From positions 5,842 through 69,841 of the forward strand of contig JAWKQJ010000008.1 of the NCBI GenBank assembly GCA_041390205.1: DNA of 64,000 bases. The letters run 5' to 3'. This document shows, piece after piece, positions 1 through 64,000 of the stretch. A program made the position numbers and the translations under genes. Every line of letters starts with the position of its first letter. Positions within the stretch are counted from its first letter, which is position 1. The DNA comes from Gemmatimonadales bacterium. Lineage in GTDB: Bacteria > Gemmatimonadota > Gemmatimonadetes > Gemmatimonadales > GWC2-71-9. The notes below the pieces were generated by a model. It had not been told where the DNA came from and searched no databases. It saw only the letters and a list, made by a program, of their open reading frames with translations.

Positions 1-35
1 CGCCGCGATCGGTCGCTGAGCGGGACGGGCCGCCG

Positions 36-1115
36 TCAGGCCCAGAGCCCTTTGCGGGCGCGATAGTCCTCGCGCCCCCGGGCGATCACCTCGATCAACG
101 GCGCGGGATCGAAGCGCACCGGATCGGTGGCCGGGAGACCCGTCTCCTCGGTGGCCCGCCGGCAGGCCGCGCGCGCGTCCGCCTCGCTCAGATCGAAGGT
201 GTTGAGCGAGATCCCGATGACCCGCGTGGGGTGGACCGCCGAGCCGAGCATCTCGTAGAGCTCGACGTAGCGGGCGAGGCTCGGGATCTTGAGCCAGGGC
301 GTCGTGCGATACTCGCCGATGTGCTGCCGGCTGGTCTGATGACAGAGGATCATCGCGTCGGGGCAGGAGCCGTGGAGCAGCCCGAGGGTGACCCCCGAAT
401 ACCCGGGATGGATGATGCTGCCCTGGCCTTCCACCAGCACCACGTCGGCGTCCTTCGCGCCCTTGAGCACCAGCTCTTCGGCCGCTCCCGCGATGAAGTC
501 GGCGACCACCGCGTCTACCGCGATGCCCCATCCCTCGATGAAGATCCCGGTCTGACCGGTGGCGACGAAGCTGGTCCGCAGGCCACGCTGCTTGAGGCCG
601 GCCACCAGCTGGAGCTGGGCGGTCATCTTGCCGACGTTGCAGTCGGTCCCGACGGTGAGCACCACGTAGGGATCGACCAGCCGGGCCATCCCGGCGCCGA
701 TCGGCAGCTTGGCCGGGGGCTTTCTGGCGTCGAGGATCGACCGGCCGTGCCGCTTGGCCGCCGCCGCGATCTCGGGATCGTCGCTCAGGAAGGTGTGGAG
801 CCCGCTGATCAGGTCACACCCGGCTTCGATCGAGCGCACCAGCCAGGCGCGCCACTCGTCGGGGAGCTTCCCGCCGGCGGGGGCGATGCCGATCATCACG
901 GCGGTCGGCTTGAGCGCCAGGCCTTCTTCGATCGAGGCGACCACCGGGATGGCGCCGCCGAAGCCGAGCACCTGCTCGGCGGTCTTCCCCGCCGAGCGCC
1001 GGTCCAGCACGGCGACGACCCGGCCGGGATGATACCGGATCACCGAGTTGGCCGTCTTCGACTCCAACGGGTGGAAGTTGCCGTCGGCGATGATCAGGTA
1101 GCGAGGGCTGTCCAT
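36..1115 (-). CDS. DUF1611 domain-containing protein (D-glutamate N-acetyltransferase-like family)
   Basis: Intact 359-aa ORF. GTDCNVGKMT and VEGQGS..HPGYSG segments match my memory of the DUF1611 family. No search was run. Confidence 0.75.
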   Translation of the reverse strand: MDSPRYLIIADGNFHPLESKTANSVIRYHPGRVVAVLDRRSAGKTAEQVLGFGGAIPVVASIEEGLALKPTAVMIGIAPAGGKLPDEWRAWLVRSIEAGCDLISGLHTFLSDDPEIAAAAKRHGRSILDARKPPAKLPIGAGMARLVDPYVVLTVGTDCNVGKMTAQLQLVAGLKQRGLRTSFVATGQTGIFIEGWGIAVDAVVADFIAGAAEELVLKGAKDADVVLVEGQGSIIHPGYSGVTLGLLHGSCPDAMILCHQTSRQHIGEYRTTPWLKIPSLARYVELYEMLGSAVHPTRVIGISLNTFDLSEADARAACRRATEETGLPATDPVRFDPAPLIEVIARGREDYRARKGLWA

Positions 1116-1140
1116 GTGGGGTATCGGGAATTAAGGACAC

Positions 1141-1163
1141 GGCCCGGACCGTTCGGCCGGGCC
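1141..1163 (-). terminator. GC-rich hairpin between pspA stop and the DUF1611 start (terminator or attenuator candidate)
   Basis: GGCCCGG(A)CCG-TT-CGGCCGGGCC is a 10-bp stem with one bulge. On the minus strand it is followed by the moderately T-rich GTGTCCTTAATTCCC. It lies only 26 nt upstream of the next start, so its role is ambiguous. Confidence 0.3.
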
Positions 1164-1170
1164 AGAAAAT

Positions 1171-1190
1171 CGTATACAATACTGTATGCG
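1171..1190. promoter_or_regulatory. AT-rich inverted repeat CGTATACA-ATAC-TGTATGCG (candidate operator)
   Basis: 8-bp arms with one G-T mismatch, core ATACA-N4-TGTAT, sitting in a locally AT-rich pocket of a GC-rich genome. Confidence 0.25.
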
Positions 1191-1225
1191 AAAACCCCCG
1201 GGGTCAAGCCGACACCCGGGAACCG

Positions 1226-1999
1226 TTACGCGGCCGACCCGTCGTCCTCGACCACCTCGGCGTCGTCGACGCCGTCGGCCGCCGATTCGCCGCCGGTGCC
1301 GAGCTGCTTGGCGGCCTCGCCTTTGCCGAGCAGGCCCATCTTGGCCTTGAGCTCGATCAGCTGCTGATCGGCCGAGCCGTGATACTCGAGCTGCTTGAAC
1401 TGGGCCGAGAGATCGTCGGTCTGGAACTCCTGCTGGATCTCGGCGGCCGCGAGCGCCTTCCGCTCGATCGCCTCGATCTTCTCCGTCATCCGCTCGAAGG
1501 ACTCGAAGGCGCTCTTGTCGGACATGCCCGACATGGTCTCCTGGATCCGCTTCTGGGCCTCGGCGCGCTTGGCCCGCGCGATCAGGATGTTCTTCTTCCG
1601 CTTGGCTTCTTCGATCTTGTCGTTGAGCTGACGGAGCTGGATCTTGAGCGCTTCGGTCTCCGCCTTGTGCTTGACCCAGGTCTCGTGCAGGGTCTGCGCG
1701 CCCTGGAGCGCCTCGTTGTAGCGCAAGAGGGCCTGCTTGGCCAGGTCGTCACGGCCTTCCTGCACGGCCAGCATGGCGCGCCGCTCCCAGTCTTCCGCCT
1801 GCTTCTTCAGCGCGTCGGCGTCGGACTGGAGCTTCTTCTCGTCGGCGATCGCGGCGGCGGCTTCCTGCTTGGCCTTCGCCAGCTGCGACTTCATGTCGAG
1901 AATCAGCTGATTGAGCATCTTCTCCGGGTTTTCCGCCCGGGAGATCAAGTCGTTGATGTTCGACTTGATCATCGTGGAGAAGCGTTCGAAGATCCCCAT
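1226..1999 (-). CDS. pspA: PspA/IM30 family protein
   Basis: 257 aa. The canonical N-terminus MGIFERF..MIKSNINDLISRAENPEKMLNQLILDM is followed by a long heptad coiled coil and an acidic tail. The ATG lies 6 nt after the ybjN-like stop. Confidence 0.9.
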   Translation of the reverse strand: MGIFERFSTMIKSNINDLISRAENPEKMLNQLILDMKSQLAKAKQEAAAAIADEKKLQSDADALKKQAEDWERRAMLAVQEGRDDLAKQALLRYNEALQGAQTLHETWVKHKAETEALKIQLRQLNDKIEEAKRKKNILIARAKRAEAQKRIQETMSGMSDKSAFESFERMTEKIEAIERKALAAAEIQQEFQTDDLSAQFKQLEYHGSADQQLIELKAKMGLLGKGEAAKQLGTGGESAADGVDDAEVVEDDGSAA

Positions 2000-2005
2000 C
2001 GGAGC

Positions 2006-2401
2006 TTACCTTTCGCGGAACGGTGCGAGCGCGCCCAGGTGCGACGAGAGCGCGAGCGAGAGCGAATCGAAGCTGGCCTCGAACTCGGAGTAGTCGAGAC
2101 TCTCGAGCTCGAGCGCGTCGGTCAGCACGACGTGGTTGCCTTCCAGACCGTAGGATCCGTGCACCAGGTCGCTGGCGTTGAGCTTCAACAGCTCACGGAA
2201 GAGGCCGGTCTGCTTGTCGGCGGTGGTCGGCGGCTCCATGACCCGGACCCGCAGGATCACGACCGGGGGCGAGTAGCTGACCACGATCTCCGCCCCGGAC
2301 CCGGCGCGCACCAACCAGAGCCCCGGCTCGACCTCTTTGGACTCGAGCGAACCGCCTTCGAGCCGGTCGATGAACGCCTGGATGTCTTCCTTTGTCACCA
2401 T
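2006..2401 (-). CDS. YbjN-like / type III secretion chaperone-like small acidic protein
   Basis: 131-aa ORF with a strong SD (GCAGGAGGGAGCGGCATG). The alpha/beta pattern resembles the YbjN family; that assignment is from memory and tentative. Confidence 0.55.
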   Translation of the reverse strand: MVTKEDIQAFIDRLEGGSLESKEVEPGLWLVRAGSGAEIVVSYSPPVVILRVRVMEPPTTADKQTGLFRELLKLNASDLVHGSYGLEGNHVVLTDALELESLDYSEFEASFDSLSLALSSHLGALAPFRER

Positions 2402-2474
2402 GCCGCTCCCTCCTGCAAGGATCGGGCGACTACAAGTTACACCGCGACACCAGGGACCGCTTCGGCCGGGCGAG

Positions 2475-2864
2475 CTACGGGAGCCCGCCCGTCTCCTCCT
2501 GCTTCGCCTGGGCGAGGAGCCGCTCCGAGAAGTCCACGCGCTCCTCCAACTCGAGCACCCGGGCCCGGAGCTCGTCGAGCTCGGCCATCACGGTCTCGGG
2601 CGGCAGCTCGCTCGAATCGCCCTGGGACTGGATCCGGCGCGCGAGCGCCTGTCCGACCGGGCCCCGGAGGACGACGGCGGCCGCGATGCCGCCGACCACG
2701 GTGGCCGGGATCACGAAGTCCTCGCCCACCACGAGGCCCAGCACGGTGTAGGCCGCCAGCGCCAGGGCGGCCAGCACCGCGAGCGTCGTCAGGGAACGGT
2801 CCCGGCCGCTCATCGCGCGCGCGCTCGATCCGTCATCGCGGCGTCGGGGTGGCGGGGTCGGCAT
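2475..2864 (-). CDS. Small membrane/coiled-coil protein, array member 8 of 8 (two predicted TM helices)
   Basis: 129 aa with the motifs GPVGQALARRI and ELEERVDFSERLL. The ATG has GAGG 6 nt upstream and overlaps member 7 by 32 nt. An alternative ATG exists at 2813. Confidence 0.7.
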   Translation of the reverse strand: MPTPPPRRRDDGSSARAMSGRDRSLTTLAVLAALALAAYTVLGLVVGEDFVIPATVVGGIAAAVVLRGPVGQALARRIQSQGDSSELPPETVMAELDELRARVLELEERVDFSERLLAQAKQEETGGLP

Positions 2865-3141
2865 CGCGGGCCTCGCCCGAGGCCAGCAATCGCTCGGCGA
2901 AGTCCAGTCGCTCCTCGAGCTCGAGCACCCGGCTCTGCTGCTCTTCCAGCTCGGCCACCCGGGCCTCGAGCTCCACGACTCGTTGCGCGGCCATCTCGCC
3001 CGTCGAGAGCCCGTCCTTCGAGTCGCCGCCTCGCTTGGCGCCGATCAGGCGGCCCAGCGCCTGCCCGACCGGCCCGAGCAGGAGCGAGCCGCCGATCACG
3101 CCGACGGCGATGAAGAGCGCGAAGAATCCGCTTTCACCCAT
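2833..3141 (-). CDS. Small membrane/coiled-coil protein, array member 7 of 8
   Basis: 102 aa: one TM helix, GPVGQALGRLI, GLSTGEMAA and LELEERLDFAERLL. A GGAGGA SD is present, with an 8-nt overlap with member 6. Confidence 0.75.
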   Translation of the reverse strand: MGESGFFALFIAVGVIGGSLLLGPVGQALGRLIGAKRGGDSKDGLSTGEMAAQRVVELEARVAELEEQQSRVLELEERLDFAERLLASGEARDADPATPTPR

Positions 3142-3448
3142 CGGCGGGGGATCCTCCGGCCGGGGTGGCCACCCGCTCGCCGCTGCCTTTGACCAGCAGT
3201 CGCTCGGCGAAGTCGAGACGCTCCTCGAGATCGAGGAGCCGGGCCTGGACCGCCTCCAGCTCGCCCAGGCGTGACTCGACGTCGGCCAGCCGCTCGGCGG
3301 CCATCTCGCCGGTCGAGAGCCCCGTCTTCGCGCCGGCGTCCTTGCCGCCGATCCGCCGGGCGAGGGCGTGGCCGACCGGTCCGGCCAGCAAGGCGACCAT
3401 CATCCCGCCGACGGCGAGGAAGAACGCGACGAACGCTGGATCACCCAT
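3134..3448 (-). CDS. Small membrane/coiled-coil protein, array member 6 of 8
   Basis: The internal ATG at 3448 of the 159-aa ORF gives 104 aa (MGDPAFVAFF..). It has a GGAGGG SD 6 nt upstream and the motifs GPVGHALARRI and DLEERLDFAERLL. Confidence 0.75.
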   Translation of the reverse strand: MGDPAFVAFFLAVGGMMVALLAGPVGHALARRIGGKDAGAKTGLSTGEMAAERLADVESRLGELEAVQARLLDLEERLDFAERLLVKGSGERVATPAGGSPADG

Positions 3449-3818
3449 CGGAACCCTCCGCTCCGGGCAGTTTGGCCGGCTCGGTGGCGCGAGCCAGCAG
3501 GCGCTCCGTGAAGTCGAGCCGCTCCTCCAGCTCGGCCACCCGACCCTGGGCGTGCTCCAAGTCCGCCATCCGCTGCTCCATCTCCTCGAAGCGAAGGGCG
3601 GCCATCTGGCCACTCGAGAGCCCTTCCGGATCGGCGGGCGCCCGCTTCAGGGCGAAATGGCGGCGAAAGCCAAGCGCGATCAGGGACGCCGCGACGACAC
3701 CCGGAATCACTTCCTCGTCGCCCTGCATGCCGACGAAGGCCATCAGCATCGCCGTGACCGCGGCGTGGAGGAACACGTCGAACCACTCGAGGCCGATGTT
3801 GCGCTTGAACCAGCCCAC
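3441..3818 (-). CDS. Small membrane/coiled-coil protein, array member 5 of 8 (two predicted TM helices)
   Basis: 125 aa, GTG start 1 nt after the member 4 stop. Contains GLSSGQMAAL and ELEERLDFTERLL. Confidence 0.7.
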   Translation of the reverse strand: MGWFKRNIGLEWFDVFLHAAVTAMLMAFVGMQGDEEVIPGVVAASLIALGFRRHFALKRAPADPEGLSSGQMAALRFEEMEQRMADLEHAQGRVAELEERLDFTERLLARATEPAKLPGAEGSDG

Positions 3819-3819
3819 C

Positions 3820-4083
3820 TCAGCGGAGCTCCCGAGCGGCTTCCGTCGTCCTGGCCAGCAGGCGCTCCGCGAACTCGACCCGCTCGTGGAGCTCGTCGCG
3901 GTCGCGCTCCAGCTCAGCGATCCGCGCCTCGAGGTCGAGCACCCGTTCGTCCGACGCCGGGGAATGGCCTTCCAACCGCTTGGCCAGCGCCCGGCCGATC
4001 GGCCCCCGCAGCACCAGCGCCAGACCGCCGACCACCATCATGGTGGTGGCGATGATCATCGGAGCGACGTCGCTCGGGTTCAT
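3820..4083 (-). CDS. Small membrane/coiled-coil protein, array member 4 of 8
   Basis: The internal ATG at 4083 of the 226-aa ORF gives 87 aa (MNPSDVAPMII..) with a GGAG SD. Motifs are GPIGRALAKRL and LHERVEFAERLL. ATGA overlap with member 3. Confidence 0.7.
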   Translation of the reverse strand: MNPSDVAPMIIATTMMVVGGLALVLRGPIGRALAKRLEGHSPASDERVLDLEARIAELERDRDELHERVEFAERLLARTTEAARELR

Positions 4084-4430
4084 TGCTCCGCCGGCCTCCC
4101 GATCTGCTCCGGTTGCCGCTGGGCGAGCATCCGCTCGCTGAAATCCACCCGGTCCTCCAGCTCCGCCAGACGCTGATGCAGCCCGTCGACCTCGCCGAGA
4201 CGGGCGCGCAGGTGCTCGACTTCTTCCTTGAGCGCCGGGTCGCCACCACCCCGCTCCAACCGCCGGGCCCAGGCCCGGACCAGCGGGAAGAGCAGCAGGC
4301 CGCCGACCACGATCGCGATCACGGCGATGATCAGCTCTTCGGGCGGCCCCCCGCGCGGCGCGAAGATCACCGGGAAGTCTTGCGGCAGCTCCGGAATCGG
4401 GGGCAGCGGCGGCAGCGGGGCCTGTTGCAT
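4080..4430 (-). CDS. Small membrane/coiled-coil protein, array member 3 of 8 (Pro-rich N-terminus)
   Basis: 116 aa: Pro-rich leader, TM helix IIAVIAIVVGGLLLFPLV, ARRLER and ELEDRVDFSERML. The ATG lies 2 nt after the member 2 stop. Confidence 0.7.
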   Translation of the reverse strand: MQQAPLPPLPPIPELPQDFPVIFAPRGGPPEELIIAVIAIVVGGLLLFPLVRAWARRLERGGGDPALKEEVEHLRARLGEVDGLHQRLAELEDRVDFSERMLAQRQPEQIGRPAEQ

Positions 4431-4432
4431 GG

Positions 4433-4723
4433 TCAGCTCGGCTCGTTGGGAGCGGCAAGACGCGAGGGCTCGTTCCCCTGGGAGAGCACCCGCTCGGCAA
4501 AGTCGAGGCGCTCCTCGACCTCGGCCAGCCGGGCGCGCACCTCGTCCAACTCGACCACCTGGCTCCTGAGCAGCTCGACCTCCTGGTCGCTCAACTGGCT
4601 CGCCTCACGATGACCCAACTTGCGGCCCATCGCGGAAACCAGGATGAACGCCGCGTACCCGAGCGTCCCCGTGACGATCAGCGTGAGCATCACGCCCGCG
4701 AAGGTGAGGACGTCCGGACTCAC
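4433..4723 (-). CDS. Small membrane/coiled-coil protein, array member 2 of 8
   Basis: 96 aa, GTG start in a GTGA overlap with member 1. One TM helix and EVEERLDFAERVL. Confidence 0.7.
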   Translation of the reverse strand: MSPDVLTFAGVMLTLIVTGTLGYAAFILVSAMGRKLGHREASQLSDQEVELLRSQVVELDEVRARLAEVEERLDFAERVLSQGNEPSRLAAPNEPS

Positions 4724-5016
4724 GGCGCGACCCGCCTCGGCTCGGGCTCCGAACGCTGCGCCAGCAACCGCTCGCTGAAGTCGATCCGTTCCTCGGCGTC
4801 GAAGAGACGCTGCTCGAGATGCTCGACCTGCTGCTTGAGGGCATCCATTTCCTGGAGCACTTCGGGGTCCTGCTGCCCGCTCCGTCCCGCGATCCGGCGC
4901 GCCAATGCCTGCCCGATCGGGCCGCGGCCGACCCCGACGACCGCGTAGCCGACCGCCACGACCGAGATCACCCCGGTGAGCATGCCCGCGATCGGGACTA
5001 GCACGTCTGGACCCAT
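4720..5016 (-). CDS. Small membrane/coiled-coil protein, array member 1 of 8
   Basis: 98 aa, ATG start. One TM helix, GPIGQALARRI and AEERIDFSERLL. Confidence 0.7.
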   Translation of the reverse strand: MGPDVLVPIAGMLTGVISVVAVGYAVVGVGRGPIGQALARRIAGRSGQQDPEVLQEMDALKQQVEHLEQRLFDAEERIDFSERLLAQRSEPEPRRVAP

Positions 5017-5140
5017 CGGCGCCCTATTCTATTGTGTGTCCGACACTTGCGGCCAGGCGTCCAGGCTGGTTCCAGGACGTGCCGATCCGACCGAGCCTAC
5101 GGCCGGACGTTCCATAATGTTTCATGATGGACGACCCTTT

Positions 5141-5356
5141 TCAAGCGATGTCCACCCGGCTGATCTGGGTGAGCGACACGGCGATCTCGATTTCCTGCGC
5201 ACCGATCGGGTGGAGGTAGACCTCGTGCGCGCCGATCTCGCGGTCGACGCTGGTAGGGATGCCGACGATCTCCCGGCGATCGAGGGTGGTGATGCGAACC
5301 GGCTGCTCCTGCCCCGTGGCAAAGCTGAGGAGCTCTACGATCGACTCGTATTGCAT
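5141..5356 (-). CDS. Hypothetical small protein (71 aa)
   Basis: An ATG at 5356 inside a spurious 723-aa ORF gives MQYESIVELLSFATGQEQPVRITTLDRREIVGIP.., whose composition is non-repetitive and protein-like, unlike the Arg/Gly-rich upstream part. No family recognised. Confidence 0.4.
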   Translation of the reverse strand: MQYESIVELLSFATGQEQPVRITTLDRREIVGIPTSVDREIGAHEVYLHPIGAQEIEIAVSLTQISRVDIA

Positions 5357-5443
5357 CCGTGCCTCCGGCCGAGGGTTCCCGCCAATGTAGCGTGGCCGGT
5401 TCGATCTTTCGAATCCAGAGTCCCGATCGCAGATTGAGCGTCC

Positions 5444-7300
5444 ATGACCCCGTCCTCCTCCCGCCCCGCGCCAGCCGAGCCTGCCCGGCTCGCGGCCCAC
5501 TGGACGAGGCATTGGGTGCCGGCCCGAGAGGCGCTCCGGAGCCATTGGCGGCCCGCGCTGCTGCTGCTCGGCCTCGGCGCCTTGGGGCTGGCCGCGGCCG
5601 CCGCCACCAGCGCCCTCGCCCCTCCCTCGAGTGGCGCCTGGCCCCTCTCGGTCGCTTCCGACCCGGGACCGATCGACGCCGGCGTCGCGTGGACCTCGGG
5701 CGCCCGGACCCCGGCGGGCACGGCCAACCTCGCGGCCCGCCGCCTCCTCGAGCTGCTGGCCGTGCTCGGTTGGGTGAGCTTCGCGGTCGCGGGCGTCTCG
5801 ATCCTGGCCCTGGGCGTGGCGCAGATGGATACCCGGGCCAGCGAGGCGACCGTTCGCCGGGCCGTCGGCGCCTCGCGTCGGGCGCTGCTCGCCTCTCATC
5901 TCCTCGAGGGAATTGTCCTGGTCGCGGTCGCCGTGCCGCTCGGCATCGCGGTCGCTCGACTCGCGAGCGCCGGCGCCGCCGCGACCTGGCCCGGCGACGT
6001 CGGCCCGAACGGGGCTCGGGCCTGGCTCCTGCCCACGCTGCTCACCGGCGGGCTGCTCCTGTTGGCGGCCGGGTCCGCGTCGTTCGGCGCGCGCCGGGCT
6101 CGTCTCGCCGACCCGCCTCCCGAGGAGGTCGGCCTCAAGGTCCCGATCTTCCAGATCGCGCTCTCGAGCGCGCTGCTCGTGGCAGCCCTGCTGGTCATCC
6201 AGCGGGCGCGGGCCACCCCGGAGGCGACCAGCCCGGCTCTCGCCGGCGACGTCTCGGTGCTGCTCAGCGGCCTCCCCGAGGAGCTGACGGCCAGGTCGGA
6301 GCGGCTCAAGGCCGCGCTCGGCCGGCTGGCCGACGACGATCGGTTCGACGCGGTCTACCTGACCAGCCCCGGCCAGTCGCGCGGCCTGGGCACGATCGAC
6401 GCGATCAGCACCGACTGCGGCGCCTGTCCGGCGGCCGGGGTGATCCTCCGCTGGCATCATCTCTCCGCGGTCCATCACGTCGTCTCTCCCGACACCTTTC
6501 GGGCGGAGGGCATTCGCGTCGCGGAGGGCCGCGGCTTCACCACGCTGGACGATACCTCGGCGGAGCGGGTGGCCGTGATCAACCGGGTGCTGGCGAACAA
6601 CCATTTCGAAGCCGCCGGCGCACTGGGCCGGCCGCTCTACCTGGCGCGCGGCTTTCTGACCGAGCCCTATCGAGTGGTGGGCATCGTGGACGACCGGCCG
6701 GCGACCGCGTTCGGCGGCCCCTCTCAGCCCGTCGAGACCGTATACCTCTCGGCCTATCAGCACCCACCCGACCGGGCCGAGCTGCTGCTGCGCCCGGCGG
6801 CTGGGACGCCGCACGACTCGATCGACGAGGCGGTGGGGCCCGCGTTGGCGGGGGCCAGGCTGGAAGCGGCGGAGCGACTCGCGGTGCGTGCACGCCGCGG
6901 GAGCGCCGTGGTCGGGTGGCTCGGACGGAGCTTCGAGGTCGCGGCCCTGGCGACGCTGCTGGCGGCCGTCGTCGGTCTGGCCGCCGTGCTCGGCCTCTGG
7001 ATCGCGTCGCGGCGGCGCGAGCTGATGCTCCGCCGCGCGGTCGGATCGACGCGGGTTCGGATGCTCGGCTTCGTGCTGGCGCGGATCGGCGGCGCAGTGG
7101 GGCTCGGTCTGGCCCTCGGCCTCTTCTTCTTCGCCTCGGTGCTCTGGGCGGCGTTCGACGCCGTGCTGGAGGGCTTCCCTCTCGTCGACCTGCGGGTGTT
7201 GCTCACCGTGGCCGGCATCGTCACGGTCGCCTCGCTCGCGGCCACGATCGGATCGCTCGGGCGGCTCGCCCGAGCCAACCCCGCGGAGCAGCTGCATTGA
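5444..7300 (+). CDS. FtsX-like ABC transporter permease, duplicated (ADOP/MacB-like), no adjacent ATPase
   Basis: 618 aa with two TM clusters ending in FtsX-type segments, the C-terminal one being LRRAVGSTRVRMLGFVLARIGG... A periplasmic domain lies between the clusters. Confidence 0.8.
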   Translation: MTPSSSRPAPAEPARLAAHWTRHWVPAREALRSHWRPALLLLGLGALGLAAAAATSALAPPSSGAWPLSVASDPGPIDAGVAWTSGARTPAGTANLAARRLLELLAVLGWVSFAVAGVSILALGVAQMDTRASEATVRRAVGASRRALLASHLLEGIVLVAVAVPLGIAVARLASAGAAATWPGDVGPNGARAWLLPTLLTGGLLLLAAGSASFGARRARLADPPPEEVGLKVPIFQIALSSALLVAALLVIQRARATPEATSPALAGDVSVLLSGLPEELTARSERLKAALGRLADDDRFDAVYLTSPGQSRGLGTIDAISTDCGACPAAGVILRWHHLSAVHHVVSPDTFRAEGIRVAEGRGFTTLDDTSAERVAVINRVLANNHFEAAGALGRPLYLARGFLTEPYRVVGIVDDRPATAFGGPSQPVETVYLSAYQHPPDRAELLLRPAAGTPHDSIDEAVGPALAGARLEAAERLAVRARRGSAVVGWLGRSFEVAALATLLAAVVGLAAVLGLWIASRRRELMLRRAVGSTRVRMLGFVLARIGGAVGLGLALGLFFFASVLWAAFDAVLEGFPLVDLRVLLTVAGIVTVASLAATIGSLGRLARANPAEQLH

Positions 7301-8070
7301 CCGGATCGACACCGGAGGACAGGAGCCAGGAGCTCGCCGGACGGGTTGCGCTGGTCACCGGCGCGTGGCGCGGCATCGGTCGGGCCATCGCCCAGGGACT
7401 GCTGGCGCGGGGCGCGAGGGTGGCGGTCAACGTCCGGGACGCCGACCGCGCGGACGAGGCCGCCCGGTCGTTGGGGTCGGGCGCCCTGGCCGCGCCCGGC
7501 GACGTGCGCCGCTCCGACCACGTCGCGCGAATGGTCGGGGCGCCGCTCGAGCGCTGGGGTCGGCTCGACATCCTGGTGAACAACGCCGCCTTCGCGACGG
7601 CCACGCGCTTCCCGGAGCTGGAGGAGGCCGAGTGGCGGGAGGCGATGGAGGTGAACGCAACGGGACCCTTCCTCACCATGCGGGCGGCGCTTCCGGCGAT
7701 GCGCGAGGCGGGCTACGGCCGGATGGTCAACATCGGCTCGACCGCCAGCAAGACGGTGAGCACGCTGGCCGGCGCCCACTACACCGCGTCGAAGCACGCG
7801 CTGCTCGGCCTGACCCGGGCCGCGGCGCGCGAGCTCGGACCGTTAGGCATCACCGTCAACGCCATCTGCCCCGGTCTCACCGACACCGAGCTGGTCCAGG
7901 AGACGGCCGCCCCGGGTCGGCTCGAGGAGCTCACCCAGACCGCCGTGCCGGTCCGGCGGATCGGCCGCCCGGTCGAGGTGGCCGACCTGGTCTGCTTCGT
8001 CGCCTCGGAGCGGGCGGGCTACATCAACGGGGCGGCCCTCGACATCAACGGCGGCATCATCCTGGTCTGA
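7297..8070 (+). CDS. SDR family oxidoreductase (FabG-like)
   Basis: TGAWRGIG cofactor motif, NNAA, and the catalytic YTASK. The proposed TTG start at 7297 overlaps the permease stop (TTGA). There is no in-frame ATG. Confidence 0.85.
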   Translation: MTGSTPEDRSQELAGRVALVTGAWRGIGRAIAQGLLARGARVAVNVRDADRADEAARSLGSGALAAPGDVRRSDHVARMVGAPLERWGRLDILVNNAAFATATRFPELEEAEWREAMEVNATGPFLTMRAALPAMREAGYGRMVNIGSTASKTVSTLAGAHYTASKHALLGLTRAAARELGPLGITVNAICPGLTDTELVQETAAPGRLEELTQTAVPVRRIGRPVEVADLVCFVASERAGYINGAALDINGGIILV

Positions 8071-8073
8071 GCC

Positions 8074-8742
8074 TCAGGCGAGCGCGGCCCGGACCGCGCG
8101 CCGGAGCACCGGCACCAGCTCCTTCTCGAACCAGGGATTCCGGACCAGCCAGCGCTGATTGCGCGGGCTGGGATGCGGCAGCGGGATCACCGCGGGCGCG
8201 AAGCGACGCCAGTTCGCGACCGTCTCGGTCACCCCGGGGCCGGCCCGGTCGCCGAGGTGATAGGCTTGCGCGTAGCGACCGATCACCACGGTGAGCCGGA
8301 CCGCGGCGAGCAGCGGCAGCAGCCGGCCGTGCCAGGTTTCGGCGCACTCCGGTCTGGGTGGGAGGTCTCCACCCGAGCCGGTGCCCGGATAGCAGAACCC
8401 CATCGGCACCAGCGCGACGCGGCGGGAGTCGTAGAAGGTCTCGTCGTCGAGCCCGAGCCAGCCGCGCAAGCGGTCGCCGCTCGGGTCGCGCCAGGCGACG
8501 CCCGACTCGTGCACCCGCTTGCCGGGCGCCTGCCCGGCGATCAGCACCCTGGCCGACCGATGCGCGGCGAGCACGGGGCGCGGGCCGAGCGGCAGGGCGG
8601 TCTCGCAGACCCGACAGGCGCGGATCTCGTCGAGCAGGGTCGGCAGCGAGCGACGGCCCACGGCTCTCTCTCCGTTAGGTGTAACGAAAGCTAGCGCGCG
8701 CGGTCTCCGACGGTTCCCGATTCGCATCAACGGTTGTCTCAC
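8074..8742 (-). CDS. Uracil-DNA glycosylase family protein
   Basis: Contains CRVCE.., VLIAGQAPG and LPHPSPRN motifs of the UDG superfamily. The start is uncertain (8742 or 8727). Confidence 0.8.
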   Translation of the reverse strand: MRQPLMRIGNRRRPRALAFVTPNGERAVGRRSLPTLLDEIRACRVCETALPLGPRPVLAAHRSARVLIAGQAPGKRVHESGVAWRDPSGDRLRGWLGLDDETFYDSRRVALVPMGFCYPGTGSGGDLPPRPECAETWHGRLLPLLAAVRLTVVIGRYAQAYHLGDRAGPGVTETVANWRRFAPAVIPLPHPSPRNQRWLVRNPWFEKELVPVLRRAVRAALA

Positions 8743-8812
8743 CTGGCGGTCCGTCTAGATTGCGAGGGCTACGCCCGATCGACTCGCTCAAAGCGGAGGC
8801 CGCCCCCACATT

Positions 8813-11047
8813 TTGTTTCTCGCCACCGATCTCGACGGCACCTTCCTCGGGGGGCGCCGGAACGACCGCCTCGCGCTGTACTCCACCATCCGCGGTGCCA
8901 CCGACATTCGTCTCGCCTTCGTGACCGGCCGCGGGGTCGAGAGCATTCTGCCGCTCCTCAACGATCCGCTGATTCCCCGTCCGGAGTTCCTGATCGCCGA
9001 CGTCGGCGCCACCGTGCTGACCGGCGACTCGCTGCAGCCGGTGCAGCCGCTCCAGCTGGAGATCGATCGGCGGTGGGTCGGCGAGGCGGTGATTCGCGAC
9101 CGACTGTCGACCCTGTCGGGCGTCACCATGCAGCAGGTGCCCCAGGAGCGACGCTGCTCGTTCTTCGTCGAGGACCCCGCGGTCATCGAGGCGGTGCGGG
9201 AGCGGCTCGCCGACCTGGACTGCGACGTGCTCCACTCGGCGGGCCGCTATCTCGACGTGCTCCCGGCCGGCGTCAGCAAGGGCTCCTCGTTGCTCAGGCT
9301 GCTCGAGGTGATCGAGCAGGATCCGGCGGAGGTGCTGGTCGCGGGCGACACCTTGAACGACCTCTCCCTCTTCGAGACCGGGCTCCGCGGCGTCGTGGTC
9401 GGCAACTCCGAGCCCGCGCTGGTGAGCGCGGTAGCGGACCGCGAGGCGGTGCTGGTCGCCGGGGGGGACGGCGCGCGCGGGATCATGGAGGGCGCCGCCC
9501 ATCACGGCTTTCTCGAGTCGACACCGTCGCCCGCGATCATCGATCAGGTGGGGGAGGCCTCGCTGGTGGTCGCCTACCATCGGCTTCCCTTCGAGGAGAA
9601 GGAGGTCGACGGGACCGTGGTGCGCCGGCCACCGGCGAGCCCGAACGGAATCATCCCCACCCTGCTCTCCTGCTTCTCCACGGGCCGCGCCGGCTCCTGG
9701 ATCGCCTGGTCGAATCCCGGCGAGGATGGCACGGTGCCCCGCCACACGATGGTGGACGAAGACCGCTACCCGAACCTGATCGCGTCGCGGGTGCCGCTGG
9801 CGGAAGCCGACGTCCAGCGCTTCTACAAGAGCTTCTCGAAGAAGGCGTTCTGGCCCGTGATCTTCTCGTTCGTGGATCGGGCCGAGTTTTCCCAGGCCGA
9901 CTGGGATCACTTCGTCGAGGTGAATCGACTCTTCGCGGAGCGGGCGGCGGCCGACGCCGAGCGGGGCGCGGTGGCCTGGATCCACGACTACAACCTGTGG
10001 ATGGTGCCGGCCTTCCTCCGCCAGCTCCGGCCCGATCTCCGGATCAGCTTCTTCCACCACACGGCGTTCCCGCCCGCGGACGTCTTCAACGTCATTCCCT
10101 GGGCCGACCAGATCGTCGCCAGCCTGGTGCAGTGCGACCACGTCGGTTTCCACATCCCCCGCTACGTCGCCAACTTCGTCGACGTGCTGCGATCGCACCT
10201 GCCGGTCGAGGTGAACGCGACCCAGCCGTGCGCTCCCCGCTGGCGGATCCGGGGCGTGGCGCTGGCGCAGGAAGAGATCCCGACCGAGCTCGAGGTGGCT
10301 GGACGGCCCATCCGTCTGGGCGCCTACCCGGTGGGGATCGACGGACCCGCCATCGAGGACATCCTGGCGCAACCGGAGCGCCAGGACGCGGTGCAGCGTC
10401 TCAAGCAGCAGTTCGCGGGCTGCCAGATGATCCTCTCGGTCGAGCGGCTCGACTACGTCAAGGGGCCGCTCCAGAAGCTCGAGGCCTTCGAGCGCTTCCT
10501 CGGCCAGCACCCCGAGTTCCGCGAGCGGGTCGTGCTGGTCTTCGTCACCACGCCGCCCGCGGCGGGGATGGTGGTCTACGACGAGCTCCGCCACCAGGTG
10601 GACCAGACGGTCGGCCGGATCAACGGCCGGTTCGGCACGCTCGAGTGGACGCCGGTGAACTATCTCTTCCGCTCGCTGCCGTTCGAGGAGGTCGCGACCT
10701 ACTACGCGGCGGCCGATCTCGCCTGGATCACGCCGCTCCGCGACGGACTCAACCTGGTGGCCAAGGAGTACGTGGCGGCCCAGGAGGCCACCGGCGGCCG
10801 GGGGATCCTGGTGCTCTCCGAGTTCGCGGGGGCGGCGGTCGAGCTCCATGGCGCGGTGTTGACCAACCCGTACGACGTCGAGAACCTGAGCCGGGTCCTC
10901 CATGAGGCCCTCACCATGCCCCCCGACGAGCGGGCCCACCGGATGCGGCGTCTCGGGCGGATCGCCCTGCGGTACGACGTCCACGAGTGGACCCGGGAGG
11001 TGCTCGCGGCGAGTCGGGGACGTCCGGAGCCAAGCCCGGTCGGCTGA
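8813..11047 (+). CDS. ggpS: Bifunctional HAD-IIB phosphatase / GT20 glycosyl-phosphate synthase, GgpS-like (putative glucosylglycerol-phosphate phosphatase/synthase fusion)
   Basis: 744 aa, TTG start with a GGAGG SD. The N-terminus has the FLATDLDGT (DxDxT) HAD motif. The C-terminal GT20 domain has YHRLPF, SPNGIIPTL, HDYNLW, FFHHTAFP and GFHIPRYV, which match my recollection of Synechocystis GgpS better than OtsA (HDYHL). Confidence 0.7.
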   Translation: MFLATDLDGTFLGGRRNDRLALYSTIRGATDIRLAFVTGRGVESILPLLNDPLIPRPEFLIADVGATVLTGDSLQPVQPLQLEIDRRWVGEAVIRDRLSTLSGVTMQQVPQERRCSFFVEDPAVIEAVRERLADLDCDVLHSAGRYLDVLPAGVSKGSSLLRLLEVIEQDPAEVLVAGDTLNDLSLFETGLRGVVVGNSEPALVSAVADREAVLVAGGDGARGIMEGAAHHGFLESTPSPAIIDQVGEASLVVAYHRLPFEEKEVDGTVVRRPPASPNGIIPTLLSCFSTGRAGSWIAWSNPGEDGTVPRHTMVDEDRYPNLIASRVPLAEADVQRFYKSFSKKAFWPVIFSFVDRAEFSQADWDHFVEVNRLFAERAAADAERGAVAWIHDYNLWMVPAFLRQLRPDLRISFFHHTAFPPADVFNVIPWADQIVASLVQCDHVGFHIPRYVANFVDVLRSHLPVEVNATQPCAPRWRIRGVALAQEEIPTELEVAGRPIRLGAYPVGIDGPAIEDILAQPERQDAVQRLKQQFAGCQMILSVERLDYVKGPLQKLEAFERFLGQHPEFRERVVLVFVTTPPAAGMVVYDELRHQVDQTVGRINGRFGTLEWTPVNYLFRSLPFEEVATYYAAADLAWITPLRDGLNLVAKEYVAAQEATGGRGILVLSEFAGAAVELHGAVLTNPYDVENLSRVLHEALTMPPDERAHRMRRLGRIALRYDVHEWTREVLAASRGRPEPSPVG

Positions 11048-11050
11048 GGC

Positions 11051-12784
11051 GTGTTCGCGCCGATCGACTGGGCCGTCATCGGCCTCTATCTCGGCTTTGC
11101 CCTGCTGGTCGGCTTCGTGGTGCGGGAGCGGGCCGAGCAGGGACGGCACAGCTACTTCATCGCGGATCGGTCGCTGCCCTGGTGGTGGGCCGGCGTCTCC
11201 ATCGCGGCGACCACGTTCGCCGCGGACACGCCGCTCGCGATCACCGGCATCGTCGCCAACCGCGGTCTCTCCGGCAACTGGCTCTGGCTCTCCTGGCTCC
11301 TGGTCCACGCCGGTGTGGCGGTGGTCTTCGCCCGGCGCTGGTGGCGCACCGGCGTGGTGACCGACGCGGAGTTCATCGCGCTCCGCTACGCCGACCCGCT
11401 GGCGCCGGCGCTCCGCTCCTTCCGCGCGCTCCTCTTCGGGCTGGTCTACAACGCGATCATCCTGGGCTGGGTGCTCCGGGCGATGAGCAAGATCGTCAAG
11501 CCGCTCTTCCCCTGGGACGAGTGGATGCCCGGTGTGGTGGCGGCGGTCGGCTCCCTGATGCCGGCGGGATCGGCGTTAGGCGGGCCGTCGGAGCTGATCT
11601 CGCTGATCGTCCTGATCGGGCTGGTGGCCGGCTACTCGTACCTCGGCGGCATCCGTGGCGTGATCGTGACCGACCTGGTGCAGTTCGCCGTCGGCCTGGC
11701 CGGGAGCATCTGGCTGGCCGTGGCGGCCTGGCAGGCGGTCGGCGGCCACGCCGGACTGGTCGACGGGCTCCACCGGCTCTACGGCGAGCACCCCGAGACG
11801 CTCGCCTTCTTTCCGACCACCGGCCGATCCTGGGTCGACGCCCTCGGCATCGGCGCCTTCACCCTGGGGCTCTACCTGCTGGTGCAGTCCTACGCCAACG
11901 TCCCGTCCGACGGCGGCGGCTACCTCCAGCAGCGACTCAACTCCACCCGGAGCGAGCGGGACGCCACCAAGGCCGCGACCCTGTTCCTCGGCCTGCAGTA
12001 CCTGGTCCGGGTCTGGCCCTGGTTCGTGGTGGCGTTGGCCGCGCTGGTGATCGCCCCGATCGGCGCCGAGGGGGCCAACCTCCCCCCGGACCTGGCCCAG
12101 GTGGTGGCCGCGGATCGGGAGATGGCGTACCCCGCGCTGATGTTCCACCTCCTGCCGGCCGGCGTGCTCGGCCTCCTGGTAGTGAGCCTGCTCGCCGCCT
12201 TCATGAGCACCATCGACACCCACTTCAACTGGGGCTCCTCCTACCTGGTCACCGACCTCTACCTCAGGTTCCGCCCGGACGCGTCGTCCAGGCAGCAGAT
12301 CCGGGTGGCCCGAGCCGGCGTCGTCGGCTTCGCGCTGCTCGCGATCCTGGTCGGGATGCAGATCGACACGATCGAGCAGGCCTGGCGCTGGGTGGCGTTC
12401 CTCGGCGCCTCACTCGGCGTACCGACGGCGCTGCGCTGGATCTGGTGGCGGGTGACGGCCGCGTCGGAGCTGGCCGGCGCCCTGGCCGGCCTCGCGACCG
12501 CCACGGCGCTGATCCTCTGGTCGGACGCGCCCTACGAGGTCCGCCTGGTGTGGATCTCGGCGATGAGCACGGTCGGTCTGCTCGCCGGGATCGCGCTCGG
12601 GCCGACGGTCGACCGGAGCGCGGTCGAGCGCTTCCGCGCGAAGGTGCGGCCGATCGGCTTCTGGCCCGGCGTTCCGATCGAGCGGGCGGCGGCCCAGCTC
12701 GCGCGAGCGACCGGGCGGGTGGCGGCGCTGGCGCTCGGGGTGGTGGCCGCGCTCTGGCTCGGCAACCAGCTGCTTTTCGGCTGA
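11051..12784 (+). CDS. Sodium:solute symporter (SSS) family transporter
   Basis: 577 aa, polytopic. The N-terminal signature is YFIADRSLPWWWAGVSIAATTFAADTPL. GTG start 4 nt after the upstream stop. Confidence 0.85.
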   Translation: MFAPIDWAVIGLYLGFALLVGFVVRERAEQGRHSYFIADRSLPWWWAGVSIAATTFAADTPLAITGIVANRGLSGNWLWLSWLLVHAGVAVVFARRWWRTGVVTDAEFIALRYADPLAPALRSFRALLFGLVYNAIILGWVLRAMSKIVKPLFPWDEWMPGVVAAVGSLMPAGSALGGPSELISLIVLIGLVAGYSYLGGIRGVIVTDLVQFAVGLAGSIWLAVAAWQAVGGHAGLVDGLHRLYGEHPETLAFFPTTGRSWVDALGIGAFTLGLYLLVQSYANVPSDGGGYLQQRLNSTRSERDATKAATLFLGLQYLVRVWPWFVVALAALVIAPIGAEGANLPPDLAQVVAADREMAYPALMFHLLPAGVLGLLVVSLLAAFMSTIDTHFNWGSSYLVTDLYLRFRPDASSRQQIRVARAGVVGFALLAILVGMQIDTIEQAWRWVAFLGASLGVPTALRWIWWRVTAASELAGALAGLATATALILWSDAPYEVRLVWISAMSTVGLLAGIALGPTVDRSAVERFRAKVRPIGFWPGVPIERAAAQLARATGRVAALALGVVAALWLGNQLLFG

Positions 12785-12864
12785 GCCGCGGGATTGATCG
12801 GCGTCCTACGCGCCGATACCTTCGAGCCCCGGGCTCCACTCATTCAATCGACGTCGAGGTCCCG

Positions 12865-14205
12865 ATGCCAACACCGAGCGAGGACGCGCTCGCGCGGCTG
12901 CTCGCCCGCACGCGCAAGTCCCAGGCGGCGCAGGAAGAAGGCGCCAGACACCTGGCCCTCGAAGTGGTGCCCACCTTCTCGATGCCGACCCCGCTCTACG
13001 TGGAGCTCGCCTCGGGTTCTCGGGTGGTGGACATCGACGGCAACGAGTACCTCGACCTGGCGATGGGATTCGGGCCTCACGTCTTGGGACACCGCCCGCC
13101 CGCGGTGGAGGCCGCCGTCAAGGAGGCGCTCGGTCGGGCCTGGCAGACCGCGATGCTCAACACCACGCAGCACGAGCTCGCCCGCCTGCTCAAGGAGGCC
13201 TCGCCGAGCGCCGAGCTGGCGGTGTTCTGCAACACCGGCACCGAAGCCACCATGTACGGGATGCGGGTGGCCCGCGCCTTCACCGGCAAGCCGGCGGTCG
13301 CGGTGTTCGAGGGCGCCTACCACGGCGCGCACGACTACGCGCTGATCATGGACGATCCGAAGAGCGAGCGGACCGCGCCCGCCAGTCGCGCCATCGGCAA
13401 GGGAATCCCCGACGTCATCGGCGACGTGACCGTGCGGGTGCTGCCCTACCGGCACGAGGCCGCGTTCGACCTGATCCGGCGCCACGCGGACGAGCTCGCC
13501 GCGGTCGTGGTCCAGCCGGTGCAGAACATCACGCCCCGGGCCGACAACGGCGAGTTCCTGCGCGCCCTCAGAACCGTGTGCGACGATTCGGGCGTGCTGC
13601 TCATGTTCGACGAGATCGTCACCGGGTTCCGGCTCGCGCTGGGCGGCGGGCAGGAGTACTTCGACGTGGTGCCGGACCTTGCCACCCATGGCAAGGCGCT
13701 GGGCGGCGGGCTGCCGATCGGGGCGCTCTCCGGCCGCGCCGACGTGATGTCGCTCTTGAGCCGCGGCGGCACCAAGGAGGGGGTCTTCTCCGGCGGCACC
13801 TTCTCGGGCAACCCGCTCTCGATGGCGGCCGGCGTGGCCGCGGTGACGCACCTGCGGGACCACCAGAGCCAGATCTATCCCTACCTGCACGAGCAGAGCG
13901 CCCGATTGGCGGCCGCGGTGAACGGCTTCTGCGAGGCCGAGCAGATCCCGGCCGTGCTGATGAGCGCCGAGTCGATCTTCTGCATGCAGTTCACCGCGGG
14001 ACCGATCGAGAGCGCGCGGGACCTCCACCCGATCAACCGCGCGGCCGAGCGGGCGTTCTACCTCCATCTGCTCGACCAGGGCGTGCTGGTCCCGGGGGTC
14101 CACGTGTTCTTCGTCTCCTCGGCGCACACCCCGGACGAGGTCGATCGGATCATCGCCGCGTTCGTGCACTCGCTCGGCCAGCTGCGCGCCGAAGGGCTCT
14201 GCTAG
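12865..14205 (+). CDS. Class III aminotransferase (glutamate-1-semialdehyde aminomutase-like)
   Basis: An ATG at 12865 within a longer ORF gives 446 aa. Motifs: YLDLAMGFGPHVLGH, NTGTEATMYGMRVAR, FDEIVTGFR. Confidence 0.85.
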   Translation: MPTPSEDALARLLARTRKSQAAQEEGARHLALEVVPTFSMPTPLYVELASGSRVVDIDGNEYLDLAMGFGPHVLGHRPPAVEAAVKEALGRAWQTAMLNTTQHELARLLKEASPSAELAVFCNTGTEATMYGMRVARAFTGKPAVAVFEGAYHGAHDYALIMDDPKSERTAPASRAIGKGIPDVIGDVTVRVLPYRHEAAFDLIRRHADELAAVVVQPVQNITPRADNGEFLRALRTVCDDSGVLLMFDEIVTGFRLALGGGQEYFDVVPDLATHGKALGGGLPIGALSGRADVMSLLSRGGTKEGVFSGGTFSGNPLSMAAGVAAVTHLRDHQSQIYPYLHEQSARLAAAVNGFCEAEQIPAVLMSAESIFCMQFTAGPIESARDLHPINRAAERAFYLHLLDQGVLVPGVHVFFVSSAHTPDEVDRIIAAFVHSLGQLRAEGLC

Positions 14206-14213
14206 CACCGCCG

Positions 14214-15778
14214 ATGGACACGCCCACCCTGGCCACGCTGCTGGCGAATCAGGCCGCCCGCACCCCGGACGCGACCTTCCTCATGTTCAGGGACGGCCGG
14301 CACTCCTTTCGGGAGGTCGACGAGAACGCGGCGCGGTGGGCGGCGGGCCTCGCCGGCCTCGGCGTCCAATCGGGCGAGGCCGTGGTCTCTCTGCTCCCGA
14401 ACTCGATCGACGCCGCTCTGCTCTGGTTCGCCACGGCACGGCTCGGAGCGATCTGGGCGCCGATCAACACGGAGTTCCGCGGGCCCGGTCTCGCGCACGC
14501 GATCAACCTGACCCGCGGGGCGACCCTGGTGGTGGACGAGGCGATGCTCGAATTCGTCGCGCCGATCGCCGACCAGCTCCCCGCGGTGCGACGGATCGTG
14601 GTGCGCGGGTCGCCTGCCCGCGCGCCGGGCGGCCGCTGGGAGCGACTCGCGCTGGCCGACTTGCCGGCCGCCGCTCGGCCCCGATCGCGCCGGGCACCCG
14701 GGCCACCGACACGTCGCTCCTGCTCTACACCTCGGGCACCACCGGACCGTCGAAGGCGTGCGCGCTCTCCCACCGCTACGTGATCCGGCAGGCCGAGCTG
14801 ACGTCGACCGCCTGGGAGGCTCGTCCGGACGACGTCGCCTACTGTCCCTTTCCGATGTTCCACGCCGACGCGACGGTCTTCACCATCGCGCCGGCGCTGG
14901 TGCACGGGTCGGCGGCCGCGCTGGCGGAGCGCTTCAGCGTCTCGCGCTTCTGGTCGGACATCCGGAGCTTCGGCGCGACGACCTTCGATTACATGGGCGC
15001 CACCCTGGCCCTGCTCTTCAAGCAGCCCCCCCGCGAGGACGATCGCGACAATCCGGCCCGCCTGGGCTGGGGGGTGCCCCGACCCGATTTCGCACCGGCG
15101 TTCGAAGAGCGCTTCGGCGTCACCCTGGTCGAAGGCTACGGCTCGACGGAAGCGGGCATCCCCGTGGTCCAGGATCCAGGCGAGTCGTATCCGCCGGGCT
15201 CGTGCGGACGGGTCCGTCCGGAGTACGAGGTTCGGATCGCCGACGACGAGGACGACCCGGTCCCCACCGGAGCGGTCGGCGAGATCCTGGTCCGTGCCCA
15301 CGAGCCGTTCCTCACGATGACCGAGTACTTCGGCATGCCCGACGCGACGGCGCGCGCCTTCCGCAACTGCTGGTTCCACTCCGGCGATCTGGCGCGGATG
15401 GATGCCGCGGGCAACCTCTACTTCGTGGGGCGCAAGAAGGACGCGATCCGCCGCCGGGGCGAGAACATCAGCCTCTTCGAGATCGAGCAGGTCGTCGACA
15501 CCCACCCGGCGGTGCTGGAGTCCGCCGCGTACGGGGTGCCGAGCGCGCTCACGGAGGAGGACGTGGCGATCGCGGTGGTGCTCCGGCCCGACGCGGCGCT
15601 CGATCCGGCCGAGCTGATCCGCTTCTGCCAGGAGCGGATGGCTCGCTACATGGTGCCGCTCTACGTCACCTTCTGGGATTTCCTCCCGAAGACGCCGACC
15701 GAAAAGGTCTCCCGCGTCGCGCTCCGCGAGCGTCACCTCGAGCGCGCCGTCGCACCGGTCACGCCCGAGCCGTCCTGA
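14214..15778 (+). pseudogene. AMP-dependent synthetase/ligase (acyl-CoA synthetase-like), one frameshift near 14679-14682
   Basis: The N-terminal 155 aa are in frame 0 (MDTPTLATLLANQAARTPDATF..). The remainder is in frame 2 (LLLYTSGTTGPSKA, GYGSTE, GDLARMD, GRKKDAIRRRGENI). The frames join at a C4 run, and one extra C restores ..RPPIAPGTRATDTS. Confidence 0.85.
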
Positions 15779-15818
15779 ACGGCCCGAGCCATCCACTTCC
15801 CCGAGCATCGAGTCCAGC

Positions 15819-16781
15819 ATGTCCCTGCACATCATCGACGCGGACCGGGTCCGCGAGCTCCTGCCGATGTCCGAATGCGTCGACGCCATGGCGACCGCGA
15901 TGACCGCGGTGTCCGACGGACGCATCGCCACGCCGCCCAGGATCATCATGCCGCTGATCGACAAGAGCGGGTATTTCGGCGTGATGCCGGGCTCGTCGGC
16001 GGACCCCAAAGTCTACGGCGCCAAGATCGTGAGTCTCCACCCGGGCAACCCGGCGCACGGTCGCCCCGCGATCCAGGGATTCGTGGCCCTGTTCGACCAC
16101 GAGACCGGCACCCCGACGGCGCTGGTCGACGGCGCCGAGATCACCGGAATCCGCACGGCCGCCGCGAGCGGCCTCGCCACCAGGCTGCTGGCCCGCGAGG
16201 ACGCCACCACGGTCGGCATCTTCGGGACCGGCGTGCAGGCCGCCACTCACATCGAGGCGATGATCGCGGTGCGGCCGGTCACCGAGGTGCGGGTGTGGGG
16301 ACGCTCCGAGGAGCGGGCCCGCGCCTTCGCGGAGCGGGAGGCGGAGCGCCTCGGGGTCGCGATCGAGGCCACGGACGCCAAGAGCGCCGCGGCGGCCGAC
16401 ATCGTCTGCACCACGACCGGATCGCCCGAGCCGATCATCATGGGTGGATGGGTCCGTCCCGGCACCCATCTCAACCTGGTGGGCGCGCACGCGCCGCGCA
16501 CCCGCGAGGCGGACACCGCGCTGATCCTCAAGGGACGGGTCTACGTCGATTCGCTGGAGTCGACCATGAACGAGGGCGGCGACCTGCTGATCCCGATCGC
16601 CGAGGGCGCGATCACCACCGAGCACATCGTGGGCGAGATCGGGAACGTCGTGCTCGGCAGGATTCCCGGCCGCCAGTCCGACGACGAGATCACGATCTAC
16701 AACTCGCTCGGCGTCGTGGGACAGGACCTGGTGGCCGCGCACCGGGTGCTGGCCAAGGCGCGCGGCGAAATCGTGCGCTAG
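15819..16781 (+). CDS. Ornithine cyclodeaminase/mu-crystallin family protein
   Basis: 320 aa with GAEITGIRTAAASGLATRLLA and the GTGVQA Rossmann motif. Confidence 0.85.
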   Translation: MSLHIIDADRVRELLPMSECVDAMATAMTAVSDGRIATPPRIIMPLIDKSGYFGVMPGSSADPKVYGAKIVSLHPGNPAHGRPAIQGFVALFDHETGTPTALVDGAEITGIRTAAASGLATRLLAREDATTVGIFGTGVQAATHIEAMIAVRPVTEVRVWGRSEERARAFAEREAERLGVAIEATDAKSAAAADIVCTTTGSPEPIIMGGWVRPGTHLNLVGAHAPRTREADTALILKGRVYVDSLESTMNEGGDLLIPIAEGAITTEHIVGEIGNVVLGRIPGRQSDDEITIYNSLGVVGQDLVAAHRVLAKARGEIVR

Positions 16782-16891
16782 CCGGGCAGTCGCATCGCCC
16801 CGGGACTCGGCGTCCGGGGCGATGCCGGCCCCCGGGACCGCTCCCGCGGCCGGCGATTGTGCGACCGGACCGCAGAACCCATCTTAGAGCC

Positions 16892-17332
16892 ATGCGGAGA
16901 CCAACGCTGGCGGGACCCCTGCTGCTGCTCGTCGGCTGCGGCGGCGGCACGCCCAAGGCGGCCGACTCGGGCGCCACCGTGTCGGTGGCGCCGCCCATCG
17001 CCGTCCGGATCGTGAGCCCGGCCTCCGGCGACACCGTCGGTCCGGAGCTGCTGGTCCGCCTGTCGGTGAGCGGCGCGCGGGCGGTGCCGGCGGACGGCTC
17101 GCGCCGGGAGGGCGAGGGCCACCACCACCTCTTCGTCGACGCCGACCCGACGCCCGGCGATTCGGTGATCCCCAAGCTCGAGGGGATCTACCACATCGGC
17201 ACCGGCGCGGACACGCTGCGGCTGAGCGGGCTCGCGCCGGGACGGCACCGGCTGATCGCGATCTTCGCGTTCGGCGACCACGTGCCGATGCCCGGCGTCG
17301 CGCCGGACACGGCGTGGATCGTGGTGCGCTGA
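16892..17332 (+). CDS. DUF4399-like lipoprotein
   Basis: 146 aa with the lipobox LLLVGC and the GHHHLFVD motif. Confidence 0.7.
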   Translation: MRRPTLAGPLLLLVGCGGGTPKAADSGATVSVAPPIAVRIVSPASGDTVGPELLVRLSVSGARAVPADGSRREGEGHHHLFVDADPTPGDSVIPKLEGIYHIGTGADTLRLSGLAPGRHRLIAIFAFGDHVPMPGVAPDTAWIVVR

Positions 17333-17341
17333 GCCCCGGAC

Positions 17342-17917
17342 TCAGCCCGCCTCGTCGTAGCTCGCCTCGAGCCAGGCCCGCACGTCGGCATCGACCTCCG
17401 CGGGCGAGCCGACCCTCACGGTGTAGCGGCACATGCTGTTGGGCGGCATCTCCTTGAGCCGGGGATGCGCGGGCAGGCTCTTCGCCCCGAAGCCGATCTC
17501 GACCGCCGTGTTGGTCTTCGGCCCCACCATCGCGAACTGCTTCTTCCGCCGGTAGCTGACGTAGCCCTTCTTGGGCGCGACCTCGAAGTCGCCGAGCTTG
17601 GCGAGCAGCTCGAGCACCCGGTCGTGCACCGGCCGGAGATCGGCCTTCTTGCCGGTGTAGATCTCGGCGAGCACGTCGCCCTCGGACATCCCACGGGCGG
17701 CCGCGGCCGACTCGCCGTCGCTCTTGAGCGCGAGGTGCACCGCGGCGTTCGCGGCGCCGTGGCCGAGGCCGTACCGCTCCATCAGCATCGCGCGGATCTC
17801 GCCGTGCTTGGCGAGCCCGCTCTTCCGGATGATCTGGGCGAGCTGATCCATCGTCTTGCCGGTCTTCGCCTCGATGTTCTTGATCATCGTCGCCAGCGTC
17901 TTCGCCGCGTCAGCCAT
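17342..17917 (-). CDS. DUF4287/DUF5655 domain-containing protein
   Basis: 191 aa with NIEAKTGKTMDQL..HGEIRAMLMERYGLGHGAANA, typical of DUF4287. Confidence 0.65.
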   Translation of the reverse strand: MADAAKTLATMIKNIEAKTGKTMDQLAQIIRKSGLAKHGEIRAMLMERYGLGHGAANAAVHLALKSDGESAAAARGMSEGDVLAEIYTGKKADLRPVHDRVLELLAKLGDFEVAPKKGYVSYRRKKQFAMVGPKTNTAVEIGFGAKSLPAHPRLKEMPPNSMCRYTVRVGSPAEVDADVRAWLEASYDEAG

Positions 17918-18443
17918 GGGTCGCCTCCTCGAGGGGCCAGTGCTCCGTTCGACTCTTGGATGGGGTCATCAGGGGTCCCACCAGATTGAAGAACCCGTAG
18001 AGGATCCTGGTCCCGAGCGGCGGTCGGCCCCGCTCCACGATCGCCTTCAGGGTCTTGACGATGAAGTCGCCGCCCCGGCGCATCGCGCTCTCGGTCTTGG
18101 TCCCCGACGGCACCCCTTCCGAGATCAGGGTGAACGACACGCCCCCGGGCACCTCCTCGAGCACGTAGGTCACCCGGCAGTAGGGATCGTCGTAGCCGGT
18201 GAACTTCATGGTGTGGGAGAATCGGTGCGGCGGATCCACCTCGAGGATCTCCCCGACCACCGAGGTGTATTTTCCGTCCGGCGTCCGCATCCGGATCGGC
18301 GAGCCGGCGCCGAGCGTGAGCCGGTGCATCCGGGCGCCGAACATCGCCAGCTGCGGCTCGTCGGTCTTGGTGATCTCACGCCACACGTCCTCGATTCGAC
18401 CCTCGATCAGGATCTTCGACACCAGTCGCACGCCTTCGGCCAT
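17910..18443 (-). CDS. SRPBCC (Aha1/START-like) domain protein
   Basis: 177 aa. Family-like segments are IEGRIEDVWREIT and VDPPHRFSHTM. This is the usual partner of an ArsR gene. Confidence 0.7.
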   Translation of the reverse strand: MAEGVRLVSKILIEGRIEDVWREITKTDEPQLAMFGARMHRLTLGAGSPIRMRTPDGKYTSVVGEILEVDPPHRFSHTMKFTGYDDPYCRVTYVLEEVPGGVSFTLISEGVPSGTKTESAMRRGGDFIVKTLKAIVERGRPPLGTRILYGFFNLVGPLMTPSKSRTEHWPLEEATHG

Positions 18444-18786
18444 GTTGCCCTCGCTTGCTGGTCCGTTCTTCCACCGCGTACTTCACGTCAGCCAACTTGC
18501 TCGCCCAGAAACCGCTGTATTCCGTCGTCCAGCGGTCGTAGATCAGCTGGATCGGCACCGGATTGTGATAGAGGCGCCGGGCCCGGCCATCCTTCTCGGA
18601 GAGGATCAGCTCGCAGTCCTCGAGCTGCCTCAAGTGGTGCATCACCGCGATCCTGGTGGTGTCGAAATGAGCCGCCAGCTCGCCCACCGTGCAGCCCGGC
18701 TCGGCCTTGACCAGGTCGAGGATCCGCCGCCGCGCGGGGTGGCCCAACGCGTCGAACACCGGCGCCATCACGTCGTCGGCCGTCAT
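18376..18786 (-). CDS. ArsR/SmtB family transcriptional regulator
   Basis: ATG at 18786. The segment FDALGHPARRRILDLV..CTVGELAAHF..TRIAVMHHLRQL is a winged HTH. The 3-prime 68 nt overlap the SRPBCC gene, so the tail may be out of frame. Confidence 0.8.
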   Translation of the reverse strand: MTADDVMAPVFDALGHPARRRILDLVKAEPGCTVGELAAHFDTTRIAVMHHLRQLEDCELILSEKDGRARRLYHNPVPIQLIYDRWTTEYSGFWASKLADVKYAVEERTSKRGQHGRRRATGVEDPDRGSNRGRVA

Positions 18787-19725
18787 CGCCTCGGCTCCAT
18801 GAGCCAGACGCCCTCGCGCGCGTCGCCCGAAAGGCCGGGGATCGAGCTGGAGCGACCGTCCGGCCACGTCGACCAGACCCAGGCGGTAGCTCCCGGCCTC
18901 CGGGACCTCCTCCGTAGAAGGCACAGCCAGCGATCGTCCGGCGACCACCGAGGCGTGTAGCGCCGTCCAGGCCCGGGGCGTGAGCACCCGACCCGCTCCG
19001 TCCCGTCGAGCGCGCTCACCACGATCCGGGATCCGGTAGAGTCCTCGGCGTGATAGGCGACCCGGCGGCCGTCGTTGGCGAGTCCCCGGGTACTCGTTCT
19101 CCGGGCGGTGACTCGGTGATCCGCCGCTCCTCGCCGTGGCGATCTCCACCGGGAAAGTCGAGCTGTCCCGCGACCGAGCGACTCAGAAACAGGTAGCGGC
19201 CGTCCGGCCGAGGTCGCCCGGCCCGAGCGACGAGGTGAGCGATGGTCGTGACGTCTGGCCGACGGCAGGTCGACGAGAGCTCGTAAAGGTGGCCGGAAAG
19301 GGCCCTCCTCACCGAGGGTGAAGCCGCAGGTGGACAGCAAGAAGGCGATCGATCTCCGTGCGGGAGACCGTGCCGGCAGCACGTCGTAGCCTGGATCGGC
19401 CGTGAGGTTCCGGCCGACACCAGTATCGAAATGGCCCGAACGTAAGATCTCGTAGTCGCCGCTCCGCCGACTCACGTAGGCGGAGCCGCTCCTCCCAGGG
19501 ATCGACGCTCAGGCTCAGCTCGGCGCCGAGTCGACCAGCAGGGCTCGACCGAGCCGGTGGCCCAGTCGAACAGGACCACCCGGGGGCGCCCCGGAGGTCC
19601 CGGCTGGTGAAGACGATCTTCGCCCGCTCGAGCGACCAGGCGGGGCCTGTCTCCGGGGCGCACGCCGACAGGGCGGGGCCGGAGGCGGTCAGGGCCAGGA
19701 GGACGGATCGGGAGAAGCGGCACAT
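18783..19725 (-). pseudogene. TolB-like/PD40 beta-propeller periplasmic protein, at least 3 frameshifts
   Basis: Signal peptide MCRFSRSVLLALTASGPALSAC, then fragments across three frames: KIVFTSRD, VVLFDWATGS, ANDGRRVAYHAEDSTGSRIV, TPRWSPDDRWL, YRLGLVDVAGRS. The stop overlaps the ArsR ATG (ATGA). Confidence 0.55.
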
Positions 19726-19748
19726 ATGTAAAACAAAACTTACATATT
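19722..19748. promoter_or_regulatory. AT-rich inverted repeat ATATGTAA-N8-TTACATAT overlapping the TolB-like start codon
   Basis: Perfect 8-bp arms (19724-19731 and 19740-19747) inside the most AT-rich 30 nt I noticed in the window. Confidence 0.3.
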
Positions 19749-19898
19749 TCTAGGAGCCTGGCAAGCCCGGAGGTCCCCCCCCCTCGCCAGCGGGCCCGAT
19801 CGGGTGAACGGGACGGAGGAATCAGAGCCGGTGCTGCACCCGCGCGGGCGGATCGCGGCCGATCCACAGCTCCCGTGCAAGCAGGAGCGGGCCCCGGA

Positions 19899-20708
19899 TC
19901 AGCGGCGAATGGCGCTGGCGGGCGCGAGCGCGAAGTCGCGGTTGGCTTCGTGGGCGGCGTCCTGGAGCAGCGACGCCACCGCCTGGGCGAGCGGTTGGGT
20001 CGAGGACCCGATCCGGATCTCGGCCGGGAGGCCGACGGCGGACTTGCCCGAGAGCTGCTCGTACATCACCAGCGCGGCGAGATAGGTGCCCAGCACCGAG
20101 GGATGGAAGCCGTCGGGTCCGTAGAGAGCCAGGTTGGGCGACTGCGCCCACGCCTTTCTCCAGGCCTCGCCCGCCGGGAAGAGCAGGCCGTCGACCTGTC
20201 GGGCCGCCGTGGCATACGAGTCGGACACGCCGTCGAAGTCGAAGGAACGGCTCGCGGCGGGCCAGACCATGTAGAGGGCCGGTCGGGCTCCGGTGGGCTC
20301 CATCAGGTCGGCGAACCGCTGGGAGTACTCGAGCAGGGAGGGCCGGCCCTCGGTGGCGGACGGCCCCTGCTGGAGCACGACCACGTCCCAACCGCCCCGT
20401 CGGATCCGCTCGCTCACGTCGCCAACGGCCCAGTGATCTTCGAGGCCGTAGTTCGGCAGCGCGACGCTCTCGACCACCACGGGGCCGATGTCGGCCCGCT
20501 CGAGGAGGCCCGCCAGCATGCCAGGCAAGTCGTTGGAGTAGGTGAGGCTGTTGCCGACGAAGAGGATCGCGAGGGCGTCGGGGTCGGGCGCCGCCGGTCC
20601 GGAGCAGGCTGGCGCCGGCAGGGAAACGCCGAGCAGACCGAGGAGCAACGCGCCGCGCGAGCGCGGACGCCACCCGAAACGAGCACGGGGTCTCGGAGGG
20701 ACGGCCAA
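19899..20708 (-). CDS. SGNH/GDSL hydrolase-type lipoprotein
   Basis: 269 aa. Signal plus Cys (LPAPAC), FVGNSLTYSNDLP block I, DVVVLQQG, and a late DGFHP block. Confidence 0.7.
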   Translation of the reverse strand: MAVPPRPRARFGWRPRSRGALLLGLLGVSLPAPACSGPAAPDPDALAILFVGNSLTYSNDLPGMLAGLLERADIGPVVVESVALPNYGLEDHWAVGDVSERIRRGGWDVVVLQQGPSATEGRPSLLEYSQRFADLMEPTGARPALYMVWPAASRSFDFDGVSDSYATAARQVDGLLFPAGEAWRKAWAQSPNLALYGPDGFHPSVLGTYLAALVMYEQLSGKSAVGLPAEIRIGSSTQPLAQAVASLLQDAAHEANRDFALAPASAIRR

Positions 20709-20777
20709 GGGATCCTCGAGGTGGGGGTCCCTTATCGCTACGGCTCGGTCTCGGCTCCCGGTTTCAGCACCCCGGGC

Positions 20778-23618
<2,841 letters not shown>

Positions 23619-23675
23619 AAGAGGCGGAAGCTTGCCGGGTCCACCCCGTGATGCAAGGGTCCGGCGTCACGACTC

Positions 23676-24506
23676 TTGCTCCCCTCCCTGGTGATTCGCT
23701 TCCTTCCTCCCATGCGCCGACTCCATACAGCGCGGACCGACCAGCCCGACCCCGCCAGCGTCCAGGGCTTCGACCCGCCAATCCTCGAGGGCGACGCCGT
23801 CGAGCCCTCCTCCGACGCCGGAAGCTCGCTCCGCCCATTCGGCCGGGAGATCCCGGACCAGGGGTCCGGGGCCGCCCCACCCGACTCGCCGAGCGGCGCC
23901 CCGCTCCTGGAACGGGCCCGCCGACTGGCCAACCAGGGGCGCCGGCTGGAGGCGATCCAGCTGCTCCGCCAGCACGCGGGCCCGGAGCGAGAGTCCCTGG
24001 CGGAGCGGTTGGAGCTGGCCCGATTGCTCGACGAGGCCGGCGAGGTCGAGGAGGCGGTGATTCAGCTGACCGCCGTGCTGCACGCCCATCCGACCTCGGC
24101 CGAGGGCCTCGTCGCCCGTGGCGCACTCTATGCAAAGACGGGGGAAGTCGGCCTGGCCGAGCAGGACCTGCTCGCCGCGGTCAAGTGCAGTCCAAAGCAT
24201 TGGCCTGCAAAGCGTTACCTGGGGACTCTCATGCTTCGCAAGGGGGCCACCAGGGAGGCGATAGCCTGGCTCGACGAGGCCGAGAGGCTGGCACCAGACG
24301 ATGGCGAGGTGAAACTCGCCTTGGGCGAAGCCCTGGTGGCGACCCGGGAGTACGACGCGGCGCTCGCCAAGCTGGAGGCGGCCGGCGGGCTTCTGGCAAA
24401 GGACCCCCGGCCCTGGACCACGATGGGACGAGTGCTGGACCGGTTGGGACGAACCGACGAGGCTCTTCGAATGCACCAGCGGGCCCGAGAGGCGCGGCAG
24501 TCGTGA
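23676..24506 (+). CDS. Tetratricopeptide repeat protein
   Basis: The C-terminal 200 aa are TPR-like helices ([23 protein letters not shown], ..[20 protein letters not shown]). The start is uncertain: TTG 23676, GTG 23691 or ATG 23712. Confidence 0.65.
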
Positions 24507-26062
24507 GGGTTGGGGCCTTCAATCGGCGGACCGCCGGGAGGCTGGTCCTGCTCGGTTGGGCGGTGACGCTCGCGTGGCTGGCCCGTCGCGAGCTGGGCAA
24601 GACCGAGGCGCAGACCATCCGGGAGGCGACCATCCGGCTGAGCCCGGATGCTCATTTCTACGCCGTGCTGGCCAAGGGGCACCAGGTCGGCTACGCGAGC
24701 GTGACCGTGGACACCGTGCCCGGCGGCTTCAGCGTGGCCGAAGTGATGGCGCTCGACGTGGCCGACCAGGATTCGATCCGGCGGGTCACCCGGCGGACGG
24801 AGCTCTTCCTGAGTCGCTCGCTTCGGCTTCGGGGCTTCACCCGGACGCTGACCGGCGGCGGGCTCTACGAAGAGCTGTCCGGCCGCTTCGACGGCGACAG
24901 CGTGCTCCATTTCCTCCAGCGGGACGCGCGCGACGGTGAGCCGACCGAGTGGTCGGTCCGGCCCGAAGGCGACGTGGTGCTCCCCCAGGTGCTGCCCTAC
25001 CGACTCGCGTTCAGCAAACGGCTCGAGATCGGACGCTCGGTCGAAGCCAACGTGCTCGATCTGAACACCGGCCTGATCGCGCCGATCGAGTTCCGCGCCA
25101 CGGCCGAGAGCACCTTCGTGGTGGCCGACAGCGCGGTGGAGCAGCGGCTCACCGGCAAGTGGATGCCGGTGACCTACGACACGGTAAAGGCCTGGCGGAT
25201 CGAGCACGACGCGGCGGGCACGCCGATGGTGAGTTGGGTCGACTCGCACGGCGGCCTGGTGCGCTCCGAGGCCGCGCTCGGCGTGCGGATCGAGCGCTCG
25301 GCTTTCGAGCTGGTGAGCTTCAACTACCGGGTGGCGACGGTCGCGCGGGGCACGGCGCACCATCGAGGCGTGCCGGGAATGCAGACCCTCGCGGCGAGCG
25401 GCATCGTTCCCCCGGCCGACACCGGCAGCCTGTCGTGGGCGGTCTCCAGCGCCCCGATCGAGCGCTTCCTGATGCCCAGAGTGGCCTGGCTCGACGGCGG
25501 CCGGCAGCGCGGTCGCGACGGCGAGCTGGAGGTCGGGTCGCACCGGCCCGGCGGCGCCGATCAGAAGAGCGACTATCTCGGCCCGCCACCGGAGGCCGCG
25601 CCGGCGGTGCTCGCGCTCGCCCGACAGATCGTCGGCAAGGCGACGGCGGAGCCAGCGCGGATCCGGGCGCTCGCGCGCTGGGTCGCGTCGTCGATCGCGC
25701 TGGACACCGCGGTGGCGGCGGCCAGCGACGTCGAGCGGACGCTCGAGACCCGGTCGGGCAGCCCCGAGGGGCACGCCCGGCTCTTCGTGGAGCTGGCGCG
25801 CGCGCTCGATCTGAGCGCGCGTCCCGTCGGCGGCGTGGCGGTGCTGCCGAGCGGCGTGTACGGACACGCCTGGGCCGAAGTGTGGCTGGACGGCGGCTGG
25901 CAGGCCGTCGATCCGAGCTACGGGCAGGTGCCGGCGTCGAGCCGGCTGATTCGAGTCACCGTTGGCGGCACCGGCCGGGCGATCGACCTGGTGCCTCTGA
26001 TCGGCTCGGCGACGTTCGCGTCCGTCGATCCCCCACTCCCCACCGTCGGCGCGCGGCAATGA
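24503..26062 (+). CDS. Transglutaminase-like domain membrane-anchored protein
   Basis: GTG start in a GTGA overlap with the TPR stop. N-terminal TM helix LVLLGWAVTLAWLA. The C-terminal core GSPEGHARLFVELARALDLSARPVGG..YGHAWAEVWLDGGWQAVDPS fits a transglutaminase core, except that the position normally holding the catalytic Cys reads G-S-P-E-G. Confidence 0.65.
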   Translation: MRVGAFNRRTAGRLVLLGWAVTLAWLARRELGKTEAQTIREATIRLSPDAHFYAVLAKGHQVGYASVTVDTVPGGFSVAEVMALDVADQDSIRRVTRRTELFLSRSLRLRGFTRTLTGGGLYEELSGRFDGDSVLHFLQRDARDGEPTEWSVRPEGDVVLPQVLPYRLAFSKRLEIGRSVEANVLDLNTGLIAPIEFRATAESTFVVADSAVEQRLTGKWMPVTYDTVKAWRIEHDAAGTPMVSWVDSHGGLVRSEAALGVRIERSAFELVSFNYRVATVARGTAHHRGVPGMQTLAASGIVPPADTGSLSWAVSSAPIERFLMPRVAWLDGGRQRGRDGELEVGSHRPGGADQKSDYLGPPPEAAPAVLALARQIVGKATAEPARIRALARWVASSIALDTAVAAASDVERTLETRSGSPEGHARLFVELARALDLSARPVGGVAVLPSGVYGHAWAEVWLDGGWQAVDPSYGQVPASSRLIRVTVGGTGRAIDLVPLIGSATFASVDPPLPTVGARQ

Positions 26063-26817
26063 TCCAGCTCAACGAGCTCACCAAACGGTACGGCAAGTTC
26101 ACCGCGGTGAACGGCATCTCCCTGGAGATCCCGACCGGCACGCTCTACGGCCTGCTCGGCCCGAACGGCGCGGGCAAGACCACGACCATGCGGATGATCG
26201 CCGGGATCCTCCGGCCGACCTCCGGGACGGTGACCGTGGCCGGGTACGACGTGGTCCGGCAACCGATGGAGGCGAAGCAGCGTCTCGGCTTCATCCCGGA
26301 CCGGCCCTTCGTCTACGACAAGCTGACCGGCGCGGAGTTCCTGCGCTTCGTGGCCGGCCTCTACGGCCAATCCGGCGCGGACGTGGAGCGGCGGATCGAC
26401 GAGCTGCTCGACCTCTTCGAGCTGGTCCCGTGGAAGAACGAGCTGACCGAGGCGTACTCGCACGGGATGCGGCAGAAGCTGATCATCTCGAGCGCGCTGG
26501 TGCACCGGCCCGAGGTGATCGTGGTGGACGAGCCGATGGTGGGGCTCGACCCGAAGAGCGCGCGGCTCCTCAAGGACATCTTCCGTCACTTCGTCGAGCG
26601 GGGCGGCACGGTGCTGATGAGCACCCACACCCTGGAGATCGCCGAGGTGATGTGCGACCGGATCGGGATCGTGTTCGGCGGGCAGGTGGTCGCGGCGGGC
26701 ACGATGGCGGAGATCCGGGCCCAGACCGAGTCGGGGGCGGCCACCCTCGAAGAGGTCTTCCTCAAGCTGACCGGCGGTCTCAACGCGCGTGAGCTCAGTG
26801 ACATCCTCGGCCGTTGA
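26059..26817 (+). CDS. ABC transporter ATP-binding protein
   Basis: Walker A GPNGAGKTT, signature YSHGMRQKL, Walker B VIVVDEP. ATGA overlap with the upstream stop. Confidence 0.9.
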   Translation: MIQLNELTKRYGKFTAVNGISLEIPTGTLYGLLGPNGAGKTTTMRMIAGILRPTSGTVTVAGYDVVRQPMEAKQRLGFIPDRPFVYDKLTGAEFLRFVAGLYGQSGADVERRIDELLDLFELVPWKNELTEAYSHGMRQKLIISSALVHRPEVIVVDEPMVGLDPKSARLLKDIFRHFVERGGTVLMSTHTLEIAEVMCDRIGIVFGGQVVAAGTMAEIRAQTESGAATLEEVFLKLTGGLNARELSDILGR

Positions 26818-28519
26818 GAGCTCGCCCCCCAGGGGCGCGGGCATCACCCGGATCCTCTTCCCGAAGTGGCGGAGCGTGCTCGCGCGCCTCGCCAAGGAGC
26901 GCTCGGGCGCGGGCACCCGAATCCTGCTCCTGGTCCTGATCGGCGGCGGCTTCTGGGCCGGGGCCTTCGGGGCGTTCTACCGGGTCCTCAAGTACCTCGG
27001 CACGACCCCCGAGATCGGGGCGCTCCTCGCCGGCAAGATCCTGAGCATGATCCTGCTCGCGTTCGGATCGATTCTGCTGCTCTCCAACCTGGTCACGGCG
27101 CTCTCGGTCTTCTTCCTCGCGAAAGACCTCGACATGCTGGTGTCCGCCCCGGTCGACTGGGGGCGGCTCTACGTCGCCAAGCTGGGCGAGACCCTGATCC
27201 ACTCGTCCTGGATGGTGGCGCTGATGCTGGTGCCCATCCTGACGGCGTACGGGGTGGTCTACGACGGGGGCCCGCTCGTCCCGGTCGCGGCGATCGGCGC
27301 GCTGCTGCCCTTCTTCGTCCTGCCGACGGTGGTGGGCTCCGCGATCACCCTGATCCTGGTGAACGTCTTCCCGGCCCGGCGCACCCGAGACCTGCTCAGC
27401 CTGATCGCGATCGGCGCCGTGGGCGGGGTGGTGATCTTCCTGCGGGTGCTCCGGCCGGAGCAGCTCTCCCGCCCCGAAGGCTTCCGCAACCTGGTGGACT
27501 TCGTGGCCGAGCTGCAGGCGCCGTCGCATCCGCTGATGCCGAGCGACTGGGCCGCCGACGCGGTGATGAACTGGCTCCAGCACGTGGGCGACCCCCTGCC
27601 CCTCCTGCTGCTCTGGTCGACCGCGGCCGCCTTCGTGGTGCTGGGGGCCGCGCTCCACAGCCGGCTCTATCCCAGCGGCTACTCGAAGGCGCAGGAGGGC
27701 GCCGACAAGTACGTGGCGGGCACCCGGTGGCAGGCGACCTTGAGCCGGGCGCTGGCCTTCCTGCCGGTGACCCGGCGGGAGTTCATCCTGAAGGACCTGC
27801 GGGTCTTCTTTCGCGACACGACCCAGTGGAGCCAGCTGATCCTGCTGGCGGTGCTGCTGATCGTCTACGTCTTCAACATCCGGGCGCTGCCGCTCTACAC
27901 CGGCGAGCGGGTGCCGTACATGCTGGTGACCCTGGTGGTCTTCCTGAACCAGGGGCTGGGCGGCTTCGTGCTCGCGGCGATCGCGGCGCGGTTCATCTTC
28001 CCGTCGGTATCGCTCGAGGGCCGGCAGCTCTGGCTGCTCAAGTCGAGCCCGCTCGACCTGCGCTCGATGCTGTGGAGCAAGTACTGGGTCGGGACGGCGC
28101 CGCTGTTGGTCGTGGCGCTCGGGATCACGCTGGTGACCAACAGCATCCTCCGGGCGTCGCCGTTCATGATGTTCCTGAGCCTGGTGACGATCGCCTGCTT
28201 CACCCTCGCGGCGGGATCGCTCGCGCTGAGCCTGGGCGTGCTCTATCCGCAGTTCGACACCGAGAACGCGGCCCAGATCCCGACCAGCTTCGGCGGGATG
28301 GTGTTCATGATGGCGTCGATCGCGCTGCTGGCCGCGATCATCGCGATCGAGGCACGCCCGGTGTCGGCGCACCTCGCGGCCTACCAGATGGGCGAGGAGG
28401 CGCCGGGATTCACCCGGGAGCTCTGGCTCGCGGTAGGCGGCGTGTTCCTGGTTTCCGCGGCGGTGACGCTGATCCCGCTCAGCCGGAGCCGCAAGCGACT
28501 CGAGGCGCTCGACCTCTGA
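26789..28519 (+). CDS. Polytopic membrane protein, putative ABC exporter permease
   Basis: 576 aa with about 12 hydrophobic segments. GTG start overlaps the ATPase gene by 29 nt. The family is not recognised precisely. Confidence 0.6.
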   Translation: MSSVTSSAVESSPPRGAGITRILFPKWRSVLARLAKERSGAGTRILLLVLIGGGFWAGAFGAFYRVLKYLGTTPEIGALLAGKILSMILLAFGSILLLSNLVTALSVFFLAKDLDMLVSAPVDWGRLYVAKLGETLIHSSWMVALMLVPILTAYGVVYDGGPLVPVAAIGALLPFFVLPTVVGSAITLILVNVFPARRTRDLLSLIAIGAVGGVVIFLRVLRPEQLSRPEGFRNLVDFVAELQAPSHPLMPSDWAADAVMNWLQHVGDPLPLLLLWSTAAAFVVLGAALHSRLYPSGYSKAQEGADKYVAGTRWQATLSRALAFLPVTRREFILKDLRVFFRDTTQWSQLILLAVLLIVYVFNIRALPLYTGERVPYMLVTLVVFLNQGLGGFVLAAIAARFIFPSVSLEGRQLWLLKSSPLDLRSMLWSKYWVGTAPLLVVALGITLVTNSILRASPFMMFLSLVTIACFTLAAGSLALSLGVLYPQFDTENAAQIPTSFGGMVFMMASIALLAAIIAIEARPVSAHLAAYQMGEEAPGFTRELWLAVGGVFLVSAAVTLIPLSRSRKRLEALDL

Positions 28520-28523
28520 CCCG

Positions 28524-28552
28524 GACGGGGCGGGGCCGCAGCGGGCCCCGTC
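28524..28552. terminator. Hairpin between convergent genes
   Basis: GACGGGGC-N13-GCCCCGTC, an 8-bp GC stem, located between the stops at 28519 and 28581. Confidence 0.4.
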
Positions 28553-28580
28553 TACCGCGACAGCGCCCGATCCGCGGGGG

Positions 28581-29756
28581 TCAGCCCAGCGCGGCTCGGA
28601 TGTCCGCCAGCACGTCCTCGACGTCCTCGATCCCGACCGAGCAGCGGATCAACCCCTCGGGAATCCCCATCGCCGCGCGCTCCTCGGCCGTGCACTCGAC
28701 GTGGCTCGTGGTGGCCGGCGGTCCCATCATGGTGCAAACGGCTCCCAGGCTCGCCGCGCGATGCGCGAAGCGAAGCTTGGGCAGGAAACGCTGGACTCCA
28801 CTCCACCCCTCGGCCAGCTCGAAGGCGAGCACCGCGCCGAACCCCTTCATCTGCGCCTTGGCGATGGCGTGGGCCGGATGTGAGGCGAGCCCGGGGTAGT
28901 TGACCGAGCGGATCCGGGCGTCCTCCTCGAGCGCGCGCGCGACGACGAGGCCATTCTCGTTCTGCGCCTTGACCCGAAGCGCGAGGGTCTTCATTCCGCG
29001 GATCAGCAGGTAGGCCGCCGCCGGGGCCAGGGCCGCACCGGTGATCTCCCGATAGTGGTGGATCTGCTCGATCAGGTCGCGCCGGCCGGCGACCACGCCA
29101 CCGAGCGCGTCTTCGTGCCCGCCGAGGAACTTGGTGGCGCTGTGCAGCACCAGATCGGCGCCGAGCTCGAGCGGCCGGGTGTTGATCGGCGTGGAGAAGG
29201 TGTTGTCCACCACGACCAGCGCGCCCTGGCGCTTGGCGGCCGCCGCGAGCCGCGCGATGTCCAGCACCTTGAGCGTCGGATTGGTGGGCGTCTCGAGATA
29301 GACCAGCCGGCACCCCTTGGCGATCTCCGCCTCGATGGCCGCGTGGTCTTCGGTGTCGACCAGCGTGGCCTCGATCCCGATCCGCGGCAGGAAGTGGAGG
29401 AAGAGCTGGTTGGTCCCGCCGTAGGAGTCCTTCACCGAGACGATCCGATCGCCGGGCCGGAGCAGCCCGAAGAGCACGCCGGAGACCGCCGCCATGCCGG
29501 AGGCGAACGCGGTGGCCGCGTCGGCGCCCTCGAGCAGGCGCACCTTCTCCTCGAAGACCGCGACCGTCGGATTGGAGTTGCGGCTGTAGATGTGCCCCGG
29601 CTCCCGCTTCAGGGCCACGTCGAGCCACGCGTCCACGTCGGGATGCCCGAAGGACGTGCTCTGCACCAGGGGCACCTGGGTCGCGGTGTTCCAGGTGGAG
29701 CGGTCGAGCTCGCCGCCCCAGACGGCGAGTGTGGCGGGGCGGGGCGTGGCGGTCAT
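28581..29756 (-). CDS. Cys/Met-metabolism PLP-dependent enzyme (cystathionine gamma-synthase/lyase family)
   Basis: 391 aa with YSRNSNPT, DNTFSTP and HSATKFLGGH (the PLP lysine). Confidence 0.85.
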   Translation of the reverse strand: MTATPRPATLAVWGGELDRSTWNTATQVPLVQSTSFGHPDVDAWLDVALKREPGHIYSRNSNPTVAVFEEKVRLLEGADAATAFASGMAAVSGVLFGLLRPGDRIVSVKDSYGGTNQLFLHFLPRIGIEATLVDTEDHAAIEAEIAKGCRLVYLETPTNPTLKVLDIARLAAAAKRQGALVVVDNTFSTPINTRPLELGADLVLHSATKFLGGHEDALGGVVAGRRDLIEQIHHYREITGAALAPAAAYLLIRGMKTLALRVKAQNENGLVVARALEEDARIRSVNYPGLASHPAHAIAKAQMKGFGAVLAFELAEGWSGVQRFLPKLRFAHRAASLGAVCTMMGPPATTSHVECTAEERAAMGIPEGLIRCSVGIEDVEDVLADIRAALG

Positions 29757-29931
29757 CGCGAACGGTCTCCAGGTCGAAGGGAGACGGAAGATACTCGGGG
29801 CCCGGTCGCGCGAAACGGCCCCAGCGACCGCGCGTTCCGGTTATTCGGGCGGCGGTGGATCTCCGCAGCGTGGTGGCGCTCCCGACGCGCGTCGCGTCGA
29901 AGCGTCACCGTCACCCTGAGGAGGTTCCTCC

Positions 29932-31161
29932 ATGCCGCGCCGCTCTCTGCTCTTCGCCGCCGGACTCGCGCTCGCCCTCGGCGGGTGCTCCGCGGACGAT
30001 CATCCCCTCACCGCCCCCGCGGAGGAAGGACGCACCCCTCCGCCGGAGCAACCGGCGGCCGCCGTCAGCCAGGCGCGCAACGAGCGGTTGGCGGAGTGGC
30101 TCGCGCTGGCCTTGCGCGACCCCGCCTTCCGCCGCACGCTCAAGCTCTCGCTCGACCGGTCGCCGTATCGCGAGCACAAGCTCCACCTGCAAGGCCTGCT
30201 CGCGGCCGACGAAGGCGCCGAGCGCGCTCGGATGGCCGCGCTGGCGGGCGCCGACGAGTCGATCCTCACCCGCGACCTCGCCGAGGCCTCGGCTCTGGAG
30301 CTCTACTTCCCGGTGCCCGCGCATCGCGAGCGGTGGTCGGGAGACGAGCAGCTGCTGGTCGCGACCGCCCTTCGCGACGGCGACGCACCGGTGGCCTTCG
30401 ATCTGCGCGGTGGCCGCCACCTGCTCAACCCCGAGGGGCCGCCGGCCACCCCGGTGCTGATGGTCGAGCCGGCCGAGCTCGACTTCGCGAGCCCGGCGAG
30501 TCGGATCATCTGCCTCGACGAGTGCGACACCAATCCCGGCGGCGGGTCGAGCACCGGGGGCAGCGGACCCTCCGGCCTCTATATGACCCGCACCGCGTTC
30601 ACCGGCACCTTCGAGAGCTGGTTCAAGGGCAGCCCCGAGTTCGAGGTCCACATGCTGGGCCAGGAGGGCACCAGCCAGCGGATGATCTCCTATCAGTGCG
30701 CGGGCGAGCATGCCGGCGGCGCGTACGCCTTCGACCAGAACTCGACCACCTGGATCGGCAACGTGCTGCTGTTCAGCGACGCGCAGCTCGCCGCCTACAA
30801 GCAGCAGCATCCCAACGTGAACCTCCGGATCATGGTGCTCGAGGACGACGACGGGGCGTGTCAGATCCGCACGGACTCGACCCGGGTGACCAACCTCTTC
30901 AAGGCGGTCGACGCCGCCTACAGCTCCTACACGGCCGGCACCGACACCCAGCTCACCTCGCTGCAGCGCGCCTGGAAGCGCGCCTCGGGACTGATCAAGG
31001 TGATCTCGGCCGCGACGAGCTGGATCCTCACGCCCGACGATCCGGTCGGCAACGCGGTCGAGGACCCGACGGCGGCGGGTGGCTTCTTCGTCGGCGGCAA
31101 CTGGATCGTGCGAGGGGAAAACAACGTCGCGAACGGCGCGCTCAGACTCGAGATGCGCTGA
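29932..31161 (+). CDS. Hypothetical lipoprotein
   Basis: 409 aa with the lipobox LALGGC and non-repetitive composition. No family recognised. Confidence 0.6.
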   Translation: MPRRSLLFAAGLALALGGCSADDHPLTAPAEEGRTPPPEQPAAAVSQARNERLAEWLALALRDPAFRRTLKLSLDRSPYREHKLHLQGLLAADEGAERARMAALAGADESILTRDLAEASALELYFPVPAHRERWSGDEQLLVATALRDGDAPVAFDLRGGRHLLNPEGPPATPVLMVEPAELDFASPASRIICLDECDTNPGGGSSTGGSGPSGLYMTRTAFTGTFESWFKGSPEFEVHMLGQEGTSQRMISYQCAGEHAGGAYAFDQNSTTWIGNVLLFSDAQLAAYKQQHPNVNLRIMVLEDDDGACQIRTDSTRVTNLFKAVDAAYSSYTAGTDTQLTSLQRAWKRASGLIKVISAATSWILTPDDPVGNAVEDPTAAGGFFVGGNWIVRGENNVANGALRLEMR

Positions 31162-32348
31162 CGGGCGCCCAGGTCGGATCCGCGGCCCGGCGCCGCGGCG
31201 CGAGGTCGGCCGCCCGAGCCCCACTCGGGCGGCCGATCGTCGTCGGTGGACGCGAGGGGTCGACAGGACGGGATCGGCGGCACCTGTGCTGGTCGTTCCG
31301 GTCCCGCCACCGGCCAGCCGGATGGCGGCTCGCTATGACGAGCTTTCGTGCTCCCCTGTGCCGGCGGTCCTTCCGGCCGTGCGGCTCTCCATCGGGGGCG
31401 CCGGGCGCGCCGCGGCCACCCCGCGCGAGGAGCCACCAGGCAGCCGGCAGCGCAGAGCATCACGACGATGGTGCGAACGTCGGTGCCGGCCCAGGGATTG
31501 ACCGTCGCGCCCAACGCCTTGCTCCAGAGATTGGAGCCGCCGTGAATCAGCACACCGGGAAGGGCGCTCCCGCCGGTCGCCAGGAAGCCCCAGGTCGACA
31601 GCAGGGAGAGCGCGATGCAGAGAGCCAGGAACCAGAGCTGCCCGATGACGAACCCGGCGCTCAGCCCGCCGGCGAGCAGCGTGGGCAGGTCACGCGGCAG
31701 ATGCCAGGCCCACCAACCGAGCCCGAGCGTGAGGCTCGCCCCGACCGGCGAGCTCAGGATCTCGAGCAACCGCGGGAGGGCGAATCCCCGCCAGCCAAGC
31801 TCCTCGAGCGTGCCGCCCTCGTCGATCAGATGACCGAGCGCGAGCGCCACCGCGATCCCGAGCGGTGCGCCCCCGAGCGCCTCGCGGCTGCCAGCGACCG
31901 CCGCGTCCGCGCCGACCCGGGCGCCCCACCAGAGATACCAAGCGATCACGGCCGCCGAGCCGCCGAGGATGATCAGATACGGCCGTCCCACACCGCCCCG
32001 AGGTTGCGCCGGCCCGGTCGGCGCGAGGCGCCGAAGCAGCAAGCGCACCCCGGCGAAGCCGCCGCGCCCGCCGCTGACCGCGATCGCGGCGAGCGACGGC
32101 GCCGCCGCGAAGACCAGGATCAGCCAGGCGGCCGGCTCTTCGAGCGCATAGCGCCCGATGCTGACCAGGTTGAGAGGGGCGGACTCATGAGCCAGAAAAG
32201 CGATCAGCCCGCCCTGCACGTCGGGCAGCCCGAGCCCGAGCGCGGCCGCCATGATGGCGGCCGGGATGGCGAGCGCGACGAGATAAAAAGCGAAAAGCTC
32301 GCGAGCCGGCTTGCGGCTCACGCCCGGGCTGGCGCCCGGGCCCCGCAC
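30927..32348 (-). CDS. CPBP family intramembrane glutamic endopeptidase (3-prime end doubtful)
   Basis: EELGWRGFALPRL (the EExxxR motif) and LIHGGSN. Only the first roughly 300 aa look real. The last roughly 170 aa are Arg/Pro-rich, read through the 31206-31236 hairpin and overlap the convergent lipoprotein gene by 235 nt. An alternative frame stops at 31333. Confidence 0.6.
   Translation of the reverse strand: MRGPGASPGVSRKPARELFAFYLVALAIPAAIMAAALGLGLPDVQGGLIAFLAHESAPLNLVSIGRYALEEPAAWLILVFAAAPSLAAIAVSGGRGGFAGVRLLLRRLAPTGPAQPRGGVGRPYLIILGGSAAVIAWYLWWGARVGADAAVAGSREALGGAPLGIAVALALGHLIDEGGTLEELGWRGFALPRLLEILSSPVGASLTLGLGWWAWHLPRDLPTLLAGGLSAGFVIGQLWFLALCIALSLLSTWGFLATGGSALPGVLIHGGSNLWSKALGATVNPWAGTDVRTIVVMLCAAGCLVAPRAGWPRRARRPRWRAARPEGPPAQGSTKARHSEPPSGWPVAGPERPAQVPPIPSCRPLASTDDDRPPEWGSGGRPRAAAPGRGSDLGARQRISSLSAPFATLFSPRTIQLPPTKKPPAAVGSSTALPTGSSGVRIQLVAAEITLISPEARFQARCSEVSWVSVPAV
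31206..31236. terminator. Strong perfect hairpin (13-bp stem, 5-nt loop)
   Basis: TCGGCCGCCCGAG-CCCCA-CTCGGGCGGCCGA, 45 nt after the lipoprotein stop. Confidence 0.5.
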
Positions 32349-32839
32349 TCGGGGCAGAAGTTGCCCGTCGTCGGCAAAGCGGTGCCACAGTCACCACAAT
32401 AGCTCGCACCCGCGACCCGACGCCCGCAATCCGAGCAGAACACCGCGTCCGCCTCGGGTCGGGGCCCGCACTGCGAGCACACCACTCCCTCGGTCCCGCC
32501 GGCGATGGCGGCGGTCCGGGCGGCGACGAGTCGCTCGGCTTCGTCCAGGGTGGGGTCCTCACCCGCCTCGCGGAGGGCCTCGACCGCCTCGTCGACGAAG
32601 CGCTGCCGCATCAGGGCGTAGTCTTCGTCGGAGACCTTTCCCGTGGCGCGATCGAACTCGAGCTCCTTGATCGCGAGCAGGGCCTGTCCACGGCGGGTCT
32701 CCTCGACCGGGACGATGTCGTCGGCGCCAGCCGGCGCGGGCGCCGCCGTCCGCTCCCCCGGCGCACGGACCAGCGGTCCCACCACCATCCAGAGCACGAG
32801 GGCGCCGAGCAGGGCGGCGGCCAGCAGCTCGAGCGTCAC
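32318..32839 (-). CDS. Membrane-anchored double zinc-ribbon protein, ccm-associated (possible CcmI-like)
   Basis: 173 aa. N-terminal TM helix, then LLAIKELEFDRATGKVSDEDYALMRQRF, resembling CcmI N-terminal regions. The C-terminus has CSQCG..CSDCG..CGDCG..CPECG. 4-nt overlap with ccmH. Confidence 0.5.
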   Translation of the reverse strand: MTLELLAAALLGALVLWMVVGPLVRAPGERTAAPAPAGADDIVPVEETRRGQALLAIKELEFDRATGKVSDEDYALMRQRFVDEAVEALREAGEDPTLDEAERLVAARTAAIAGGTEGVVCSQCGPRPEADAVFCSDCGRRVAGASYCGDCGTALPTTGNFCPECGARAPARA

Positions 32840-33423
32840 GACTCGAGCTCGCGCAGGGCGCGCTCGACCTGGGCCATCTCCTGGTCGGTCACGCGGGCCG
32901 CGTCGGAGCGCTCGACCGGGCCGGCGGCGGGCGCCGGTGCCGGCTCGGGGCGGTCGCGGCGCAGCAGAACCCAGGCGAGGATCGACCCCGCGACCAGGAC
33001 CAGCGAGCCGGGCAACAGGTAGCCCACGGCGCCGAAGCCCTTCGCCTTCGGCGCCATCAGGATGCTCTCTCCGTACTTGGCGACGAAGGCTTCGATCGCC
33101 TGATCGGGGGTGTTGCCGGCCTCGAGAAGCTGCACCAGCTCCCGATGGAGCTCGGGCGAGTAGGTGCAGGTGAAGTCGGTGGTGCGGCAGGTGAAGACGT
33201 CGAGCCCGCAGCCGCAGGTGCAGCGGAGCTTGTACTCGATCGCACGGACGGTCTCGTCGTTGTCCATGGCCCGGACTTCGGGCCGGGCTCCACCCGCCCA
33301 GCTCGGCGCCATCAACGGATCGGCCGGCCCCCGGGCCGAGTCCTGCTGGACCCGGAGTCCCGGCAGCAGCAGCCCCGCGGCGCCGAGTCGGCCCGCACCC
33401 CGCAAGAAATCGCGACGCTTCAA
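32836..33423 (-). CDS. ccmH: Cytochrome c-type biogenesis protein CcmH/NrfF family (CxCGC variant)
   Basis: 195 aa with KLRCTCGCGLDVFTC..C, FVAKYGESILMAPKAKGFG and a C-terminal TM helix. The N-terminus RRDFLRGAG looks like a twin-arginine signal. Confidence 0.7.
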   Translation of the reverse strand: MKRRDFLRGAGRLGAAGLLLPGLRVQQDSARGPADPLMAPSWAGGARPEVRAMDNDETVRAIEYKLRCTCGCGLDVFTCRTTDFTCTYSPELHRELVQLLEAGNTPDQAIEAFVAKYGESILMAPKAKGFGAVGYLLPGSLVLVAGSILAWVLLRRDRPEPAPAPAAGPVERSDAARVTDQEMAQVERALRELES

Positions 33424-33481
33424 CCCGCTATCCTCCCGGGCGCGCCGGCGAGCGCCGGCGGCCCCTGCCTAACGTCGTGCC

Positions 33482-35515
<2,034 letters not shown>

Positions 35516-35568
35516 TTCAGAGATCCGACGATGACGCTACGGGGTGCGGGCCCCGGCGCGGGGCCCGC

Positions 35569-35997
35569 TCAGGTCGACTTCTTGTGCAGATCCTCCAGCT
35601 CGGCCTCGTACCGCGAGCCGCACTTCGCCAACACCTCGGTCGCGTGGAAGACCCCGTCGCGACCCAGCTTGCCGGACATGATCACTTCGATGTCGTTGGC
35701 GTCGGTGAAGGTGTCGGGCACGATCCCGGTGTACTCGACCGGAAAGCTCGCGGTGCTGTCGCTCACCCGGAAGGCGATCCGCTGGCTGCTCGGGTCGCGC
35801 TGGATGGTGCCGGGCACCACCTTGGCGCCGACCTTGAGGCCCACGTCGTGGAACGAGGGATCCTGGCTGGTCCTCGCGACCAGCTCGCTCGGGCTCAGGA
35901 AGTAGACACCGGTCTGCTTCACGCCTTGGTACATCAGTCCGACGATGGCGAGGACGATGACGGTGGAGCCGAGCGCGAATTTACTGGAAGCCTTCAT
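35569..35997 (-). CDS. ccmE: Cytochrome c maturation heme chaperone CcmE, Cys-variant (CxxxY)
   Basis: 142 aa: N-terminal TM anchor, OB-fold body, and C-terminal VLAKCGSRYEA where canonical CcmE has VLAKHDENY. Confidence 0.85.
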   Translation of the reverse strand: MKASSKFALGSTVIVLAIVGLMYQGVKQTGVYFLSPSELVARTSQDPSFHDVGLKVGAKVVPGTIQRDPSSQRIAFRVSDSTASFPVEYTGIVPDTFTDANDIEVIMSGKLGRDGVFHATEVLAKCGSRYEAELEDLHKKST

Positions 35998-36041
35998 AAA
36001 TCAGACACCGGTCGGAGGCTGACGCATAATACCAAGGCGTC

Positions 36042-37521
36042 TCAGTGACCGCGAGCCCAGTGGAGGGTGGCGCCGACGGCCCGCCGCCACCCCGCCAGCC
36101 ACCCATCCCGCGTGGGCCCCGGCACTTGCGGATCGAATGAGGAGAACCGGCGGCCGGCCACGAATTGGTCCAGCGATTTCCATACCCCCACGGCGAGCCC
36201 CGCCAGGGCCGCGGCGCCAAGCGCAGTTGTCTCGAAACAATCCGGTCGCTCGACCGGCACGCCGAGGAGGTCGGCCTGGAATTGCATCAGCCAGTCGTTG
36301 GCCGTGGCGCCGCCGTCGACCCGGAGCCGGCTGAGCTCGAGCCCCCCGCCCCTCAACATCCCGTCGATCAGGTCGTGGCTCGAGAAAGCCATCGACTCCA
36401 GCGCCGCGCGGGCGAGGTGGGCCCGGGTGGTGCCCCGGGTCAGACCGACGATCGTGCCGCGGGCGTTAGGCTCCCAGTGCGGCGACCCCAGCCCCACGAA
36501 CGCGGGCACGAAGTAGACCCCGCCGGTATCCGCCACCGAGCGCGCCAGGGCCTCCGACTCCTGCGCCCGTTCCAGCAGCCCGAGCCCGTCGCGCAGCCAT
36601 TGGATCACCGCGCCGGCGATGAAGACGCTGCCCTCGAACGCGTAGCCCAGCCCGCCGGTCGGGTCGCAAGCCGCGGTCGCCAGCAGGCCGGGACCCGGCG
36701 TCGGCGGCTCCGCCCCCGTATAGAGGAGGAGAAAGGCTCCGGTGCCGTAGGTGTTCTTGGCCAGTCCGGGCGTGGCGCACCCCTGCCCGAAGAGCGCCGC
36801 CTGCTGGTCGCCGGCCACACCGGCGATCGGGATCGACGCGCCAAACCAGGACGGGTCGGTCTCCGCCATGACGCCGCTCGAGGGCGCCACGGTGGCGAGC
36901 AGCTCCGCCGGAACCCCGAACAGCTCGAGCAGCTCGGGATCCCAATCGCGACGCCGGAGCGAGTACAGCAGCGTCCGGCTGGCGTTGGTCGGATCGGTCC
37001 TGAGCGGCGCGCCCCGCCCGAGCCGGGCGATCAGCCAGGTGTCGACCGTGCCCGCGGCGAGCTCGCCCCGCTCGGCCCGGGCGCGGATCCCCGGATCGCG
37101 GAGCATCCACTCCAGCTTGGTGGCGGAGAAATAGGGGTCGAGGACCAGGCCGGTCCGCTCCCGGACCATCGCCTCGACCCCGTCCCGCTTGAGCTCGGCG
37201 CAGCGGGCGCTGGTTCTCCGATCCTGCCAGACGATCGCCGGGCCGACCGGCGCCAGGGAGGCCCGCTCCCAGATCATCACCGTCTCGCGCTGGTTGGTGA
37301 TCCCGATCGCGGCGGGCCGCTCGCCGCACTGGGCCAGGGCGTCCCGGGCCGCGGTGACGGTCGACTCGAGCAGGTCCCGCGGGTCGTGCTCCACCCAGCC
37401 GGGCTCGGGAAAGTGCTGAGGGAACTCGCGCTGCCCCGAGGCGAGGACGGTCCCGTCCTGCGTGGATCACCAGGGCCCGGGAGCTGGTGGTGCCCTGGTC
37501 GAGGGCCAGTATCGAAGGCAT
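36042..37521 (-). pseudogene. glpK: Glycerol kinase, one frameshift near 37458-37462
   Basis: MPSILALDQGTTSSRALVIHA is in one frame. DGTVLASGQREFPQHFPEPGWVEHDPRDLL.. and the following 450 aa (NTYGTGAF, VDGGATAND) are in another. The frames meet at GCA-G-GAC. Confidence 0.9.
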
Positions 37522-37581
37522 GGGCTATCATAGCCCGTCCCGCCCGGTCCCGAAACGACCGGGGCGACGGTAATTTCCGAC

Positions 37582-38361
37582 ATGGCCTACTCCACCCTGC
37601 TCTTCGACGTTCGGGACGGCATCGCCTTCATCACCGTCAACCGCCCCGACAAGCTCAACGCCCTGAACGCCACCGTGATCGGCGAGCTGGGCACCGCGGT
37701 CGACGCGGTTCGCTCGACCACCGAGATCCGCGCCGCCATCCTGACGGGCGCGGGCCCCAAGGCGTTCATCGCGGGGGCCGACATCGCCGAGTTCGACTCG
37801 ATGCGGGGCGCCGGGCGGAAGATGTCCGCCCGCGGCTCCGGCATCTTCCGAAGCATCGAGCGGAGCCAGAAGCCCTACCTGGCCGCGGTAAACGGCTTCG
37901 CCCTCGGCGGCGGCTGCGAGCTGGCGATGGCCTGCCACATCCGGCTCGCGAGCGCCAACGCCAAGTTCGGGCAGCCCGAGGTCAAGCTCGGCATCCCGCC
38001 GGGGTACGGCGGCACCGTCCGGCTGCCGCGGCTGGTGGGCCGGGGCCGCGCGATCGAGCTCCTGACCACGGGCGCGATGATCGACGCGGAAGAGGCCTAT
38101 CGGATCGGGCTGGTCAATCGGGTCCACCCGGCGGAGACCCTGCTCGCCGAGGCCGAGAAGCTCGCCCGGGCGATCGTGGCCAACTCGCCGCTCGCCGTCG
38201 CCGCGTGCCTCGAGATCGCGACGGTGCAGGACGGGATGCAGCTCGACGACGCGCTGGCGTTCGAGTCGGCCGTCTTCGGCGGTCTCTTCGACACCGAGGA
38301 CGCCAAGGAGGGCGCGGCCGCGTTCGTGGCCAAGCGGCCTCCGGAGTGGAAGGGCCGCTAG
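37582..38361 (+). CDS. Enoyl-CoA hydratase/isomerase (crotonase) family protein
   Basis: 259 aa with ITVNRPDKLNAL and AAVNGFALGGGCELAMACHIRLAS. Confidence 0.85.
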   Translation: MAYSTLLFDVRDGIAFITVNRPDKLNALNATVIGELGTAVDAVRSTTEIRAAILTGAGPKAFIAGADIAEFDSMRGAGRKMSARGSGIFRSIERSQKPYLAAVNGFALGGGCELAMACHIRLASANAKFGQPEVKLGIPPGYGGTVRLPRLVGRGRAIELLTTGAMIDAEEAYRIGLVNRVHPAETLLAEAEKLARAIVANSPLAVAACLEIATVQDGMQLDDALAFESAVFGGLFDTEDAKEGAAAFVAKRPPEWKGR

Positions 38362-38389
38362 GGCGCGAGCAGCGCTCGTCGGGCCCCCG

Positions 38390-39489
38390 ATGCACGTCGT
38401 CCACGTCTCCGCGTCCGGGTTTCGGAACCTCGCCCCGCTCGACCTCGAGCTGCCCGAGGCGGGGGCGGTGTTCCTGGGCCCGAACGGCCACGGCAAGACC
38501 AACCTGCTCGAGCTGCTCTACTACCCGGTCCTCTTCCGGAGCGTCCGGGGCGCCCGGGACCTCGGCCTGATCGGCTTCGAGACCCCCGCCTTTCACCTGG
38601 CCCTGACCCTGATCGACGCCGAGCGGGCCACCCGACGGATCGAGTGCGGCTTCGCCCGCGAGGGGAGACGCAAGCGGGTCGCGGTCGACGGCGCCGAGCA
38701 GCCCCGGCTGCTCGACGCGCTCGGCGGCTGGCTCGCCGTGGCGTTCCTGCCGACCGACGTGTCCCTGGTGATGGGTGGCGCCGCCGAGCGCCGCCACTTC
38801 CTCGATCGGGTGCTGGCGCTCACCAGCCGCGAGTACCTGATCGCGCTCCGGCGCTATCGATCGGCCCTCGAGCAGCGCAACGCGGCGCTCCGCCAGCAGC
38901 AGTCCGACGCCGCCCGGGCCTTCGAGGGGCCGCTCGCGGAATGCGGCGCGGTCGTGTTGCGGCACCGGCTGGATTGGGTGAGCGCGCTCCAGGGTCGGCT
39001 GGCCGAGCTCTGCGCGGAGCTGGGCGAGCCGCTGCCGGTGGAGCTGGAGTACCGCGGCCGCGGCGAGGAGCTCCAGGACGCCGAGGCGTGGGCCGCGCAG
39101 CTCCACGATGCAAGGGCCCGGGACCTGGCGCGCGGCGTCACCACGGTCGGCCCCCACCGGGACGACCTCCTGCTCCGCCTCGGCCGCGCGGCGCTCCGCG
39201 ACGTCGGCTCGACCGGGCAGCACCGGACCGTGGCGATCGCGCTCAAGCTGGCCGAGCGGGAGACCTTCGCCCGGGCCACCTCGAGCGAGCCGGCGCTGCT
39301 GCTCGACGACGTCTTCGCCGAGCTCGATCGGAGCCGCCAGGACGCCCTCGCGGCGATCCTCTCGGCGGGACCGGCGCGACAGGTGTTCGTCACCGCGCCG
39401 CGCAAGGACGAGCTGCCGCCGTCGCTCGACCTGCCGGTCTTCGGAATCCGCGAGGGCCGGGTGAGCGGCTCGACCGGCGGGCGGTCGGG

Positions 39490-39493
<4 letters not shown>
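38390..39493 (+). CDS. recF: DNA replication/repair protein RecF
   Basis: 367 aa with FRNLAPLDLELPEAGAVFLGPNGHGKTNLLE (Walker A) and LLLDDVFAELD. Confidence 0.9.
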
Positions 39494-42049
<2,556 letters not shown>

Positions 42050-42051
<2 letters not shown>

Positions 42052-42069
42052 GCCGCCGCCCGGCGGCTC
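42050..42069. terminator. Short GC hairpin spanning both convergent stop codons
   Basis: GAGCCGCCG-CC-CGGCGGCTC, between the gyrB stop and the MATE stop. Confidence 0.3.
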
Positions 42070-43441
42070 AGCGGAAGGCGCGGGTCACGGAGCGATACTG
42101 CGCGAGCAGGGTTCCGGCCCGCGTCACGTAGTATCCCACGAAGGCGAGCCACATCCCGTGCGCCCCGAGCAGCGGGGTGAGCGCACGATCCAACCCCACG
42201 TAGAGCACCACCGCCCAGAGCGAGGCGTTCCGCATCGCCCCGGCCGCCATCGCGCCGACGAAGATCCCGTCGAGCTGCCAGGCGGCGGCCCCGATGAACG
42301 GGATCGCGGCCGCGTAGGGGAGGAAGCGAAGCGCCGCGGACCGCGCTTCGGGGTCGGCGATCCAGCGTTCCAGCACCCACGGGCCGGCGATCAGGGTCGA
42401 CACCAGGAAGACCGCGCCACTCACGATGGCGAGCTCCGTCGTGACCCGCACCGCGCGCGAGAACGCCTCGCGCGAGCGGGCACCGATGGCCTGCCCGACC
42501 GCGGTCTCCGCCGTATAGGCGTAGGCGTCGAGCACGAAGGCCCACACCGTGACGATCTGGAGCAGCACGTGGTTGCCGGCGAGCGTCGCCGCGCCCTGCT
42601 TGGCTCCCGCGTTCGCGAACCAGGCGAAGCCGGCCAGCAGGGCCCAGCTCCGGATCATCATGTCGGTGTTCATGCTCATCAGCCGGCGGAGCGCCCGTCG
42701 CGACCAGAGCGTGGCCCGCTCGAACACCCCCGGCAGCCAGCCGCCACGCGCCGTGAGGCTCTGCATGGCGTAGCCGAGGCCGACCACCGCGGCCAGGGTG
42801 TCGGCGATCGCCGTGGCCCAGGCCACGCCCGCAACACCCCAGCCCAGGCCGAGCACGAACCAGAGGTCCAGGAGGATGTTGGTCAGGCTGAACACGATCT
42901 GCACCACCAACACCGGGCCGGTCCGCCCGAGGCCGATCAGCCACCCGGTGAGCGCGAAGGTGGCGTAGGCCCCCGGCGCGCCCCAGGAGCGACCGCGGAA
43001 GTAGACGCCGCCGATCTCCTCGACCACCGGCCCGCCCTGCAGCACCTGAAAGCCCAGCGCCGCGAAGGGACTCCGGAGAAGGAGACTGAGCGCGCCGAGC
43101 AGCAGCGAGAGGCCCACGGCGCGCACCAGGATGCGCTGCAGCTCCAGCCGATCACCGGCGCCTTCCGCCTGGGCCGCGAGGCCCGTGGAGCTCATCCGGA
43201 GGAAGTAGAAGCTCCAGTAGAGCACGTTGAAGAGGGTGCCGCCGAGCGCCACGCCGCCGAGGTCGGTCTTGTCGCCGACCGCGCCGATCACGGCCGTGTC
43301 GACCACGCTCGCGAGCGGCACGGCCGCGTTCGCGAGAAACATCGGCCACGCGAGCTGAAAAGCGCGCGCGCGAGTCAGGGTCGGGTGGGAGGCGGGGCTG
43401 GACAAGCCGGAAAGAATGGACGCGGCCGCCGCGACCGACAA
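42068..43441 (-). CDS. MATE family efflux transporter
   Basis: 457 aa with 12 TM segments. The N-terminal pattern is LAWPMFLANAAVPLASVVDTAVIG. Confidence 0.85.
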   Translation of the reverse strand: MSVAAAASILSGLSSPASHPTLTRARAFQLAWPMFLANAAVPLASVVDTAVIGAVGDKTDLGGVALGGTLFNVLYWSFYFLRMSSTGLAAQAEGAGDRLELQRILVRAVGLSLLLGALSLLLRSPFAALGFQVLQGGPVVEEIGGVYFRGRSWGAPGAYATFALTGWLIGLGRTGPVLVVQIVFSLTNILLDLWFVLGLGWGVAGVAWATAIADTLAAVVGLGYAMQSLTARGGWLPGVFERATLWSRRALRRLMSMNTDMMIRSWALLAGFAWFANAGAKQGAATLAGNHVLLQIVTVWAFVLDAYAYTAETAVGQAIGARSREAFSRAVRVTTELAIVSGAVFLVSTLIAGPWVLERWIADPEARSAALRFLPYAAAIPFIGAAAWQLDGIFVGAMAAGAMRNASLWAVVLYVGLDRALTPLLGAHGMWLAFVGYYVTRAGTLLAQYRSVTRAFR

Positions 43442-43474
43442 GGCCGCGAAGACCGCGTCTCCGAGGAGGCTGCG

Positions 43475-44761
43475 TTACGGGCCGGAGCGAGCCAGCAGCG
43501 CCTGGATCGGGACCCGGCGACTGACGATCACCTGCTCCCCGACCTTGGGCAGCGCCATCACCGCGCCGGGCTGGCTCATGTCCGGCCGGGCGCGAGCCGC
43601 GTCATGGTGGGCCTGCTCGCTCTGCTGACTCCAGGCCACGACGAGCGAGTCGCCCGCCCGCCCGAGCACCGGAAACTCGGCCGCACCGTCCCCGCTCAGG
43701 GCGAGGGTCGGCCCGAACTCGGCCCCGCTCGTCGCCGCCCTGAGCAGGATCCGCGGCGACGGGCCATGGCCGTCGTCCCAGGCGACGGCCACGGCGCCGC
43801 CCAACGGCTGGACCCGCACGTGAGCCGGCGCCGAGCTGGCCGCCACCGCCACCGGACGGACCGTGAAGGTCCGGCCCTGATCCTCTGACCGGCCGTAGTA
43901 GACGCCCGCCGAGCCTTCCTTGCCCGTCCACCATCCGAGATGCACCACGCCCTCACGGTCGACCATGAGGGAGGGGCCGGCGTGCGGACACGCGGAGATC
44001 ACCCAGTCGTCCGCTCGAGGGCGGACCGGATCCAGCCAGGTCGCACCGCCGTCCGGGGACCGCATCACCACCACGTCGCGGGCCCCGTTCTCGAAGACCT
44101 TGCGCCAGGATACGTAGAGCGAGCCGTCCGGTCCGAGCGCGAGCCCGGTCCGGCAACAAGGGCAGGCCTCGCCGGTGTCGATCGGCCTGGCGGGCGCCCA
44201 GGTCCGGCCCCCGTCGTCGGAGCGCCGAAGCCAGACCGACGATCGCCCGGCGGTCGAGCTGAGCCAGGCCGCGTACACCCGCCCCGAGTCGCCGGCCAGG
44301 ACGGCGTGGAAGTTGTGCGAGCCGAAGCGCTCCCCTTCGTTCACGCTGATCGGCTCGCTCCAGCTCTGCCCGCGGTCTTCGGAGCGCACCAGACGCAGCG
44401 CGCTCCGCGGAAATCGCTGCCCCGGCACCTCTTTGCCGACGGTGTAGAGCAGATAGAGGGAGCCGTCCGGAGCGGTCGCGAGCTGCGGGGGCGCTTCGCC
44501 GTGGGGGGCGACGGCGCCGAGCGGGTCGGCCACCTCCGCCCGACTCGGCTCGCCACCGGTCGGGGTGACCTCGATCGCGAGCCCGCCGTCGGCGGTCACG
44601 TAGGAGAGCACCCGGTCGCCGCTCGGATCGATCGCCAGCATCGGCGCGGCGCCCTGGCCGAGCGGCGTGGAGACCTGCTCGACCGCCGAGAGCGGAACCG
44701 GGTCGCGCTCTCCGCAGCCTAACGTTGCGAGGAGCGGGATCCAGATCCAGGCCGCTCTCAT
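43475..44761 (-). CDS. BNR/Asp-box repeat (sialidase-fold) lipoprotein
   Basis: The internal ATG at 44761 (ATGA overlap with the copC stop) gives 428 aa. Lipobox LATLGC. Asp-boxes SEDRGQSW, SDDGGRTW, SPDGGATW, SEDQGRTF. Cys pairs ACPCC and ACPH. Confidence 0.7.
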   Translation of the reverse strand: MRAAWIWIPLLATLGCGERDPVPLSAVEQVSTPLGQGAAPMLAIDPSGDRVLSYVTADGGLAIEVTPTGGEPSRAEVADPLGAVAPHGEAPPQLATAPDGSLYLLYTVGKEVPGQRFPRSALRLVRSEDRGQSWSEPISVNEGERFGSHNFHAVLAGDSGRVYAAWLSSTAGRSSVWLRRSDDGGRTWAPARPIDTGEACPCCRTGLALGPDGSLYVSWRKVFENGARDVVVMRSPDGGATWLDPVRPRADDWVISACPHAGPSLMVDREGVVHLGWWTGKEGSAGVYYGRSEDQGRTFTVRPVAVAASSAPAHVRVQPLGGAVAVAWDDGHGPSPRILLRAATSGAEFGPTLALSGDGAAEFPVLGRAGDSLVVAWSQQSEQAHHDAARARPDMSQPGAVMALPKVGEQVIVSRRVPIQALLARSGP

Positions 44762-45132
44762 TCGCCAGCCACCTTGAACGCGAAGCGGCCTCGAACGGCA
44801 TGGCCGTCGTCGCTCGCCGTCCGCCAGACCACGGTATAGGTGCCCGGGCCGAGTGCGGCGCCGAGCGTCGCCCGGACCGCGAGGGAGTCCGCCCCCGCGG
44901 TCGGCTTCCCGACGGCGAGCTTGGCCCCGTCGGCCGCCAGCAGGTTGATGCTCGAGAACGCGACCGACGGCTTTTCCTTGAACCAGAGCTCGATGGTCCG
45001 GGGCGAGCTGGCCAGCGTCTCGTCCTCGGCCGGCGCGCTCCTGGTCAGGTGGTTGTGCATGGCGGCCACGGTCCCGGCGCCGAGCCCGACGAGCAGGGCC
45101 AGCACCGCGATCGGCGAGAAGATCCGCTTCAT
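44758..45132 (-). CDS. copC: CopC domain-containing periplasmic protein
   Basis: 124 aa: signal peptide, then HNHLTRSAPAEDETL, YTVVWRTASDDGHAVRGRFAFKV. Confidence 0.8.
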   Translation of the reverse strand: MKRIFSPIAVLALLVGLGAGTVAAMHNHLTRSAPAEDETLASSPRTIELWFKEKPSVAFSSINLLAADGAKLAVGKPTAGADSLAVRATLGAALGPGTYTVVWRTASDDGHAVRGRFAFKVAGE

Positions 45133-45190
45133 CGTTGCATCCTCCTATGGTGATCGGGGGCGCCGGGCGCGAGCCCGGCGCCACACCGGG

Positions 45191-47530
45191 TCAGTCCAGT
45201 CTCGCGGCGCCCAGGAAGTACTGGGCGCCGAGATAGAGCGTGCGCGGCTGGCCCGGCCGATAGCGGCGGCCCTGGAACGCGTTGTAGCTGGTGCTCTCGG
45301 CATACCGCGCGTTGCCGGCGTTCTGAAGGCGGCCGACCAGCTGCAGCCCGGTGACGACCGGGACGGCGGCCGAGAGGTTGAACAGGTCGTAGCCGTCGTA
45401 GCGCTCGGTGTTGTCCGGGTTCATCCAGTAGTGGCCCATGTGGACCCACTCGGCGGACAGGTAGCCGGAGCGCAGCAGGGCCGGCGTCCAGGTGGCGCCG
45501 ATCCGGCCCATGTTGCTCGGGGCGAGCTCGATGGTCTGCCCGCTGTAGTCGACCGTCGTGCTGGGCCGCCACTCCCGGTACTCCTGATCGGTGTACGCCC
45601 AGCTGCCGTCCACCCGGAACGCGGTGGTCGGTCGGACGCTCAAGCCCAGCTCGACGCCGCGGTGACGGGTGGCGCCGGCGTTGGTCGCGGTGCGGAGCCC
45701 GTTGGCGGGATCGAGAAAGGTGAGGATGTCGTCCGTGATGTCGAGCTGATAGAGCGTCACGTCGAAGCCGACCCGGCCGGCGACGTTGCCGCGGAGCCCC
45801 GCCTCGTAGTTGTCGGCCTTGACGGGCGCCAGGTCGACCGTGCTCACCGCCTGACCCTGCCGGAAGAGCTGGCTCTCCGACGGCGCGCGGAAGGCCGCGC
45901 GATAGGAGACGAAGGCGTTGAGGGAGGACGAGAGATCGAGTGTGGCGCCGAGCTTCGGCGTGAGCCGGCGATAGTCCACCGACGTCGAGCCGGGTACTCG
46001 GTGCGCGCCGGTCTGCACCGGGGCCAGCGCGGTCTCGTAGGAGAAGCCCACGTTGTCGAGCCGGAGACCGAAGTCGAGGTGCAGCCGATCGGCGACCGTC
46101 GCGTTGAGCTGCGCGTACGGCGACGCCTGCCAGAAGGTGACGTCGTAGTCGTACTGGACCTCGCCCGTGGTGTAGCTCACGTACCTGCCGGCATCCTGGG
46201 TCGGGACGATCTGCTGCTCGAGCCGGCTCCCGGGACTCACCTCCAGATCCAGGCCGACGCTCAGATTCGCGTTGAGCGCGGGAATCGTCCGGCGGAACCG
46301 GGTGAGCAAGCCGAGCGACGAGTTGCGGCTCTCCCAGACCTGGGGATCGAACGAGAGCTGCCACGAGGGCAGCAGGTCGAGCTCGTTGCGGCGTCCGTAG
46401 AGCGTGGCCGCGAAGAGGGAGAGGCCCTCCTGGCGCTCCAGCGTGGAGGACGCCCGGAGCGCGAAGACCCGCCGAAACGCGACCGGGGTCGAGTTCTTCG
46501 TCGGATCGGTGTCGAAGTCGGCTTGGGTGACCTCGCCGCCGCCGTCGCCGGGTTGGTCGATGTGGGAGAGCGCGACGACCGTCTTGAGCGAGGTCGTCGG
46601 CCCGACGGCATGGTCCCAGCGAACCGTCCCGCTCTGGCGGGAGTAGGGCGCCTGGTCCCGATAGCTGTCCGAGTGGGTCAGATTGAGGTCGGCGCGGAGG
46701 CCGTTCCGCCCCCAGGTGTTGCTCGCGCTGCCGAGGGCGCGGAGATAGCCGAAGCGACCGCCCTCCAGGAACAGCTCGCCGCCGGCCCCGGCGGTCGGAG
46801 CCCGGGTGAAGCTGCTCACCACGCCGCCGATCGCGTCGCTCCCGTAGAGCGCGGAGCCCGGCCCCTTGATCACCTCGATCCGGGCGGCCTGGGGAATGTT
46901 GATCTCGTAGAGCGCGTTGTGATTGAAGAAGCCGGTGGAACGGATCGGAACGCCGTCCTCGAGGTAGGCGTAGACCGGCTTGGTGGTGATCGGTTGGCGG
47001 ATCGCCGTGAAGTGGCCCTCGCCACTCAGGTTGGCGACCCAGGCGCCGGCCACCTGCTGCACGACGTCCGCAGGATGGTGCGGACGGGCGCGGCGCAGGG
47101 CCTCCTCGTCGACCACCCCGATGCTGGCGGCGGTCTCGCTCCTGGTCTGCGCCTCACGGGAGACGCTCACGACGAGGTCGTCGAGCGAGACCGGCTCGGC
47201 CTCGAGCACGACGTCGCGAGTCACCTCGGCGCCCGCCGTGACCCGCACGGTCACCCTGGTGGCTCCCCACCCGATTGCCCGGATCGCGATCTCCTGGGTG
47301 CCTGCCGGAACGCCGGTGAGCCGATAGCGACCCTCCGCGTCGCTCTCGACGCTCCGTCCCGTCGCCAACGCCCGGATCGACGCGCCGACCACGGCACGGC
47401 CTGAACCGGCCTCCACGACCCGACCGACGACCGTGCCGGTCGGGGCCTGCGCGCCGAGCGCACCGCTCGACAGCCAATACAGCGACATCACACCCGCCAC
47501 GACCCGGCGAGCGATCGAAGTCCAACGCAT
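45191..47530 (-). CDS. TonB-dependent receptor with N-terminal CarboxypepD_reg domain
   Basis: 779 aa. G(T/R)V.D..G.P..GA-type regulatory domain, plug (IEVIKGPGSALYGSDAIGGVV), and a long beta-barrel. Confidence 0.9.
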   Translation of the reverse strand: MRWTSIARRVVAGVMSLYWLSSGALGAQAPTGTVVGRVVEAGSGRAVVGASIRALATGRSVESDAEGRYRLTGVPAGTQEIAIRAIGWGATRVTVRVTAGAEVTRDVVLEAEPVSLDDLVVSVSREAQTRSETAASIGVVDEEALRRARPHHPADVVQQVAGAWVANLSGEGHFTAIRQPITTKPVYAYLEDGVPIRSTGFFNHNALYEINIPQAARIEVIKGPGSALYGSDAIGGVVSSFTRAPTAGAGGELFLEGGRFGYLRALGSASNTWGRNGLRADLNLTHSDSYRDQAPYSRQSGTVRWDHAVGPTTSLKTVVALSHIDQPGDGGGEVTQADFDTDPTKNSTPVAFRRVFALRASSTLERQEGLSLFAATLYGRRNELDLLPSWQLSFDPQVWESRNSSLGLLTRFRRTIPALNANLSVGLDLEVSPGSRLEQQIVPTQDAGRYVSYTTGEVQYDYDVTFWQASPYAQLNATVADRLHLDFGLRLDNVGFSYETALAPVQTGAHRVPGSTSVDYRRLTPKLGATLDLSSSLNAFVSYRAAFRAPSESQLFRQGQAVSTVDLAPVKADNYEAGLRGNVAGRVGFDVTLYQLDITDDILTFLDPANGLRTATNAGATRHRGVELGLSVRPTTAFRVDGSWAYTDQEYREWRPSTTVDYSGQTIELAPSNMGRIGATWTPALLRSGYLSAEWVHMGHYWMNPDNTERYDGYDLFNLSAAVPVVTGLQLVGRLQNAGNARYAESTSYNAFQGRRYRPGQPRTLYLGAQYFLGAARLD

Positions 47531-47620
47531 TCACCACACTCCCCCGGAGCCGACTCGCCCCGGTGAAAGAGATTGCAGCCGGTCGAGGAGACCGGCCAAG
47601 GCTGGGATTGGGAGAAGTGG

Positions 47621-47995
47621 TTAGGCGGTGGGTGGCGCTGTGGCCGGGGGCTGGCGGCGGTCCGGCCGGGCGGCCAACGGCGTGGCCGCCGCGAGTCGCG
47701 GCCCGGCCCGCTCGAACACGAGCGGCTCGAGGACCGGGGTGCCGGCGGCCTTCGGAACGGCCGCGGAGGACACCTGACAGGCGCCGAGGCACTGGCAGGT
47801 CCCGGCGTGGGTCCCACCCTGCTCCGGCGCCGTCTCGTGGTGGTGCCCCGCTCCCGACCCGGCCTCCGCCCCCGCCATCCACGGCATGTCGACCGGGCAT
47901 GGGTGCAGGACCGGCAACGCCACCCCGCCCAGGCCCGGCGAAGCACCGAGCAGGAGCAGGCTGAAGAGCCGGGAGTGGCGGAGCGAGCGCAGCAT
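47621..47995 (-). CDS. Secreted Cys/His-rich small protein (putative metal-binding, DUF2946-like guess)
   Basis: 124 aa with a signal-like N-terminus, HPCPVDMPWM, GHHHE and GTCQCLGAC. The family guess is tentative. Confidence 0.4.
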   Translation of the reverse strand: MLRSLRHSRLFSLLLLGASPGLGGVALPVLHPCPVDMPWMAGAEAGSGAGHHHETAPEQGGTHAGTCQCLGACQVSSAAVPKAAGTPVLEPLVFERAGPRLAAATPLAARPDRRQPPATAPPTA

Positions 47996-48034
47996 GGGAC
48001 TACACGCTAATGCCGGGACCAGGACGGCGCCAGA

Positions 48035-49417
48035 TCATTGCCGAGCGGCGAACTCCGCCAGGAAGGCCAACAACCGGTCGACGTCCTCCTCGTTGCTGGC
48101 GACGCCAAGCGAGGCCCGCAGCGCCCCGGCCGCGTATCCGGGGCCGAGGCAACGGCCGAACCGCTCCACCGAGAACTCCCCCGGCCCGAGACGATCGAGG
48201 CAGTCGCCGGTGCGATCCGCCGGAAAGCCGAAGGCGATCTCGGCGGCGCCGGGATTGCAGAAGCAGCCGCCGCGCAGGTGGATCCTACGGTCTCCGGCTT
48301 CGCGCTCGATCGCCTCGAACTCGATCACCTCGCCATTCGGCCGAAGCAGATTGAACGCGACGGTGCCGCCCCGGTCCACGACCGAGTCCGGGCCGTAGAG
48401 GGACACCATCGGAGAGCCGTCGGCATGCCGGAGGGCACGGAGACCGTCCAGCAGGCGGGCGGTCAGGTATCGCACCCAGCGTCCGATCGCGTCGACACCG
48501 ACCTGGTCGAGGAACTCGAGCCCGGGCACGACGCCGCCGATCCCGAGAAAATTCGGCGTCCCGTCCTCGAACGCCTCCGCGCCACGGCGGAGCTGATGGC
48601 GACCGAGCTGGACCGAGACGAAATCCACGGTCCCGCCCGCGAACCACGGCCGCTCCAGCTCGGCCAGCGCCTCGTGACGGGCGATCAACGCGCCGACGCC
48701 GGTGGGAAAGCCGAACATCTTGTAGAACGACAGGCAGACGAAGTCCGCCTTCACCTTGCTCAGGTCGAGCCGACTGGTCGGGGCGAAGGCGGCGGCGTCG
48801 AGCAGCACTCGGTACCCGGCGCTCCTGGCGCGATCCACCAGCGCGAGCGGGTGCCGCACCCCCGAGAAGTTCGACTGTGCCGGGAAGGCGAACAGCGAGG
48901 GGCCGGCTCCGGGCTCCGGAAGCCGCGTGGCGGGATCGAGACGGAGCTCCGCGTCGAGCGGCAAGTGCGCGATCGTCGCCCCGACCCGCTTGGCGTACTC
49001 CACCAACCCGTTGACCGAGTTGTGATTGTCCTCGAGCAGCGCGTAGACGGAGTCGGCGCGAAAGGGAAAGGACTCGCCCACCAGCTTGATGGCGGCCGAG
49101 GCGTTGGCGGTGAAGATGACGGTGTAGGACGCGGGGTCGGCGGAGAAGAACTCCAGCACCCGCGCCCGGGTGCGCTCGATCAGCTCGGTCGCGTAGACCG
49201 ACGCGGGGTTGTGCGAGTGCGGGTTCCCGATCAACGCGTGCTCGATCAGCTCGCGATAACGCTCCATCTGGCAGTGCGCATGAAGACCGCTGCCGGTGTA
49301 GTCGAGGTAGGCGTGCCCCTCCTCCTCGAGGCGCGAGAACTCGGTCTCGCGCAGCGCGGCGAAGCTGGCTCGATCCGCCTCGATCCGCTCGGCCTCCGAC
49401 CCGCTCAGAATCCGCAT
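48035..49417 (-). CDS. Class V aminotransferase-fold, MOCOS/ABA3-type NifS-like enzyme (no MOSC domain)
   Basis: The internal ATG at 49417 gives 460 aa. SFYKMFGFPTGVGALI (PLP-Lys region) and RGGCFCNPGA (catalytic Cys loop) match my memory of the N-terminal domains of eukaryotic molybdenum cofactor sulfurases. Confidence 0.75.
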   Translation of the reverse strand: MRILSGSEAERIEADRASFAALRETEFSRLEEEGHAYLDYTGSGLHAHCQMERYRELIEHALIGNPHSHNPASVYATELIERTRARVLEFFSADPASYTVIFTANASAAIKLVGESFPFRADSVYALLEDNHNSVNGLVEYAKRVGATIAHLPLDAELRLDPATRLPEPGAGPSLFAFPAQSNFSGVRHPLALVDRARSAGYRVLLDAAAFAPTSRLDLSKVKADFVCLSFYKMFGFPTGVGALIARHEALAELERPWFAGGTVDFVSVQLGRHQLRRGAEAFEDGTPNFLGIGGVVPGLEFLDQVGVDAIGRWVRYLTARLLDGLRALRHADGSPMVSLYGPDSVVDRGGTVAFNLLRPNGEVIEFEAIEREAGDRRIHLRGGCFCNPGAAEIAFGFPADRTGDCLDRLGPGEFSVERFGRCLGPGYAAGALRASLGVASNEEDVDRLLAFLAEFAARQ

Positions 49418-50028
49418 CCGCGCCTCCGTGCCTTCTCGACCATCGCCCGCTCGGCGAGCCGGCCGCCGGTCGGATCGTCGAGCCAGGCTGGCGTGCCGTC
49501 CGGCGGCCGGGGGCCGCCCCGGCGGGGCAACCCTCCGAAGTATCGGCTCAGCTCGCCGATCTCGGGCCACGCCGCGAGCTCGGCCTCGGTCGCCTCGTCG
49601 GGCAGCACGGGGTGCTCGATCGCCTCCAGCCAATCCGAGACCCCGCGCTCCAAATAGTAGACCCGGTCGAGGCCCTTCGCACGGAGCAACAGCCAGGCCT
49701 GAGCCGGGATCGGCCCCGCGCCGCCGTAGAGCACGATGGTCCGCCCCGGGTCGAGCCGTCTCCGCTCGAGCTCGACCAGCTCCACCCGCTCGGCCGTCGG
49801 GATGTGGAAGGCGCCGAAGTCGTCCTCGGACTGGAGATCGAGCAGGGTGAGATCGGCCCGCCTGCTCTTGATCCAGCGCGCGAGCTCGACCACCGAGAGC
49901 CGCCCTTCGCCCCGACCGATTCCCTCGACGAGGGCTGCCGGTATCCCGGCCGGGCGCGGCTGGCCTGCCAGCGCCGCCAGGACGCCCAGCGTGAGCGCCG
50001 CGAGCGCGAGTCGGGCGTGCCGGCTCAC
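49405..50028 (-). CDS. Rhodanese-homology domain protein lacking the catalytic Cys; C-terminal ..RRRGCGF
   Basis: GTG at 50028 in a GTGA overlap. N-terminal hydrophobic anchor or signal. Rhodanese fold LLDLQSEDDFGAFHIPTA..TIVLYGGAGPIPAQ has Gly where Cys is expected. Overlaps the next gene by 13 nt. Confidence 0.6.
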   Translation of the reverse strand: MSRHARLALAALTLGVLAALAGQPRPAGIPAALVEGIGRGEGRLSVVELARWIKSRRADLTLLDLQSEDDFGAFHIPTAERVELVELERRRLDPGRTIVLYGGAGPIPAQAWLLLRAKGLDRVYYLERGVSDWLEAIEHPVLPDEATEAELAAWPEIGELSRYFGGLPRRGGPRPPDGTPAWLDDPTGGRLAERAMVEKARRRGCGF

Positions 50029-50585
50029 CGCGCCGCCCGGCGGCGTTCGATCGCCTCCGCCAACCGGAAGGCGCCGAGCGCCGCCACCACCACGGCGAGC
50101 ACCGCGAGCCCGGGAGACACCCCGGCGAGGTCGCCGAGCGTCACCGTGCCCAGCGGTGAGGAATCGTAGAAGGAGGCGACCCGCGCGAAGCCCTCGTTGA
50201 ACACGACGATGCCGGCGCCCATCCCGAGCATCAGCGCCACGCCGTCGAGCCGGCCGGTCGAGGCGGCGACGCACGAGGTCCCGGGGCAGAGCCCACCCAT
50301 CACGAAGCCCAGGCCGAACACCGCGCCGCCGATCAAGTGCGGCCAGAGATAGGTCTCCGGCACGAAAACCCGGCCGACGTCGACCAGGCCGAGCCGACCC
50401 AGCCAGAAGAGGCCGAGCATCGCGGTCAGGATCGCCGAGAACATCACCTTGAGCACCGCGAAGTCGGTGAGGTAGAACTGACCGGCGAGCTTCCGCGCGC
50501 TTCCCATCCCGCCCTGCTCGAGGAAGAAGCCGAAGCCGACCCCGATCACGAGGGCGATCGCGATCTCGGAGCCGGTCACGTCCAC
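50025..50585 (-). CDS. YeeE/YedE family sulfur-transport membrane protein (half-size, B)
   Basis: About 186 aa. GTG at 50585 or 50579 overlaps the upstream stop. GGLCPGTSC motif. Confidence 0.75.
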   Translation of the reverse strand: MDVTGSEIAIALVIGVGFGFFLEQGGMGSARKLAGQFYLTDFAVLKVMFSAILTAMLGLFWLGRLGLVDVGRVFVPETYLWPHLIGGAVFGLGFVMGGLCPGTSCVAASTGRLDGVALMLGMGAGIVVFNEGFARVASFYDSSPLGTVTLGDLAGVSPGLAVLAVVVAALGAFRLAEAIERRRAAR

Positions 50586-51109
50586 TCCCGGCGGAAGAGC
50601 GGCGCCGCGAGATACGCGGCACCGAACGCCCCGACGATGAAGAGCCAGCTCCCGACGCTCAGCACGGCACCGCCCGAGAGCGCCTGCCCCGAGGTGCACC
50701 CGCGCGCCAGCTTGGCCCCCACGCCCATGATCGCGCCGCCGCCGAACGCCAGCGCGAGCCGGGCCCGGTCGGTGACCCGCGGCCCCCGCTCGATGGTTCG
50801 CCGGAAGCGGCCCGCCAGCCAGGCGGAGAGCGCCCCGCCCGCGAACACCCCGATCATCTCCCAGACCAGCCACTCGTCGAAGAGCGAACGGGGTCCCTCG
50901 GGAGCGTACGCCGCGTAGGCCGGGATCGAGGCCGCGTGCTCGGGCGCAACCAGCGACGCACCCGACGCGACCACGGAGGCGAACGCGCCGGAGGCGCCGA
51001 GCCCGCGCCCGACGAAGACGAACGCGGCGAGCAGCACCAGGCCGAGCCCGATCCCCGCGAGATAGGGATCGAGGTAGGGTCGCTCCTGCCGCGGGGAGGG
51101 GCCGGTCAT
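50576..51109 (-). CDS. YeeE/YedE family sulfur-transport membrane protein (half-size, A)
   Basis: 177 aa. The ATG at 51109 is in an ATGA overlap. ARGCTSGQALSG motif. Confidence 0.75.
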   Translation of the reverse strand: MTGPSPRQERPYLDPYLAGIGLGLVLLAAFVFVGRGLGASGAFASVVASGASLVAPEHAASIPAYAAYAPEGPRSLFDEWLVWEMIGVFAGGALSAWLAGRFRRTIERGPRVTDRARLALAFGGGAIMGVGAKLARGCTSGQALSGGAVLSVGSWLFIVGAFGAAYLAAPLFRREWT

Positions 51110-52020
51110 CGCCGCGTCGCCTCGGTGGTGAGCGGCAGGTCGCGCTTGGCCCAGTCCTGGAAGGAGCCGTCGTAGAGCCGCACCTCGTGGCCCAACACCC
51201 GGGCGGCCGTCAGGATCGAGTTGGCGTAGATCCCGATGTGGCAGTAGGCCACGACCACGTCGCCCGGCCGCACCCCGGCCGCGTCGAAGAGCGCGCGGAG
51301 CTCGGCGGTCGACTTGAAGCGTCCGTCTTCCTGCCAGACCTCCTGAACGCCGAGCGAGAGGGCGCCGGGCACGTGACCCGGCTTGCCGGGATCGTCCCGG
51401 CTGAACTGGCTGTTCCGCACCCCGTCGTAGAACGCCTGCCCTCGCGCGTCGATCACGGCCCACCCCTTGGCGTCGACGTGACCTCGCACGAACTCCGCGT
51501 CGACGACGAACCCGGTCCGAGGCCGGATCGTCAAGCTGCCCCGTGCCGTCGGCGACGCCTCGGCCGTGACCGGCCGGCCCGCGGCGGTCCAGGCCTCGAG
51601 GCCACCGTCGAGCACCACGGCCCGATCGCCCAGGCCGGCATAGTAGAGGGTCGAGAAGACCCGGAGCGCGCTGGTGCCCCAGTCCTTGGCGGCCACCACC
51701 ACCGGGCGGGACCGGTCCGACAAGCCGAGATCCTCGAGCTGCCGCTCGAGGGTCGAGTCGGCCGGGAACTCGACCGCGAGCGCGTCGGGACCCGACGGCG
51801 CGGTGATCGAGCCGAGCTGCACCTGACGCGCACCCGCGATGTGCGCCGTCTGGTAGGCGTCCTTCGGTCCGACGTGGAGGATCACCAGGTCGGGGTCGTT
51901 CAAGTGGGCCGCGAGCCATTCGACCGTGACGAAGAGGCGGTCACGGTGATCCTGCGCCGCCGCCGGCGCAGGGCCAATGGCGATCAGCACGGCAGTGAGA
52001 ACGGAGAGCTGCATGCGCAT
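51106..52020 (-). CDS. Secreted double-rhodanese sulfurtransferase, paralog 3
   Basis: 304 aa: signal peptide MRMQLSVLTAVLIAIGPAPAAAQ and two rhodanese domains. Active-site loop AYCHIGIYA. Confidence 0.8.
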   Translation of the reverse strand: MRMQLSVLTAVLIAIGPAPAAAQDHRDRLFVTVEWLAAHLNDPDLVILHVGPKDAYQTAHIAGARQVQLGSITAPSGPDALAVEFPADSTLERQLEDLGLSDRSRPVVVAAKDWGTSALRVFSTLYYAGLGDRAVVLDGGLEAWTAAGRPVTAEASPTARGSLTIRPRTGFVVDAEFVRGHVDAKGWAVIDARGQAFYDGVRNSQFSRDDPGKPGHVPGALSLGVQEVWQEDGRFKSTAELRALFDAAGVRPGDVVVAYCHIGIYANSILTAARVLGHEVRLYDGSFQDWAKRDLPLTTEATRR

Positions 52021-52052
52021 GAGCAAAGCCTCGGGTGATTCGTTCGACGGGA

Positions 52053-52937
52053 TCAGGGCCGCTCGACCGGGAGATCTGCCCGGGAGCTCCAGTCGGCCAT
52101 CGAGCCGACGTAGAGGCGCGCGCGCCGGCCGAGCACGCGGGCCACGAAGTAGAGGTGACTGGCCCGCATTCCGACCGTACAGTAGGCCACCACCTCGCGA
52201 TCGGGGGTCGCGCCGTTCGCGACGAGAAGGCGCTCGAGCTCCGGGCGAGGCTTGAGCCGGGCGCCCTCCGGAGGGTTGTCGGCCTCCGGACCGGTCGCGG
52301 GCACCTCGCCGGTCAGGGTCGCGACCCAGTGGAGATGCCGGGCGCCGGGAATGTGGCCCGCCCGCTCGACGCCGACGTCGCTCTGGCCCCGATACTCGGC
52401 GGCGGTCCGCGCGTCGAGCAACGCGGGCGCGGTCGAGCCGCGCCTGGCCGCGATCCACTCGGCGTCGACCACCAGGTCCGCCCGCACCCGCGGCTCGAAG
52501 CGCGCCCGCTTCGGCGCGGCGGCGGGTGTCGTGCTCACCTTGCCGCCGGCGGCCCGCCAGGCCGCGAGGCCGCCATCGAGGACGGCGGTGCGCGGGGCGT
52601 GCCCGAGGTAGTCGAGGGCAACGAAGACGAGCGCGGTCGCCATCGGGTCGCCGACCAGCACCACGCGGGTCGTGTTCGAGACGCCGAGCGCTTCGAAGGC
52701 GCCGACCAGGTCGGCGACGGGCAAGAGCCGGTCGCCCGCCTGATGGCCGTGAAAGCGCATCACGTCGGCGAAGCGCGCGCCGGGAACGTGCCCGGCGTCG
52801 TACTCGGCCTCGGACATCGAGGTGTGCAGCACCACCAGGTCCGGACGGTCGAGCTCGCGGCGGAGGGCCTCAGCGGAGACCACGAACGAGTCGCTCGGCG
52901 CCACCAGCAGCGTCGCCAGGCCAAACGCCGCGATCAC
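52053..52937 (-). CDS. Double-rhodanese sulfurtransferase, paralog 2
   Basis: GTG at 52937 in a GTGA overlap gives 294 aa. Short hydrophobic N-terminus. Active-site loop AYCTVGMRA. Confidence 0.75.
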   Translation of the reverse strand: MIAAFGLATLLVAPSDSFVVSAEALRRELDRPDLVVLHTSMSEAEYDAGHVPGARFADVMRFHGHQAGDRLLPVADLVGAFEALGVSNTTRVVLVGDPMATALVFVALDYLGHAPRTAVLDGGLAAWRAAGGKVSTTPAAAPKRARFEPRVRADLVVDAEWIAARRGSTAPALLDARTAAEYRGQSDVGVERAGHIPGARHLHWVATLTGEVPATGPEADNPPEGARLKPRPELERLLVANGATPDREVVAYCTVGMRASHLYFVARVLGRRARLYVGSMADWSSRADLPVERP

Positions 52938-53818
52938 CGGTCCGACCCCTCGGGGCCCTCGACCGGCAGGTCGGTCCGCCGCGCCCAGTCCTGGAACGAG
53001 CCGTCGTAGAGCGACGCATCGAGCCCGACGAGACGCGCCGCGAACCAGACCAGCGTCGCCTGCTGCCCGATGTGACAGTAGGCGATGACGCGCTTGCCGT
53101 TGCCGGCCCCGGCCGCCCGGAAGAGCCGCTCCAGCTCCGGCTTCGACTTGAGGAGTCCGTCCTGGCCCACGAGGGAGACGAACGGCAGGCTCTTGGCGTG
53201 CGGAATGTGACCGTTGCGCCCTTGCCGGGTCTCGCCGCCCTCGTAGAAGCGCTGTGCGCGCGCGTCGATCAGCGCCCCCGCGGGATCGTCGATCGCGGCT
53301 CGGACCTCCTTGGCGCCCACGACCACGCTCGGATCCACCCGCGGGGTGAAGTGACCCCGCTTCGGATTCGGCACCTCGGTGGTCACCTCGCGGCCGGCGG
53401 CCTTCCAGGCCTCGAGGCCCCCGTCGAGAAACGCCACCCGCCCGGCCAGGCCGGCCCACTCGAGCACCAGCGCCGTCCGAGAGGTCGGGGTGAAATACTC
53501 CTGCGCGAGCACCAGCACGATCTTCGAGTCGTCGGAGACGCCTTTGGCCTCGAGCACCGAGTCGAGCACTCCGATCTCGGGCAGCTCGAGGGTGAGGCCG
53601 CCTTCGGACGGCGGCGCGGACAGCTCGCGCCACGGATGGACGAACTGCGAGCCCGGGATGTGTCCGGCGTCGTACGCCGGCTTCGACCGGTCGTCACCGA
53701 TCTGAAAGAGCACCAGCTTCGGGTCGGCGAGATGCGCCGCCAGCCAGTCCACCGTCACCACCCGGGGAATTTCCGGCGGCTGGGCCAGCAGGGGCAGCGC
53801 GAGCAGCAGGGGCCACAT
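52934..53818 (-). CDS. Secreted double-rhodanese sulfurtransferase, paralog 1
   Basis: 294 aa with signal MWPLLLALPLLAQP. Active-site loop AYCHIGQQA. Confidence 0.85.
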   Translation of the reverse strand: MWPLLLALPLLAQPPEIPRVVTVDWLAAHLADPKLVLFQIGDDRSKPAYDAGHIPGSQFVHPWRELSAPPSEGGLTLELPEIGVLDSVLEAKGVSDDSKIVLVLAQEYFTPTSRTALVLEWAGLAGRVAFLDGGLEAWKAAGREVTTEVPNPKRGHFTPRVDPSVVVGAKEVRAAIDDPAGALIDARAQRFYEGGETRQGRNGHIPHAKSLPFVSLVGQDGLLKSKPELERLFRAAGAGNGKRVIAYCHIGQQATLVWFAARLVGLDASLYDGSFQDWARRTDLPVEGPEGSDR

Positions 53819-53939
53819 GGATCGTCTCCTGGTCGTCCGGATGTGGAGCCCTACGGGTCCGGCGGCCGGCTCGGATCGGGTTACGCAGCGAAACCCCGCC
53901 CTGATGCAGCGAATGGGTGGTCCCGTGCCGTCTCGGGGC

Positions 53940-54743
53940 TCAAAGCGCCTGGCCGAGCTGCGCCTCGAGCGCGGCGCGCCGGCTCCGGCTCAGCCGAACC
54001 CGCGCCCCGGTTCGCAGCAGCAGCACCAGATCGCCGTGCGGCGTCGGCTGGACTTCCTGGACCCGCTCGAGATTGACCACGGCCGAGCGATGGGCCCGGA
54101 AGAAGGCGCCCGGATCGAGTCGCCGCTCCAGGTTGGAGAGCGACTCGCGGATCACGTGGGTCCGGGTGCCGACGTGGACTTTGACGCAGTAATCGGCGGC
54201 CTCGATCCAATCGATCTCCTCGACCGGGACGAACAGCCTGGTGCCCGTCTTCCGGACCACCAGCCGGGTGAGCCAGCTCTCCGCCGGCTCCGGATCGAGC
54301 GCCGCGGCCTCGGTCCCGCCAATCGAGGAGAGCAGGCCCACCAGCCGCTTGGCGAGATCGTCGGCCGAGGCCACCCGCGCGGCGCGCTTGCCCCGATCGA
54401 GGGCGGTCGCGAAGCGGCGATCGTCGAACGGCTTGAGCAGGTAGTCGACGGCGTTCACCTCGAACGCCCTGAGGGCGTACTCGTCATAGGCGGTGACGAA
54501 GACCACGACGGGCATCCGCTCGACGCCGACGGCACGGATCACCGCGAAGCCGTCGACCTCGGGCATCTGCACGTCGAGCAGCACCAGGTCGGGCTCGAGC
54601 TCCCGAATGGCGCGGATCGCCTGGGCTCCGTCGCTGGCGTCACCCACCAGCTCGACCTCCGGATCGCGGGCGAGGAGGGCGATCAGACCCGACCTGGCGA
54701 GCGGCTCGTCGTCGACCACCAGGACCCGCACCGGCTCGCTCAT
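53940..54743 (-). CDS. LytR/AlgR family response regulator (REC + LytTR)
   Basis: 267 aa: VLVVDDEPLAR..DLVLLDVQMPE.. receiver domain, with a C-terminal LytTR domain (FFRAHRSAVVNL). Confidence 0.9.
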   Translation of the reverse strand: MSEPVRVLVVDDEPLARSGLIALLARDPEVELVGDASDGAQAIRAIRELEPDLVLLDVQMPEVDGFAVIRAVGVERMPVVVFVTAYDEYALRAFEVNAVDYLLKPFDDRRFATALDRGKRAARVASADDLAKRLVGLLSSIGGTEAAALDPEPAESWLTRLVVRKTGTRLFVPVEEIDWIEAADYCVKVHVGTRTHVIRESLSNLERRLDPGAFFRAHRSAVVNLERVQEVQPTPHGDLVLLLRTGARVRLSRSRRAALEAQLGQAL

Positions 54744-55882
54744 CCGACGGCGAGCTCCAGGTCCGCGCTTCCGCCGACGGTGGTCCGCCGCAGCGGGATC
54801 TCCACCCGCGCGATGGTACGCCCCTCCTCCCGGCGATGACTCAAGCTCGCCGCAGCCCCGTACAGCTGGTCGATCCGACTCCTGGTGTTCCGAATCCCGA
54901 TACCCGGGCTGCTCTCCCGCTCGTTGGGTCGGGGCTCGAAGCCAGGGCCGTCGTCCTGCACCTCGAGTCGGAGGATCTCGCCGTCCGCCCGCGCCGAGAT
55001 CCCGAGCTCGCCGGCCCGGGCGCGCTTGGCGATCCCGTGTCGGATCGCGTTCTCGACCAGCGGCTGGAGCACCAGCGACGGCACCTCGGCGTCGAGCAGA
55101 TCGGGTGGGACGTCGATCGTCACCCGCAACCGGTCGGCGAAGCGGGTTCGCTCGATCTCGAGGTAGCGCTCGATGAAGACCAGCTCGTTCCGGAGACTGG
55201 TCTCCTGGGGCGGCGAGTCCACCAGCACGTGGCGGAGCAGCTCGGAGAGACCGGCCAGCATCTCGACCGCCTGGGCGCCGTCGCCGCGACGCACCAGCAT
55301 CGCGATCGTGTTCATGGTGTTGAAGAGGAAATGCGGATTGAGCTGCATCCGGAGGGCGTCCAGCCGCGCTTCGGCCAGCTGGCGGCCAAGGGCTTCGGCG
55401 GTCAGCTCACGGTCGCGCATCCGGGCGTAGTAGTCGGTGGCGAGCACCGCGCCGAAGAGGACGCCGTACCCGGTGACCCCGACCGCGAGTCGGAAGATGA
55501 CGCCCTGGAAGTAGACCGTGAGAAACGCGCCGTCCGGAGTCGGGAAGGCGAGCAGGCGATGCGCGGCCAGCAGGAGGGCCTGGTGGGCCAGCACCGCCAG
55601 CAGCGCGGTGGTCACGTGCAGCGGGATCACCACGGCGAGTCGGCCGCGGACCAGGGGCCAGCGACGGATCGCCCAGTGCACGACGGGCGTGAAGAGGATC
55701 CAGAGGAACCAGACGGGCGCCTCTTTGGAGACGGCGTGCCAGACGGTCTTCCAGCCGTCCTCGACGTCGCCCAGCTGCATCACGGTCCAGTGCTGGGCCG
55801 AGGTGATCACCGCCAGCACCAGGGCGCCGATCAGGAGCGCCTTGAGGGTAGGGGTCCGGGAAACCGACGGAGGGCGGCTCAT
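54740..55882 (-). CDS. Sensor histidine kinase, LytS/YehU-type (His_kinase + HATPase_c)
   Basis: The internal ATG at 55882 gives 380 aa. About 4 N-terminal TM helices, LNPHFLFNTMNTI, LQPLVENAIRHG, DDGPGF. 4-nt overlap with the response regulator. Confidence 0.85.
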   Translation of the reverse strand: MSRPPSVSRTPTLKALLIGALVLAVITSAQHWTVMQLGDVEDGWKTVWHAVSKEAPVWFLWILFTPVVHWAIRRWPLVRGRLAVVIPLHVTTALLAVLAHQALLLAAHRLLAFPTPDGAFLTVYFQGVIFRLAVGVTGYGVLFGAVLATDYYARMRDRELTAEALGRQLAEARLDALRMQLNPHFLFNTMNTIAMLVRRGDGAQAVEMLAGLSELLRHVLVDSPPQETSLRNELVFIERYLEIERTRFADRLRVTIDVPPDLLDAEVPSLVLQPLVENAIRHGIAKRARAGELGISARADGEILRLEVQDDGPGFEPRPNERESSPGIGIRNTRSRIDQLYGAAASLSHRREEGRTIARVEIPLRRTTVGGSADLELAVG

Positions 55883-55983
55883 GGAGACCAAGCTAAGGCC
55901 CGGCCGGGGGCTGCGGGACCAGGGGTGCGGCGGCTGGGAGACTCCCGCCCGCGAACGGGCCGGAGACCAGGGCGAGCGGCGGC

Positions 55984-56907
55984 CTAGCCGCCCCGCTTGC
56001 CCTGGTTCGACTTGGCGAGCGCGCGCTCGAAGCAGCGGAGCACCCACCCGAAGCCGCCCGGCTCCCGAACCCCGCGGACCGTCTCGTTGGCATGGATCCG
56101 GAAGAGCCGCCCGAGCGCCGCGGTCGTCGGAAAGCCCACCGAGCGGGCCACCGCGGCGATCGGCTCGGTCGAGCGCTCCAGCCGGTAGGCGGCGGTCAGC
56201 AGGCGGCTCCACCGGACCAGCACGCTCACCGGCGGCATCCCACCCCGCTTGAGCTCCGCCGCCAGCTGCCGGGCCGTCAGGCCCATCGCCCGAGCCACCA
56301 GGGCCGCCGTGGGCTTGGCCGCCGCCCGGTCCAGGACGAACCGCACCACCGGCACCAAGGCCTCCGGCACCCGGCGGGCGAGCGCCTGGTCGGTGAGCTG
56401 CTGGAAGGTGACGTCGGTGGCCCGGGTGAGCGCGCTCAGGAGCCGCTCCTCGAGCTCGGACTCGTCGCGGAAGACCACCGCCGAGACGCCCGCCCGGGCC
56501 AGGTCGGCGAGGGCGCCGGCCGGCACCTGCCGGTCGCACCAGAGCACGATCGGGAGCGCCGGCCTGGCCGCGCGGATCTTGGCGACGGCGGCGGTGGTGC
56601 GGCCGTTCCAGCGGTCCGCCACGTCGACCACGACGCCCAAGGCGTGGCGCGACTCGGAGCGGACCACCAGGTCGTCCGGGTCGTCGCACCAGGCGATGTC
56701 ACCGAACGCGCGGCAGTACTCGGCAAAGCGCGGCCGAAGCCCCGCGTCGGCCAGCTGGACCAGGATGTGGTGGACCGAAGCGAAGCCCCGGGCTTCGAGC
56801 GCGCGCGGCCCCCGGCCGTTCCCACGCGGACGCGCGGGGGGACTCGACTGAGGACGACCCTCGCCATACCAGGCTGCGGCTCGCGCGGCTGTCGCGGATT
56901 CGGTCAT
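55984..56907 (-). CDS. Helix-turn-helix (AraC-like) transcriptional regulator with receiver-like N-terminal domain
   Basis: The internal ATG at 56907 gives 307 aa. The C-terminal part LVARAMGLTARQLAAELKRGG..IAAVARSVGFPTTAALGRLFR is a tandem HTH. Confidence 0.6.
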   Translation of the reverse strand: MTESATAARAAAWYGEGRPQSSPPARPRGNGRGPRALEARGFASVHHILVQLADAGLRPRFAEYCRAFGDIAWCDDPDDLVVRSESRHALGVVVDVADRWNGRTTAAVAKIRAARPALPIVLWCDRQVPAGALADLARAGVSAVVFRDESELEERLLSALTRATDVTFQQLTDQALARRVPEALVPVVRFVLDRAAAKPTAALVARAMGLTARQLAAELKRGGMPPVSVLVRWSRLLTAAYRLERSTEPIAAVARSVGFPTTAALGRLFRIHANETVRGVREPGGFGWVLRCFERALAKSNQGKRGG

Positions 56908-56925
56908 AGCTCCATTCGGTCCATC

Positions 56926-56955
56926 GCACTGCAGCGCCATGCACTGAAGTGCCAT
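56926..56955. promoter_or_regulatory. Tandem 15-bp direct repeat GCACTGCAGCGCCAT / GCACTGAAGTGCCAT
   Basis: 13 of 15 positions identical, starting 19 nt upstream of the HTH regulator ATG, with flanking CCATTCG copies at 56912 and 56952. Confidence 0.25.
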
Positions 56956-56989
56956 TCGACGCACCCGAGCCGCCGCACCCCCGATCCTT

Positions 56990-57015
56990 TGCGATTTGCC
57001 CATTGGACAATCGCA
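56990..57015. promoter_or_regulatory. Inverted repeat TGCGATT-N12-AATCGCA
   Basis: Perfect 7-bp arms, 83-108 nt upstream of the HTH regulator start. Confidence 0.25.
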
Positions 57016-57100
57016 CGACACCGGGCGGACGACGCCTAAGTGCTTGTTCCGCTGCCGGGTTCGGCCTCGGCGAGCGGCCTGCCCCGAGAGAGGGCAAGCC

Positions 57101-58433
57101 CTACGCCAGGGACGGCGGCCGTTGGTAGGGCTGAATTCCCGGACCGGCTGATCCGGTGGCTGATGAAAGGCCGGGACGCCGCCCAGCTCGATCGCCTGCC
57201 GGACCGCGTCTACGGCGGCTGCGGCCGATTCGCGCTCCCGCATGGACCTCGGCCAGCGGGCGGGTGCCCGGGTCGACCGGGTGGTCCCCGGCGCCACCAG
57301 CACCCGGACGCCAACCGCGGATCCACCCGATCGGCGGCGGCGCTGACGCCCGCCGCCGAGCTCCACGATGGTGGCCGATCGCGCGGGCTCGACCCGCGAC
57401 GACGCCGGCCGATCCGGCGGTCACCGCCACGACCACCGGGCAGCAGTCACGATCGAGCACGCGAGACCGCCGCCTGAGCCGATCAACTCGGCCGGAAGGT
57501 CTCTGCGGCGCTCGGCCGGTGCGGACCTCCGTACACGGCCGCGCTCCACGCAGCGGCGGGTCCGTCATCTTTCCGGAGACCAGCATCTCCGCGGCCAGCG
57601 CATGGGTGAGCTCCATCAGATCCGAAGGGCCCGAGCTCCTCGAGCCTGGCGATCGCCTCGGCCACCTCGAAGCGCGGCAGCTGCTTGGCGGCGACGCTGA
57701 GCGGCCGGTCCATGGCGGTCACCAGCCCGACGGTGCGACAGGCCGTTGGCCTCACCGAGTCCGATCATGGTCTCGCCGAGCTCGATGGTCCGGGCCGGCT
57801 CGGTCAGGAAGGCCCCGCTCCCGGTCTTCAAGTCGAGCACCAGGCCGGTCAGGTCCTCGGCGAGCTTCTTCGACATGATGCTCGCGGCGATCAGCGGGAT
57901 CGATTCGACCGTCCCGGTCACGTCGCGGAGCGCGTAGAGCTTCCGATCCGCCGGGACCAGCTCCCGCGTCTGCCCGATCATCACCACGCCCAGCGACTCG
58001 AGCTGCCGGCGCGCCGCGTCGAGGGAGAGATCGGTGCGGAAGCCGGGGATGCTCTCGAGCTTGTCGAGCGTGCCGCCGGTGTGGCCGAGCCCCCGACCCG
58101 AGATCATCGGCACCGCCACGCCGAGCGAGGCGAGCAGCGGCGCCAGCAGGAGCGAGGTCTTGTCCCCCACCCCGCCGATCGAGTGCTTGTCGGCCCGCGG
58201 CAGCGACAGGTCGGCCAGGGCGAAGCGATCGCCGGAGCCGAGCATCGCCTGGTGAGCGCGGCGAGCTCGGCCGGCTCGAGCCCTCCCCGGAAGACGATCG
58301 CCATCGCCAGCGCGGACATCTGATAGTCCGGGACGTCGCCGGCCACGTGTTCGCTCACCAGCGCGTCCCAATCCGACGGCGCCAGCGCGCCGCCGTCGCG
58401 CTTCCGCTCGATCAGACGGGGGACGCTGAGCAT
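57101..58433 (-). pseudogene. deoA: Thymidine/pyrimidine-nucleoside phosphorylase, at least 5 frameshifts
   Basis: Fragments in all three frames: MLSVPRLIERKRDGGAL..DYQMSALAMAIVFRG, DKHSIGGVGDKTSLLLAPLLA..SGRGLGHTGGTLDKLESIPGF, VGLVTAMDRPL, LMELTHALAAEML, IVELGGGR. The 3-prime end is approximate. Confidence 0.75.
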
Positions 58434-58465
58434 CGCCCGCCTCGGACCCGGGGATAGATTGCGAC

Positions 58466-59253
58466 ATGCTGCGCCTTGCCGGCACCGTGCTCCTGCTCCT
58501 GCTCCGATTCGGATCCTCCGCCGACGGTCAGTCACGCTCGAGCCCTCGAGGGCGCGGAGCGCGCCCGGCTCACCGCCCCGACAGCGCCCTCGCGCTCGCC
58601 GAGCGGGCGCTGGCGCTCGACACCCTCGACTACGAGGCGACCTGGCCGCCGTCCTTCGCCAGCGTCGAGCTCGGCCAGGACCCGCCCGAGCAGAAGCGGA
58701 CCGCGCGCCAGACTCGCTCTATCGTCTCGCCGAGCGCTACGCCCGCCGCGCGGTGACGATCGACTCGAACGACGTGCACGGCCTGTTCGCGCTCTCCATG
58801 GCGCTCGGCCGCGCGGCGCTGACCCGCGGCCCGCGGCAGCGGATCGCGATGGCGGGCGAGGTCTATCGCGCGGCCAGCCGGGCGCGGGCCCTCGCGCCCG
58901 ATCACGACGGCGTGCTCCACGTGCTCGGGCTCTGGCACGCGGAAGTGATGCGGACCTCGGGCTTCAACCGGTTCATGGCCCGGAATATCCTGGGGGGCAA
59001 GCTGCTCGGCCAGGCGAGCTGGGACAGCGCGGTGGCGCTGCTCTCCCAGGCCGTCGAGCGGGATCCCGATCGGATCTATCATCGACTGGACCTGGCGCGG
59101 GCGCTGGCGGACCGCAAGATGTACGAGGAGGCGCGGCATCAGCTGGATACCCTGCTGGCGTTACCGGACCGCTATCACGGACTCCGCTACCGGCGCGAGG
59201 CGGCCGCGCTGCTGGAGACGGTCGAGCGACGGTCGGGCGGCGGGCGCGCCTGA
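58466..59253 (+). pseudogene. Secreted helical-repeat hypothetical protein, frameshifted near 58690-58720
   Basis: The signal peptide MLRLAGTVLLLLLRFGSSA and ALALAERALALD are in one frame. DSLYRLAERYARRAVTIDSNDVHGLFAL..ARALADRKMYEEARHQLDTLLALP is in another. Confidence 0.45.
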
Positions 59254-59268
59254 GCGCGCCCGCGCCGC

Positions 59269-59644
59269 CTAACGTTCGATCCTGCGGCGCAGCCGGCGAG
59301 CGGCGCGGCCCGCGCGCTCGCCGAGCTCCTGGGTCGCTTCCTCGGCCCGGTCGCGCGCCTGGCCAGCCGGCGCCGGAGGCGGCGGCGGTCACCACCCTGC
59401 GCTCGGGAGCGAGGAGCAGCGCGGCCACGCCGCCGAGCACCGCGCCCACCGCGATGCCGAGCGCGAAGCCGCGCCGCTCGGTGCGAATCCGATCGGGCTC
59501 GACGACCTCGAAGGGGAGTCTGTCCTTGAATGCCAAGGACCGGAAGGTATCCCGGGAGTCGCGATCCACCAAGCCGGTCGGGCGCCTGCCGCGACCGAGG
59601 CCCGGCTTGGACCGACCCGACGGCGCCCCATCTTCCTCCGGCAT
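59269..59644 (-). pseudogene. YtxH-like small membrane protein, two frameshifts
   Basis: FALGIAVGAVLGGVAALLLAPERR is in frame 1, a short frame 2 segment follows, then RDRAEEATQELGERAGRAARRLRRRIER-stop in frame 3. Confidence 0.4.
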
Positions 59645-60415
59645 GAGCGCCCAACCCGTACGCCCTACTCGATCGACCCTGTCTCGCGCTTCCAGGGCCT
59701 GAGTCGAGGAGCTCGCAGAAGCTTGAGCGGCGCCGGCACCTCGCGATCATCGAGCTGCTGCGCGATCTCTCGAGCGCGCTCAACTACCGCGACATCGTCC
59801 AGACCGTGGCGCGCCGGATGGGCCTGGCGCTGGGTCTGACCGCTGCTCGGTCTTTCTGGCCGAGCGCTCGCGCGGCGCCGCCGTGCATCTGGTGGCGAGC
59901 TACGAAGACCTGAGCATCCGAGTCACGTCGTCGACCTCGCCGCCTATCCCGAGCCCGGGCCTCGACACCGGGCAGGTGGTGGCACATCCCGGACGCCGCC
60001 GCCGACCTCGGCGCTCCTGCCGGTCCAGCCGACCCTGGCGGGCCGCCGGGCACGTCGATCACGGTCCCCCGTCTGGAGTGAGCGTGCTGATCGGCGCGAT
60101 CTTCCTCCGGACCGACCATCAGCGCGCCGCTCTCGACGCGCCGGAGATCGAATGGGCCTCGGCTGGTGGCCGACGTCACCGCGAACGCCTTCTTTCGTAC
60201 CGCGAGCGTTTCAGCGGCTGCGCGGCCTGCGCGGTACAGAGTGGGCTCGCCGCCGACCGGAGCGGGCGGCGCTGGTGGAGTTCCTGCGCCAGACCCTCGA
60301 CGCCTTCGCCGCCCGCGAGGGGGAGCGCAGACGACCTGATCCTCCCTTGCTGCCGGCGCCGCCAGATCGAGCGGTCGTGGCGATGCGGGTGCTGGAGCGC
60401 GAAGCGACGCGATGA
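59643..60415 (+). pseudogene. GAF-like domain protein, multiple frameshifts
   Basis: The ATG at 59643 is divergent from the YtxH-like gene. Fragments are [76 protein letters not shown] and [15 protein letters not shown]. The stop overlaps the ligA ATG (ATGA). Confidence 0.4.
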
Positions 60416-62413
60416 GCTGCGCACCGGCCGCCGCCGCGGAACGGGCCGCCACCCTCCGACAACAGATCGAGCGAGCCAACCGCCTCTACTAGCGTCGAGG
60501 ACGCCTCGAGATCACCGACGAGGAGTGGGACCGGTTTCTTCACGAGCTGAAAGAGCTGGAAACCCGGTATCCCGACCGCCACGCCCGGGACAGTCCCACC
60601 CACCGGTCGGGATGGCGCCTCAATCGGCGCTCAGCACCCACCGCCGGCCGATGCTGTCGCTGGCGAACGCCTTCAGCCCCGAGGAGCTGGCGGCGTGGGA
60701 AGAGCGGAACGCGCGGCTCAACCCGACGCCCTCGCGGGCATTACGCCACCGAGATCAAGATCGACGGCGCCGCCGTCAACCTGACCTACCGAAGGGGCGG
60801 TTCGAGGTCGGGGCCACCCGCGGCAACGGGGTGATCGGCGAGGACGTCACCCCGAACCTCAAGACCGTGTCCACCCCGCTGGTGCCGCGGGCCGCGGGCA
60901 CCCGGAGCTGATGGAGGTACGAGGCGAGGTTCATTCCCTGCTGCGGAACGCCTTCGCCAAGCTGAACGCGCGCCGGGAGGCCGAGGGCGAGCCGCTCTTC
61001 GCCAACCCGAGAAACGCCGCCGCAGGCGCGCTCCGCCAGCTCGACCCCGCGGTCACCGCCCGGCGTCGACTCCGGCTCTTCGTGTTCCAGGCCGAAGTGA
61101 TCGAGGGTCGCTGGGAGCGGAAGACGCACACGGAAACTTCCTCGAAACAGCTGGCCGAGTGGGCTTCCCGATCGAGGAGCACCACCGGTCCTTCGCCTCA
61201 CTCGCGGAAGTCCAGGCGCGATCCCCGAGTACGAAACGCTCCTCCCGACCCTGCCCTTCGGCGCTGACGGGTGGTGGTCAAGGTGGACCGGCTCGCCTGG
61301 GAGGACCTCGGCGCGGGCCGGCGGGCGCGAGCCTGCCGGCAGATCGCTCCTCGGCAAGTTCGGCGGCCGAGGGTGCGGGTCGCCAGTTGTTGGACATCCG
61401 GGTCAACGCCGACGTACCGGCGCCTCACCGTACGCCGTCGAGCCGGTGGAGGTGGCTGGCGTCACTCGCCCGAACGCCACGCTCGCCAACGAGGACCTGA
61501 TCGCCCAGAAGGACATCCGGATCGGCGACGTCGGTCGAGGAACTGGGCGGGCGAGGTCATCCCTCGTGTGATCGGTCCAGCACCTGGAGCGGCGCGCGAC
61601 GGCAGCGAGCGCCCCTTCTCGATGCCGACGAAGTCTGAAGCCTGCGGCACCAAGACGGTGCGGCCCCCCGACGAAGCGATGCGCTACTGCCCGAACGCCG
61701 CCTGTTCCGGCCGGATCTAGCGAGGGCCCACTTCGCCTCGCGCGGGCGCGATGGACATCCGCGGGCTGGGCTACGAGCGGGTCGGGCAGCTGCTCAACAG
61801 GCGGGTTCGATCGCGGACCTGAGCGACCTCTACCGCCTGACCGTCGACCAGCTGGTGGCGCTGGACGTTCGCCGACCAGTCGGCGACTCAGTCGGTCGAG
61901 GCGATCGCGGCGTCGCGGGAGCGGCCGCTCGCTGCTGCTCTTCGGGCTCGGGATCCGGCACGTGGGCAAGACGGTGGCCCAGCTGCTCGCGCGGCGGTTC
62001 GGGACGCTCGACGCGCTGGCCGCCGCCACCGCCGAGGAGGTCGCGGCGGTCAACGGCGTCGGACCGACCATCGCCGACGCGGTAGTGGAGTTCTTCGCCA
62101 ACCGCTCGAACGCCGCGTTGATCGAGCGGCTCCGCGAGGCCGGCCTCGACTTCACCGAGCCGCGGGCCGCGGCCGCCACCGGCCCGATGGCCGGACAGAC
62201 GGTGGTGCTGACCGGCACCCTCCAGAGCCTCTCCCGCGGCGAGGCCACCGCCCTGATCGAGGCCGCGGGGCCGGGTGAGCGTAGCGTGAGCAAGAAGACC
62301 TCGCTGGTCGTCGCCGGCGCCGAGGCGGGAGGCAAGCTCGAGAAGGCGCAGGCCCTCGGTCTTCACCGTGATCGACGAGGCGGAGCTACAGCCCGTCGGG
62401 AAAGGTCCCTTAG
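60412..62413 (+). pseudogene. ligA: NAD-dependent DNA ligase, roughly 15 or more frameshifts
   Basis: Recognisable pieces in all frames: [209 protein letters not shown]. Confidence 0.85.
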
Positions 62414-62422
62414 CTTCCCCGC

Positions 62423-62960
62423 ATGTCTACCGTGCTCTCGGTTCCCCGCCTGACGGTCGGCCGCGCCACCATCAACCAGCTGCGCCAGGTGCTCGAGCGG
62501 GCGTTCCCGCCGAGGCGGCTCAGCTGGTTCGGGAGTGTCGTTCTCGGCCGGCGCCGGTGGCCTACGACGGCTTTGCCGGACTGGTGCTCGACCCGCTACG
62601 GCGTCGAATCGCCACAGGGCCTCGACTCCCGCTACCTGAGCGAAGCCCTCGGCGGCTTCTTCCGTGACGACGGCTGGGGCACGGCCAGCACCGAGATCGT
62701 GGCCCCCGGCATCCTCGCCTTCGACACTCCCGACTGGTTCGAGGCAGAGCCGCGCGACGCCGACTATCCCTGCTGCCACTTCAGCGCCGGGATGCTCTCC
62801 GACTTCTTCACCCGGCTGTCGGGACAGGCCGCCGCGGTGCTCGAGGTGGAGTGCCGGGCCACCGGACAGGCCCGCTGTCGCTACCTGGTCGGCAGCCCCG
62901 AGATGCTCACCTGGGTGTACGAGGGGGGACGGGCCGACGGCGCCTCGCACGGGGAGATGA
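62423..62960 (+). pseudogene. V4R (4-vinyl reductase-like) domain protein, probably frameshifted
   Basis: PCCHFSAGMLSDFFTRLSGQAAAVLEVECRATGQARCRYLVG is the V4R signature. N-terminal pieces (AEAAQLVREC, YDGFAG) sit in another frame. As given, the ORF runs to 63121 with a low-complexity tail antisense to the next gene. A 1-nt shift gives a stop at 62960, abutting the convergent stop. Confidence 0.45.
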
Positions 62961-64000
62961 TCAGCCGCGCGCGGCCGAGCGGCGCCGGGGTCGAAGCAAG
63001 ACGGGGTGGGCTTTCGCCCACCCCGTCGTCGTTTTCGGGGAGCCCGCGGCTACCGGCCGCCGCCCGCGCCGCGCCTTCCAGGCCGCCAGCACCTTCGCGT
63101 CCCGCTCCAGCTGCAGGTTGAGCTTGGCCTGCCGGTCGGCGGGCTGCTCCTTGAACCAGTCGAGGGTCTCCGCCGCCGTCACGGCGAGGGGCCGGAACTT
63201 GAGCCCAGCCGCGACCGCCTTGTGGGAGCGCACCTTCGAGATCCCACGGAAGGGGCTGTCCTGCGGAATCCAGATCGGGTACCGCACCTGGTTGTCGGTC
63301 AGGAACTTGGTGTCGATCCACTCGAAGTGGACCGGGGTGCTGGTCACGGCCCGGATCCCGTAGAGGAACTGGTCCATCGCCCTCGAGCGCCGGGCCGGCC
63401 GTGTTGAAGGTGCCTGGGATGTCGTTCTCGAGGCAGTGACCGTGAACTCGGCCAGATCGCGCGTCGATGAACTGGCACGGTCGGCTGGGTTGCCGGGGCG
63501 ATCACGCCGCCGCCCTTGTCGATCCGCACCGGCCAGAAGGTGAAGCGGTCGGTCGGGTCGCCCGGGCCTCGCCACGACGTGCAGCCGAGCACGGTCGACC
63601 GGGGCCGTAGCTCCCGCACCGCCTCGCAGAGGATCTGAGCGGGCTGTAGTACTTGTTGACGTCCTCGCTCTTGGGGTCCTCGATCGGGGAGCAGGTCACC
63701 CTTCGGTGATCTCGTCCTGATCGAACTTGTAGACCGATCCGGTGGAGATGAAGAGGTAACGCCCGACGTGGTCCTTGAGCAGGTCGGCCGAGTCGCGGAC
63801 GTGGCGCGGAACGTAGCCCGAGTTGTCCACCACGGCGTCCCACTCGCCGCCCTTGAGGGCGTCGAGCTGCCGTCGCGGTCGCCGACGAAGGTCTCGGCGC
63901 CCGGGAACATGTCGGGCGCCGTCCGGCCGCGATTAGAGGCTCACCTTGTGGCCCCGGCACATCGCGTAGCGAACCATGTGCGGTCCGATGAATCCGGTCC
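62961..64000 (-). pseudogene. NAD-dependent epimerase/dehydratase family protein (partial at window edge, frameshifted)
   Basis: The C-terminal FEWIDTKFLTDNQV..SHKAVAAGLKFRPLAVTAAETLDWF is in one frame. DRFTFWPVRIDKGGGVIAPA, YLFISTGSVY and GFIGPHMVRYAM are in others. The start lies beyond 64000. Confidence 0.5.

Follow-up and report, generated by a model that had tools for sequence, protein, structure and literature searches.

A tandem array of small membrane/coiled-coil proteins encoded upstream of pspA in Gemmatimonadota

What do eight small, related membrane proteins encoded back-to-back ahead of a pspA gene do, and are they relatives of known PspA partners? The question is raised by the minus strand of a 64,000-nucleotide stretch of a Gemmatimonadales genome (GCA_041390205.1 JAWKQJ010000008.1:5842-69841; the window), where a sequence-only reading had proposed eight translationally chained PspB-like genes, M1 to M8, between positions 2475 and 5016. 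All eight ORFs are present at the coordinates it gave, as seen in the ORF listing and by reading the sequence directly. M1 (4720..5016, 98 aa) combines one TM helix, the motif GPIGQALARRI and a coiled coil with a terminal EERIDFSERLL; M2 (4433..4723, 96 aa, GTG start) has one TM helix, a coiled coil and EERLDFAERVL; M3 (4080..4430, 116 aa) adds a Pro-rich leader to its TM helix, coiled coil and EDRVDFSERML; and M4 (3820..4083, 87 aa) has one TM helix, GPIGRALAKRL, a coiled coil and HERVEFAERLL. M5 (3441..3818, 125 aa) contains two hydrophobic helices, a coiled coil and EERLDFTERLL. A single TM helix and a coiled coil are again found in M6 (3134..3448, 104 aa, GPVGHALARRI, EERLDFAERLL) and M7 (2833..3141, 102 aa, GPVGQALGRLI, EERLDFAERLL), and M8 (2475..2864, 129 aa) displays a basic N-tail, two hydrophobic helices, GPVGQALARRI, a coiled coil and EERVDFSERLL.

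The junctions are also as described earlier when read directly in the window. The GTG start of M2 lies in the M1 stop (4-nt GTGA overlap), 2 nt separate M2 from M3, the M4 start overlaps the M3 stop by 4 nt (ATGA), and a 1-nt gap precedes M5; the M5/M6 and M6/M7 overlaps are of 8 nt each and that of M7/M8 is of 32 nt. An alternative M8 ATG near 2813 has no SD sequence. Six of the eight starts are preceded by a GGAG/GAGG-like SD motif, those of M1 and M3 being without one, which bears out the claim that most starts carry it. The next gene follows M8 after 73 nt and pspA comes 6 nt later.

Long spurious ORFs are common in high-GC DNA, and several are found on the opposite strand of the window. 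However, the reading of the array as chance open frames, or as pseudogene copies in decay, has virtually no probability left. Codon-position GC is coding-like in the proposed frames (GC3 0.87-0.94, GC2 0.41-0.51), and the dN/dS estimate that the earlier reading had called for, made against orthologs in the sister genome L001, gives 0.05-0.24. Thus, the eight ORFs are real genes under purifying selection and not high-GC artefacts. The size of the family (about 3,134 representatives at E<=1e-3) and the conservation of motif and synteny across 80 loci likewise refute the chance-frame and pseudogene explanations.

M1 to M8 are indeed paralogs of a single family of small membrane/coiled-coil proteins. 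Their common predicted build is an N-out/C-in membrane helix followed by a cytoplasmic coiled coil that ends in ELEERLDFAERLL. Hydropathy recovers one hydrophobic segment in M1-M4, M6 and M7 and two in M5 and M8, where a helical hairpin takes the place of the single helix, and the GP(V/I)GxAL motif is present, as reported, in five members (M1, M4, M6, M7 and M8). The C-terminal block deserves to be called near-invariant: R, F, E, R and L are identical in 8/8 window members, R-x-[DE]-F-x-E-R is found in 523 of 553 family members, and E-7, E-4, R-3, D-1, F0, E+2, R+3 and L+5 are 88-100% conserved across the family. For the TM region, hydrophobicity alone is conserved. In our hydropathy scan of 540 members, 432 have one TM helix, the N-tail (median 5 aa) holds 0.2 K/R and the 12 aa after the TM carry 2.3 K/R; the predicted topology places the conserved block in the cytoplasm, the same compartment as PspA. 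The AF2 model of M1 (pLDDT 86) contains helices at residues 3-31, 33-44 and 51-88, which are, in order, the TM helix, a short juxtamembrane one and a long one predicted at pLDDT 91-99. A heptad pattern runs along the cytoplasmic helix and, in the register that we assigned, neither the invariant Phe nor the charged residues occupy the a/d core; this points to a face that may bind a partner.

The gene that follows the array (2006..2401, minus strand, 131 aa) has a strong SD sequence, AGGAGGGAG. It had been taken for ybjN-like but actually encodes a type III chaperone-like protein of the CesT_Tir_1 family (PF22550, E 2.1e-23). The identification of the last gene as pspA holds: its 257-aa product (1226..1999, minus strand), a bacterial ESCRT-III-like protein, matches PF04012 PspA_IM30 with 157.6 bits (E 4.7e-46) over profile positions 1-217 of 220. 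Since it reaches 144 bits against TIGR02977, under the equivalog cutoff of 243, it is a PspA-family protein and not the E. coli ortholog. Its C-terminal tail, VDDAEVVEDD, fits the phylum consensus VHDAE[VL][VL]E. With the CesT_Tir_1 gene directly upstream of pspA on the same strand, the locus contains a CesT/Tir-PspA dyad of the kind already described (Ravi et al. 2024, PMC11237479). The core pair and its order are the same, but the partners reported there are band-7/flotillin, AAA+ ATPase, YqiJ/YuaF or polyamine-metabolism genes; that study describes no array of small single-pass proteins and does not mention Gemmatimonadota. Of 62 loci, 49 have a CesT-like gene separating the array from pspA.

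In B. subtilis, pspA (ydjF) is a member of the sigma-W regulon. A predicted promoter of ECF-sigma type, TGAAAC-N17-CGTA (TGAAACATTATGGAACGTCCGGCCGTA), is located at 5098..5124 on the minus strand, 81 nt ahead of the start codon of M1 and just past the stop codon of the preceding 71-aa ORF. The motif occurs twice in the window, where 0.02 occurrences would be expected. Strict TGAAAC-N16-17-CGTA stands at most 260 nt ahead of the first array member in 61 of 78 loci, and only 71 strict matches exist in all of the 2.45 Mb scanned, these 61 among them; the relaxed form TGA[AC]AC-N16-17-CGTA precedes the first member in 69 of 78. In many loci another TGAAAC-like hexamer follows 10 nt further downstream, and the clade without the CesT-like gene carries TGACAC at -35. 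An AAC-containing -35 and a CGT-containing -10, 16-17 nt apart, are thus conserved upstream of orthologous operons, as in ECF promoters. The motif agrees with the sigma-W-type consensus of B. subtilis (PMC5758882): the -35/-10 elements are identical to those of sigma-W (ECF01) promoters, TGAAAC-N16-CGTA, with a spacer of 16-17 nt here, although the phylum differs and the likeness is one of sequence alone. Among 22 window ORFs left by stringent filtering, a crude regex scan found no ECF sigma gene. This putative ECF-type promoter, of envelope-stress style, counts as support for an envelope-stress operon.

The operon is flanked by genes for DUF1611, an Hfq-like ORF, a MacB/FtsX-like permease, SDR, UDG and OtsAB. 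The Hfq-like ORF (5141-5356, 71 aa) lies upstream of the array; its AF2 model (pLDDT 92.7), an N-terminal helix and a five-stranded bent beta-sheet, superposes on Hfq, and its top Foldseek matches are all Hfq (TM-score 0.72-0.77, 15-21% identity). The protein is thus predicted to be Hfq/Sm-like by fold; it has no Pfam sequence match to prove that it belongs to the Hfq sequence family.

How general is this organization? We considered 80 loci, the best-scoring of at least 404 matches and therefore not a random sample, from a single phylum and mostly from MAGs. Linkage meant a pspA on the array's own strand no more than 1.2 kb downstream, and 65 loci had enough downstream sequence to be testable. 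The proposed link to pspA extends to related genomes: in 62 of these 65 Gemmatimonadota loci, pspA comes directly after 2-13 tandem paralogs (median 7) in the same orientation, the three exceptions being solo or duo copies. A few solo family copies are found away from pspA (L048, L081). Stop codons of successive array genes are spaced by a median of 311 nt, and NTGA start/stop overlaps occur at 188 of 475 junctions. At 50% identity, the family comprises about 3,100 representatives; neither Pfam nor NCBIfam offers a model for it, and no mention of it was found in the literature. Nor did we find any description of such an array beside pspA, as the sequence-only reading had supposed; the eight-fold array that it singled out is better seen as one instance of a phylum-wide array of 2-13 copies. 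The array-pspA layout recurs across the phylum with 2 to 13 copies, and the small proteins thus seem to be partners of PspA that make up an undescribed family.

Orthologs at matching array positions in different genomes share 50-60% identity; paralogs of the same genome share 35-50%. By these comparisons, together with the dN/dS values, the paralogs are old and each is individually maintained. The closest paralog of M7 is M6 (57% identity), and copy number in the sister genome has been altered by a recombination event.

PspB binds PspC and PspA and is required for induction of the Psp response. The label PspB-like stands for architecture, the array proteins being predicted, like PspB, to be small bitopic proteins (~75-130 aa for both) with an N-terminal TM helix and a cytoplasmic alpha-helical C-terminus, in one operon with pspA; as a statement of homology it finds no support in profile matches or hhalign. 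If they were nonetheless highly diverged true PspB homologs, they would, with a PspC-like partner, sense stress and free PspA from a transcription factor. NCBIfam PspB TIGR02976 indeed matches 29 of 115 members at E<=0.1 (best E 3.3e-5) and is collinear with some of them (M3 residues 34-108 with model positions 7-71 of 75), but every score is far under the cutoff, with 10-14 bits against 51.7 for window members, and Pfam PspB PF06667 matches no array protein in any profile search. Models of GspM (33/115) and CcmI (32/115) match equally many members, so that the PspB signal corresponds to a generic TM plus coiled coil. Alignment with hhalign retrieves the short stretch noticed earlier, RVAELEERLD versus RIQALESILD, an R(I/V)xxLExxLD at similar distance from the TM helix in both, yet gives 10.5% probability over 15 columns, a weak test as the PspB profile is shallow (Neff 1.45). 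The array proteins end instead in their own near-invariant block. Some psp operons do have duplicated pspB genes (PMC11237479), but the genetic context differs. In place of pspA-pspB-pspC with divergent pspF and a sigma-54-type promoter, the order here is array, CesT-like gene, pspA, behind an ECF-type promoter and with 2-13 tandem copies upstream, not downstream, of pspA, and a scan of the genes next to the operon on either side showed no PspC or PspF-like regulator. PspB homology is therefore unsupported, the likeness being confined to architecture, and we consider it distinctly unlikely.

We give an even chance to an envelope-stress operon of diversified membrane anchors or sensors sharing one cytoplasmic docking helix for PspA. 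From its ECF-type promoter, the operon would produce eight paralogous small membrane proteins, the CesT/Tir-like chaperone and PspA. Each small protein would be held by its N-out/C-in helix (a helical hairpin in M5 and M8), from which a coiled-coil helix of ~40 residues projects into the cytoplasm; the common terminal block would be an output module docking or regulating the co-encoded PspA at the inner membrane face, and the diversified TM and juxtamembrane parts would make the members distinct anchors or sensors. Copy number would change as neighbouring paralogs recombine unequally. We infer contact with PspA, induction by stress and a division of labour among paralogs. Points against this reading are the copy number, which at 2-13 implies no fixed stoichiometric complex, the few solo copies away from pspA, the failure of profile searches to relate the array proteins significantly to any known PspA partner, and a set of loci drawn from one phylum.

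Alternatively, the paralogs could form a hetero-oligomeric coiled-coil membrane scaffold of their own, PspA being co-regulated in the same ECF regulon without contact. The heptad pattern, the very confident helix prediction, the existence of solo copies away from pspA and the positionally conserved, non-redundant paralogs would suit such a multi-subunit assembly. On the other hand, a copy number of 2-13 between genera fits poorly with a defined hetero-oligomer, the most conserved residues, charged or aromatic and outside the a/d core, suggest an external partner, and the near-absolute adjacency to pspA goes beyond what co-regulation needs; we find the scaffold rather improbable. CesT-family chaperones bind helical or extended client segments, and with their gene so often inserted between array and pspA, the small proteins might be chaperone clients, their C-terminal helix being held before membrane insertion or the proteins themselves passed to another machine, with PspA a bystander that buffers the membrane. 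This seems very unlikely: the 13 loci without a CesT-like gene retain array-pspA adjacency and the C-terminal motif (78/88 members), which makes PspA, or the proteins themselves, a likelier common partner than the chaperone, and the CesT/Tir-PspA dyad is widespread without such an array.

LiaI in Firmicutes and PspM in Actinobacteria are lineage-specific small membrane anchors of PspA/LiaH. We propose a functional analogy with these, as lineage-restricted small membrane proteins co-operonic with a PspA homolog under envelope-stress control; the sequences are unrelated, profile searches and hhalign giving no significant similarity of array proteins to any known PspA partner, and LiaI and PspM are single-copy, against 2-13 paralogs with a common coiled-coil motif here. 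PspA is repeatedly paired with small membrane proteins (PspB/C, LiaI, PspM; PMC11237479), and the tandem multi-copy array varies this theme in a new way. A bolder possibility, to which we lend limited credence, is that the array encodes combinatorial membrane-embedded receptors or nucleators, each paralog sensing a different membrane state with its own TM and juxtamembrane part and all recruiting or templating the PspA polymer via the common cytoplasmic helix. If so, they would play in bacteria the part of ESCRT-III nucleators, and their repertoire would evolve by unequal crossing-over.

The eight-gene array is real and conserved. Its eight minus-strand ORFs (M1, 4720-5016, through M8, 2475-2864) lie exactly where a sequence-only reading had called them, and the junctions described there are borne out by the sequence, with GTGA and ATGA 4-nt overlaps, along with two 8-nt overlaps, one 32-nt overlap and gaps of 1 and 2 nt. 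Shine-Dalgarno sequences of the GGAG/GAGG type, claimed for most starts, were seen 2-12 nt upstream of six of the eight; among all eight starts inspected, those of M1 and M3 carry none of this type. These ORFs are genuine genes, as supported by their codon-position GC (GC3 0.87-0.94, GC2 0.41-0.51), which is like that of the flanking known genes, and by dN/dS values of 0.05-0.24 against orthologs in the sister genome L001 (GCA_050184075.1; amino-acid identity 90-98%). The alignment of M1-M8 displays invariant R, F, E, R and L in the C-terminal block, and hydrophobic segments number one in M1-M4, M6 and M7 and two in M5 and M8. M8 is followed after 73 nt by a gene of the CesT_Tir_1 family (2006-2401, minus strand; PF22550, E 2e-23) and, 6 nt later, by pspA (1226-1999, minus strand; PspA/IM30, PF04012, E 5e-46).

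No significant match to M1-M8 was found in Pfam, NCBIfam, PHROGs or PADLOC. When 115 family members were scanned in addition with Pfam and NCBIfam, DUF6752, DUF5320, MtrG, SlyX-like, GspM and CcmI came up as sub-threshold coiled-coil or transmembrane noise. Searched against PDB sequences, the family profile retrieved only coiled coils of GCN4 and SYNZIP type, at E>0.04. The eight-member profile matched more than 4,500 proteins in a word-indexed search; among the best 120 matches listed, those with a named source were all Gemmatimonadota entries called 'hypothetical protein', the others bearing just an automatic functional label and no organism, and none has a Pfam domain. When 1.84 billion cluster representatives were searched exhaustively with HMMER, 3,134 matched at E<=1e-3 and 1,033 at E<=1e-10; of the best 150 listed, nearly all are free-standing proteins 83-136 aa long. 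At 50% identity the family amounts to about 3,100 clusters, and neither Pfam nor NCBIfam has a curated model for it. Some metagenome proteins of the family (P0001, P0002, P0004, P0007 and P0249) are two or three times as long (120-262 aa) and carry the motif two or three times. They reflect either true fusion of, or deletion between, adjacent paralogs, or else artefacts of frameshift or read-through. The first four look like read-through or deletion fusions and were set aside, since the membrane topology of a true fusion would be awkward.

The signature of the family is R-x-[DE]-F-x-E-R, found in 523 of 553 members collected from 83 sequences (the window, 80 loci of GTDB species representatives and two contigs encoding an M2 ortholog), within the consensus ..RVAELEERLDFAERLLAQxRE.., after which comes a tail of about 19 residues. 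With the invariant Phe numbered 0, conservation reaches 88% at E-7, 96% at E-4, 100% at R-3 and 94% at D-1, then 100% at F0, E+2 and R+3 and 96% at L+5. Hydrophobic positions (-23, -20/-19, -16, -13, -9, -6, -2, +1, +5) follow a 3-4 heptad spacing; since the invariant Phe and the charged residues fall off this heptad core, we infer that they form a surface for a partner. By-eye comparison showed a misfit of the motif with the ESCRT MIM1 pattern and with that of SHOCT, whose Pfam model also gave no match. In the AlphaFold2 model built on a 115-sequence alignment, helices span residues 3-31 (transmembrane), 33-44 (juxtamembrane, GPxGxALARR) and 51-88 with pLDDT 91-99 and no tertiary packing (pTM 0.43). 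The N-terminal tail has a median of 5 aa with 0.2 K/R, against 2.3 K/R in the 12 residues past the transmembrane segment; this charge distribution predicts an N-out/C-in topology, which would place the conserved helix in the cytoplasm.

In a comparison of 62 PspA orthologs from the loci with that of the window, the IM30 domain is followed by a Gly-rich linker (..KQLGxG..) and then a conserved acidic motif, VHDAE[VL][VL]E(D/E), which reads VDDAEVVEDD in the window (tail at 1226-1336, minus strand) and is also found in loci devoid of the CesT-like gene. This tail is a candidate short linear docking motif and, more speculatively, a candidate counterpart to the Arg-rich face of the members' helix.

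The sequence-only reading had regarded the array as PspB-like, and the architecture and the partnership with pspA in one operon do indeed echo PspB; as a claim of homology the idea fails. Pfam PspB matched none of M1-M8 or the 115 family members, and NCBIfam TIGR02976, whose cutoff is 51.7 bits, scored three window members at 10-14 bits. At E<=0.1 this model matched 29 of the 115 family members, with GspM matching 33 and CcmI 32. Comparison of profiles by hhalign, with the family set against enterobacterial PspB, gave 10.5% probability over 15 columns; on this value membership was rejected, the PspB alignment being shallow because the search brought back close relatives only. The members are not mimics of the PspA helices either, since hhalign against the PspA profile gave 0.1%. 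Ravi et al. 2024 (PMC11237479) described a CesT/Tir-PspA dyad and, for some operons, duplicated pspB genes, and mention neither Gemmatimonadota nor an array of small single-pass proteins.

Less likely rivals to a partnership with PspA are true remote homology to PspB, a coiled-coil scaffold that acts independently of PspA, and a role for the array proteins as clients of the CesT-like chaperone. All of the 80 best-scoring loci (from at least 404 matches among GTDB species representatives) belong to Gemmatimonadota, and an HMM scan of six-frame ORFs revealed same-strand tandem arrays of 2-13 members (median 7 among 65 complete arrays), with a median stop-to-stop period of 311 nt; 188 of 475 junctions are NTGA overlaps in frame with the member that follows. 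Among the 65 loci with at least 1.5 kb beyond the last member, pspA lies on the same strand within 1.2 kb downstream in 62; the three others hold just one or two family members each. Solitary or paired members away from pspA occur at L081:10001-10288, flanked by genes for an alpha/beta-hydrolase and an M20 peptidase, at L048:1256-1474 and in L061, so that family membership is not strictly tied to the psp locus. As for the chaperone, a CesT-like gene separates array and pspA in 49 of the 62 loci, and in the 13 loci that lack it the C-terminal motif is retained in 78 of 88 members.

Array positions are orthologous between related genomes: M1-M8 correspond to L001 positions 1-7, and the window array is colinear with those of loci L004, L005 and L006 at 50-60% identity, paralogs within the window sharing 35-57%. 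In more distant genomes colinearity is partial, with local duplications and losses. L001 has seven members and the window eight, and the L001 'member 6' (L001:9278-9583) is chimeric, its 5' ~140 nt resembling M6 (3134-3448) and its 3' ~165 nt M7 (2833-3141), with the crossover inside a shared GGGCTCTCGACxGGCGAGATGGCCGC segment. This is direct evidence for an 8-to-7 contraction through unequal homologous recombination of neighbouring paralogs. The product, in which one paralog's transmembrane module is joined to the coiled-coil module of the paralog that follows, is evidently tolerated, and it accounts for the apparently higher dN/dS (0.4) of M6 and M7.

Upstream of M1, TGAAAC-N17-CGTA (5098-5124, minus strand) lies 81 nt before the start codon and 16 nt past the stop of the preceding ORF. 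Judged by its AAC at -35 and CGT at -10, it is a putative ECF sigma promoter of classic pattern. The B. subtilis pspA gene (ydjF) is a sigma-W target. Promoters of sigma-W in this species read TGAAAC / CGTA, and ECF spacers measure 14-17 nt (PMC5758882). Of 78 loci, 61 have the strict pattern no more than 260 nt upstream of their first array member (spacer of 17 nt in 57 and 16 nt in 4), out of just 71 matches on both strands of 2.45 Mb of locus DNA; relaxed to TGA[AC]AC, it reaches 69 of 78 loci with 79 matches overall. Loci of the CesT-less clade carry TGACAC-N16-CGTA with an embedded TGAAAC. An ECF-like match was found in 1 of 72 gaps separating the last member from the CesT-like gene or pspA, a near-lack consistent with a single transcript. 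A crude regex on 22 high-confidence window ORFs detected no ECF sigma gene, and Rfam gave no match in window positions 1-6000.

In many promoters (at 5098-5124 in the window and in the upstream regions of L004-L080), a second hexamer, TGAAAC, TGGAAC or TGCAAC, stands exactly 10 nt past the first, as in TGAAACATyCTGAAACGT; loci of the CesT-less clade have TGACAC as the leading hexamer and an invariant TGAAAC as the other. The pair might act as a direct repeat recognised by a response regulator and overlap the ECF-type promoter. The window holds two TGAAAC/CGTA matches against 0.02 expected. The sole other one in the 64 kb, TGAAAC-N18-CGTA at 20739-20766 (minus strand), sits between the end of a uvrA-like ORF (20778) and a 269-aa ORF (19899-20708, minus strand) with a lipoprotein-like signal (..LPAPACSG..), which may be a further member of the same ECF regulon. 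Several CesT-less loci also encode what by eye is a uvrA-like C-terminus immediately before their first array member.

The ORF preceding the promoter (5141-5356, minus strand; 71 aa) has no Pfam, PHROGs or PADLOC match. Its predicted structure is an Hfq/Sm-like fold (pLDDT 92.7) whose top PDB matches are all Hfq (TM-score 0.72-0.77, identity 15-21%), and the ORF may encode a diverged Gemmatimonadota Hfq. It is kept upstream of the array in most loci, either adjacent or about 2 kb off with serine dehydratase genes intervening. As these genes intervene in many loci and the promoter follows its stop, we treat it as a neighbour and not as the first gene of the operon. In the window, a 618-aa MacB/FtsX-like permease ORF (5444-7300, plus strand; PF12704, PF02687) is placed between it and an SDR gene. 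At that position L001 has just a 76-aa ORF (L001:6979-7209), which suggests a recent deletion or insertion.

We propose that ECF control would drive an envelope-stress operon holding the array and pspA, in which a variable set of paralogous membrane anchors or sensors would share one cytoplasmic output helix working with PspA, with the CesT-like protein as an accessory in the majority of lineages. That the members bind PspA, that stress induces the operon and that the paralogs are specialised is what we infer from these data, at about even chances of being right. Full-text literature searches returned nothing relevant on PspA with Gemmatimonadetes or Gemmatimonas, nor on the motif strings, and as far as we could find both array and family are undescribed. 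The family is new, and as an array it is a new form of the known theme 'PspA plus small membrane partner'. PspA/Vipp1 proteins are bacterial ESCRT-III membrane-repair machines, and to our knowledge their targeting to damaged membrane is poorly understood beyond a few model phyla. Here a large family displays a sharply conserved candidate docking helix and a conserved stress-type promoter, in an unusual array organisation that expands and contracts, and its peptide and promoter motifs provide concrete, testable reagents.

Follow-up and report, generated by a model that had tools for sequence, protein, structure and literature searches.

System I*, a variant form of the Ccm pathway found in archaea and Desulfovibrio, goes back to Allen et al. 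2006 and Goddard et al. 2010, as referred to in PMC3601427, PMC9084895, and PMC4600277; the first two of these also bear out that the CxxxY type of CcmE named in an earlier note on this DNA is a real subject of the literature. System I* has been described as being without CcmH (PMC3601427). The cysteine of CcmE binds heme covalently in D. desulfuricans, and C120 is required in M. acetivorans (PMC3601427; eLife 2022, PMC9084895). For D. vulgaris CcmE, a non-covalent attachment of heme by way of the Cys was reported (PMC3884852), so that the chemistry at Cys126 of the protein described here may be of either kind. How a CcmE that is linked to heme by a cysteine lets go of it is a recognised puzzle, since thioethers normally have great stability (PMC3601427).

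CcmH homologs have been mentioned alongside archaeal Cys-type CcmE in Geoglobus and Ferroglobus (Stand Genomic Sci 2015, PMC4600277) and in ANME-2d (PMC9012536). The CcmH-like proteins of Geoglobus and Ferroglobus show a cysteine-rich LX[S,N]C[E,D,H]C motif, with LRCXXC being absent (PMC4600277). In the Nrf pathway, NrfFG is described as a thiol oxidoreductase whose NrfF part is paralogous to the N-terminal portion of CcmH (PMC12285233). In the searchable literature, we found no case from Gemmatimonadota or Acidobacteriota and no five-Cys signature, Tat signal, or partner protein of the kind reported below; the exceptions to “no CcmH” were archaeal and mentioned in passing.

Here, we have analysed a window of 64,000 nucleotides, i.e., the whole stretch of DNA under study, with a G+C content of 71%; going by the source names of close homologs, it belongs to the Gemmatimonadales. 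It contains a unit of four genes headed by a Cys-type ccmE, and the unit revealed the following features.

35569..35997, minus strand: ccmE, Cys-type, 142 aa, first gene of the four-gene unit
35602..35634, minus strand: heme-binding motif VLAKCGSRYEA of CcmE, from translation
35620-35622, minus strand: codon TGC of Cys126, read from the sequence
35608-35610, minus strand: codon TAC of Tyr130, read from the sequence
33482..35515, minus strand: ccmF, 677 aa, heme lyase subunit with the WWD motif WGGYWAWDPVENAS
32836..33423, minus strand: five-cysteine CcmH-family gene, 195 aa, Pfam CcmH
33406..33420, minus strand: twin-arginine (Tat-type) signal KRRDF of the CcmH-family protein, residues 2-6, with R3 and R4 invariant
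33166..33222, minus strand: cysteine cluster CTCGCGLDVFTCRTTDFTC of the same protein (C68, C70, C72, C79, C86), from translation
32318..32839, minus strand: fourth gene, double zinc ribbon, 173 aa, Pfam DZR
32290..32302, minus strand: terminator-like hairpin with a T-run, from a consensus scan, about 16 bases past the stop of the fourth gene

Comparison with related loci makes it probable that this is a functional Cys-type CcmE at the head of a four-gene module, which would represent a self-consistent third configuration of System I and no mixture of the canonical system with System I*.

The gene unit and its cysteine-type CcmE

The cluster of ccmE, ccmF, and a ccmH-like gene, already recognised in the earlier note, lies on one strand and is supported by family searches: the ccmF product reached 183.8 bits with Pfam CcmF_C and 137.1 bits with Cytochrom_C_asm, and the CcmH-family protein reached 56.5 bits with Pfam CcmH (cut-off 25). 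The presence of a CcmH-family gene in this cluster is at odds with System I* as described, for which the rule is “no CcmH”. The start of the fourth gene and the stop of the CcmH-like gene overlap by 4 bases, and the hairpin past the fourth gene is a possible operon end, a weak indication with 3 sites found against 2.0 expected in shuffles. The unit is neighboured by glpK upstream and by a CAAX protease gene downstream. Apparent indel errors occur elsewhere in the window, with gyrB spread over three frames and the N-terminus of glpK lying in another frame; these frame disruptions leave the ccmE ORF untouched.

The order ccmE, ccmF, CcmH-like, zinc-ribbon was kept in all 51 informative Gemmatimonadales loci, the informative ones being those in which ccmF is complete and followed by 900 bp or more, and in many Gemmatimonadales loci the module adjoins glpK in a housekeeping region. 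Five related genomes retained ccmE with ccmF and ccmH not adjacent, so that the linkage of ccmE to these genes is not absolute. None of ccmA, ccmB, ccmC, ccmD, ccmG, and ccdA was found in the 64-kb window, and none of ccmA, ccmB, ccmC, ccmG, and ccdA within 10 kb of ccmE in 71 related Gemmatimonadales loci; as ccmABC(D) was found neither here nor there, the heme-loading half of the pathway is assumed. The search for these genes brought up only an unrelated ABC ATPase at 24940-26814, beside a PF16949 permease. The credible ORFs of the window contain no CxxCH motif, meaning that no client cytochrome is linked to the module, and neither nrfA nor any other cytochrome gene was found nearby.

The ccmE product matched Pfam CcmE (PF03100) with 93.1 bits (cut-off 24.6) over profile positions 2-98 of 99, and its sequence matches in the PDB are CcmE structures (E=5e-15). 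All eight CcmE models of NCBIfam stayed below their cut-off, the best being NF009731 with 76.8 bits against 152. The AF2 model (pLDDT 78) displayed a helix at 3-29, strands at 54-125 in the form of an OB-type barrel, and a low-confidence tail, and Foldseek returned 8ce8_E, 1lm0, 1j6q, and 1sr3 as best matches, with a target-normalised TM of up to 0.74. The predicted layout is thus an N-terminal membrane helix followed by an OB-fold domain and a flexible C-terminal tail. The reading frame is intact (GC3 = 0.91). ORF 35569-35997 is confirmed as a genuine CcmE of the Cys type (CxxxY).

The C-terminal segment VLAKCGSRYEA, as first read from the sequence, was reproduced by the translation of 35602-35634 on the minus strand. 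In the phmmer alignment with E. coli CcmE (8ce8_E, 1sr3_A), “vlakcgsrye” stands over “vlakhdenyt”, so that Cys126 shares a column with His130, the heme-binding residue, and Tyr130 shares one with the conserved Tyr. A MAFFT alignment, for which the E. coli CcmE sequence was entered by hand, confirmed the Cys126/His130 column, and the CxxxY type proposed earlier therefore holds in the alignment that had been named as its check. The His of the canonical HxxxY motif is absent and the Tyr at +4 is kept; in the model, Cys126 comes directly after the barrel's final strand, where the low-confidence tail sets in. By bit score, the window CcmE is nearer to CcmE of E. coli (59 bits) than to that of D. 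vulgaris (2kct, 18.7 bits).

The motif CGS[RK]Y was present in 120 of the 120 best homologs, C126, G127, S128, and Y130 were invariant in an alignment of 44 sequences, and wherever the motif could be read in related Gemmatimonadales loci, 69 in all, it had Cys. That the true residue is His, hidden by an error of sequencing or assembly or by pseudogene decay, has next to no probability: apparent indel errors do exist in the window, in gyrB and glpK, but the ccmE ORF is undamaged, a change from TGC to CAC or CAT takes two base changes, and the invariance of the Cys in the 120 homologs and in 69 independent genomes refutes such an error, which the earlier note had listed as the alternative to a true Cys.

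A HMMER scan covered 1.84 billion cluster representatives (50% identity), and the nearest 150 clusters were aligned together with the query and E. coli CcmE. In this alignment, the column of His130 held Cys in 120 rows and His in four, one of them E. coli, and the signature common to the nearest CcmE clusters was C[PGA]S[KR]Y. The nearest clusters being overwhelmingly Cys-type, the window CcmE belongs to a large Cys-type group. An independent change from His to Cys in this lineage was also considered, and was set aside on the same comparison of clusters worldwide. Taken by itself, a Cys-type CcmE is nothing new, and for Gemmatimonadales it is the ordinary form.

The proteins encoded downstream of ccmE

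CcmF is the sole WWD protein in the window. It matched CcmF of Thermus thermophilus (6zmq) with 342 bits, the His residues of the HPP, LHS, SVHSFA, and IHVA segments being aligned, while on the NrfE/CcmF subfamily models of NCBIfam its scores were below their cut-offs. Judged by its sequence, CcmF is intact, with both domains, the WWD motif, and the conserved His residues in place.

The protein encoded past CcmF is placed by Pfam and by a fold search only, sequence searches of the PDB and of NCBIfam having given no match. Its AF2 model (pLDDT 81.6, with a helix at 132-156) found E. coli CcmH 2kw0 and P. aeruginosa CcmH 2hl7 as best Foldseek matches (probability 0.99, target-normalised TM 0.61), so that the fold is that of CcmH. 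The predicted layout comprises a twin-arginine signal, a periplasmic CcmH-fold domain, a C-terminal membrane helix, and a short cytoplasmic tail. Proteins with the five cysteines are named simply CcmH in the databases.

In the translation, LRCTCGCGLDVFTCRTTDFTC stands at the position of the defining LRCXXC, the canonical motif site reading LRCTCGC. LRCXXC was missing throughout, with 0/120 among close homologs, 0/54 among Gemmatimonadales copies, 0/19 among metagenomic copies, and 0/120 among the matches of a family profile, while CxCxCx6Cx6C was displayed by 54 of 54 Gemmatimonadales copies, none of which had the canonical motif. An alignment of 69 five-Cys sequences revealed C68, C70, C72, C79, and C86 as invariant, together with R80, T81, T82, D83, F84, S89, P90, and H93. 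Aligned with the canonical CcmH of His-type control loci, only C68 matches a canonical Cys; the second Cys of canonical CcmH falls on Gly71, between C70 and C72, and C79 and C86 are brought in by a five-residue insertion relative to canonical CcmH. By these comparisons, the window protein is not a canonical thiol-oxidoreductase CcmH.

This bears on the suggestion of the earlier note that the system is hybrid or intermediate, in the sense of a Cys-type CcmE working with an ordinary CcmH thiol-oxidoreductase, as a stage of transition from one of the two systems, System I and System I*, to the other. The coexistence with a CcmH-family gene stands, since a Pfam CcmH member with the CcmH fold lies past ccmF, and of the LRC motif the initial Cys is still there. 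The ordinary character of the partner does not: LRCXXC is absent in every copy examined, Gly occupies the place of canonical Cys2, the protein has no sequence match to solved CcmH structures or NCBIfam, and the five-Cys proteins make up a large, separate subfamily that occurs with Cys-type CcmE in several phyla (see below), a pairing that looks co-adapted. A hybrid is thus quite unlikely.

A motif of the type RRx[FLIVW][LIVMFA] was found in 109/120 homologs and in 47/51 Gemmatimonadales loci, and in only 4/120 five-Cys CcmH proteins outside Gemmatimonadales. The conserved twin-arginine signal of the Gemmatimonadales proteins would fit a role in which the five Cys bind a metal or iron-sulfur cofactor and take no part in thiol-disulfide exchange, for example in an electron donor for the reduction of heme or CcmE; five invariant, closely spaced Cys with an invariant His93, in a region modelled by AF2 with high confidence, would fit as well. 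On the other hand, the signals in other phyla are of the Sec type, and the spacing past the third Cys varies within the family (x6-7, then x1-6), a variation seldom seen where a cluster is bound at a fixed site, so that we rate this role as rather unlikely while giving it some weight. As Sec-type signals prevail outside Gemmatimonadales, cytoplasmic cofactor insertion is no general property of the family, and the idea that five-Cys CcmH is in general a Tat-exported cofactor protein was rejected. From the sequences, the five cysteines may serve either thiol-disulfide chemistry or a metal site.

The fourth protein has an N-terminal membrane helix, the motif LAIKELEFDRATGKVSDEDYALMRQRF, and a C-terminal double zinc ribbon (Pfam DZR, 33.7 bits); Pfam gave no match to a TPR domain in it. 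Its gene was present in each of the 51 informative Gemmatimonadales loci. The N-terminal part, consisting of the membrane helix and LAIKELEFDRATGKVSDEDYALMRQRF, is homologous to small proteins encoded directly after five-Cys CcmH in other phyla, and one of these homologs, at locus L159, also carries a double zinc ribbon. An HMM of this N-terminal module matched the 51 Gemmatimonadales loci, 15 of 19 metagenomic five-Cys loci, and only one of seven CcmH-less metagenomic loci; the remaining four five-Cys contigs end at or just past the CcmH-like gene (coordinates read by eye). With TIGR03142 (CcmI; cut-off 29.3 bits), the homolog at locus L162 reached 23.8 bits (E=4.4e-5), whereas the protein of the window had no more than 9.5 bits (E=1.1); hhalign with the N-terminus of Marinobacter CcmI gave E=2.7e-4 and a probability of 41% over a 28-residue motif. 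These matches, all of them sub-threshold, tentatively suggest a CcmI-N-like protein.

Pairing across phyla and a proposed mode of action

On the CcmE side, a metagenome scan with a 24-sequence KCPSKYE subset yielded 80 loci, a sample biased to CPSKY-type CcmE by this choice of query. Informative were 26 of the 80: they contain ccmF and, in addition, a detected CcmH-like gene or 700 bp or more of sequence past ccmF. Directly past ccmF, 19 of these 26 Cys-CcmE loci had a CcmH-like gene; all 19 encoded the five-Cys form and none LRCXXC, examples of the cluster being LMCYCGCSDLTVRVCTCGT, LLCDCGCHPQSIRDCACGR, LMCQCGCGMTLAACFESMEC, and LMCTCGCPHLIGQCGDEC. The other seven, without a CcmH-like gene, correspond to the classical System I* pattern.

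On the CcmH side, a profile built from 14 diverse five-Cys proteins with the five invariant Cys retrieved 120 proteins, every one of them five-Cys, with source names including Polarisedimenticolia, Acidobacteria, Acidiferrales, and Chloroflexota. The contigs of eight matches were looked up, and DNA could be read for seven of them. Six of these loci (L157, L159, L160, L161, L162, and L165) had an adjacent readable CcmE, which was Cys-type in all six, with the motif KCASKYE, KCPSKYE, or QCPSRYE; one further locus had ccmF, the CcmH-like gene, and the gene following it, with ccmE not adjacent. Five of the six, L161 being the exception, carry ccmA, ccmB, and ccmC downstream in the same operon, and L159 also encodes a CcmG-like thioredoxin and a DsbD_TM protein. 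The same pairing of a Cys-type CcmE with a five-Cys CcmH-like protein was found in an Acidobacteriota genome (L072). In the small sample of His-type controls, L073 and L075 have ccmG and a canonical CcmH with LRCPKC or LRCVMC, and L164 has ccmG directly past ccmF. Whichever side the search started from, the sequences retrieved indicate that the five-Cys subfamily is large, forms a group of its own, and is tied to Cys-type CcmE in several phyla.

These loci also bear on a further reading, in which the window holds a specialised Nrf-like accessory lyase module for one unusual cytochrome, the general work being left to another system encoded elsewhere in the genome, either System II or a canonical System I with His-type CcmE. 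The scores of CcmF on NrfE/CcmF subfamily models, even if below cut-off, the unlinked ccmABC, and the non-canonical CcmH-like genes flanking duplicate ccmF in Geoglobus and Ferroglobus (PMC4600277) lend it something. Yet ccmE, a gene that Nrf modules lack, is part of the module, and other phyla have the same module in one operon with ccmA, ccmB, and ccmC; with no client cytochrome linked to it in the window, and with its conserved place beside glpK in a housekeeping region of many Gemmatimonadales loci, an accessory role is very unlikely.

For the favoured third configuration of System I, a mode of action can be proposed. CcmABC(D), encoded elsewhere, would load heme onto membrane-anchored CcmE at the outer face, by analogy with the known systems, and CcmE would hold the heme via Cys126, either in a thioether to vinyl or by axial ligation, together with Tyr130; we infer this role of Cys126 because the Cys-type CcmE of Desulfovibrio and Methanosarcina behaves so. 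CcmE would then pass the heme to a synthetase complex of CcmF, five-Cys CcmH, and the CcmI-like protein, which would attach it to CXXCH sites. The cysteine cluster would replace the CxxC thiol chemistry of the canonical protein and may suit a thiol-linked CcmE-heme intermediate.

A more far-reaching version holds that the Cys-type CcmE and the five-Cys CcmH are a co-evolved pair and make up a mechanistically distinct third System I, with a cluster chemistry beyond that of canonical CcmH. It would extend over Gemmatimonadota, Acidobacteriota lineages, and probably Chloroflexota, with the Gemmatimonadales protein having moved to Tat export, and the task of the cluster might be to protect an intermediate in which heme is thiol-linked to CcmE, to resolve it, or else to hold a metal centre. 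We put this forward as a possibility, with the balance still leaning against it. If true, the release of heme from a stable thioether would gain a dedicated catalyst.

The Cys-type systems studied so far, those of Desulfovibrio and Methanosarcina, are without any CcmH, and our data suggest that many environmental bacteria with Cys-CcmE have a CcmH relative whose motif has been rebuilt as an invariant five-Cys cluster, and that a small, weakly CcmI-like protein always goes with it. The five-Cys CcmH is thereby a concrete and testable candidate for the missing heme-release chemistry. The simple rule that a CxxxY CcmE means no CcmH is corrected, and the plain annotation of five-Cys proteins as “CcmH” is flagged. 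Comparative genomics, on which this assessment is based, points to the module as a new variant of System I, coherent and widespread.

Comparison with known systems

With the canonical System I of E. coli and Rhodobacter, CcmABCDEFGH(I), the window module shares the CcmE, CcmF, and CcmH families and folds as well as the order ccmE, ccmF, ccmH, and the partner past CcmH is membrane-anchored, with a weak and tentative resemblance to the N-terminal module of CcmI. It differs in the exchange of His130 for Cys and of LRCXXC for CxCxCx6Cx6C, in the Tat-type signal on the CcmH-like protein, and in the missing ccmG, which in canonical loci lies between ccmF and ccmH (compare L073, L075, and L164). While CcmI continues with another membrane helix and, in the periplasm, a TPR domain that binds apocytochrome, the fourth protein of the window has a double zinc ribbon, presumably cytoplasmic.

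System I*, like the window module, has CcmF, and the window CcmE falls among the Cys-type sequences of the nearest-cluster search; a CcmI-N-like small membrane protein is also found in the CcmH-less locus of Fuchsiella (L074). In contrast to System I*, where CcmH is absent, a CcmH-family gene follows ccmF here and in 51/51 informative related loci, and ccmABC is unlinked in Gemmatimonadales. Of the other genes whose absence marks System I*, ccmG in the Desulfovibrio operon and ccmD and ccmI in archaea, none was found within the 64 kb covered here.

NrfEFG, which serves the CXXCK heme of NrfA, resembles the window module in combining a CcmF-like and CcmH-like pair with a CcmI-like partner away from ccmABC. 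Unlike the window module, it has no CcmE, and no nrfA lies near the module. In the archaea Geoglobus and Ferroglobus, the position of the first Cys of the bacterial family is taken by Ser or Asn, as judged from the published motif, and the CcmH-like genes form pairs flanking a duplicate ccmF, whereas here a single unit of ccmE, ccmF, ccmH, and the partner gene is found.

Frame disruptions and neighbouring genes in the window and in related loci

Three genes of the window are interrupted in their reading frames:
39749-42051, plus strand, gyrB, split across three reading frames
36042-37521, minus strand, glpK, with its N-terminus (MPSILALDQGTTSS...) out of frame with a 450-aa body
20781-23666, minus strand, uvrA-like pieces, with an ABC_tran fragment and UvrA_inter in separate ORFs

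The N-terminus of gyrB up to '...TVVDNGR' lies in one frame, the next stretch in a second, and the remainder, from about 40561, in a third. These breaks probably reflect indel errors of the assembly rather than true decay of this essential gene. The split glpK, whose 450-aa body matches its Pfam profile only from position 42 onwards, and the uvrA-like pieces are further signs of frameshifts, beyond gyrB.

Two other features of the window stand out:
29932-31161, plus strand, 409-aa protein
24940-28519, plus strand, ABC ATPase and PF16949 'putative ABC exporter' permease pair

The 409-aa protein, encoded downstream of the ccm cluster just past the CAAX protease gene, bears a lipoprotein-like signal (LALALGGCSADD) and gave no Pfam match. 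The ATPase/permease pair, syntenic in many related loci, yields the only CcmA-like matches in the window, and was rejected as CcmAB because neither CcmB nor CcmC was matched.

An intact ccmE adjoining glpK is kept in five Gemmatimonadota genomes (L003, L008, L009, L015, and L028). The roughly 10 kb downstream of it contain neither ccmF nor a gene for a CcmH-like or zinc-ribbon protein; the synthetase genes of these genomes have been either relocated or lost. In three of the five (L008, L009, and L015), a match to CAAX protease comes almost immediately after ccmE, and the Cys motif of ccmE was read in L009 and L015.

Export and possible fusions of the CcmH-like protein

The five-Cys CcmH-like protein carries a twin-arginine signal, found in the window and among the related Gemmatimonadales loci L001-L071:
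33406-33420, minus strand, twin-arginine signal of the CcmH-like protein

This signal is specific to the Gemmatimonadales branch: 109 of 120 homologs there have it, against only 4/120 of the five-Cys CcmH proteins from other phyla. In that branch the protein also has an additional conserved segment before the domain (GAADPL..P...G..R..V...DND). The lineage appears to have switched the export route of the protein.

In two metagenomic loci, CcmF and the five-Cys CcmH-like region share one stop-to-stop ORF and may be CcmF-CcmH fusion proteins:
L139, 4210-6357, 716 aa
L147, 10177-12936, 920 aa

Additional genes of the Acidobacteriota-type operons

Between ccmA and the gene for X, a small, weakly CcmI-like membrane protein, these operons encode a secreted protein of 350-490 aa:
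L157, 8975-10324
L165, 8817-10130
L072, 13330-14793
L163, 8872-10107
L159, 9023-10114

Its Pfam matches to CarboxypepD_reg, in L157 and L165, are weak or faint only. The motif 'LFRLELRxQAGTISEEDYARER', which is also present in X, ends the secreted protein in the four Acidobacteriota-type loci, but not in L159. The protein may be a further component of the system, with a docking motif common to X.

Two Acidobacteriota loci continue after the ccm operon with ferrochelatase and genes beyond:
L157, 12668-16433
L165, 12600-16501

In L157 the genes after ferrochelatase encode Rieske and cytochrome b proteins; in L165 they are COX15-CtaA and UbiA, for heme A synthesis. Heme synthesis is clustered in these loci with maturation and client complexes.

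Follow-up and report, generated by a model that had tools for sequence, protein, structure and literature searches.

The closest described relatives of the locus analyzed here are operons that contain small, exported, copper-sensing leader peptides. In the CruR–BfrG–Bp2921 operon of Bordetella pertussis, such a peptide (CruR, Bp2923) precedes a TonB-dependent receptor that is repressed in copper, and CruR contains a CXXC motif followed by 45 residues and an RAPP motif three residues before its end (PMC9426467). In the CutF–CutO–CutG system of Rhodobacter capsulatus, the Sec-exported leader CutF has a CxxxC motif and a proline-rich C-terminus, and a stem-loop that a stalled ribosome would melt masks the Shine-Dalgarno (SD) sequence of the next gene (PMC9973294; bioRxiv 10.1101/2025.02.05.636593). 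Here, copper switches on a multicopper oxidase for detoxification (PMC9973294); the copper responses of CutF and CruR run in opposite directions. A chaperone function was the first conjecture for CutF, and the characterized leader relatives are degraded after export. Leaders of the DUF2946 family (PF11162) precede genes for TonB-dependent transporters, CopC, MbnPH and AhpC_TSA proteins in the literature, and Ni/Co genes follow some CutF-like clusters, the leaders of which are His-only. A second precedent is provided by the BtuB–BtuG and XusA–XusB pairs of Bacteroides, in which the receptor gene is followed by the gene of a beta-propeller lipoprotein that supplies ligand capture; BtuG and XusB are seven-bladed, surface-exposed lids that bind B12 or siderophores (PMC6143338, PMC13142918).

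We analyzed 64 kb of DNA from a Gemmatimonadales soil bacterium (this whole stretch is referred to as the window). An earlier sequence-only reading had described four co-directional genes with a set of named motifs, and all of these were found in place; the four genes lie on the minus strand and their limits are unchanged. The features are as follows.

47621..47995, minus strand: leader ORF (124 aa) for an exported Cys/His peptide, divergent and CruR/CutF (DUF2946)-like
47894..47905, minus strand: HPCP (leader residues 31–34), immediately C-terminal of the hydrophobic export segment
47777..47797, minus strand: CQCLGAC (leader residues 67–73), a CxCxGxC and putative metal-sensing motif that includes a CxxxC as in CutF
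47630..47650, minus strand: PPATAPP, a C-terminal proline arrest-like motif
47581..47660, minus strand: C-rich, G-poor RNA patch (rut-like 'C>G bubble') that runs from the leader 3' end 40 nt into the spacer
47531..47620, minus strand: structured intergenic spacer of 90 nt between leader and receptor
45191..47530, minus strand: TonB-dependent receptor of 779 aa (CarboxypepD_reg, Plug and beta-barrel; Pfam)
44758..45132, minus strand: CopC-domain periplasmic protein (PF04234), a putative copper binder
43475..44761, minus strand: BNR_2 propeller lipoprotein of 428 aa (six-bladed AF2 model, lipobox, Cys/His set)
44150..44164, minus strand: CPCCR of the lipoprotein, 100% conserved in 84 genomes, just ahead of the inner strand of blade 4 (206–209)
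43976..43990, minus strand: CPHAG of the lipoprotein, with C258 and H260 100% conserved, just ahead of the inner strand of blade 5 (264–267)

None of the four ORFs is a chance ORF: homologues of the leader fall into 114 clusters, with 757 representatives (E ≤ 1e-3), the lipoprotein has 719 homologues, and the gene order is recurrent. At least 123 species-level genomes carry the locus. A conserved unit of leader, receptor and BNR lipoprotein recurs across approximately 85 Gemmatimonadota genomes, and this order was kept in nearly all of 85 related loci. That reading had also drawn attention to the translational coupling of the lipoprotein gene to copC. The overlap is real (ATGA, shared by the ATG of the lipoprotein gene and the TGA of copC), but it is peculiar to one lineage, and in most relatives the receptor gene directly abuts or overlaps the BNR gene. 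CopC was present only in the window and 6 related loci (~8% of loci), and its place relative to the triad differs, with three positions in all; in locus L037, a CopCD gene was located nearby. CopC is an occasional recruit to the leader–receptor–lipoprotein unit and not part of its core, and the association that needs explanation is the conserved one between receptor and BNR lipoprotein rather than the lineage-specific one between CopC and BNR.

The suggestion that DUF2946-type proteins stand beside such receptors proved to be a good lead, although the window leader itself gave no match to the DUF2946 Pfam model even at E ≤ 10. Full-length, collinear, sub-threshold matches were obtained for 15 of the 35 members of the family and for 8 of 10 remoter members, with scores (11–23.2 bits) that were all below the gathering score of 23.7 bits. 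As judged by these matches, the leader is related to DUF2946 (CruR/CutF) but divergent from it, and in staying below the Pfam cut-off it differs from CruR. Its N-terminus (MLRSLRHSR) is followed by a hydrophobic segment of ~21 residues, which is the predicted export signal. The AF2 model (mean pLDDT 62.7) contains helices at residues 2–18 and 23–30 and no structure past residue 30, and the peptide is predicted to be intrinsically unstructured, as is CruR (PMC9426467).

Conservation in the leader is confined to four elements, namely HPC, CxCxGxC, a spacer that is fixed in length, and PPxTAPP. Among 35 aligned members, H31, P32, C33, C67 and C69 were invariant and C73 was near-invariant. HPCPV occurred in 94 of the 107 members where HPC was found, and CxCxxxC in 95 of 110; some members contain CHCPGC, which includes a CxxC. 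The window leader also has GHHHE at residues 50–54. The spacing from the Cys motif to xPP was 45–48 residues in all 110 members, while the spacer sequence was hypervariable, and xPP was followed by a two-residue tail in 104 of them. In the window, TAPP is located 45 residues past C73 and 2 residues ahead of the stop. The first Pro of xPP was encoded by a rare codon, CCT or CCA, in 34 of 48 loci (background, ~8%). The window motif also uses rare Pro codons.

The window leader thus resembles CruR in that an exported small peptide precedes a TonB-dependent receptor and in the succession of a Cys motif, 45 residues and a C-terminal xAPP near the stop (PMC9426467), and it resembles CutF in its export signal, its CxxxC and its proline-rich C-terminus (PMC9973294; bioRxiv 10.1101/2025.02.05.636593). 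The differences from CruR concern the Cys motif (CxCxGxC with HPC and a His run versus CXXC), the arrest motif (TAPP, with NGPP/TGPP in sister clades, versus RAPP) and the third gene, which encodes a propeller lipoprotein in the window and a PepSY_TM protein in the CruR operon. In addition, published cruR genes head their operons, whereas the window leader is probably not the first gene of its transcript: it starts 40 nt past the stop of an aminotransferase gene (Aminotran_5), and no sigma-70-like promoter was found. In the relatives, the leader overlaps msrQ in L001 and L005 and follows a divergent gene in L087. Neither of two surveys of such leaders makes mention of Gemmatimonadota, the phylum of the window.

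The likeness extends to the RNA: in the CruR operon, as in the window, a C>G rut-like patch lies where the leader ends, and the intergenic spacer is long and GC-rich (PMC9426467). The C-minus-G excess of the window patch (0.375) was the highest of all 80-nt windows on the minus strand of the 64 kb, and the equivalent patch of the relatives ranked in the top 1% in 39 of 49 cases and in the top 5% in 48 of 49. The C-richness of the patch is partly imposed by Pro/Ala/Thr codons. Within the window spacer (fold z-score, –2.19), there are a hairpin with a U-rich tail (47578–47597), a second hairpin (47544–47563) and a terminator-like match. The receptor SD sequence GGGGGAG (47539–47545) is predicted to pair with CUUCUCCC (47610–47617), which begins 4 nt past the leader stop; as proposed for CutF, the following gene would have its SD sequence masked by a stem-loop, which melts when a ribosome stalls (PMC9973294; bioRxiv 10.1101/2025.02.05.636593). 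Leader–receptor spacers were 63–235 nt long (52 loci) and exceeded shuffled sequences in structure, with a mean fold z-score of –1.72, compared with –0.22 for coding controls, and z was below –2 in 22 of 50 spacers and 2 of 50 coding controls. In minimum-free-energy folds, the SD region paired with the last five leader codons or just past the stop in 29 of 45 loci, and the energy of the SD/anti-SD duplex across loci was –17.6 versus –12.9 kcal/mol for controls. The window duplex by itself was no better than controls (percentile 0.36), and RNAalifold found no conserved structure across the spacers.

The copper site of OprC is composed of Cys/Met/His/Met. Although the sequence-only reading had proposed a comparison of the receptor with the OprC/NosA type, and all of these are TonB-dependent barrels of the outer membrane with a link to copper, the receptor is not of that type: it scored 27.6 bits against the OprC/NosA model TIGR01778 (cut-off, 472.45), and so has no family-level match; it contains no Cys; and PqqU and YncD are the solved structures nearest to it. 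No OprC structure was among its PDB sequence matches (E ≤ 0.001), and no Cys, His or Met column was conserved at 90% or more among 47 receptor orthologues, so that the OprC site is absent. The best family-level match was a siderophore subfamily, below cut-off, and the SusC/RagA model gave 70 bits (cut-off, 368). Measured by the refuting condition that the sequence-only reading had set, its OprC/NosA point fails. The PqqU/YncD-type relatives transport organic cofactors.

For the lipoprotein, a profile search bore out the BNR domain (BNR_2, 68.4 bits; cut-off, 31.4), and the public annotation is 'sialidase family protein'. The AF2 model is a six-bladed propeller (pLDDT 92.9), and the best 50 Foldseek matches all had the sialidase fold (TM 0.43–0.60, identity 10–18%); the sialidase alignments extended little past the Asp-box regions, of which there are four (residues 127, 181, 235 and 292). 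The F/YRIP motif is absent from the lipoprotein, an RFP (116–118) lying only 9 residues ahead of the first Asp-box. What has been conserved is a set of Cys and His residues (H87, H149, H152, C200, C202, C203, C258, H260, H274 and H314), which includes the motifs ACPCC (199–203) and ACPH (257–260). Their conservation was 88–100% in 84 genomes, with 4 Cys and 5–6 His near-invariant, and each lies just ahead of the inner strand of a blade in the AF2 model. Because these near-invariant residues sit at blade entries, we infer a putative copper-binding hub, where the clustering is derived from strand positions in the model. The four Cys could alternatively form structural disulfides, and conserved arginines (R123, R204, R220 and R228) could point to an anionic organic ligand.

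Copper centres at propeller hubs are known from the CuZ site of NosZ and from thiocyanate dehydrogenase. As in these enzymes, the putative metal ligands of the window lipoprotein come from the inner strands of successive blades; the lipoprotein differs from them in having no sequence relationship and a mixed Cys/His ligand set, and no catalysis is implied. The lipobox is TLGC (Cys16), with the Cys kept in 96% of genomes. The signal is of the Sec-type lipoprotein kind with no twin-arginine motif, so that the protein is exported in the unfolded state and any metal has to be taken up beyond the cytoplasm. It probably faces the periplasm, a location favored by its TlpA/ResA-like reductase and CopC partners. 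The window shares with BtuB–BtuG and XusA–XusB the order of receptor gene and beta-propeller lipoprotein gene, and we propose the same role in ligand capture (PMC6143338, PMC13142918). The host phyla are also related, both belonging to the FCB group. In contrast to the seven-bladed BtuG and XusB (DUF4374), the window lipoprotein has six blades, a BNR_2 fold and a putative Cys/His hub, and homology between them was not detectable, the Pfam and NCBIfam searches giving only BNR-type families.

With respect to genomic context, MsrPQ was encoded upstream in 24 loci, a multicopper oxidase upstream in 5 loci and a TlpA/ResA-type CxxC redoxin directly downstream in 32 loci, and one remote leader of the family stands first in an MbnP–MbnH–receptor operon. 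In TlpA–ScoI/CoxB, thiol reduction serves copper loading; there, as in the related loci, an extracytoplasmic CxxC reductase is found beside a Cys-bearing (in our case putative) copper protein. The proposal of an outer-membrane metal uptake unit is consistent with this context (CopC, multicopper oxidase, MsrPQ and MbnP–MbnH), which points to a metal, most likely copper, but not by way of an OprC/NosA receptor. The four-gene locus is probably a copper-uptake operon.

The small protein had been regarded as a secreted metal-binding accessory, and a CruR/CutF-type regulatory leader explains it better; by analogy with CruR and CutF, its most likely role is that of an arrest peptide which senses copper and gates the expression of the genes downstream. 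We lean toward a copper-acquisition operon that is gated after transcription start by such a leader. In this operon, the ribosome would pause at TAPP just as the Cys motif clears the exit tunnel, and copper on the nascent chain would alter the duration of the pause. A paused ribosome would cover the rut-like patch and keep open the helix that pairs the receptor SD sequence with the leader 3' end. If the analogy with CruR–BfrG holds, low copper would cause pausing and receptor expression, and high copper would cause release, followed by Rho termination and/or SD masking. The receptor would then import copper, either as such or in a small complex, through the outer membrane. Capture and specificity are assigned to the propeller lipoprotein, its translationally coupled partner, because the receptor has no conserved metal ligands. 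The TlpA/ResA-like reductase of sister lineages may keep the lipoprotein thiols reduced, and CopC, a Cu(II) binder, may have been inserted in the window lineage as an extra periplasmic relay.

Other explanations have to be weighed against this one. The small Cys/His protein might be a mature periplasmic or membrane-anchored metallochaperone that passes metal to or from the receptor and has no regulatory function, in keeping with its export signal, three conserved Cys and His-rich stretch and with the early conjecture about CutF. This is quite improbable, given that the leader is hypervariable beyond short motifs and yet has a spacer of fixed length, that no fold is predicted for it, that an invariant xPP with rare codons stands two residues from the stop, that a rut-like patch and a long structured spacer come next, and that characterized relatives do not persist after export. 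Alternatively, the leader might be regulatory with the sign of CutF, as part of a module for copper stress or detoxification: copper would lengthen the stalling and turn the genes on, the propeller would sequester or redox-process periplasmic copper, and the receptor would have some other role. Although the MsrPQ, multicopper oxidase and thiol reductase neighbors are typical of copper and oxidative stress responses, and the leader CxxxC and SD-masking stem are as in CutF, we regard this as unlikely. TonB-dependent receptors are importers, the sole characterized leader ahead of such a receptor (CruR–BfrG) represses in copper, and the tight receptor–lipoprotein coupling argues for one common transport step; whereas CutF governs an oxidase, an importer and its partner are under putative control in the window.

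The nature of the substrate raises two further alternatives. Instead of ionic copper, the unit might handle another thiophilic metal (Zn, Ni, Co, Cd or Ag) or a metal–organic complex such as a chalkophore or an opine-type metallophore. The receptor, with no metal ligands of its own, does resemble transporters of organic cofactors and siderophores, the conserved propeller arginines could bind carboxylates, and some CutF-like clusters precede Ni/Co genes. However, the Ni/Co-linked leaders have only His whereas the window leader is Cys-rich, the recurrent accessory genes are all related to copper or thiols (CopC, multicopper oxidase, MbnPH and TlpA-like redoxin), and metallophore biosynthesis genes are not adjacent, which makes this alternative very unlikely. 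A glycan-utilization unit, with a SusC-like receptor, a sialidase-family glycosidase and the small ORF and CopC as unrelated neighbors, is hardly credible: the SusC/RagA score is far below its cut-off and there is no SusD gene, the structural similarity to sialidases is limited, the invariant residues (Cys and His) do not occur in sialidase active sites, and the leader accompanies the receptor–lipoprotein pair in almost every locus. The BNR_2 domain, the four Asp-boxes, the annotation, the sialidases among the best structural matches and the CarboxypepD_reg domain at the receptor N-terminus, which is seen in SusC-type receptors, are the features that would suit it.

A more specific version of the copper-acquisition operon can be put forward only tentatively, and we consider it rather doubtful. 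According to this version, the lipoprotein would found a new class of extracytoplasmic copper protein, with a multi-thiolate/imidazole hub site in its sialidase-fold propeller, and serve a ligand-less receptor as obligate partner in substrate capture. A Gemmatimonadota-specific CruR/CutF branch would govern the pair, the arrest codons CCU-CCN would double as anti-SD sequence, and Rho-type control and SD masking would be combined.

Gemmatimonadota are abundant in soil, and clade II N2O reductase and haem-copper oxidases are among the copper enzymes on which many of them rely; the locus provides a concrete and widely conserved candidate route for copper in this phylum. Copper sensing by leader peptides has been described only in 2022–2025, in Proteobacteria, and the locus would extend it to another phylum, adding a branch missed by the Pfam model to the CruR/CutF-type copper sensors. 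The natural variation (TAPP/NGPP/TGPP, the spacer of 45–48 residues and the rare Pro codons) could be used for probing how a metal on the nascent chain controls ribosome arrest. Hundreds of proteins annotated as 'sialidase family protein' are more likely to be metal-binding receptor partners.

The identity of CopC was supported by the profile search (PF04234, 82 bits; cut-off, 23.3), and the score for the NCBIfam equivalog copper_CopC was 75.1 bits, below its cut-off of 95. The window differs in this respect from CopCD/YcnJ, and it also has no CopD partner. A canonical N-terminal His ligand is uncertain in the window CopC (..AAMHNHL..), because 1–2 residues precede the first His past the likely signal-peptidase site, the residue left ahead of it being Met in the window and Phe or Arg in relatives. 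With the HNH at residues 26–28 and the DDGH at 108–111, the protein shares with the CopC/CopCD/YcnJ family the CopC domain, the His-x-His N-terminal region and the D-x-H motif.

We found that the four co-directional genes that the sequence-only reading had described as an outer-membrane copper or metal acquisition module are all present on the minus strand of the window (G+C ~71%), with exactly the boundaries that it had given them:

47621-47995, minus strand: small ORF of 124 aa (the leader), with HPCP, GHHHE and CQCLGAC
45191-47530, minus strand: TonB-dependent receptor of 779 aa, with Pfam CarboxypepD_reg, Plug and barrel domains
44758-45132, minus strand: CopC (PF04234, 82 bits)
43475-44761, minus strand: lipoprotein of 428 aa (BNR_2, 68 bits), with the lipobox TLGC, four Asp-boxes, ACPCC and ACPH

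The ATG of the lipoprotein gene overlaps the copC stop codon as ATGA. The Pfam searches confirmed the proposed identity of CopC, and the BNR lipoprotein was likewise borne out by its Pfam match, Asp-boxes, Cys motifs and lipobox.

We compared the gene order in 85 related loci (denoted by handles beginning with L, with coordinates within the locus after a colon) by searching their six-frame ORFs with HMMs and phmmer. Small ORF, receptor and lipoprotein (the triad) follow one another in this order nearly everywhere that the contig extends far enough, and the synteny comparison suggested by the sequence-only reading shows this order recurring in nearly all of the 85 loci. Genomes of the G. aurantiaca type are among those with the triad (L036 and L045). 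In the relatives, the receptor gene adjoins or overlaps the lipoprotein gene. CopC was found in only six of these loci and in the window, at three different positions relative to the triad.

Position of CopC relative to the triad
Before the small ORF: L027, L031, L034, L049
Between receptor and lipoprotein: window
After the lipoprotein: L021
CopC-CopD gene nearby: L037

The lipoprotein has 719 homologues, which public sources label either as hypothetical or as 'sialidase family protein'; all named homologues are from Gemmatimonadota. A scan of one genome per species yielded 123 loci, of which the 80 retrieved were all from Gemmatimonadota; the absence of the family outside this phylum is judged from family-specific peptide patterns only. 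MsrP-MsrQ lies directly upstream of the triad in 24 loci, of which L001 and L005 have an overlap between msrQ and the small ORF; a multicopper oxidase recurs as a neighbour in 5 loci. In a Gemmatimonadaceae-type clade, a gene for a ResA/TlpA/DsbE-like CxxC thiol:disulfide oxidoreductase lipoprotein with the motif WATWCxxC directly follows the BNR lipoprotein gene in 32 loci and often overlaps it (among L035-L085 and L087; for example, L070:9184-9699 and L087:11109-11681); no such redoxin gene was found in the window.

Conservation of the small ORF had been named beforehand as a point on which the sequence-only reading could fail. At 90% identity its family falls into 114 clusters, and 757 representatives match at E ≤ 1e-3; with this conservation, the small ORF is clearly a genuine gene. 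The alignments retain a basic start followed by a hydrophobic segment with invariant Pro and Gly, then H-P-C, a His-rich linker of variable length and CxC(I/L)GxC, in this order. After the Cys motif come ~46 residues without sequence conservation, then (L)PPxTAPP, two residues and the stop codon; in a Gemmatimonadaceae clade, this arrest-like motif becomes LPF(A/S)(T/N)(A/G)PP. The distance from the Cys motif to TAPP is 45-48 residues in 110/110 scored members (45 in the window), and the two-residue tail is present in 104 of the 110.

The small ORF itself has no family match in Pfam or NCBIfam. Relatives matched DUF2946 (PF11162) over the full length and collinearly at sub-threshold scores (15/35 family members and 8/10 more distant ones), the best at 23.2 bits, where the gathering score is 23.7. 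These matches support the idea that the leader family is a divergent branch of the DUF2946 superfamily. The window leader does not match the Pfam model and is therefore classified as a divergent relative of DUF2946 rather than a member. The DUF2946 type that the sequence-only reading had linked to small proteins beside such receptors thus holds for relatives at sub-threshold level and does not extend to a Pfam match of the window leader.

The leader shares its anatomy with CruR (Bp2923) of Bordetella pertussis, namely an exported peptide with a Cys motif, a spacing of ~45 residues and a C-terminal xAPP. As described in the CruR paper (PMC9426467), CruR is an exported DUF2946 peptide that heads a copper-repressed TonB-dependent transporter operon; in it, 45 residues separate CXXC from an RAPP that lies three residues before the end. 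In the same paper, the nascent chain is described as sensing copper, which relieves ribosome arrest and permits Rho termination in a long intergenic region, and the rut site was mapped to a C>G patch in cruR. CruR is likewise reported there to lack a predicted structure (PMC9426467); the AlphaFold2 (AF2) model of the window leader contains no structure beyond the N-terminal helices (pLDDT 62.7). CutF of Rhodobacter, from the same family, has CxxxC and a proline-rich end, with which it melts a stem-loop hiding the Shine-Dalgarno (SD) sequence of the next gene (PMC9973294; bioRxiv 2025); its sign is opposite to that of CruR. Gemmatimonadota are absent from the taxon list in the available part of the CruR paper (PMC9426467), and neither BNR, sialidase nor Gemmatimonad- is mentioned in the main text of the survey on CutF (PMC9973294). 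The mechanism class is known; new are the leader branch and, for this mechanism, the phylum.

We further analyzed the RNA around the 3΄ end of the leader gene. In 34/48 loci, CCT or CCA specifies the first Pro of xPP; elsewhere in the leader these two codons account for 13% of Pro codons, and in the adjacent receptor genes for ~8%. Among ~48 loci, GCT is a frequent codon for the Ala ahead of the arrest prolines, as is CTC-CCT-CC for the LPP upstream of them. In genomes of ~70% G+C, these codons create two CUCCUCC-like anti-SD strings within the last 12 leader codons (for example, L003:5460-5489 and L021:3831-3860). Positions 47581-47660 span the leader-spacer junction, with 40 nt on either side, and their C-minus-G excess is higher than that of any other 80-nt window on that strand in the 64 kb. 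The equivalent patch ranks in the top 1% of its own locus in 39/49 relatives and in the top 5% in 48/49, an excess that is partly due to Pro/Ala/Thr codons.

The leader-to-receptor spacer is 90 nt in the window and 63-235 nt (median near 112) in 52 loci. For 12 spacers, RNAalifold yielded no consensus structure because their sequences diverge too far to be aligned, and structure was judged by per-sequence z-scores and duplex energies. The spacers were more structured than dinucleotide shuffles, at a mean z of -1.72, with 22/50 below -2 (-2.19 in the window), whereas coding controls in the same fold test had a mean z of -0.22, with 2/50 below -2. In minimum-free-energy folds, the receptor SD region pairs with the last five leader codons or the bases just past the stop codon in 29/45 loci, often with a CCUCC made by the Pro-Pro codons. 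The SD duplex energies were -17.6 kcal/mol versus -12.9 kcal/mol in coding controls, and 22/50 fell under the 5th percentile. In the window, GGGGGAG (47539-47545) is predicted to pair with CUUCUCCC (47610-47617), starting 4 nt past the leader stop codon, and a hairpin with a U-rich tail lies between the SD and its pairing partner; this duplex is no better than its controls, owing to the very high G content of the window SD region. The rut-like patch and the long structured spacer are well supported, and the SD/anti-SD helix is supported in many loci, not all.

We propose that the window system works like the CruR-BfrG operon, with a stem borrowed from the CutF type. The leader would be translated and exported, and the ribosome would pause on TAPP with the Cys motif ~45 residues back, just outside the exit tunnel, where binding of copper by the nascent chain could alter the pause. 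A paused ribosome would cover the rut-like patch and the anti-SD segment, and its presence or absence would decide whether the receptor, CopC and the lipoprotein are produced. The CruR sign, in which copper causes release and shut-off, would be the logical one for an importer, whereas CutF works the opposite way.

The sequence-only reading had suggested comparing the receptor with OprC/NosA; membership of that type is contradicted by a TIGR01778 score of 27.6 bits against a cut-off of 472 and by the complete lack of cysteine. The best solved relatives of the receptor are the PQQ transporter PqqU (E 5e-26) and YncD; since all NCBIfam matches are far below their cut-offs, we rejected orthology to PqqU, BtuB or siderophore receptors and regard the resemblance as no more than general similarity. 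Across 47 receptor orthologues, none of the Cys, His or Met columns is conserved at 90% or above, and the receptor is unlikely to be the source of metal specificity. The triad contains two receptor clades, with 41-64% and 23-27% identity to the window receptor, the second in L003, L005, L018, L021, L023, L024, L027, L028, L031, L034, L049 and L080. Lipoprotein identity is 44-65% with both clades and ~50% in the second-clade loci. All five retrieved loci with CopC beside the triad (L021, L027, L031, L034 and L049) carry the second clade; the window uses the first.

The AF2 model of the lipoprotein is a six-bladed propeller with a C-terminal extension (pLDDT 92.9, pTM 0.91). Foldseek returned distant sialidase-fold matches only (TM 0.43-0.60, 10-18% identity), and sequence matches to solved sialidases extend little past the Asp-box regions. 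The PqqU-like receptor raises the idea of a PQQ-dependent six-bladed dehydrogenase, for which neither Pfam nor Foldseek gave a match. Across 84 genomes, C200, C202, C203, C258 and H260 are 100% conserved, H87, H274 and H314 98-99%, H152 and the lipobox Cys 96%, and H149 88%. Except for H274, at the start of the second strand of blade 5 (273-279), each conserved Cys/His residue is found in the model at the innermost strand of a blade or immediately ahead of it:

HGE 87-89: inner strand 93-96
HNFH 149-152: inner strand 149-156
CPCCR 200-204: inner strand 206-209
CPH 258-260: inner strand 264-267
H314: inner strand 315-319

From these strand positions, we infer that the Cys/His residues may form a site at the propeller hub. 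An Fe-S cluster is unlikely; the lipoprotein signal is of the Sec type with no twin-arginine motif, and the metal would therefore be acquired outside the cytoplasm rather than as a cytoplasmically inserted cofactor. A dedicated ResA/TlpA-type reductase gene adjoins the lipoprotein gene in 32 genomes, an argument for functional thiols at the cysteines and for a lipoprotein facing the periplasm; the translational coupling of the lipoprotein to CopC in the window points the same way. The lipoprotein also has conserved arginines (R123, R204, R220 and R228), which would allow for an anionic organic ligand. BtuBG and XusAB of Bacteroides are likewise pairs of a receptor and a propeller lipoprotein, although the window lipoprotein has no homology to them and probably occupies a different compartment. 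In the literature, we found no connection between BNR propellers and either copper or DUF2946 leaders; this accessory lipoprotein is new and uncharacterised.

Copper specificity of the operon is a matter of guilt by association. One distant member of the leader family (L086:7001-12817, on an 8.4-Mb contig) heads an operon of MbnP, MbnH (CCP_MauG) and a receptor lacking CarboxypepD_reg, together with a 310-aa protein without a Pfam match and a spacer of 270 nt. Another distant leader precedes a receptor-BNR-redoxin operon, and a further two are followed, after spacers of 130-170 nt, by CarboxypepD_reg receptors. In Proteobacteria, MbnPH, CopC, AhpC_TSA and TonB-dependent transporter genes are reported as neighbours of cruR homologues (PMC9426467). 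In the Gemmatimonadales CopC proteins (window, L021, L027, L031, L034 and L049), 1-2 residues (M, F, MR, FR, SR or YR) separate the likely signal-peptidase site from the conserved His, and the canonical N-terminal-His copper ligand may not apply here. Under the proposed model, copper or a small copper complex would pass from the receptor to the Cys/His propeller in the periplasm, CopC would serve as an extra Cu(II) relay in the window lineage, and the TlpA-like reductase would keep the propeller thiols reduced in other lineages. On a farmland-soil contig, a leader-receptor pair is immediately preceded by a gene for a DUF305 protein (L090:676-1251).

No sigma-70-like promoter was found ahead of the leader, a result that is uninformative for this phylum. 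The aminotransferase stop codon of a sulfur-handling cluster (48035-53818, minus strand, same direction as the operon) is only 40 nt from the leader start. Besides this class-V aminotransferase, whose SufS-like match is below cut-off, the cluster encodes a single rhodanese, a split YeeE/YedE sulfur-transport pair and, in tandem, three double-rhodanese proteins; a LytTR response regulator follows (53940-54743). We place it outside the unit because relatives do not share it beside the triad and have MsrPQ or unrelated genes there. On the other side, a MATE/DinF-like efflux transporter gene (42068-43441, minus strand) starts 33 nt past the lipoprotein stop codon and may be co-transcribed; in relatives it is not kept beside the triad, where its place is taken by a methyltransferase gene or pyrR. 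Scanned over its full length, the window has no Rfam match at gathering thresholds, and it contains no tRNAs. Just beside the operon, recF and gyrB lie on the plus strand (38390-42051); this pair is usually located near the replication origin, and the GC-skew profile of the window has no clear switch. The cytochrome c maturation genes ccmE, ccmF and ccmH are at 32836-35997.

Follow-up and report, generated by a model that had tools for sequence, protein, structure and literature searches.

Several described systems share parts with the locus analysed here. TsuA-YeeD imports thiosulfate; the C-terminus of YeeE is placed in the cytoplasm by natural YeeE-YeeD fusions (PMC11073785). YeeE has nine transmembrane (TM) helices, and SoxT1A is a proposed importer of sulfur from persulfidated SoxYZ (PMC11582611). 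The split transporter YedE1E2 carries zero-valent sulfur into the cell but not out of it, and in CpYedE1E2 the Cys residues equivalent to the channel-half motifs discussed below are essential (PMC10812762). Furthermore, the periplasmic rhodanese PspE converts thiosulfate into cellular sulfane sulfur (PMC10215317). As for desulfurases, those of group II normally need a dedicated persulfide acceptor, while ABA3-type enzymes pass their persulfide to rhodaneses (PMC8931425). A literature search found no description of the combination reported below, in agreement with the first-pass annotation, which had not recognised it as a described system.

The locus lies in a window of 64,000 nucleotides (the whole stretch of DNA analysed) from a soil Gemmatimonadales bacterium. 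It comprises seven minus-strand ORFs, g1 to g7, all in frame at the expected coordinates and preceded by genes for a two-component system. ORF reading and Pfam bear out the gene order and domains first proposed, and the junctions, read directly, contain the start/stop overlaps and the single gap already noted. An alternative GTG start of g5 at 50579 would give a 4-nt overlap with g4. SD-like motifs lie 5′ of g1 (AGGAG, 8 nt before the ATG), g2, g3 and g7.

Table 1. Features of the operon and its upstream region, in the direction of transcription.
Feature	Position	Strand	Description	Overlap with next gene
Sensor histidine kinase, LytS/YehU type	54740..55882	-	380 aa, ~4 TM helices, no Cys; Pfam His_kinase PF06580 (2.1e-24) and HATPase_c	ATGA 54740-54743
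LytTR-type response regulator, BtsR-like	53940..54743	-	267 aa; Pfam Response_reg and LytTR	
Candidate LytTR box	53883..53913	-	Direct repeat TTCGCTGCAT-N11-TTCGCTGCGT, 21-bp period, 65-95 nt upstream of g1 ATG	
g1	52934..53818	-	Start ATG, 294 aa	GTGA 52934-52937
g2	52053..52937	-	Start GTG, 294 aa	
Spacer g2/g3	52021..52052	-	32 nt; sole non-overlapping junction; seam of modules A and B	
g3	51106..52020	-	Start ATG, 304 aa	ATGA 51106-51109
g4 (YeeC)	50576..51109	-	Start ATG, 177 aa	GTG/TGA 50576-50585
g5 (YeeN)	50025..50585	-	Start GTG, 186 aa	GTGA 50025-50028
g6 (RhdX)	49405..50028	-	Start GTG, 207 aa	13 nt, 49405-49417
g7	48035..49417	-	Start ATG, 460 aa	

The split YeeE/YedE pair suspected at the outset is confirmed by Pfam: g4 matches the C-half of Sulf_transp (7.9e-20, profile 177-309 of 310) and g5 the N-half (1.7e-14, profile 4-150). 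g4 carries a Cys motif, LARGCTSGQ, that is at least 90% conserved, and g5 a conserved LCPGTSC motif. The latter protein has five hydrophobic segments; beyond the N-half it adds one more TM helix at the C-terminus and then a tail of basic character. We liken the two to the heterodimeric split channels of the PmpAB/YedE1E2 type, although their sequences are distant from those of the characterised importers: scores against the NCBIfam TsuA and YedE models fall far under the cut-offs (19-37 bits versus 400-645 for the TsuA models, which are among the best matches of both), and identity to the closest Cupriavidus DUF6691 plasmid gene is about 37%.

The most distinctive part of the system is g6, or RhdX, which has a predicted N-terminal TM anchor and one Rhodanese domain (Pfam). 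It had been described as a Cys-less rhodanese; the catalytic-loop Cys is indeed absent, but the protein is not devoid of cysteine, having an invariant one at residue 205 (RRRGCGF-COOH). After the anchor and the rhodanese fold come an LSRYFGG.P motif, a variable linker, and then a basic cluster and Gly-Cys at the C-terminus; R201, R202, G204, C205 and L160-G166 are invariant in the alignment. The family counts 308 representatives at E<=1e-30. A loop Cys occurs in none of 251 members, while 245 of the 251 have a Cys within their last five residues, after the basic cluster. The AF2 model of g6 has a pLDDT of 88 with a flexible tail (54-66), and PDB matches are confined to single-domain rhodanese folds. 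Natural YeeN-RhdX fusions recur in several species and, by the Rosetta-stone argument, identify RhdX as a subunit of the channel. From the Arg-rich fusion linker, the nine TM helices of YeeE and its cytoplasmic C-terminus, a periplasmic location is predicted for the RhdX domain and its Cys arm. We propose that g6 serves the channel as a membrane-tethered arm that carries sulfur on the periplasmic side, analogous to the GGCGG arm of SoxY.

g1, g2 and g3 each contain two Rhodanese domains (Pfam) and a single Cys, located in a conserved loop, and represent three types of tandem-domain rhodanese. The loop of g1 (type 1, YCHIGQQAT) is identical to the family consensus, and the protein shares 59-61% identity with the first rhodanese after the LytTR two-component system in loci L082 and L084; g2 (type 2, YCTVGMRAS) shares 44-52% with the second, where the CTVGMRAS loop is kept. 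g3 (type 3, YCHIGIYAN) is 69% identical to the cassette rhodanese of locus L078, has the CHIGIYAN loop in common with it, and is the orthologue of the rhodanese heading every cassette. Inspection by eye, using hydropathy and the positive-inside rule, served to assign signal peptides and topology. On this basis, the claim of three secreted rhodaneses stands for g3, with its canonical predicted signal peptide (MRMQLSVLTAVLIAIGPAPAAA, followed by Q), but not readily for g1 and g2, whose N-termini are short, hydrophobic, without a positive n-region and atypical. Across the species loci, nearly all cassette rhodaneses carry Sec-type signal peptides.

The seven genes had been taken as one unit, which does not hold in evolutionary terms: the operon combines two modules found separately in relatives. 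Module A, made up of the LytS-like kinase, its LytTR partner, g1 and g2, stands without module B in L082 and L084; module B, which runs from g3 through both YeeE halves and g6 to the PLP enzyme g7, stands without module A in L078. As the module A loci hold the two-component system and rhodaneses only, without a transporter, such rhodaneses would work with an external sulfur source. The kinase orthologues of these loci show 55% identity, and the regulator shows 60-66% there and 58-60% in Longimicrobium cassette loci; against the NCBIfam BtsR model it scores 167 bits (cut-off 246). The adjacent kinase and regulator belong to the unit. Within the window the candidate LytTR box occurs just once, and 100 shuffles gave 0 matches. 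L078 has the same repeat (CGGTTCGCTGCGGTG twice, 21-bp period) 5′ of its cassette rhodanese, GGT[TC]CGCTGC occurs twice in the Longimicrobium locus L030, and similar repeats of 21-bp period are present in loci from Telluria, Asticcacaulis and Hyphomonadaceae. A post-hoc test yielded 3/15 versus a 0.85% background.

g7 (Aminotran_5, 1.1e-43, Pfam) appears to be a cytoplasmic PLP-dependent class V enzyme resembling group-II cysteine desulfurases. The PLP Lys233 lies in SFYK and Cys385/387 in RGGCFCNPGA; all 36 homologues compared keep both motifs, and with them the PLP Lys and the catalytic Cys. The best PDB sequence match is SufS (8.6e-25), and the AF2 model (pLDDT 88.5) is closest in Foldseek to SufS/CsdB (TM 0.75-0.85, 22-26% identity). 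No signal peptide or MOSC domain is seen in g7. Its earlier designation as MOCOS-type is not supported: the basis for it consists of JGI labels of some homologues ("molybdenum cofactor sulfurtransferase"); many homologues are labelled "selenocysteine lyase/cysteine desulfurase". No SufE, CsdE, TusA or DsrE gene is found in the cassette. A g7-type gene follows RhdX in 50 of 61 loci (82%); since it is absent from the other 11 (18%) and close relatives also occur alone, g7 is accessory to the system.

Synteny was counted over species-level loci, conditional on the presence of RhdX. YeeN accompanies it in 67/67 loci, YeeC in 64/64 and a tandem rhodanese in 59/59, and a response regulator lies within 3.7 kb in 42/53. 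These loci belong to Gemmatimonadota, Acidobacteriota and Alpha-, Beta- and Gammaproteobacteria, at least four phyla. YeeC-YeeN-g6 is the invariant core, placed after a secreted tandem rhodanese in all 59-67 species loci. The gene order repeats in every one of them with similar overlaps of 4-7 nt, and as both recur across phyla, the arrangement is evidently not due to chance. Of the dedicated trans-membrane sulfur pathway postulated by the first-pass annotation, these data support a conserved, co-inherited unit of secreted sulfurtransferases and split channel, with a desulfurase-like enzyme as a frequent rather than fixed part. In a sister clade, the triad follows a Tat-exported PhsABC-like enzyme in 24/24 metagenome loci. 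On a Chondrinema plasmid it likewise follows a periplasmic enzyme acting on thiosulfate, polysulfide or tetrathionate, and on one Fulvitalea plasmid an octahaem tetrathionate reductase. The desulfurase is absent from the PhsABC-linked and tetrathionate-reductase-linked triads, the Chondrinema plasmid included. Locus L090 has genes for DsrC and DsrE-like cytoplasmic carriers nearby. It should also be noted that metal-related genes occur in the vicinity. The window itself holds CopC, a TonB receptor and an ORF rich in Cys and His; a Czc-like RND pump adjoins L078, as does a P-type ATPase; and in 7-9 Gemmatimonadaceae loci the PLP gene is followed by genes for cupredoxin and His/Met-rich proteins. 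Such neighbours are not kept throughout the family.

The observations to be explained are the gene content and its conservation, the fusions and motifs, and the folds and topology predicted for the proteins. With moderate confidence, we interpret the locus as a two-component-regulated trans-envelope relay of sulfane sulfur, running most likely inward. The secreted tandem rhodaneses, namely the cassette rhodanese g3 and, joined upstream, g1 and g2 from a LytTR-controlled rhodanese module, would use thiosulfate or polysulfide as the source of sulfane sulfur, each binding it on its one catalytic Cys. The sulfur would pass to the C-terminal Cys of RhdX, held beside the channel by one TM helix and sitting on a flexible, strongly basic arm, and from there to the g4/g5 heterodimer, at its conserved Cys residues. 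It would exit in the cytoplasm, where the co-translated g7 may be the local partner, either taking over the sulfur with its mobile Cys, much as YeeD provides YeeE with a "fourth cysteine", or feeding the same persulfide pool from cysteine. The kinase and regulator would turn the operon on via the direct-repeat box. In this scheme we infer which sulfur species is carried, each of the transfers, the direction of flow, what g7 does and which signal induces the operon.

We agree with the earlier view that the sequence does not reveal the direction. Import is nevertheless favoured on several grounds: (I) every characterised YeeE/YedE member imports; (II) the fully conserved parts face the periplasm, while 18% of loci dispense with the cytoplasmic enzyme; (III) the triad also sits behind periplasmic thiosulfate, polysulfide or tetrathionate enzymes without the desulfurase; (IV) PspE, a periplasmic rhodanese, supplies the cell with sulfane sulfur from thiosulfate (PMC10215317); (V) module A, with its rhodaneses and no transporter, speaks for rhodaneses working with an external sulfur source. 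Against it, import would leave the PLP chemistry of g7 without a necessary role, despite the invariant Lys and Cys and the translational coupling to g6, and g4 and g5 are only distantly related to the importers characterised so far.

An outward relay would give every part a role, that chemistry included: g7, which keeps its PLP Lys and catalytic Cys, would desulfurate cytoplasmic cysteine and pass the sulfur through the cytoplasm-facing channel Cys and the RhdX arm to the secreted rhodaneses. The group-II fold needs a specific acceptor and ABA3-type desulfurases hand persulfide to rhodaneses (PMC8931425); with no soluble acceptor encoded in the cassette, the channel could be the acceptor of the g7 persulfide, which would mean export. 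Possible periplasmic uses are the conversion of cyanide to thiocyanate or of sulfite to thiosulfate, or the sequestration of thiophilic metals. Two-component control fits a stress response, the differing conserved loops of the three rhodanese types suggest several acceptors, and the metal-related neighbours, scattered over the window, L078 and the Gemmatimonadaceae loci, point the same way but are not family-wide. However, no YeeE/YedE exporter is known, YedE1E2 having been tested without export (PMC10812762). Furthermore, the desulfurase is missing from the 11 cassettes and from all the enzyme-linked triads, and module A rhodaneses exist without any transporter. We consider export unlikely, though worth keeping in view.

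Appreciably less probable is intact thiosulfate uptake in the manner of TsuA/YeeE, with the rhodaneses and RhdX serving only to bind or concentrate the anion in the periplasm, and with g7 unrelated to transport. The TsuA matches of g4 and g5 speak for it, the basic arm and vestigial rhodanese pocket could bind an anion, and the sister-clade partner enzymes make or use thiosulfate. But those matches are far below cut-off, the split YedE1E2 carried zero-valent sulfur whereas the full-length YedE3 did not (PMC10812762), and the YeeD/TusA partner is absent, YeeD being essential for TsuA (PMC11073785). The invariant terminal Cys and the single-Cys rhodaneses favour covalent transfer over binding.

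Selenium or tellurium handling, in which a YedE-like channel, rhodaneses and a selenocysteine-lyase-like enzyme would move or detoxify selenium species, is very improbable: the JGI labels of many g7 homologues and weak NCBIfam matches to the YedE/FdhT selenium transporter and the ExtH selenite/tellurite rhodanese hint at it, but the scores are far under the cut-offs (33.5 versus 350, 31.8 versus 200, 52-62 versus 200), selD, selA, ybbB and yedF were not seen in ~150 loci, and the sister-clade partners are sulfur enzymes. Least probable of all is the lack of any joint function, the genes being mere neighbours or g7 serving Moco sulfuration or Fe-S supply apart from the membrane proteins; the composite operon, the solitary members of the PLP family and the molybdenum cofactor labels would allow it, but the rigid order with overlapping starts and stops across phyla, the YeeN-RhdX fusions, the adjoining PLP gene in 50/61 loci and the lack of MOSC, XdhC and xdh genes nearby all oppose it.

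The inward relay of sulfane sulfur remains our preferred reading. That relatives from several phyla share this set suggests a way of carrying reactive sulfur across the inner membrane that has yet to be described.

The seven genes, g1 to g7, lie co-directionally on the minus strand at 48035-53818 and are joined by four overlaps of the 4-nt type and one of 13 nt, with a single gap of 32 nt. Their coordinates, start codons and junctions, as recorded in the first-pass annotation, all match the re-read sequence. Pfam searches, one of the checks it had proposed, agree with it on the kind of domain in all seven proteins, with two rhodanese domains in each of g1-g3, one in g6 (RhdX) and Aminotran_5 in g7; g4 (YeeC) and g5 (YeeN) are the halves of a split YeeE channel. 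None of the seven reaches an NCBIfam equivalog cut-off. A second MAG (GCA_050184075.1, L001) holds the same genes at 91-99% identity, and the operon is surrounded by housekeeping genes, e.g. recF-like, gyrB, MatE and ligA-like. Given that a RecF/SMC-type ORF (38390-39493, plus strand) and the C-terminal portion of gyrB (40561-42051, plus strand) lie ~6-10 kb away, the position of the operon on the chromosome is suggested to be origin-proximal. Three plus-strand ORFs of 516-854 aa, antisense to real genes (48038-49657, 52526-54076 and 44840-47404), were rejected as artefacts of the high G+C content of the window (~72%). Rfam detected no RNA family within 47000-57500.

A profile of g6 homologues led to 71 species-level genome loci, including ~44 from Gemmatimonadota, 4 from Longimicrobia, 6 from Acidobacteriota, 8 from Alphaproteobacteria (with the isolates Asticcacaulis solisilvae BE327 and Asticcacaulis sp. 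AC460), 1 from Steroidobacteraceae and 1 from Telluria. When these were searched by tblastn with the window proteins, the order tandem rhodanese, YeeC, YeeN, RhdX, PLP enzyme proved rigid across species-level loci, which bears out, for these five genes, the synteny that the first-pass annotation had asked to see checked. Among RhdX loci with sufficient flanks, YeeN (67 of 67), YeeC (64 of 64) and the rhodanese (59 of 59) are never missing, the PLP enzyme accompanies them in 50 of 61, and 42 of 53 have a response regulator no farther than 3.7 kb away; all of these counts are conditional on the presence of RhdX. Gene overlaps of 4-7 nt recur in distant loci, and plasmid 1 of Gemmatirosa kalamazoonensis KBS708, a cultured strain, also contains the full cassette of g3-g7 type (module B), at ~401-418 kb. 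Beyond the two-component system (TCS), no further neighbour exceeds 9 occurrences among the ~70 loci, and no common substitute gene was found in the 11 loci without the PLP gene. A tie to nosZ/CuZ maturation was considered and dropped, as the cassette occurs in diverse lineages and nos genes are absent from the loci examined.

RhdX is the distinctive component of this system. It consists of a hydrophobic N-terminal helix and a rhodanese fold (43.8 bits in g6; the fold is also obtained from AF2 and Foldseek) in which the catalytic Cys is replaced (LY[SG]EGGAHA); with Gly or Ser at this loop position, g6 falls outside the active rhodaneses. The invariant motif LSRYFGG.P is followed by a variable linker and a C-terminal RRRGC, which reads RRRGCGF in the window's clade. 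The first-pass annotation had called the protein a Cys-less rhodanese: this is correct for the loop, where Cys is found in 0 of 251 full-length members, but not for the C-terminus, where 245 of the 251 have a Cys among their last five residues. The tail reads [KR]3-6-EGC in a large subclade and K5..GGC[ST] in the members from Bacteroidota. In the AlphaFold model of g6, the rhodanese domain has a pLDDT of 88 and the tail, modelled at low confidence, is presumably flexible; matches in the PDB are to single-domain rhodaneses only. A profile search of 1.84 billion representatives returned 308 RhdX clusters (50% identity, E<=1e-30) from several phyla, abundant in soil and freshwater-sediment metagenomes, whose annotated members bear generic names only ('rhodanese-like domain-containing protein'). 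Natural YeeN-RhdX fusions are recurrent (P0257, P0271, P0279, P0378 and P0319; loci L056, L058, L062, L065, L075 and a Fulvitalea plasmid). Two other roles for conserved features of RhdX were ruled out: the RRRGC tail is not preceded by the hydrophobic segment of a C-terminal sorting signal (PEP-CTERM/LPXTG type), and there is no conserved twin-arginine motif for a Tat signal.

The Sulf_transp profile (PF04143, cut-off 27) matches g4 with 72.1 bits over its C-half and g5 with 54.6 bits over its N-half. As in PmpAB of Serratia and YedE1E2 of Cupriavidus and Sinorhizobium, the half-size genes are adjacent (here overlapping) with the C-half first (PMC10812762, PMC11582611), each half has one conserved Cys, essential in PmpAB/YedE1E2, and a heterodimer that relays sulfane sulfur is proposed. 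The motifs in question, GCTSG in g4 and LCPGT in g5, are at least 90% conserved among 60-66 homologues, and their position in the profile points to equivalence with Cys91 and Cys293 of TsuA. Unlike the known pairs, whose halves each measure ~130 aa with four TM helices, g4 has 177 aa and g5 186 aa, with a fifth hydrophobic segment in g5 (the counterpart of the central helix of full-length YeeE), a basic tail and a second conserved Cys (LCPGTSC). Furthermore, the g4/g5 type always occurs with RhdX and a periplasmic enzyme, and is controlled by a TCS, not by a repressor of ArsR type. The pair shares only ~37% identity with a plasmid-borne DUF6691 homologue.

YeeE in its full-length form spans the membrane with nine TM helices (PMC11582611). 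Its C-terminus is cytoplasmic, to judge from natural fusions with YeeD at this end and from the docking of YeeD on the cytoplasmic face (PMC11073785). YeeN, made up of the N-half and the central helix, would therefore end in the cytoplasm, and the RhdX helix would lead out from that side; hence, the rhodanese domain and the Cys arm of RhdX would lie in the periplasm, tethered to the channel. Basic residues stand before the TM helix of RhdX, and in the YeeN-RhdX fusions an Arg/Lys-rich loop connects the last helix of YeeN to that of RhdX. A signal peptide is absent from g7.

The C-terminal domains of g1, g2 and g3 (PF00581) each contain a single Cys, placed in the active-site loops CHIGQQAT, CTVGMRAS and CHIGIYAN, respectively, and orthologues retain the loop of their type (CHIGQQA[ST], CTVGMRAS and CHIGIYAN). 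Thus, all three look like functional and distinct rhodaneses, to judge from their residues. Their scores against the 3-mercaptopyruvate sulfurtransferase SseA model (NF008557) are 82-105 bits, below the cut-off of 250. Nearly all cassette rhodaneses, g3 included, start with a Sec-type signal peptide, and g1 and g2 have shorter hydrophobic N-termini, as do their orthologues.

The PLP enzyme g7 has 460 aa, with Aminotran_5 (150 bits) as its sole Pfam domain. It has the class V fold, with the group-II desulfurases SufS/CsdB as nearest solved relatives (Foldseek TM 0.75-0.85), and residues assigned by motif position as the PLP Lys (Lys233, SFYK) and the loop Cys (Cys385/387, RGGCFCNPGA) are invariant among homologues. 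We therefore describe it as a predicted cysteine-desulfurase-like enzyme, of the group II type. It scores below both desulfurase cut-offs in NCBIfam (SufS, 131 versus 475; CsdA, 78 versus 607), and neither the window nor the related loci contain a SufE, SufU or CsdE partner gene. The earlier designation 'MOCOS-type' was abandoned, as Pfam finds no MOSC domain and the solved folds nearest to g7 are SufS/CsdB; the label corresponds to the JGI name of some homologues ('molybdenum cofactor sulfurtransferase') and draws further on the motif. A literature text search for CFCNPG gave nothing relevant. The combination of a desulfurase-type PLP enzyme with a rhodanese-domain persulfide relay is known from the NifS-like domain of ABA3/MOCOS with STR18 and from bacterial CD-Rhd fusions (PMC8931425), although in the present system the membrane is predicted to separate the desulfurase-like enzyme from the rhodaneses. 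Given that the g7 family is very large (at least 8000 matches, desulfurase-like) and that close relatives occur alone, the cassette copy is a recruited accessory and not a defining part. Such relatives, 58-60% identical to g7, stand in unrelated Gemmatimonadota contexts at L079-L081.

The occurrence together of a PF06580 kinase and a receiver-LytTR regulator identifies the genes before g1 as a LytS/LytTR pair. LytTR sites typically have a 21-bp period, and the candidate box in the spacer (see table) is unique in the window and appeared in 0 of 100 shuffles. The repeat recurs with the same period upstream of the cassette rhodanese of L078 and in the Longimicrobium locus L030, and proteobacterial loci have related repeats of 21-bp period; a post-hoc enrichment test of such repeats is suggestive only. 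A sigma-70 scan picked out nothing resembling a promoter. A single terminator-like hairpin lies outside coding sequence, at 47576-47598, and divides a Cys/His-rich ORF downstream of the operon from a TonB-dependent receptor gene. Most Gemmatimonadota cassettes carry an OmpR-type pair instead of the LytTR TCS. The OmpR-type kinase (L003:3313-5031, with 32 homologues, encoded upstream of cassettes) contains a ~300-aa periplasmic domain without a match to any known family; its conserved C-x-C-H and His/Met positions (NhG...H, MPT.wGDT) may form a sulfane-sulfur or metal sensing site. For both kinase types, NCBIfam recognizes generic transmitter domains only and no sensor family. Upstream of the window's kinase, at 55984-56910 on the minus strand, is a gene for an AraC-type (HTH_18) regulator, which is kept in L001.

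Features of the window and of homologous loci (L-numbers) with their positions
Location	Strand	Feature	Remarks
121 nt upstream of g1		Kinase and LytTR regulator genes	Kinase: PF06580, four TM helices, no Cys; genes joined by ATGA overlap
53883-53913		Candidate LytTR box	TTCGCTGCAT-N11-TTCGCTGCGT; 10-bp repeat, 21-bp period, in kinase/regulator-g1 spacer
47621-47995	minus	124-aa secreted Cys/His-rich ORF	HPCP, HHH, CQCLGAC; no family match; directly downstream of operon
45191-47530	minus	TonB-dependent receptor	
44758-45132	minus	CopC-domain protein	
43475-44680	minus	BNR-repeat protein	
L093-L171 (metagenome); L090:1579-7660; L087:654-6591		Sister operon	
L011:10779-12584; L014; L017; L020; L040; L042		Cupredoxin-type downstream genes	

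The operon is composite. Loci L082 and L084, reached via g1 homologues of ~60% identity, consist of the kinase (55% identity to the window), the LytTR regulator (60-66%) and rhodaneses of g1 type (59-61%) and g2 type (44-52%), plus a third, without a transporter. L078 has the module-B genes (g3-type rhodanese, 69%; YeeC, 74%; YeeN, 73%; RhdX, 51%; PLP enzyme, 61%) without an adjacent TCS. With the kinase, regulator, g1 and g2 (module A) alone in the former and module B alone in the latter, the 32-nt gap between g2 and g3 is the seam that joins the two modules. The stand-alone modules of LytTR TCS and two or three secreted rhodaneses, with no transporter, span L082:5015-9539 and L084:4930-9725; the former is followed by a convergent TauE-family gene. 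Rhodaneses of g1 type are also found singly (L083:7001-7891).

The true core is the YeeC-YeeN-RhdX triad, which is found with other periplasmic enzymes. A metagenome scan of the sister clade with EGC tails, using a profile from 8 sequences, showed the arrangement (MerR)-PhsA-like-4Fe4S-NrfD-YeeC-YeeN-RhdX in all 24 of the 24 loci with enough flank, often followed by a CMD-family gene. The Mo subunit of this sister operon bears a Tat signal (SRRKFLK) and is nearest to PhsA, with 531 bits where the cut-off is 694; in L090, SQR-like, DsrC and DsrE-like genes are nearby. Its relatives number at least 431, mostly from freshwater-sediment and wetland samples, and this PhsA-like operon appears undescribed. 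A Chondrinema litorale plasmid has the same arrangement with a second Cys-less anchored rhodanese. On the Fulvitalea axinellae plasmid pFA1 (L085:3189-7152), an octahaem tetrathionate reductase (OTR) and a cytochrome b precede YeeC and a 399-aa YeeN-RhdX fusion that ends in KKKKKAQGGCT, so that OTR is a third type of periplasmic enzyme to accompany the triad. What these contexts share is a periplasmic enzyme for thiosulfate, polysulfide or tetrathionate.

Metal-related genes form a recurring, though not universal, theme near the cassettes. In the window, the ORFs between 43475 and 47995 look like a copper-acquisition cluster. In 7-9 Gemmatimonadaceae loci, genes for a secreted protein rich in His/Met and for a tandem cupredoxin-like one follow the PLP gene on the same strand, and L078 has a divergent Czc-like RND pump and P-type ATPase.

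As to mechanism, sulfur would pass from a Cys persulfide of the rhodanese (Cys-SSH) to the RhdX arm, from there to the channel Cys residues, and into the cytoplasm. We favour this inward direction because all characterised YeeE/YedE-family proteins import, and because split YedE1E2, in which two Cys are required, imports zero-valent sulfur without export (PMC10812762). It is further favoured by the precedent of PspE, a periplasmic rhodanese that supplies cellular sulfane sulfur (PMC10215317), and by the analogous SoxYZ-to-SoxT1A model (PMC11582611). Moreover, it is the periplasm-facing parts that are invariant and the enzyme of the cytoplasm that can be missing, and the sister clades are without any desulfurase.

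Nevertheless, the reverse course, in which sulfur is relayed outward from cysteine to the secreted rhodaneses, is a serious rival. The weak point of the import reading is g7, whose conserved PLP chemistry is unnecessary for import, and group-II desulfurases normally need a dedicated acceptor (PMC8931425), which the channel could be; the scattered metal-related neighbours offer mild encouragement. A wider proposition, which we hold to be rather improbable, is that the triad is a general, hitherto unrecognised trans-membrane persulfide relay whose tethered Cys arm links varied periplasmic enzymes (tandem rhodanese, PhsABC-like, OTR) to the cytoplasm, running outward and fed by the desulfurase in the window's clade. 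If true, the outward run would make this the first pathway dedicated to exporting sulfane sulfur for use in the periplasm, e.g. for defence against cyanide, sulfite or thiophilic metals. Less likely are uptake of the thiosulfate anion (TsuA models NF052577/NF041049 give 37.1, 19.5 and 19.3 bits against cut-offs of 400-645), selenium handling (YedE/FdhT selenium transporter models NF033796 and TIGR04112, 33.5 versus 350 and 31.8 versus 200), and a set of genes without joint function.

Returning to the favoured inward relay, its parts are of known kinds, namely a PmpAB/YedE1E2-type channel, periplasmic rhodaneses and a desulfurase, and its logic resembles that of TsuA-YeeD and SoxYZ-SoxT. TsuA-TsuB (YeeE-YeeD) likewise has a YeeE-family channel with a Cys relay, natural channel-partner fusions, and a Cys-bearing obligatory partner docking at one of its mouths (the 'fourth cysteine') (PMC11073785). 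In contrast, the partner here has a rhodanese rather than a TusA fold, is periplasmic rather than cytoplasmic and is TM-anchored, while the channel is split and YeeD is absent. The swinging arm of SoxY ends in GGCGG. SoxYZ resembles RhdX as a periplasmic carrier with its sulfur covalently held on a Cys near a Gly-rich C-terminus, for which a handover to the YeeE-like channel SoxT1A for cytoplasmic use has been proposed (PMC11582611). However, g6 has neither the SoxY fold (Ig-like), the GGCGG end nor a SoxZ partner; its fold is that of a rhodanese, its tail reads RRRGCGF, arms of the family are strongly basic (RRRGC, K5-EGC), RhdX is membrane-tethered or channel-fused, and sox genes are absent. 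The resemblance is one of functional analogy only. Sud-Psr is a precedent for a periplasmic rhodanese. Like Sud and PspE, secreted rhodanese-fold proteins that harvest and pass on sulfane sulfur of thiosulfate or polysulfide (PspE: PMC10215317), g1-g3 are of this fold, but they are tandem-domain proteins of ~300 aa with a CH[IV]GQQAT-type loop and are genetically tied to a dedicated channel. The YTD cluster (YedE-TusA-DsrE-Chp) of sulfur disproportionators also joins a YeeE-family channel to sulfurtransferases (PMC13047784, PMC12998232), yet its YeeE is full-length, its TusA/DsrE are cytoplasmic, and it has no periplasmic rhodanese, RhdX or PLP enzyme. Full-text literature searches turned up no description of a tethered or fused RhdX carrier with a terminal Cys, of a fixed five-gene cassette with its own TCS, or of a triad combined in modular fashion with various periplasmic sulfur enzymes.

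Little is understood of how sulfur is imported and how external sulfur is sensed (PMC11582611), and the route of sulfane sulfur to and across the cytoplasmic membrane is an acknowledged gap. Given that Gemmatirosa kalamazoonensis KBS708 and the two Asticcacaulis isolates are cultured carriers, genetics and biochemistry are feasible. The locus and its relatives offer a concrete, testable architecture: a periplasmic enzyme to generate sulfane sulfur in protein-bound form, a carrier tethered to the channel and ending in an invariant Cys, the YeeE channel in two halves, a defined partner in the cytoplasm and a sensor system of its own.
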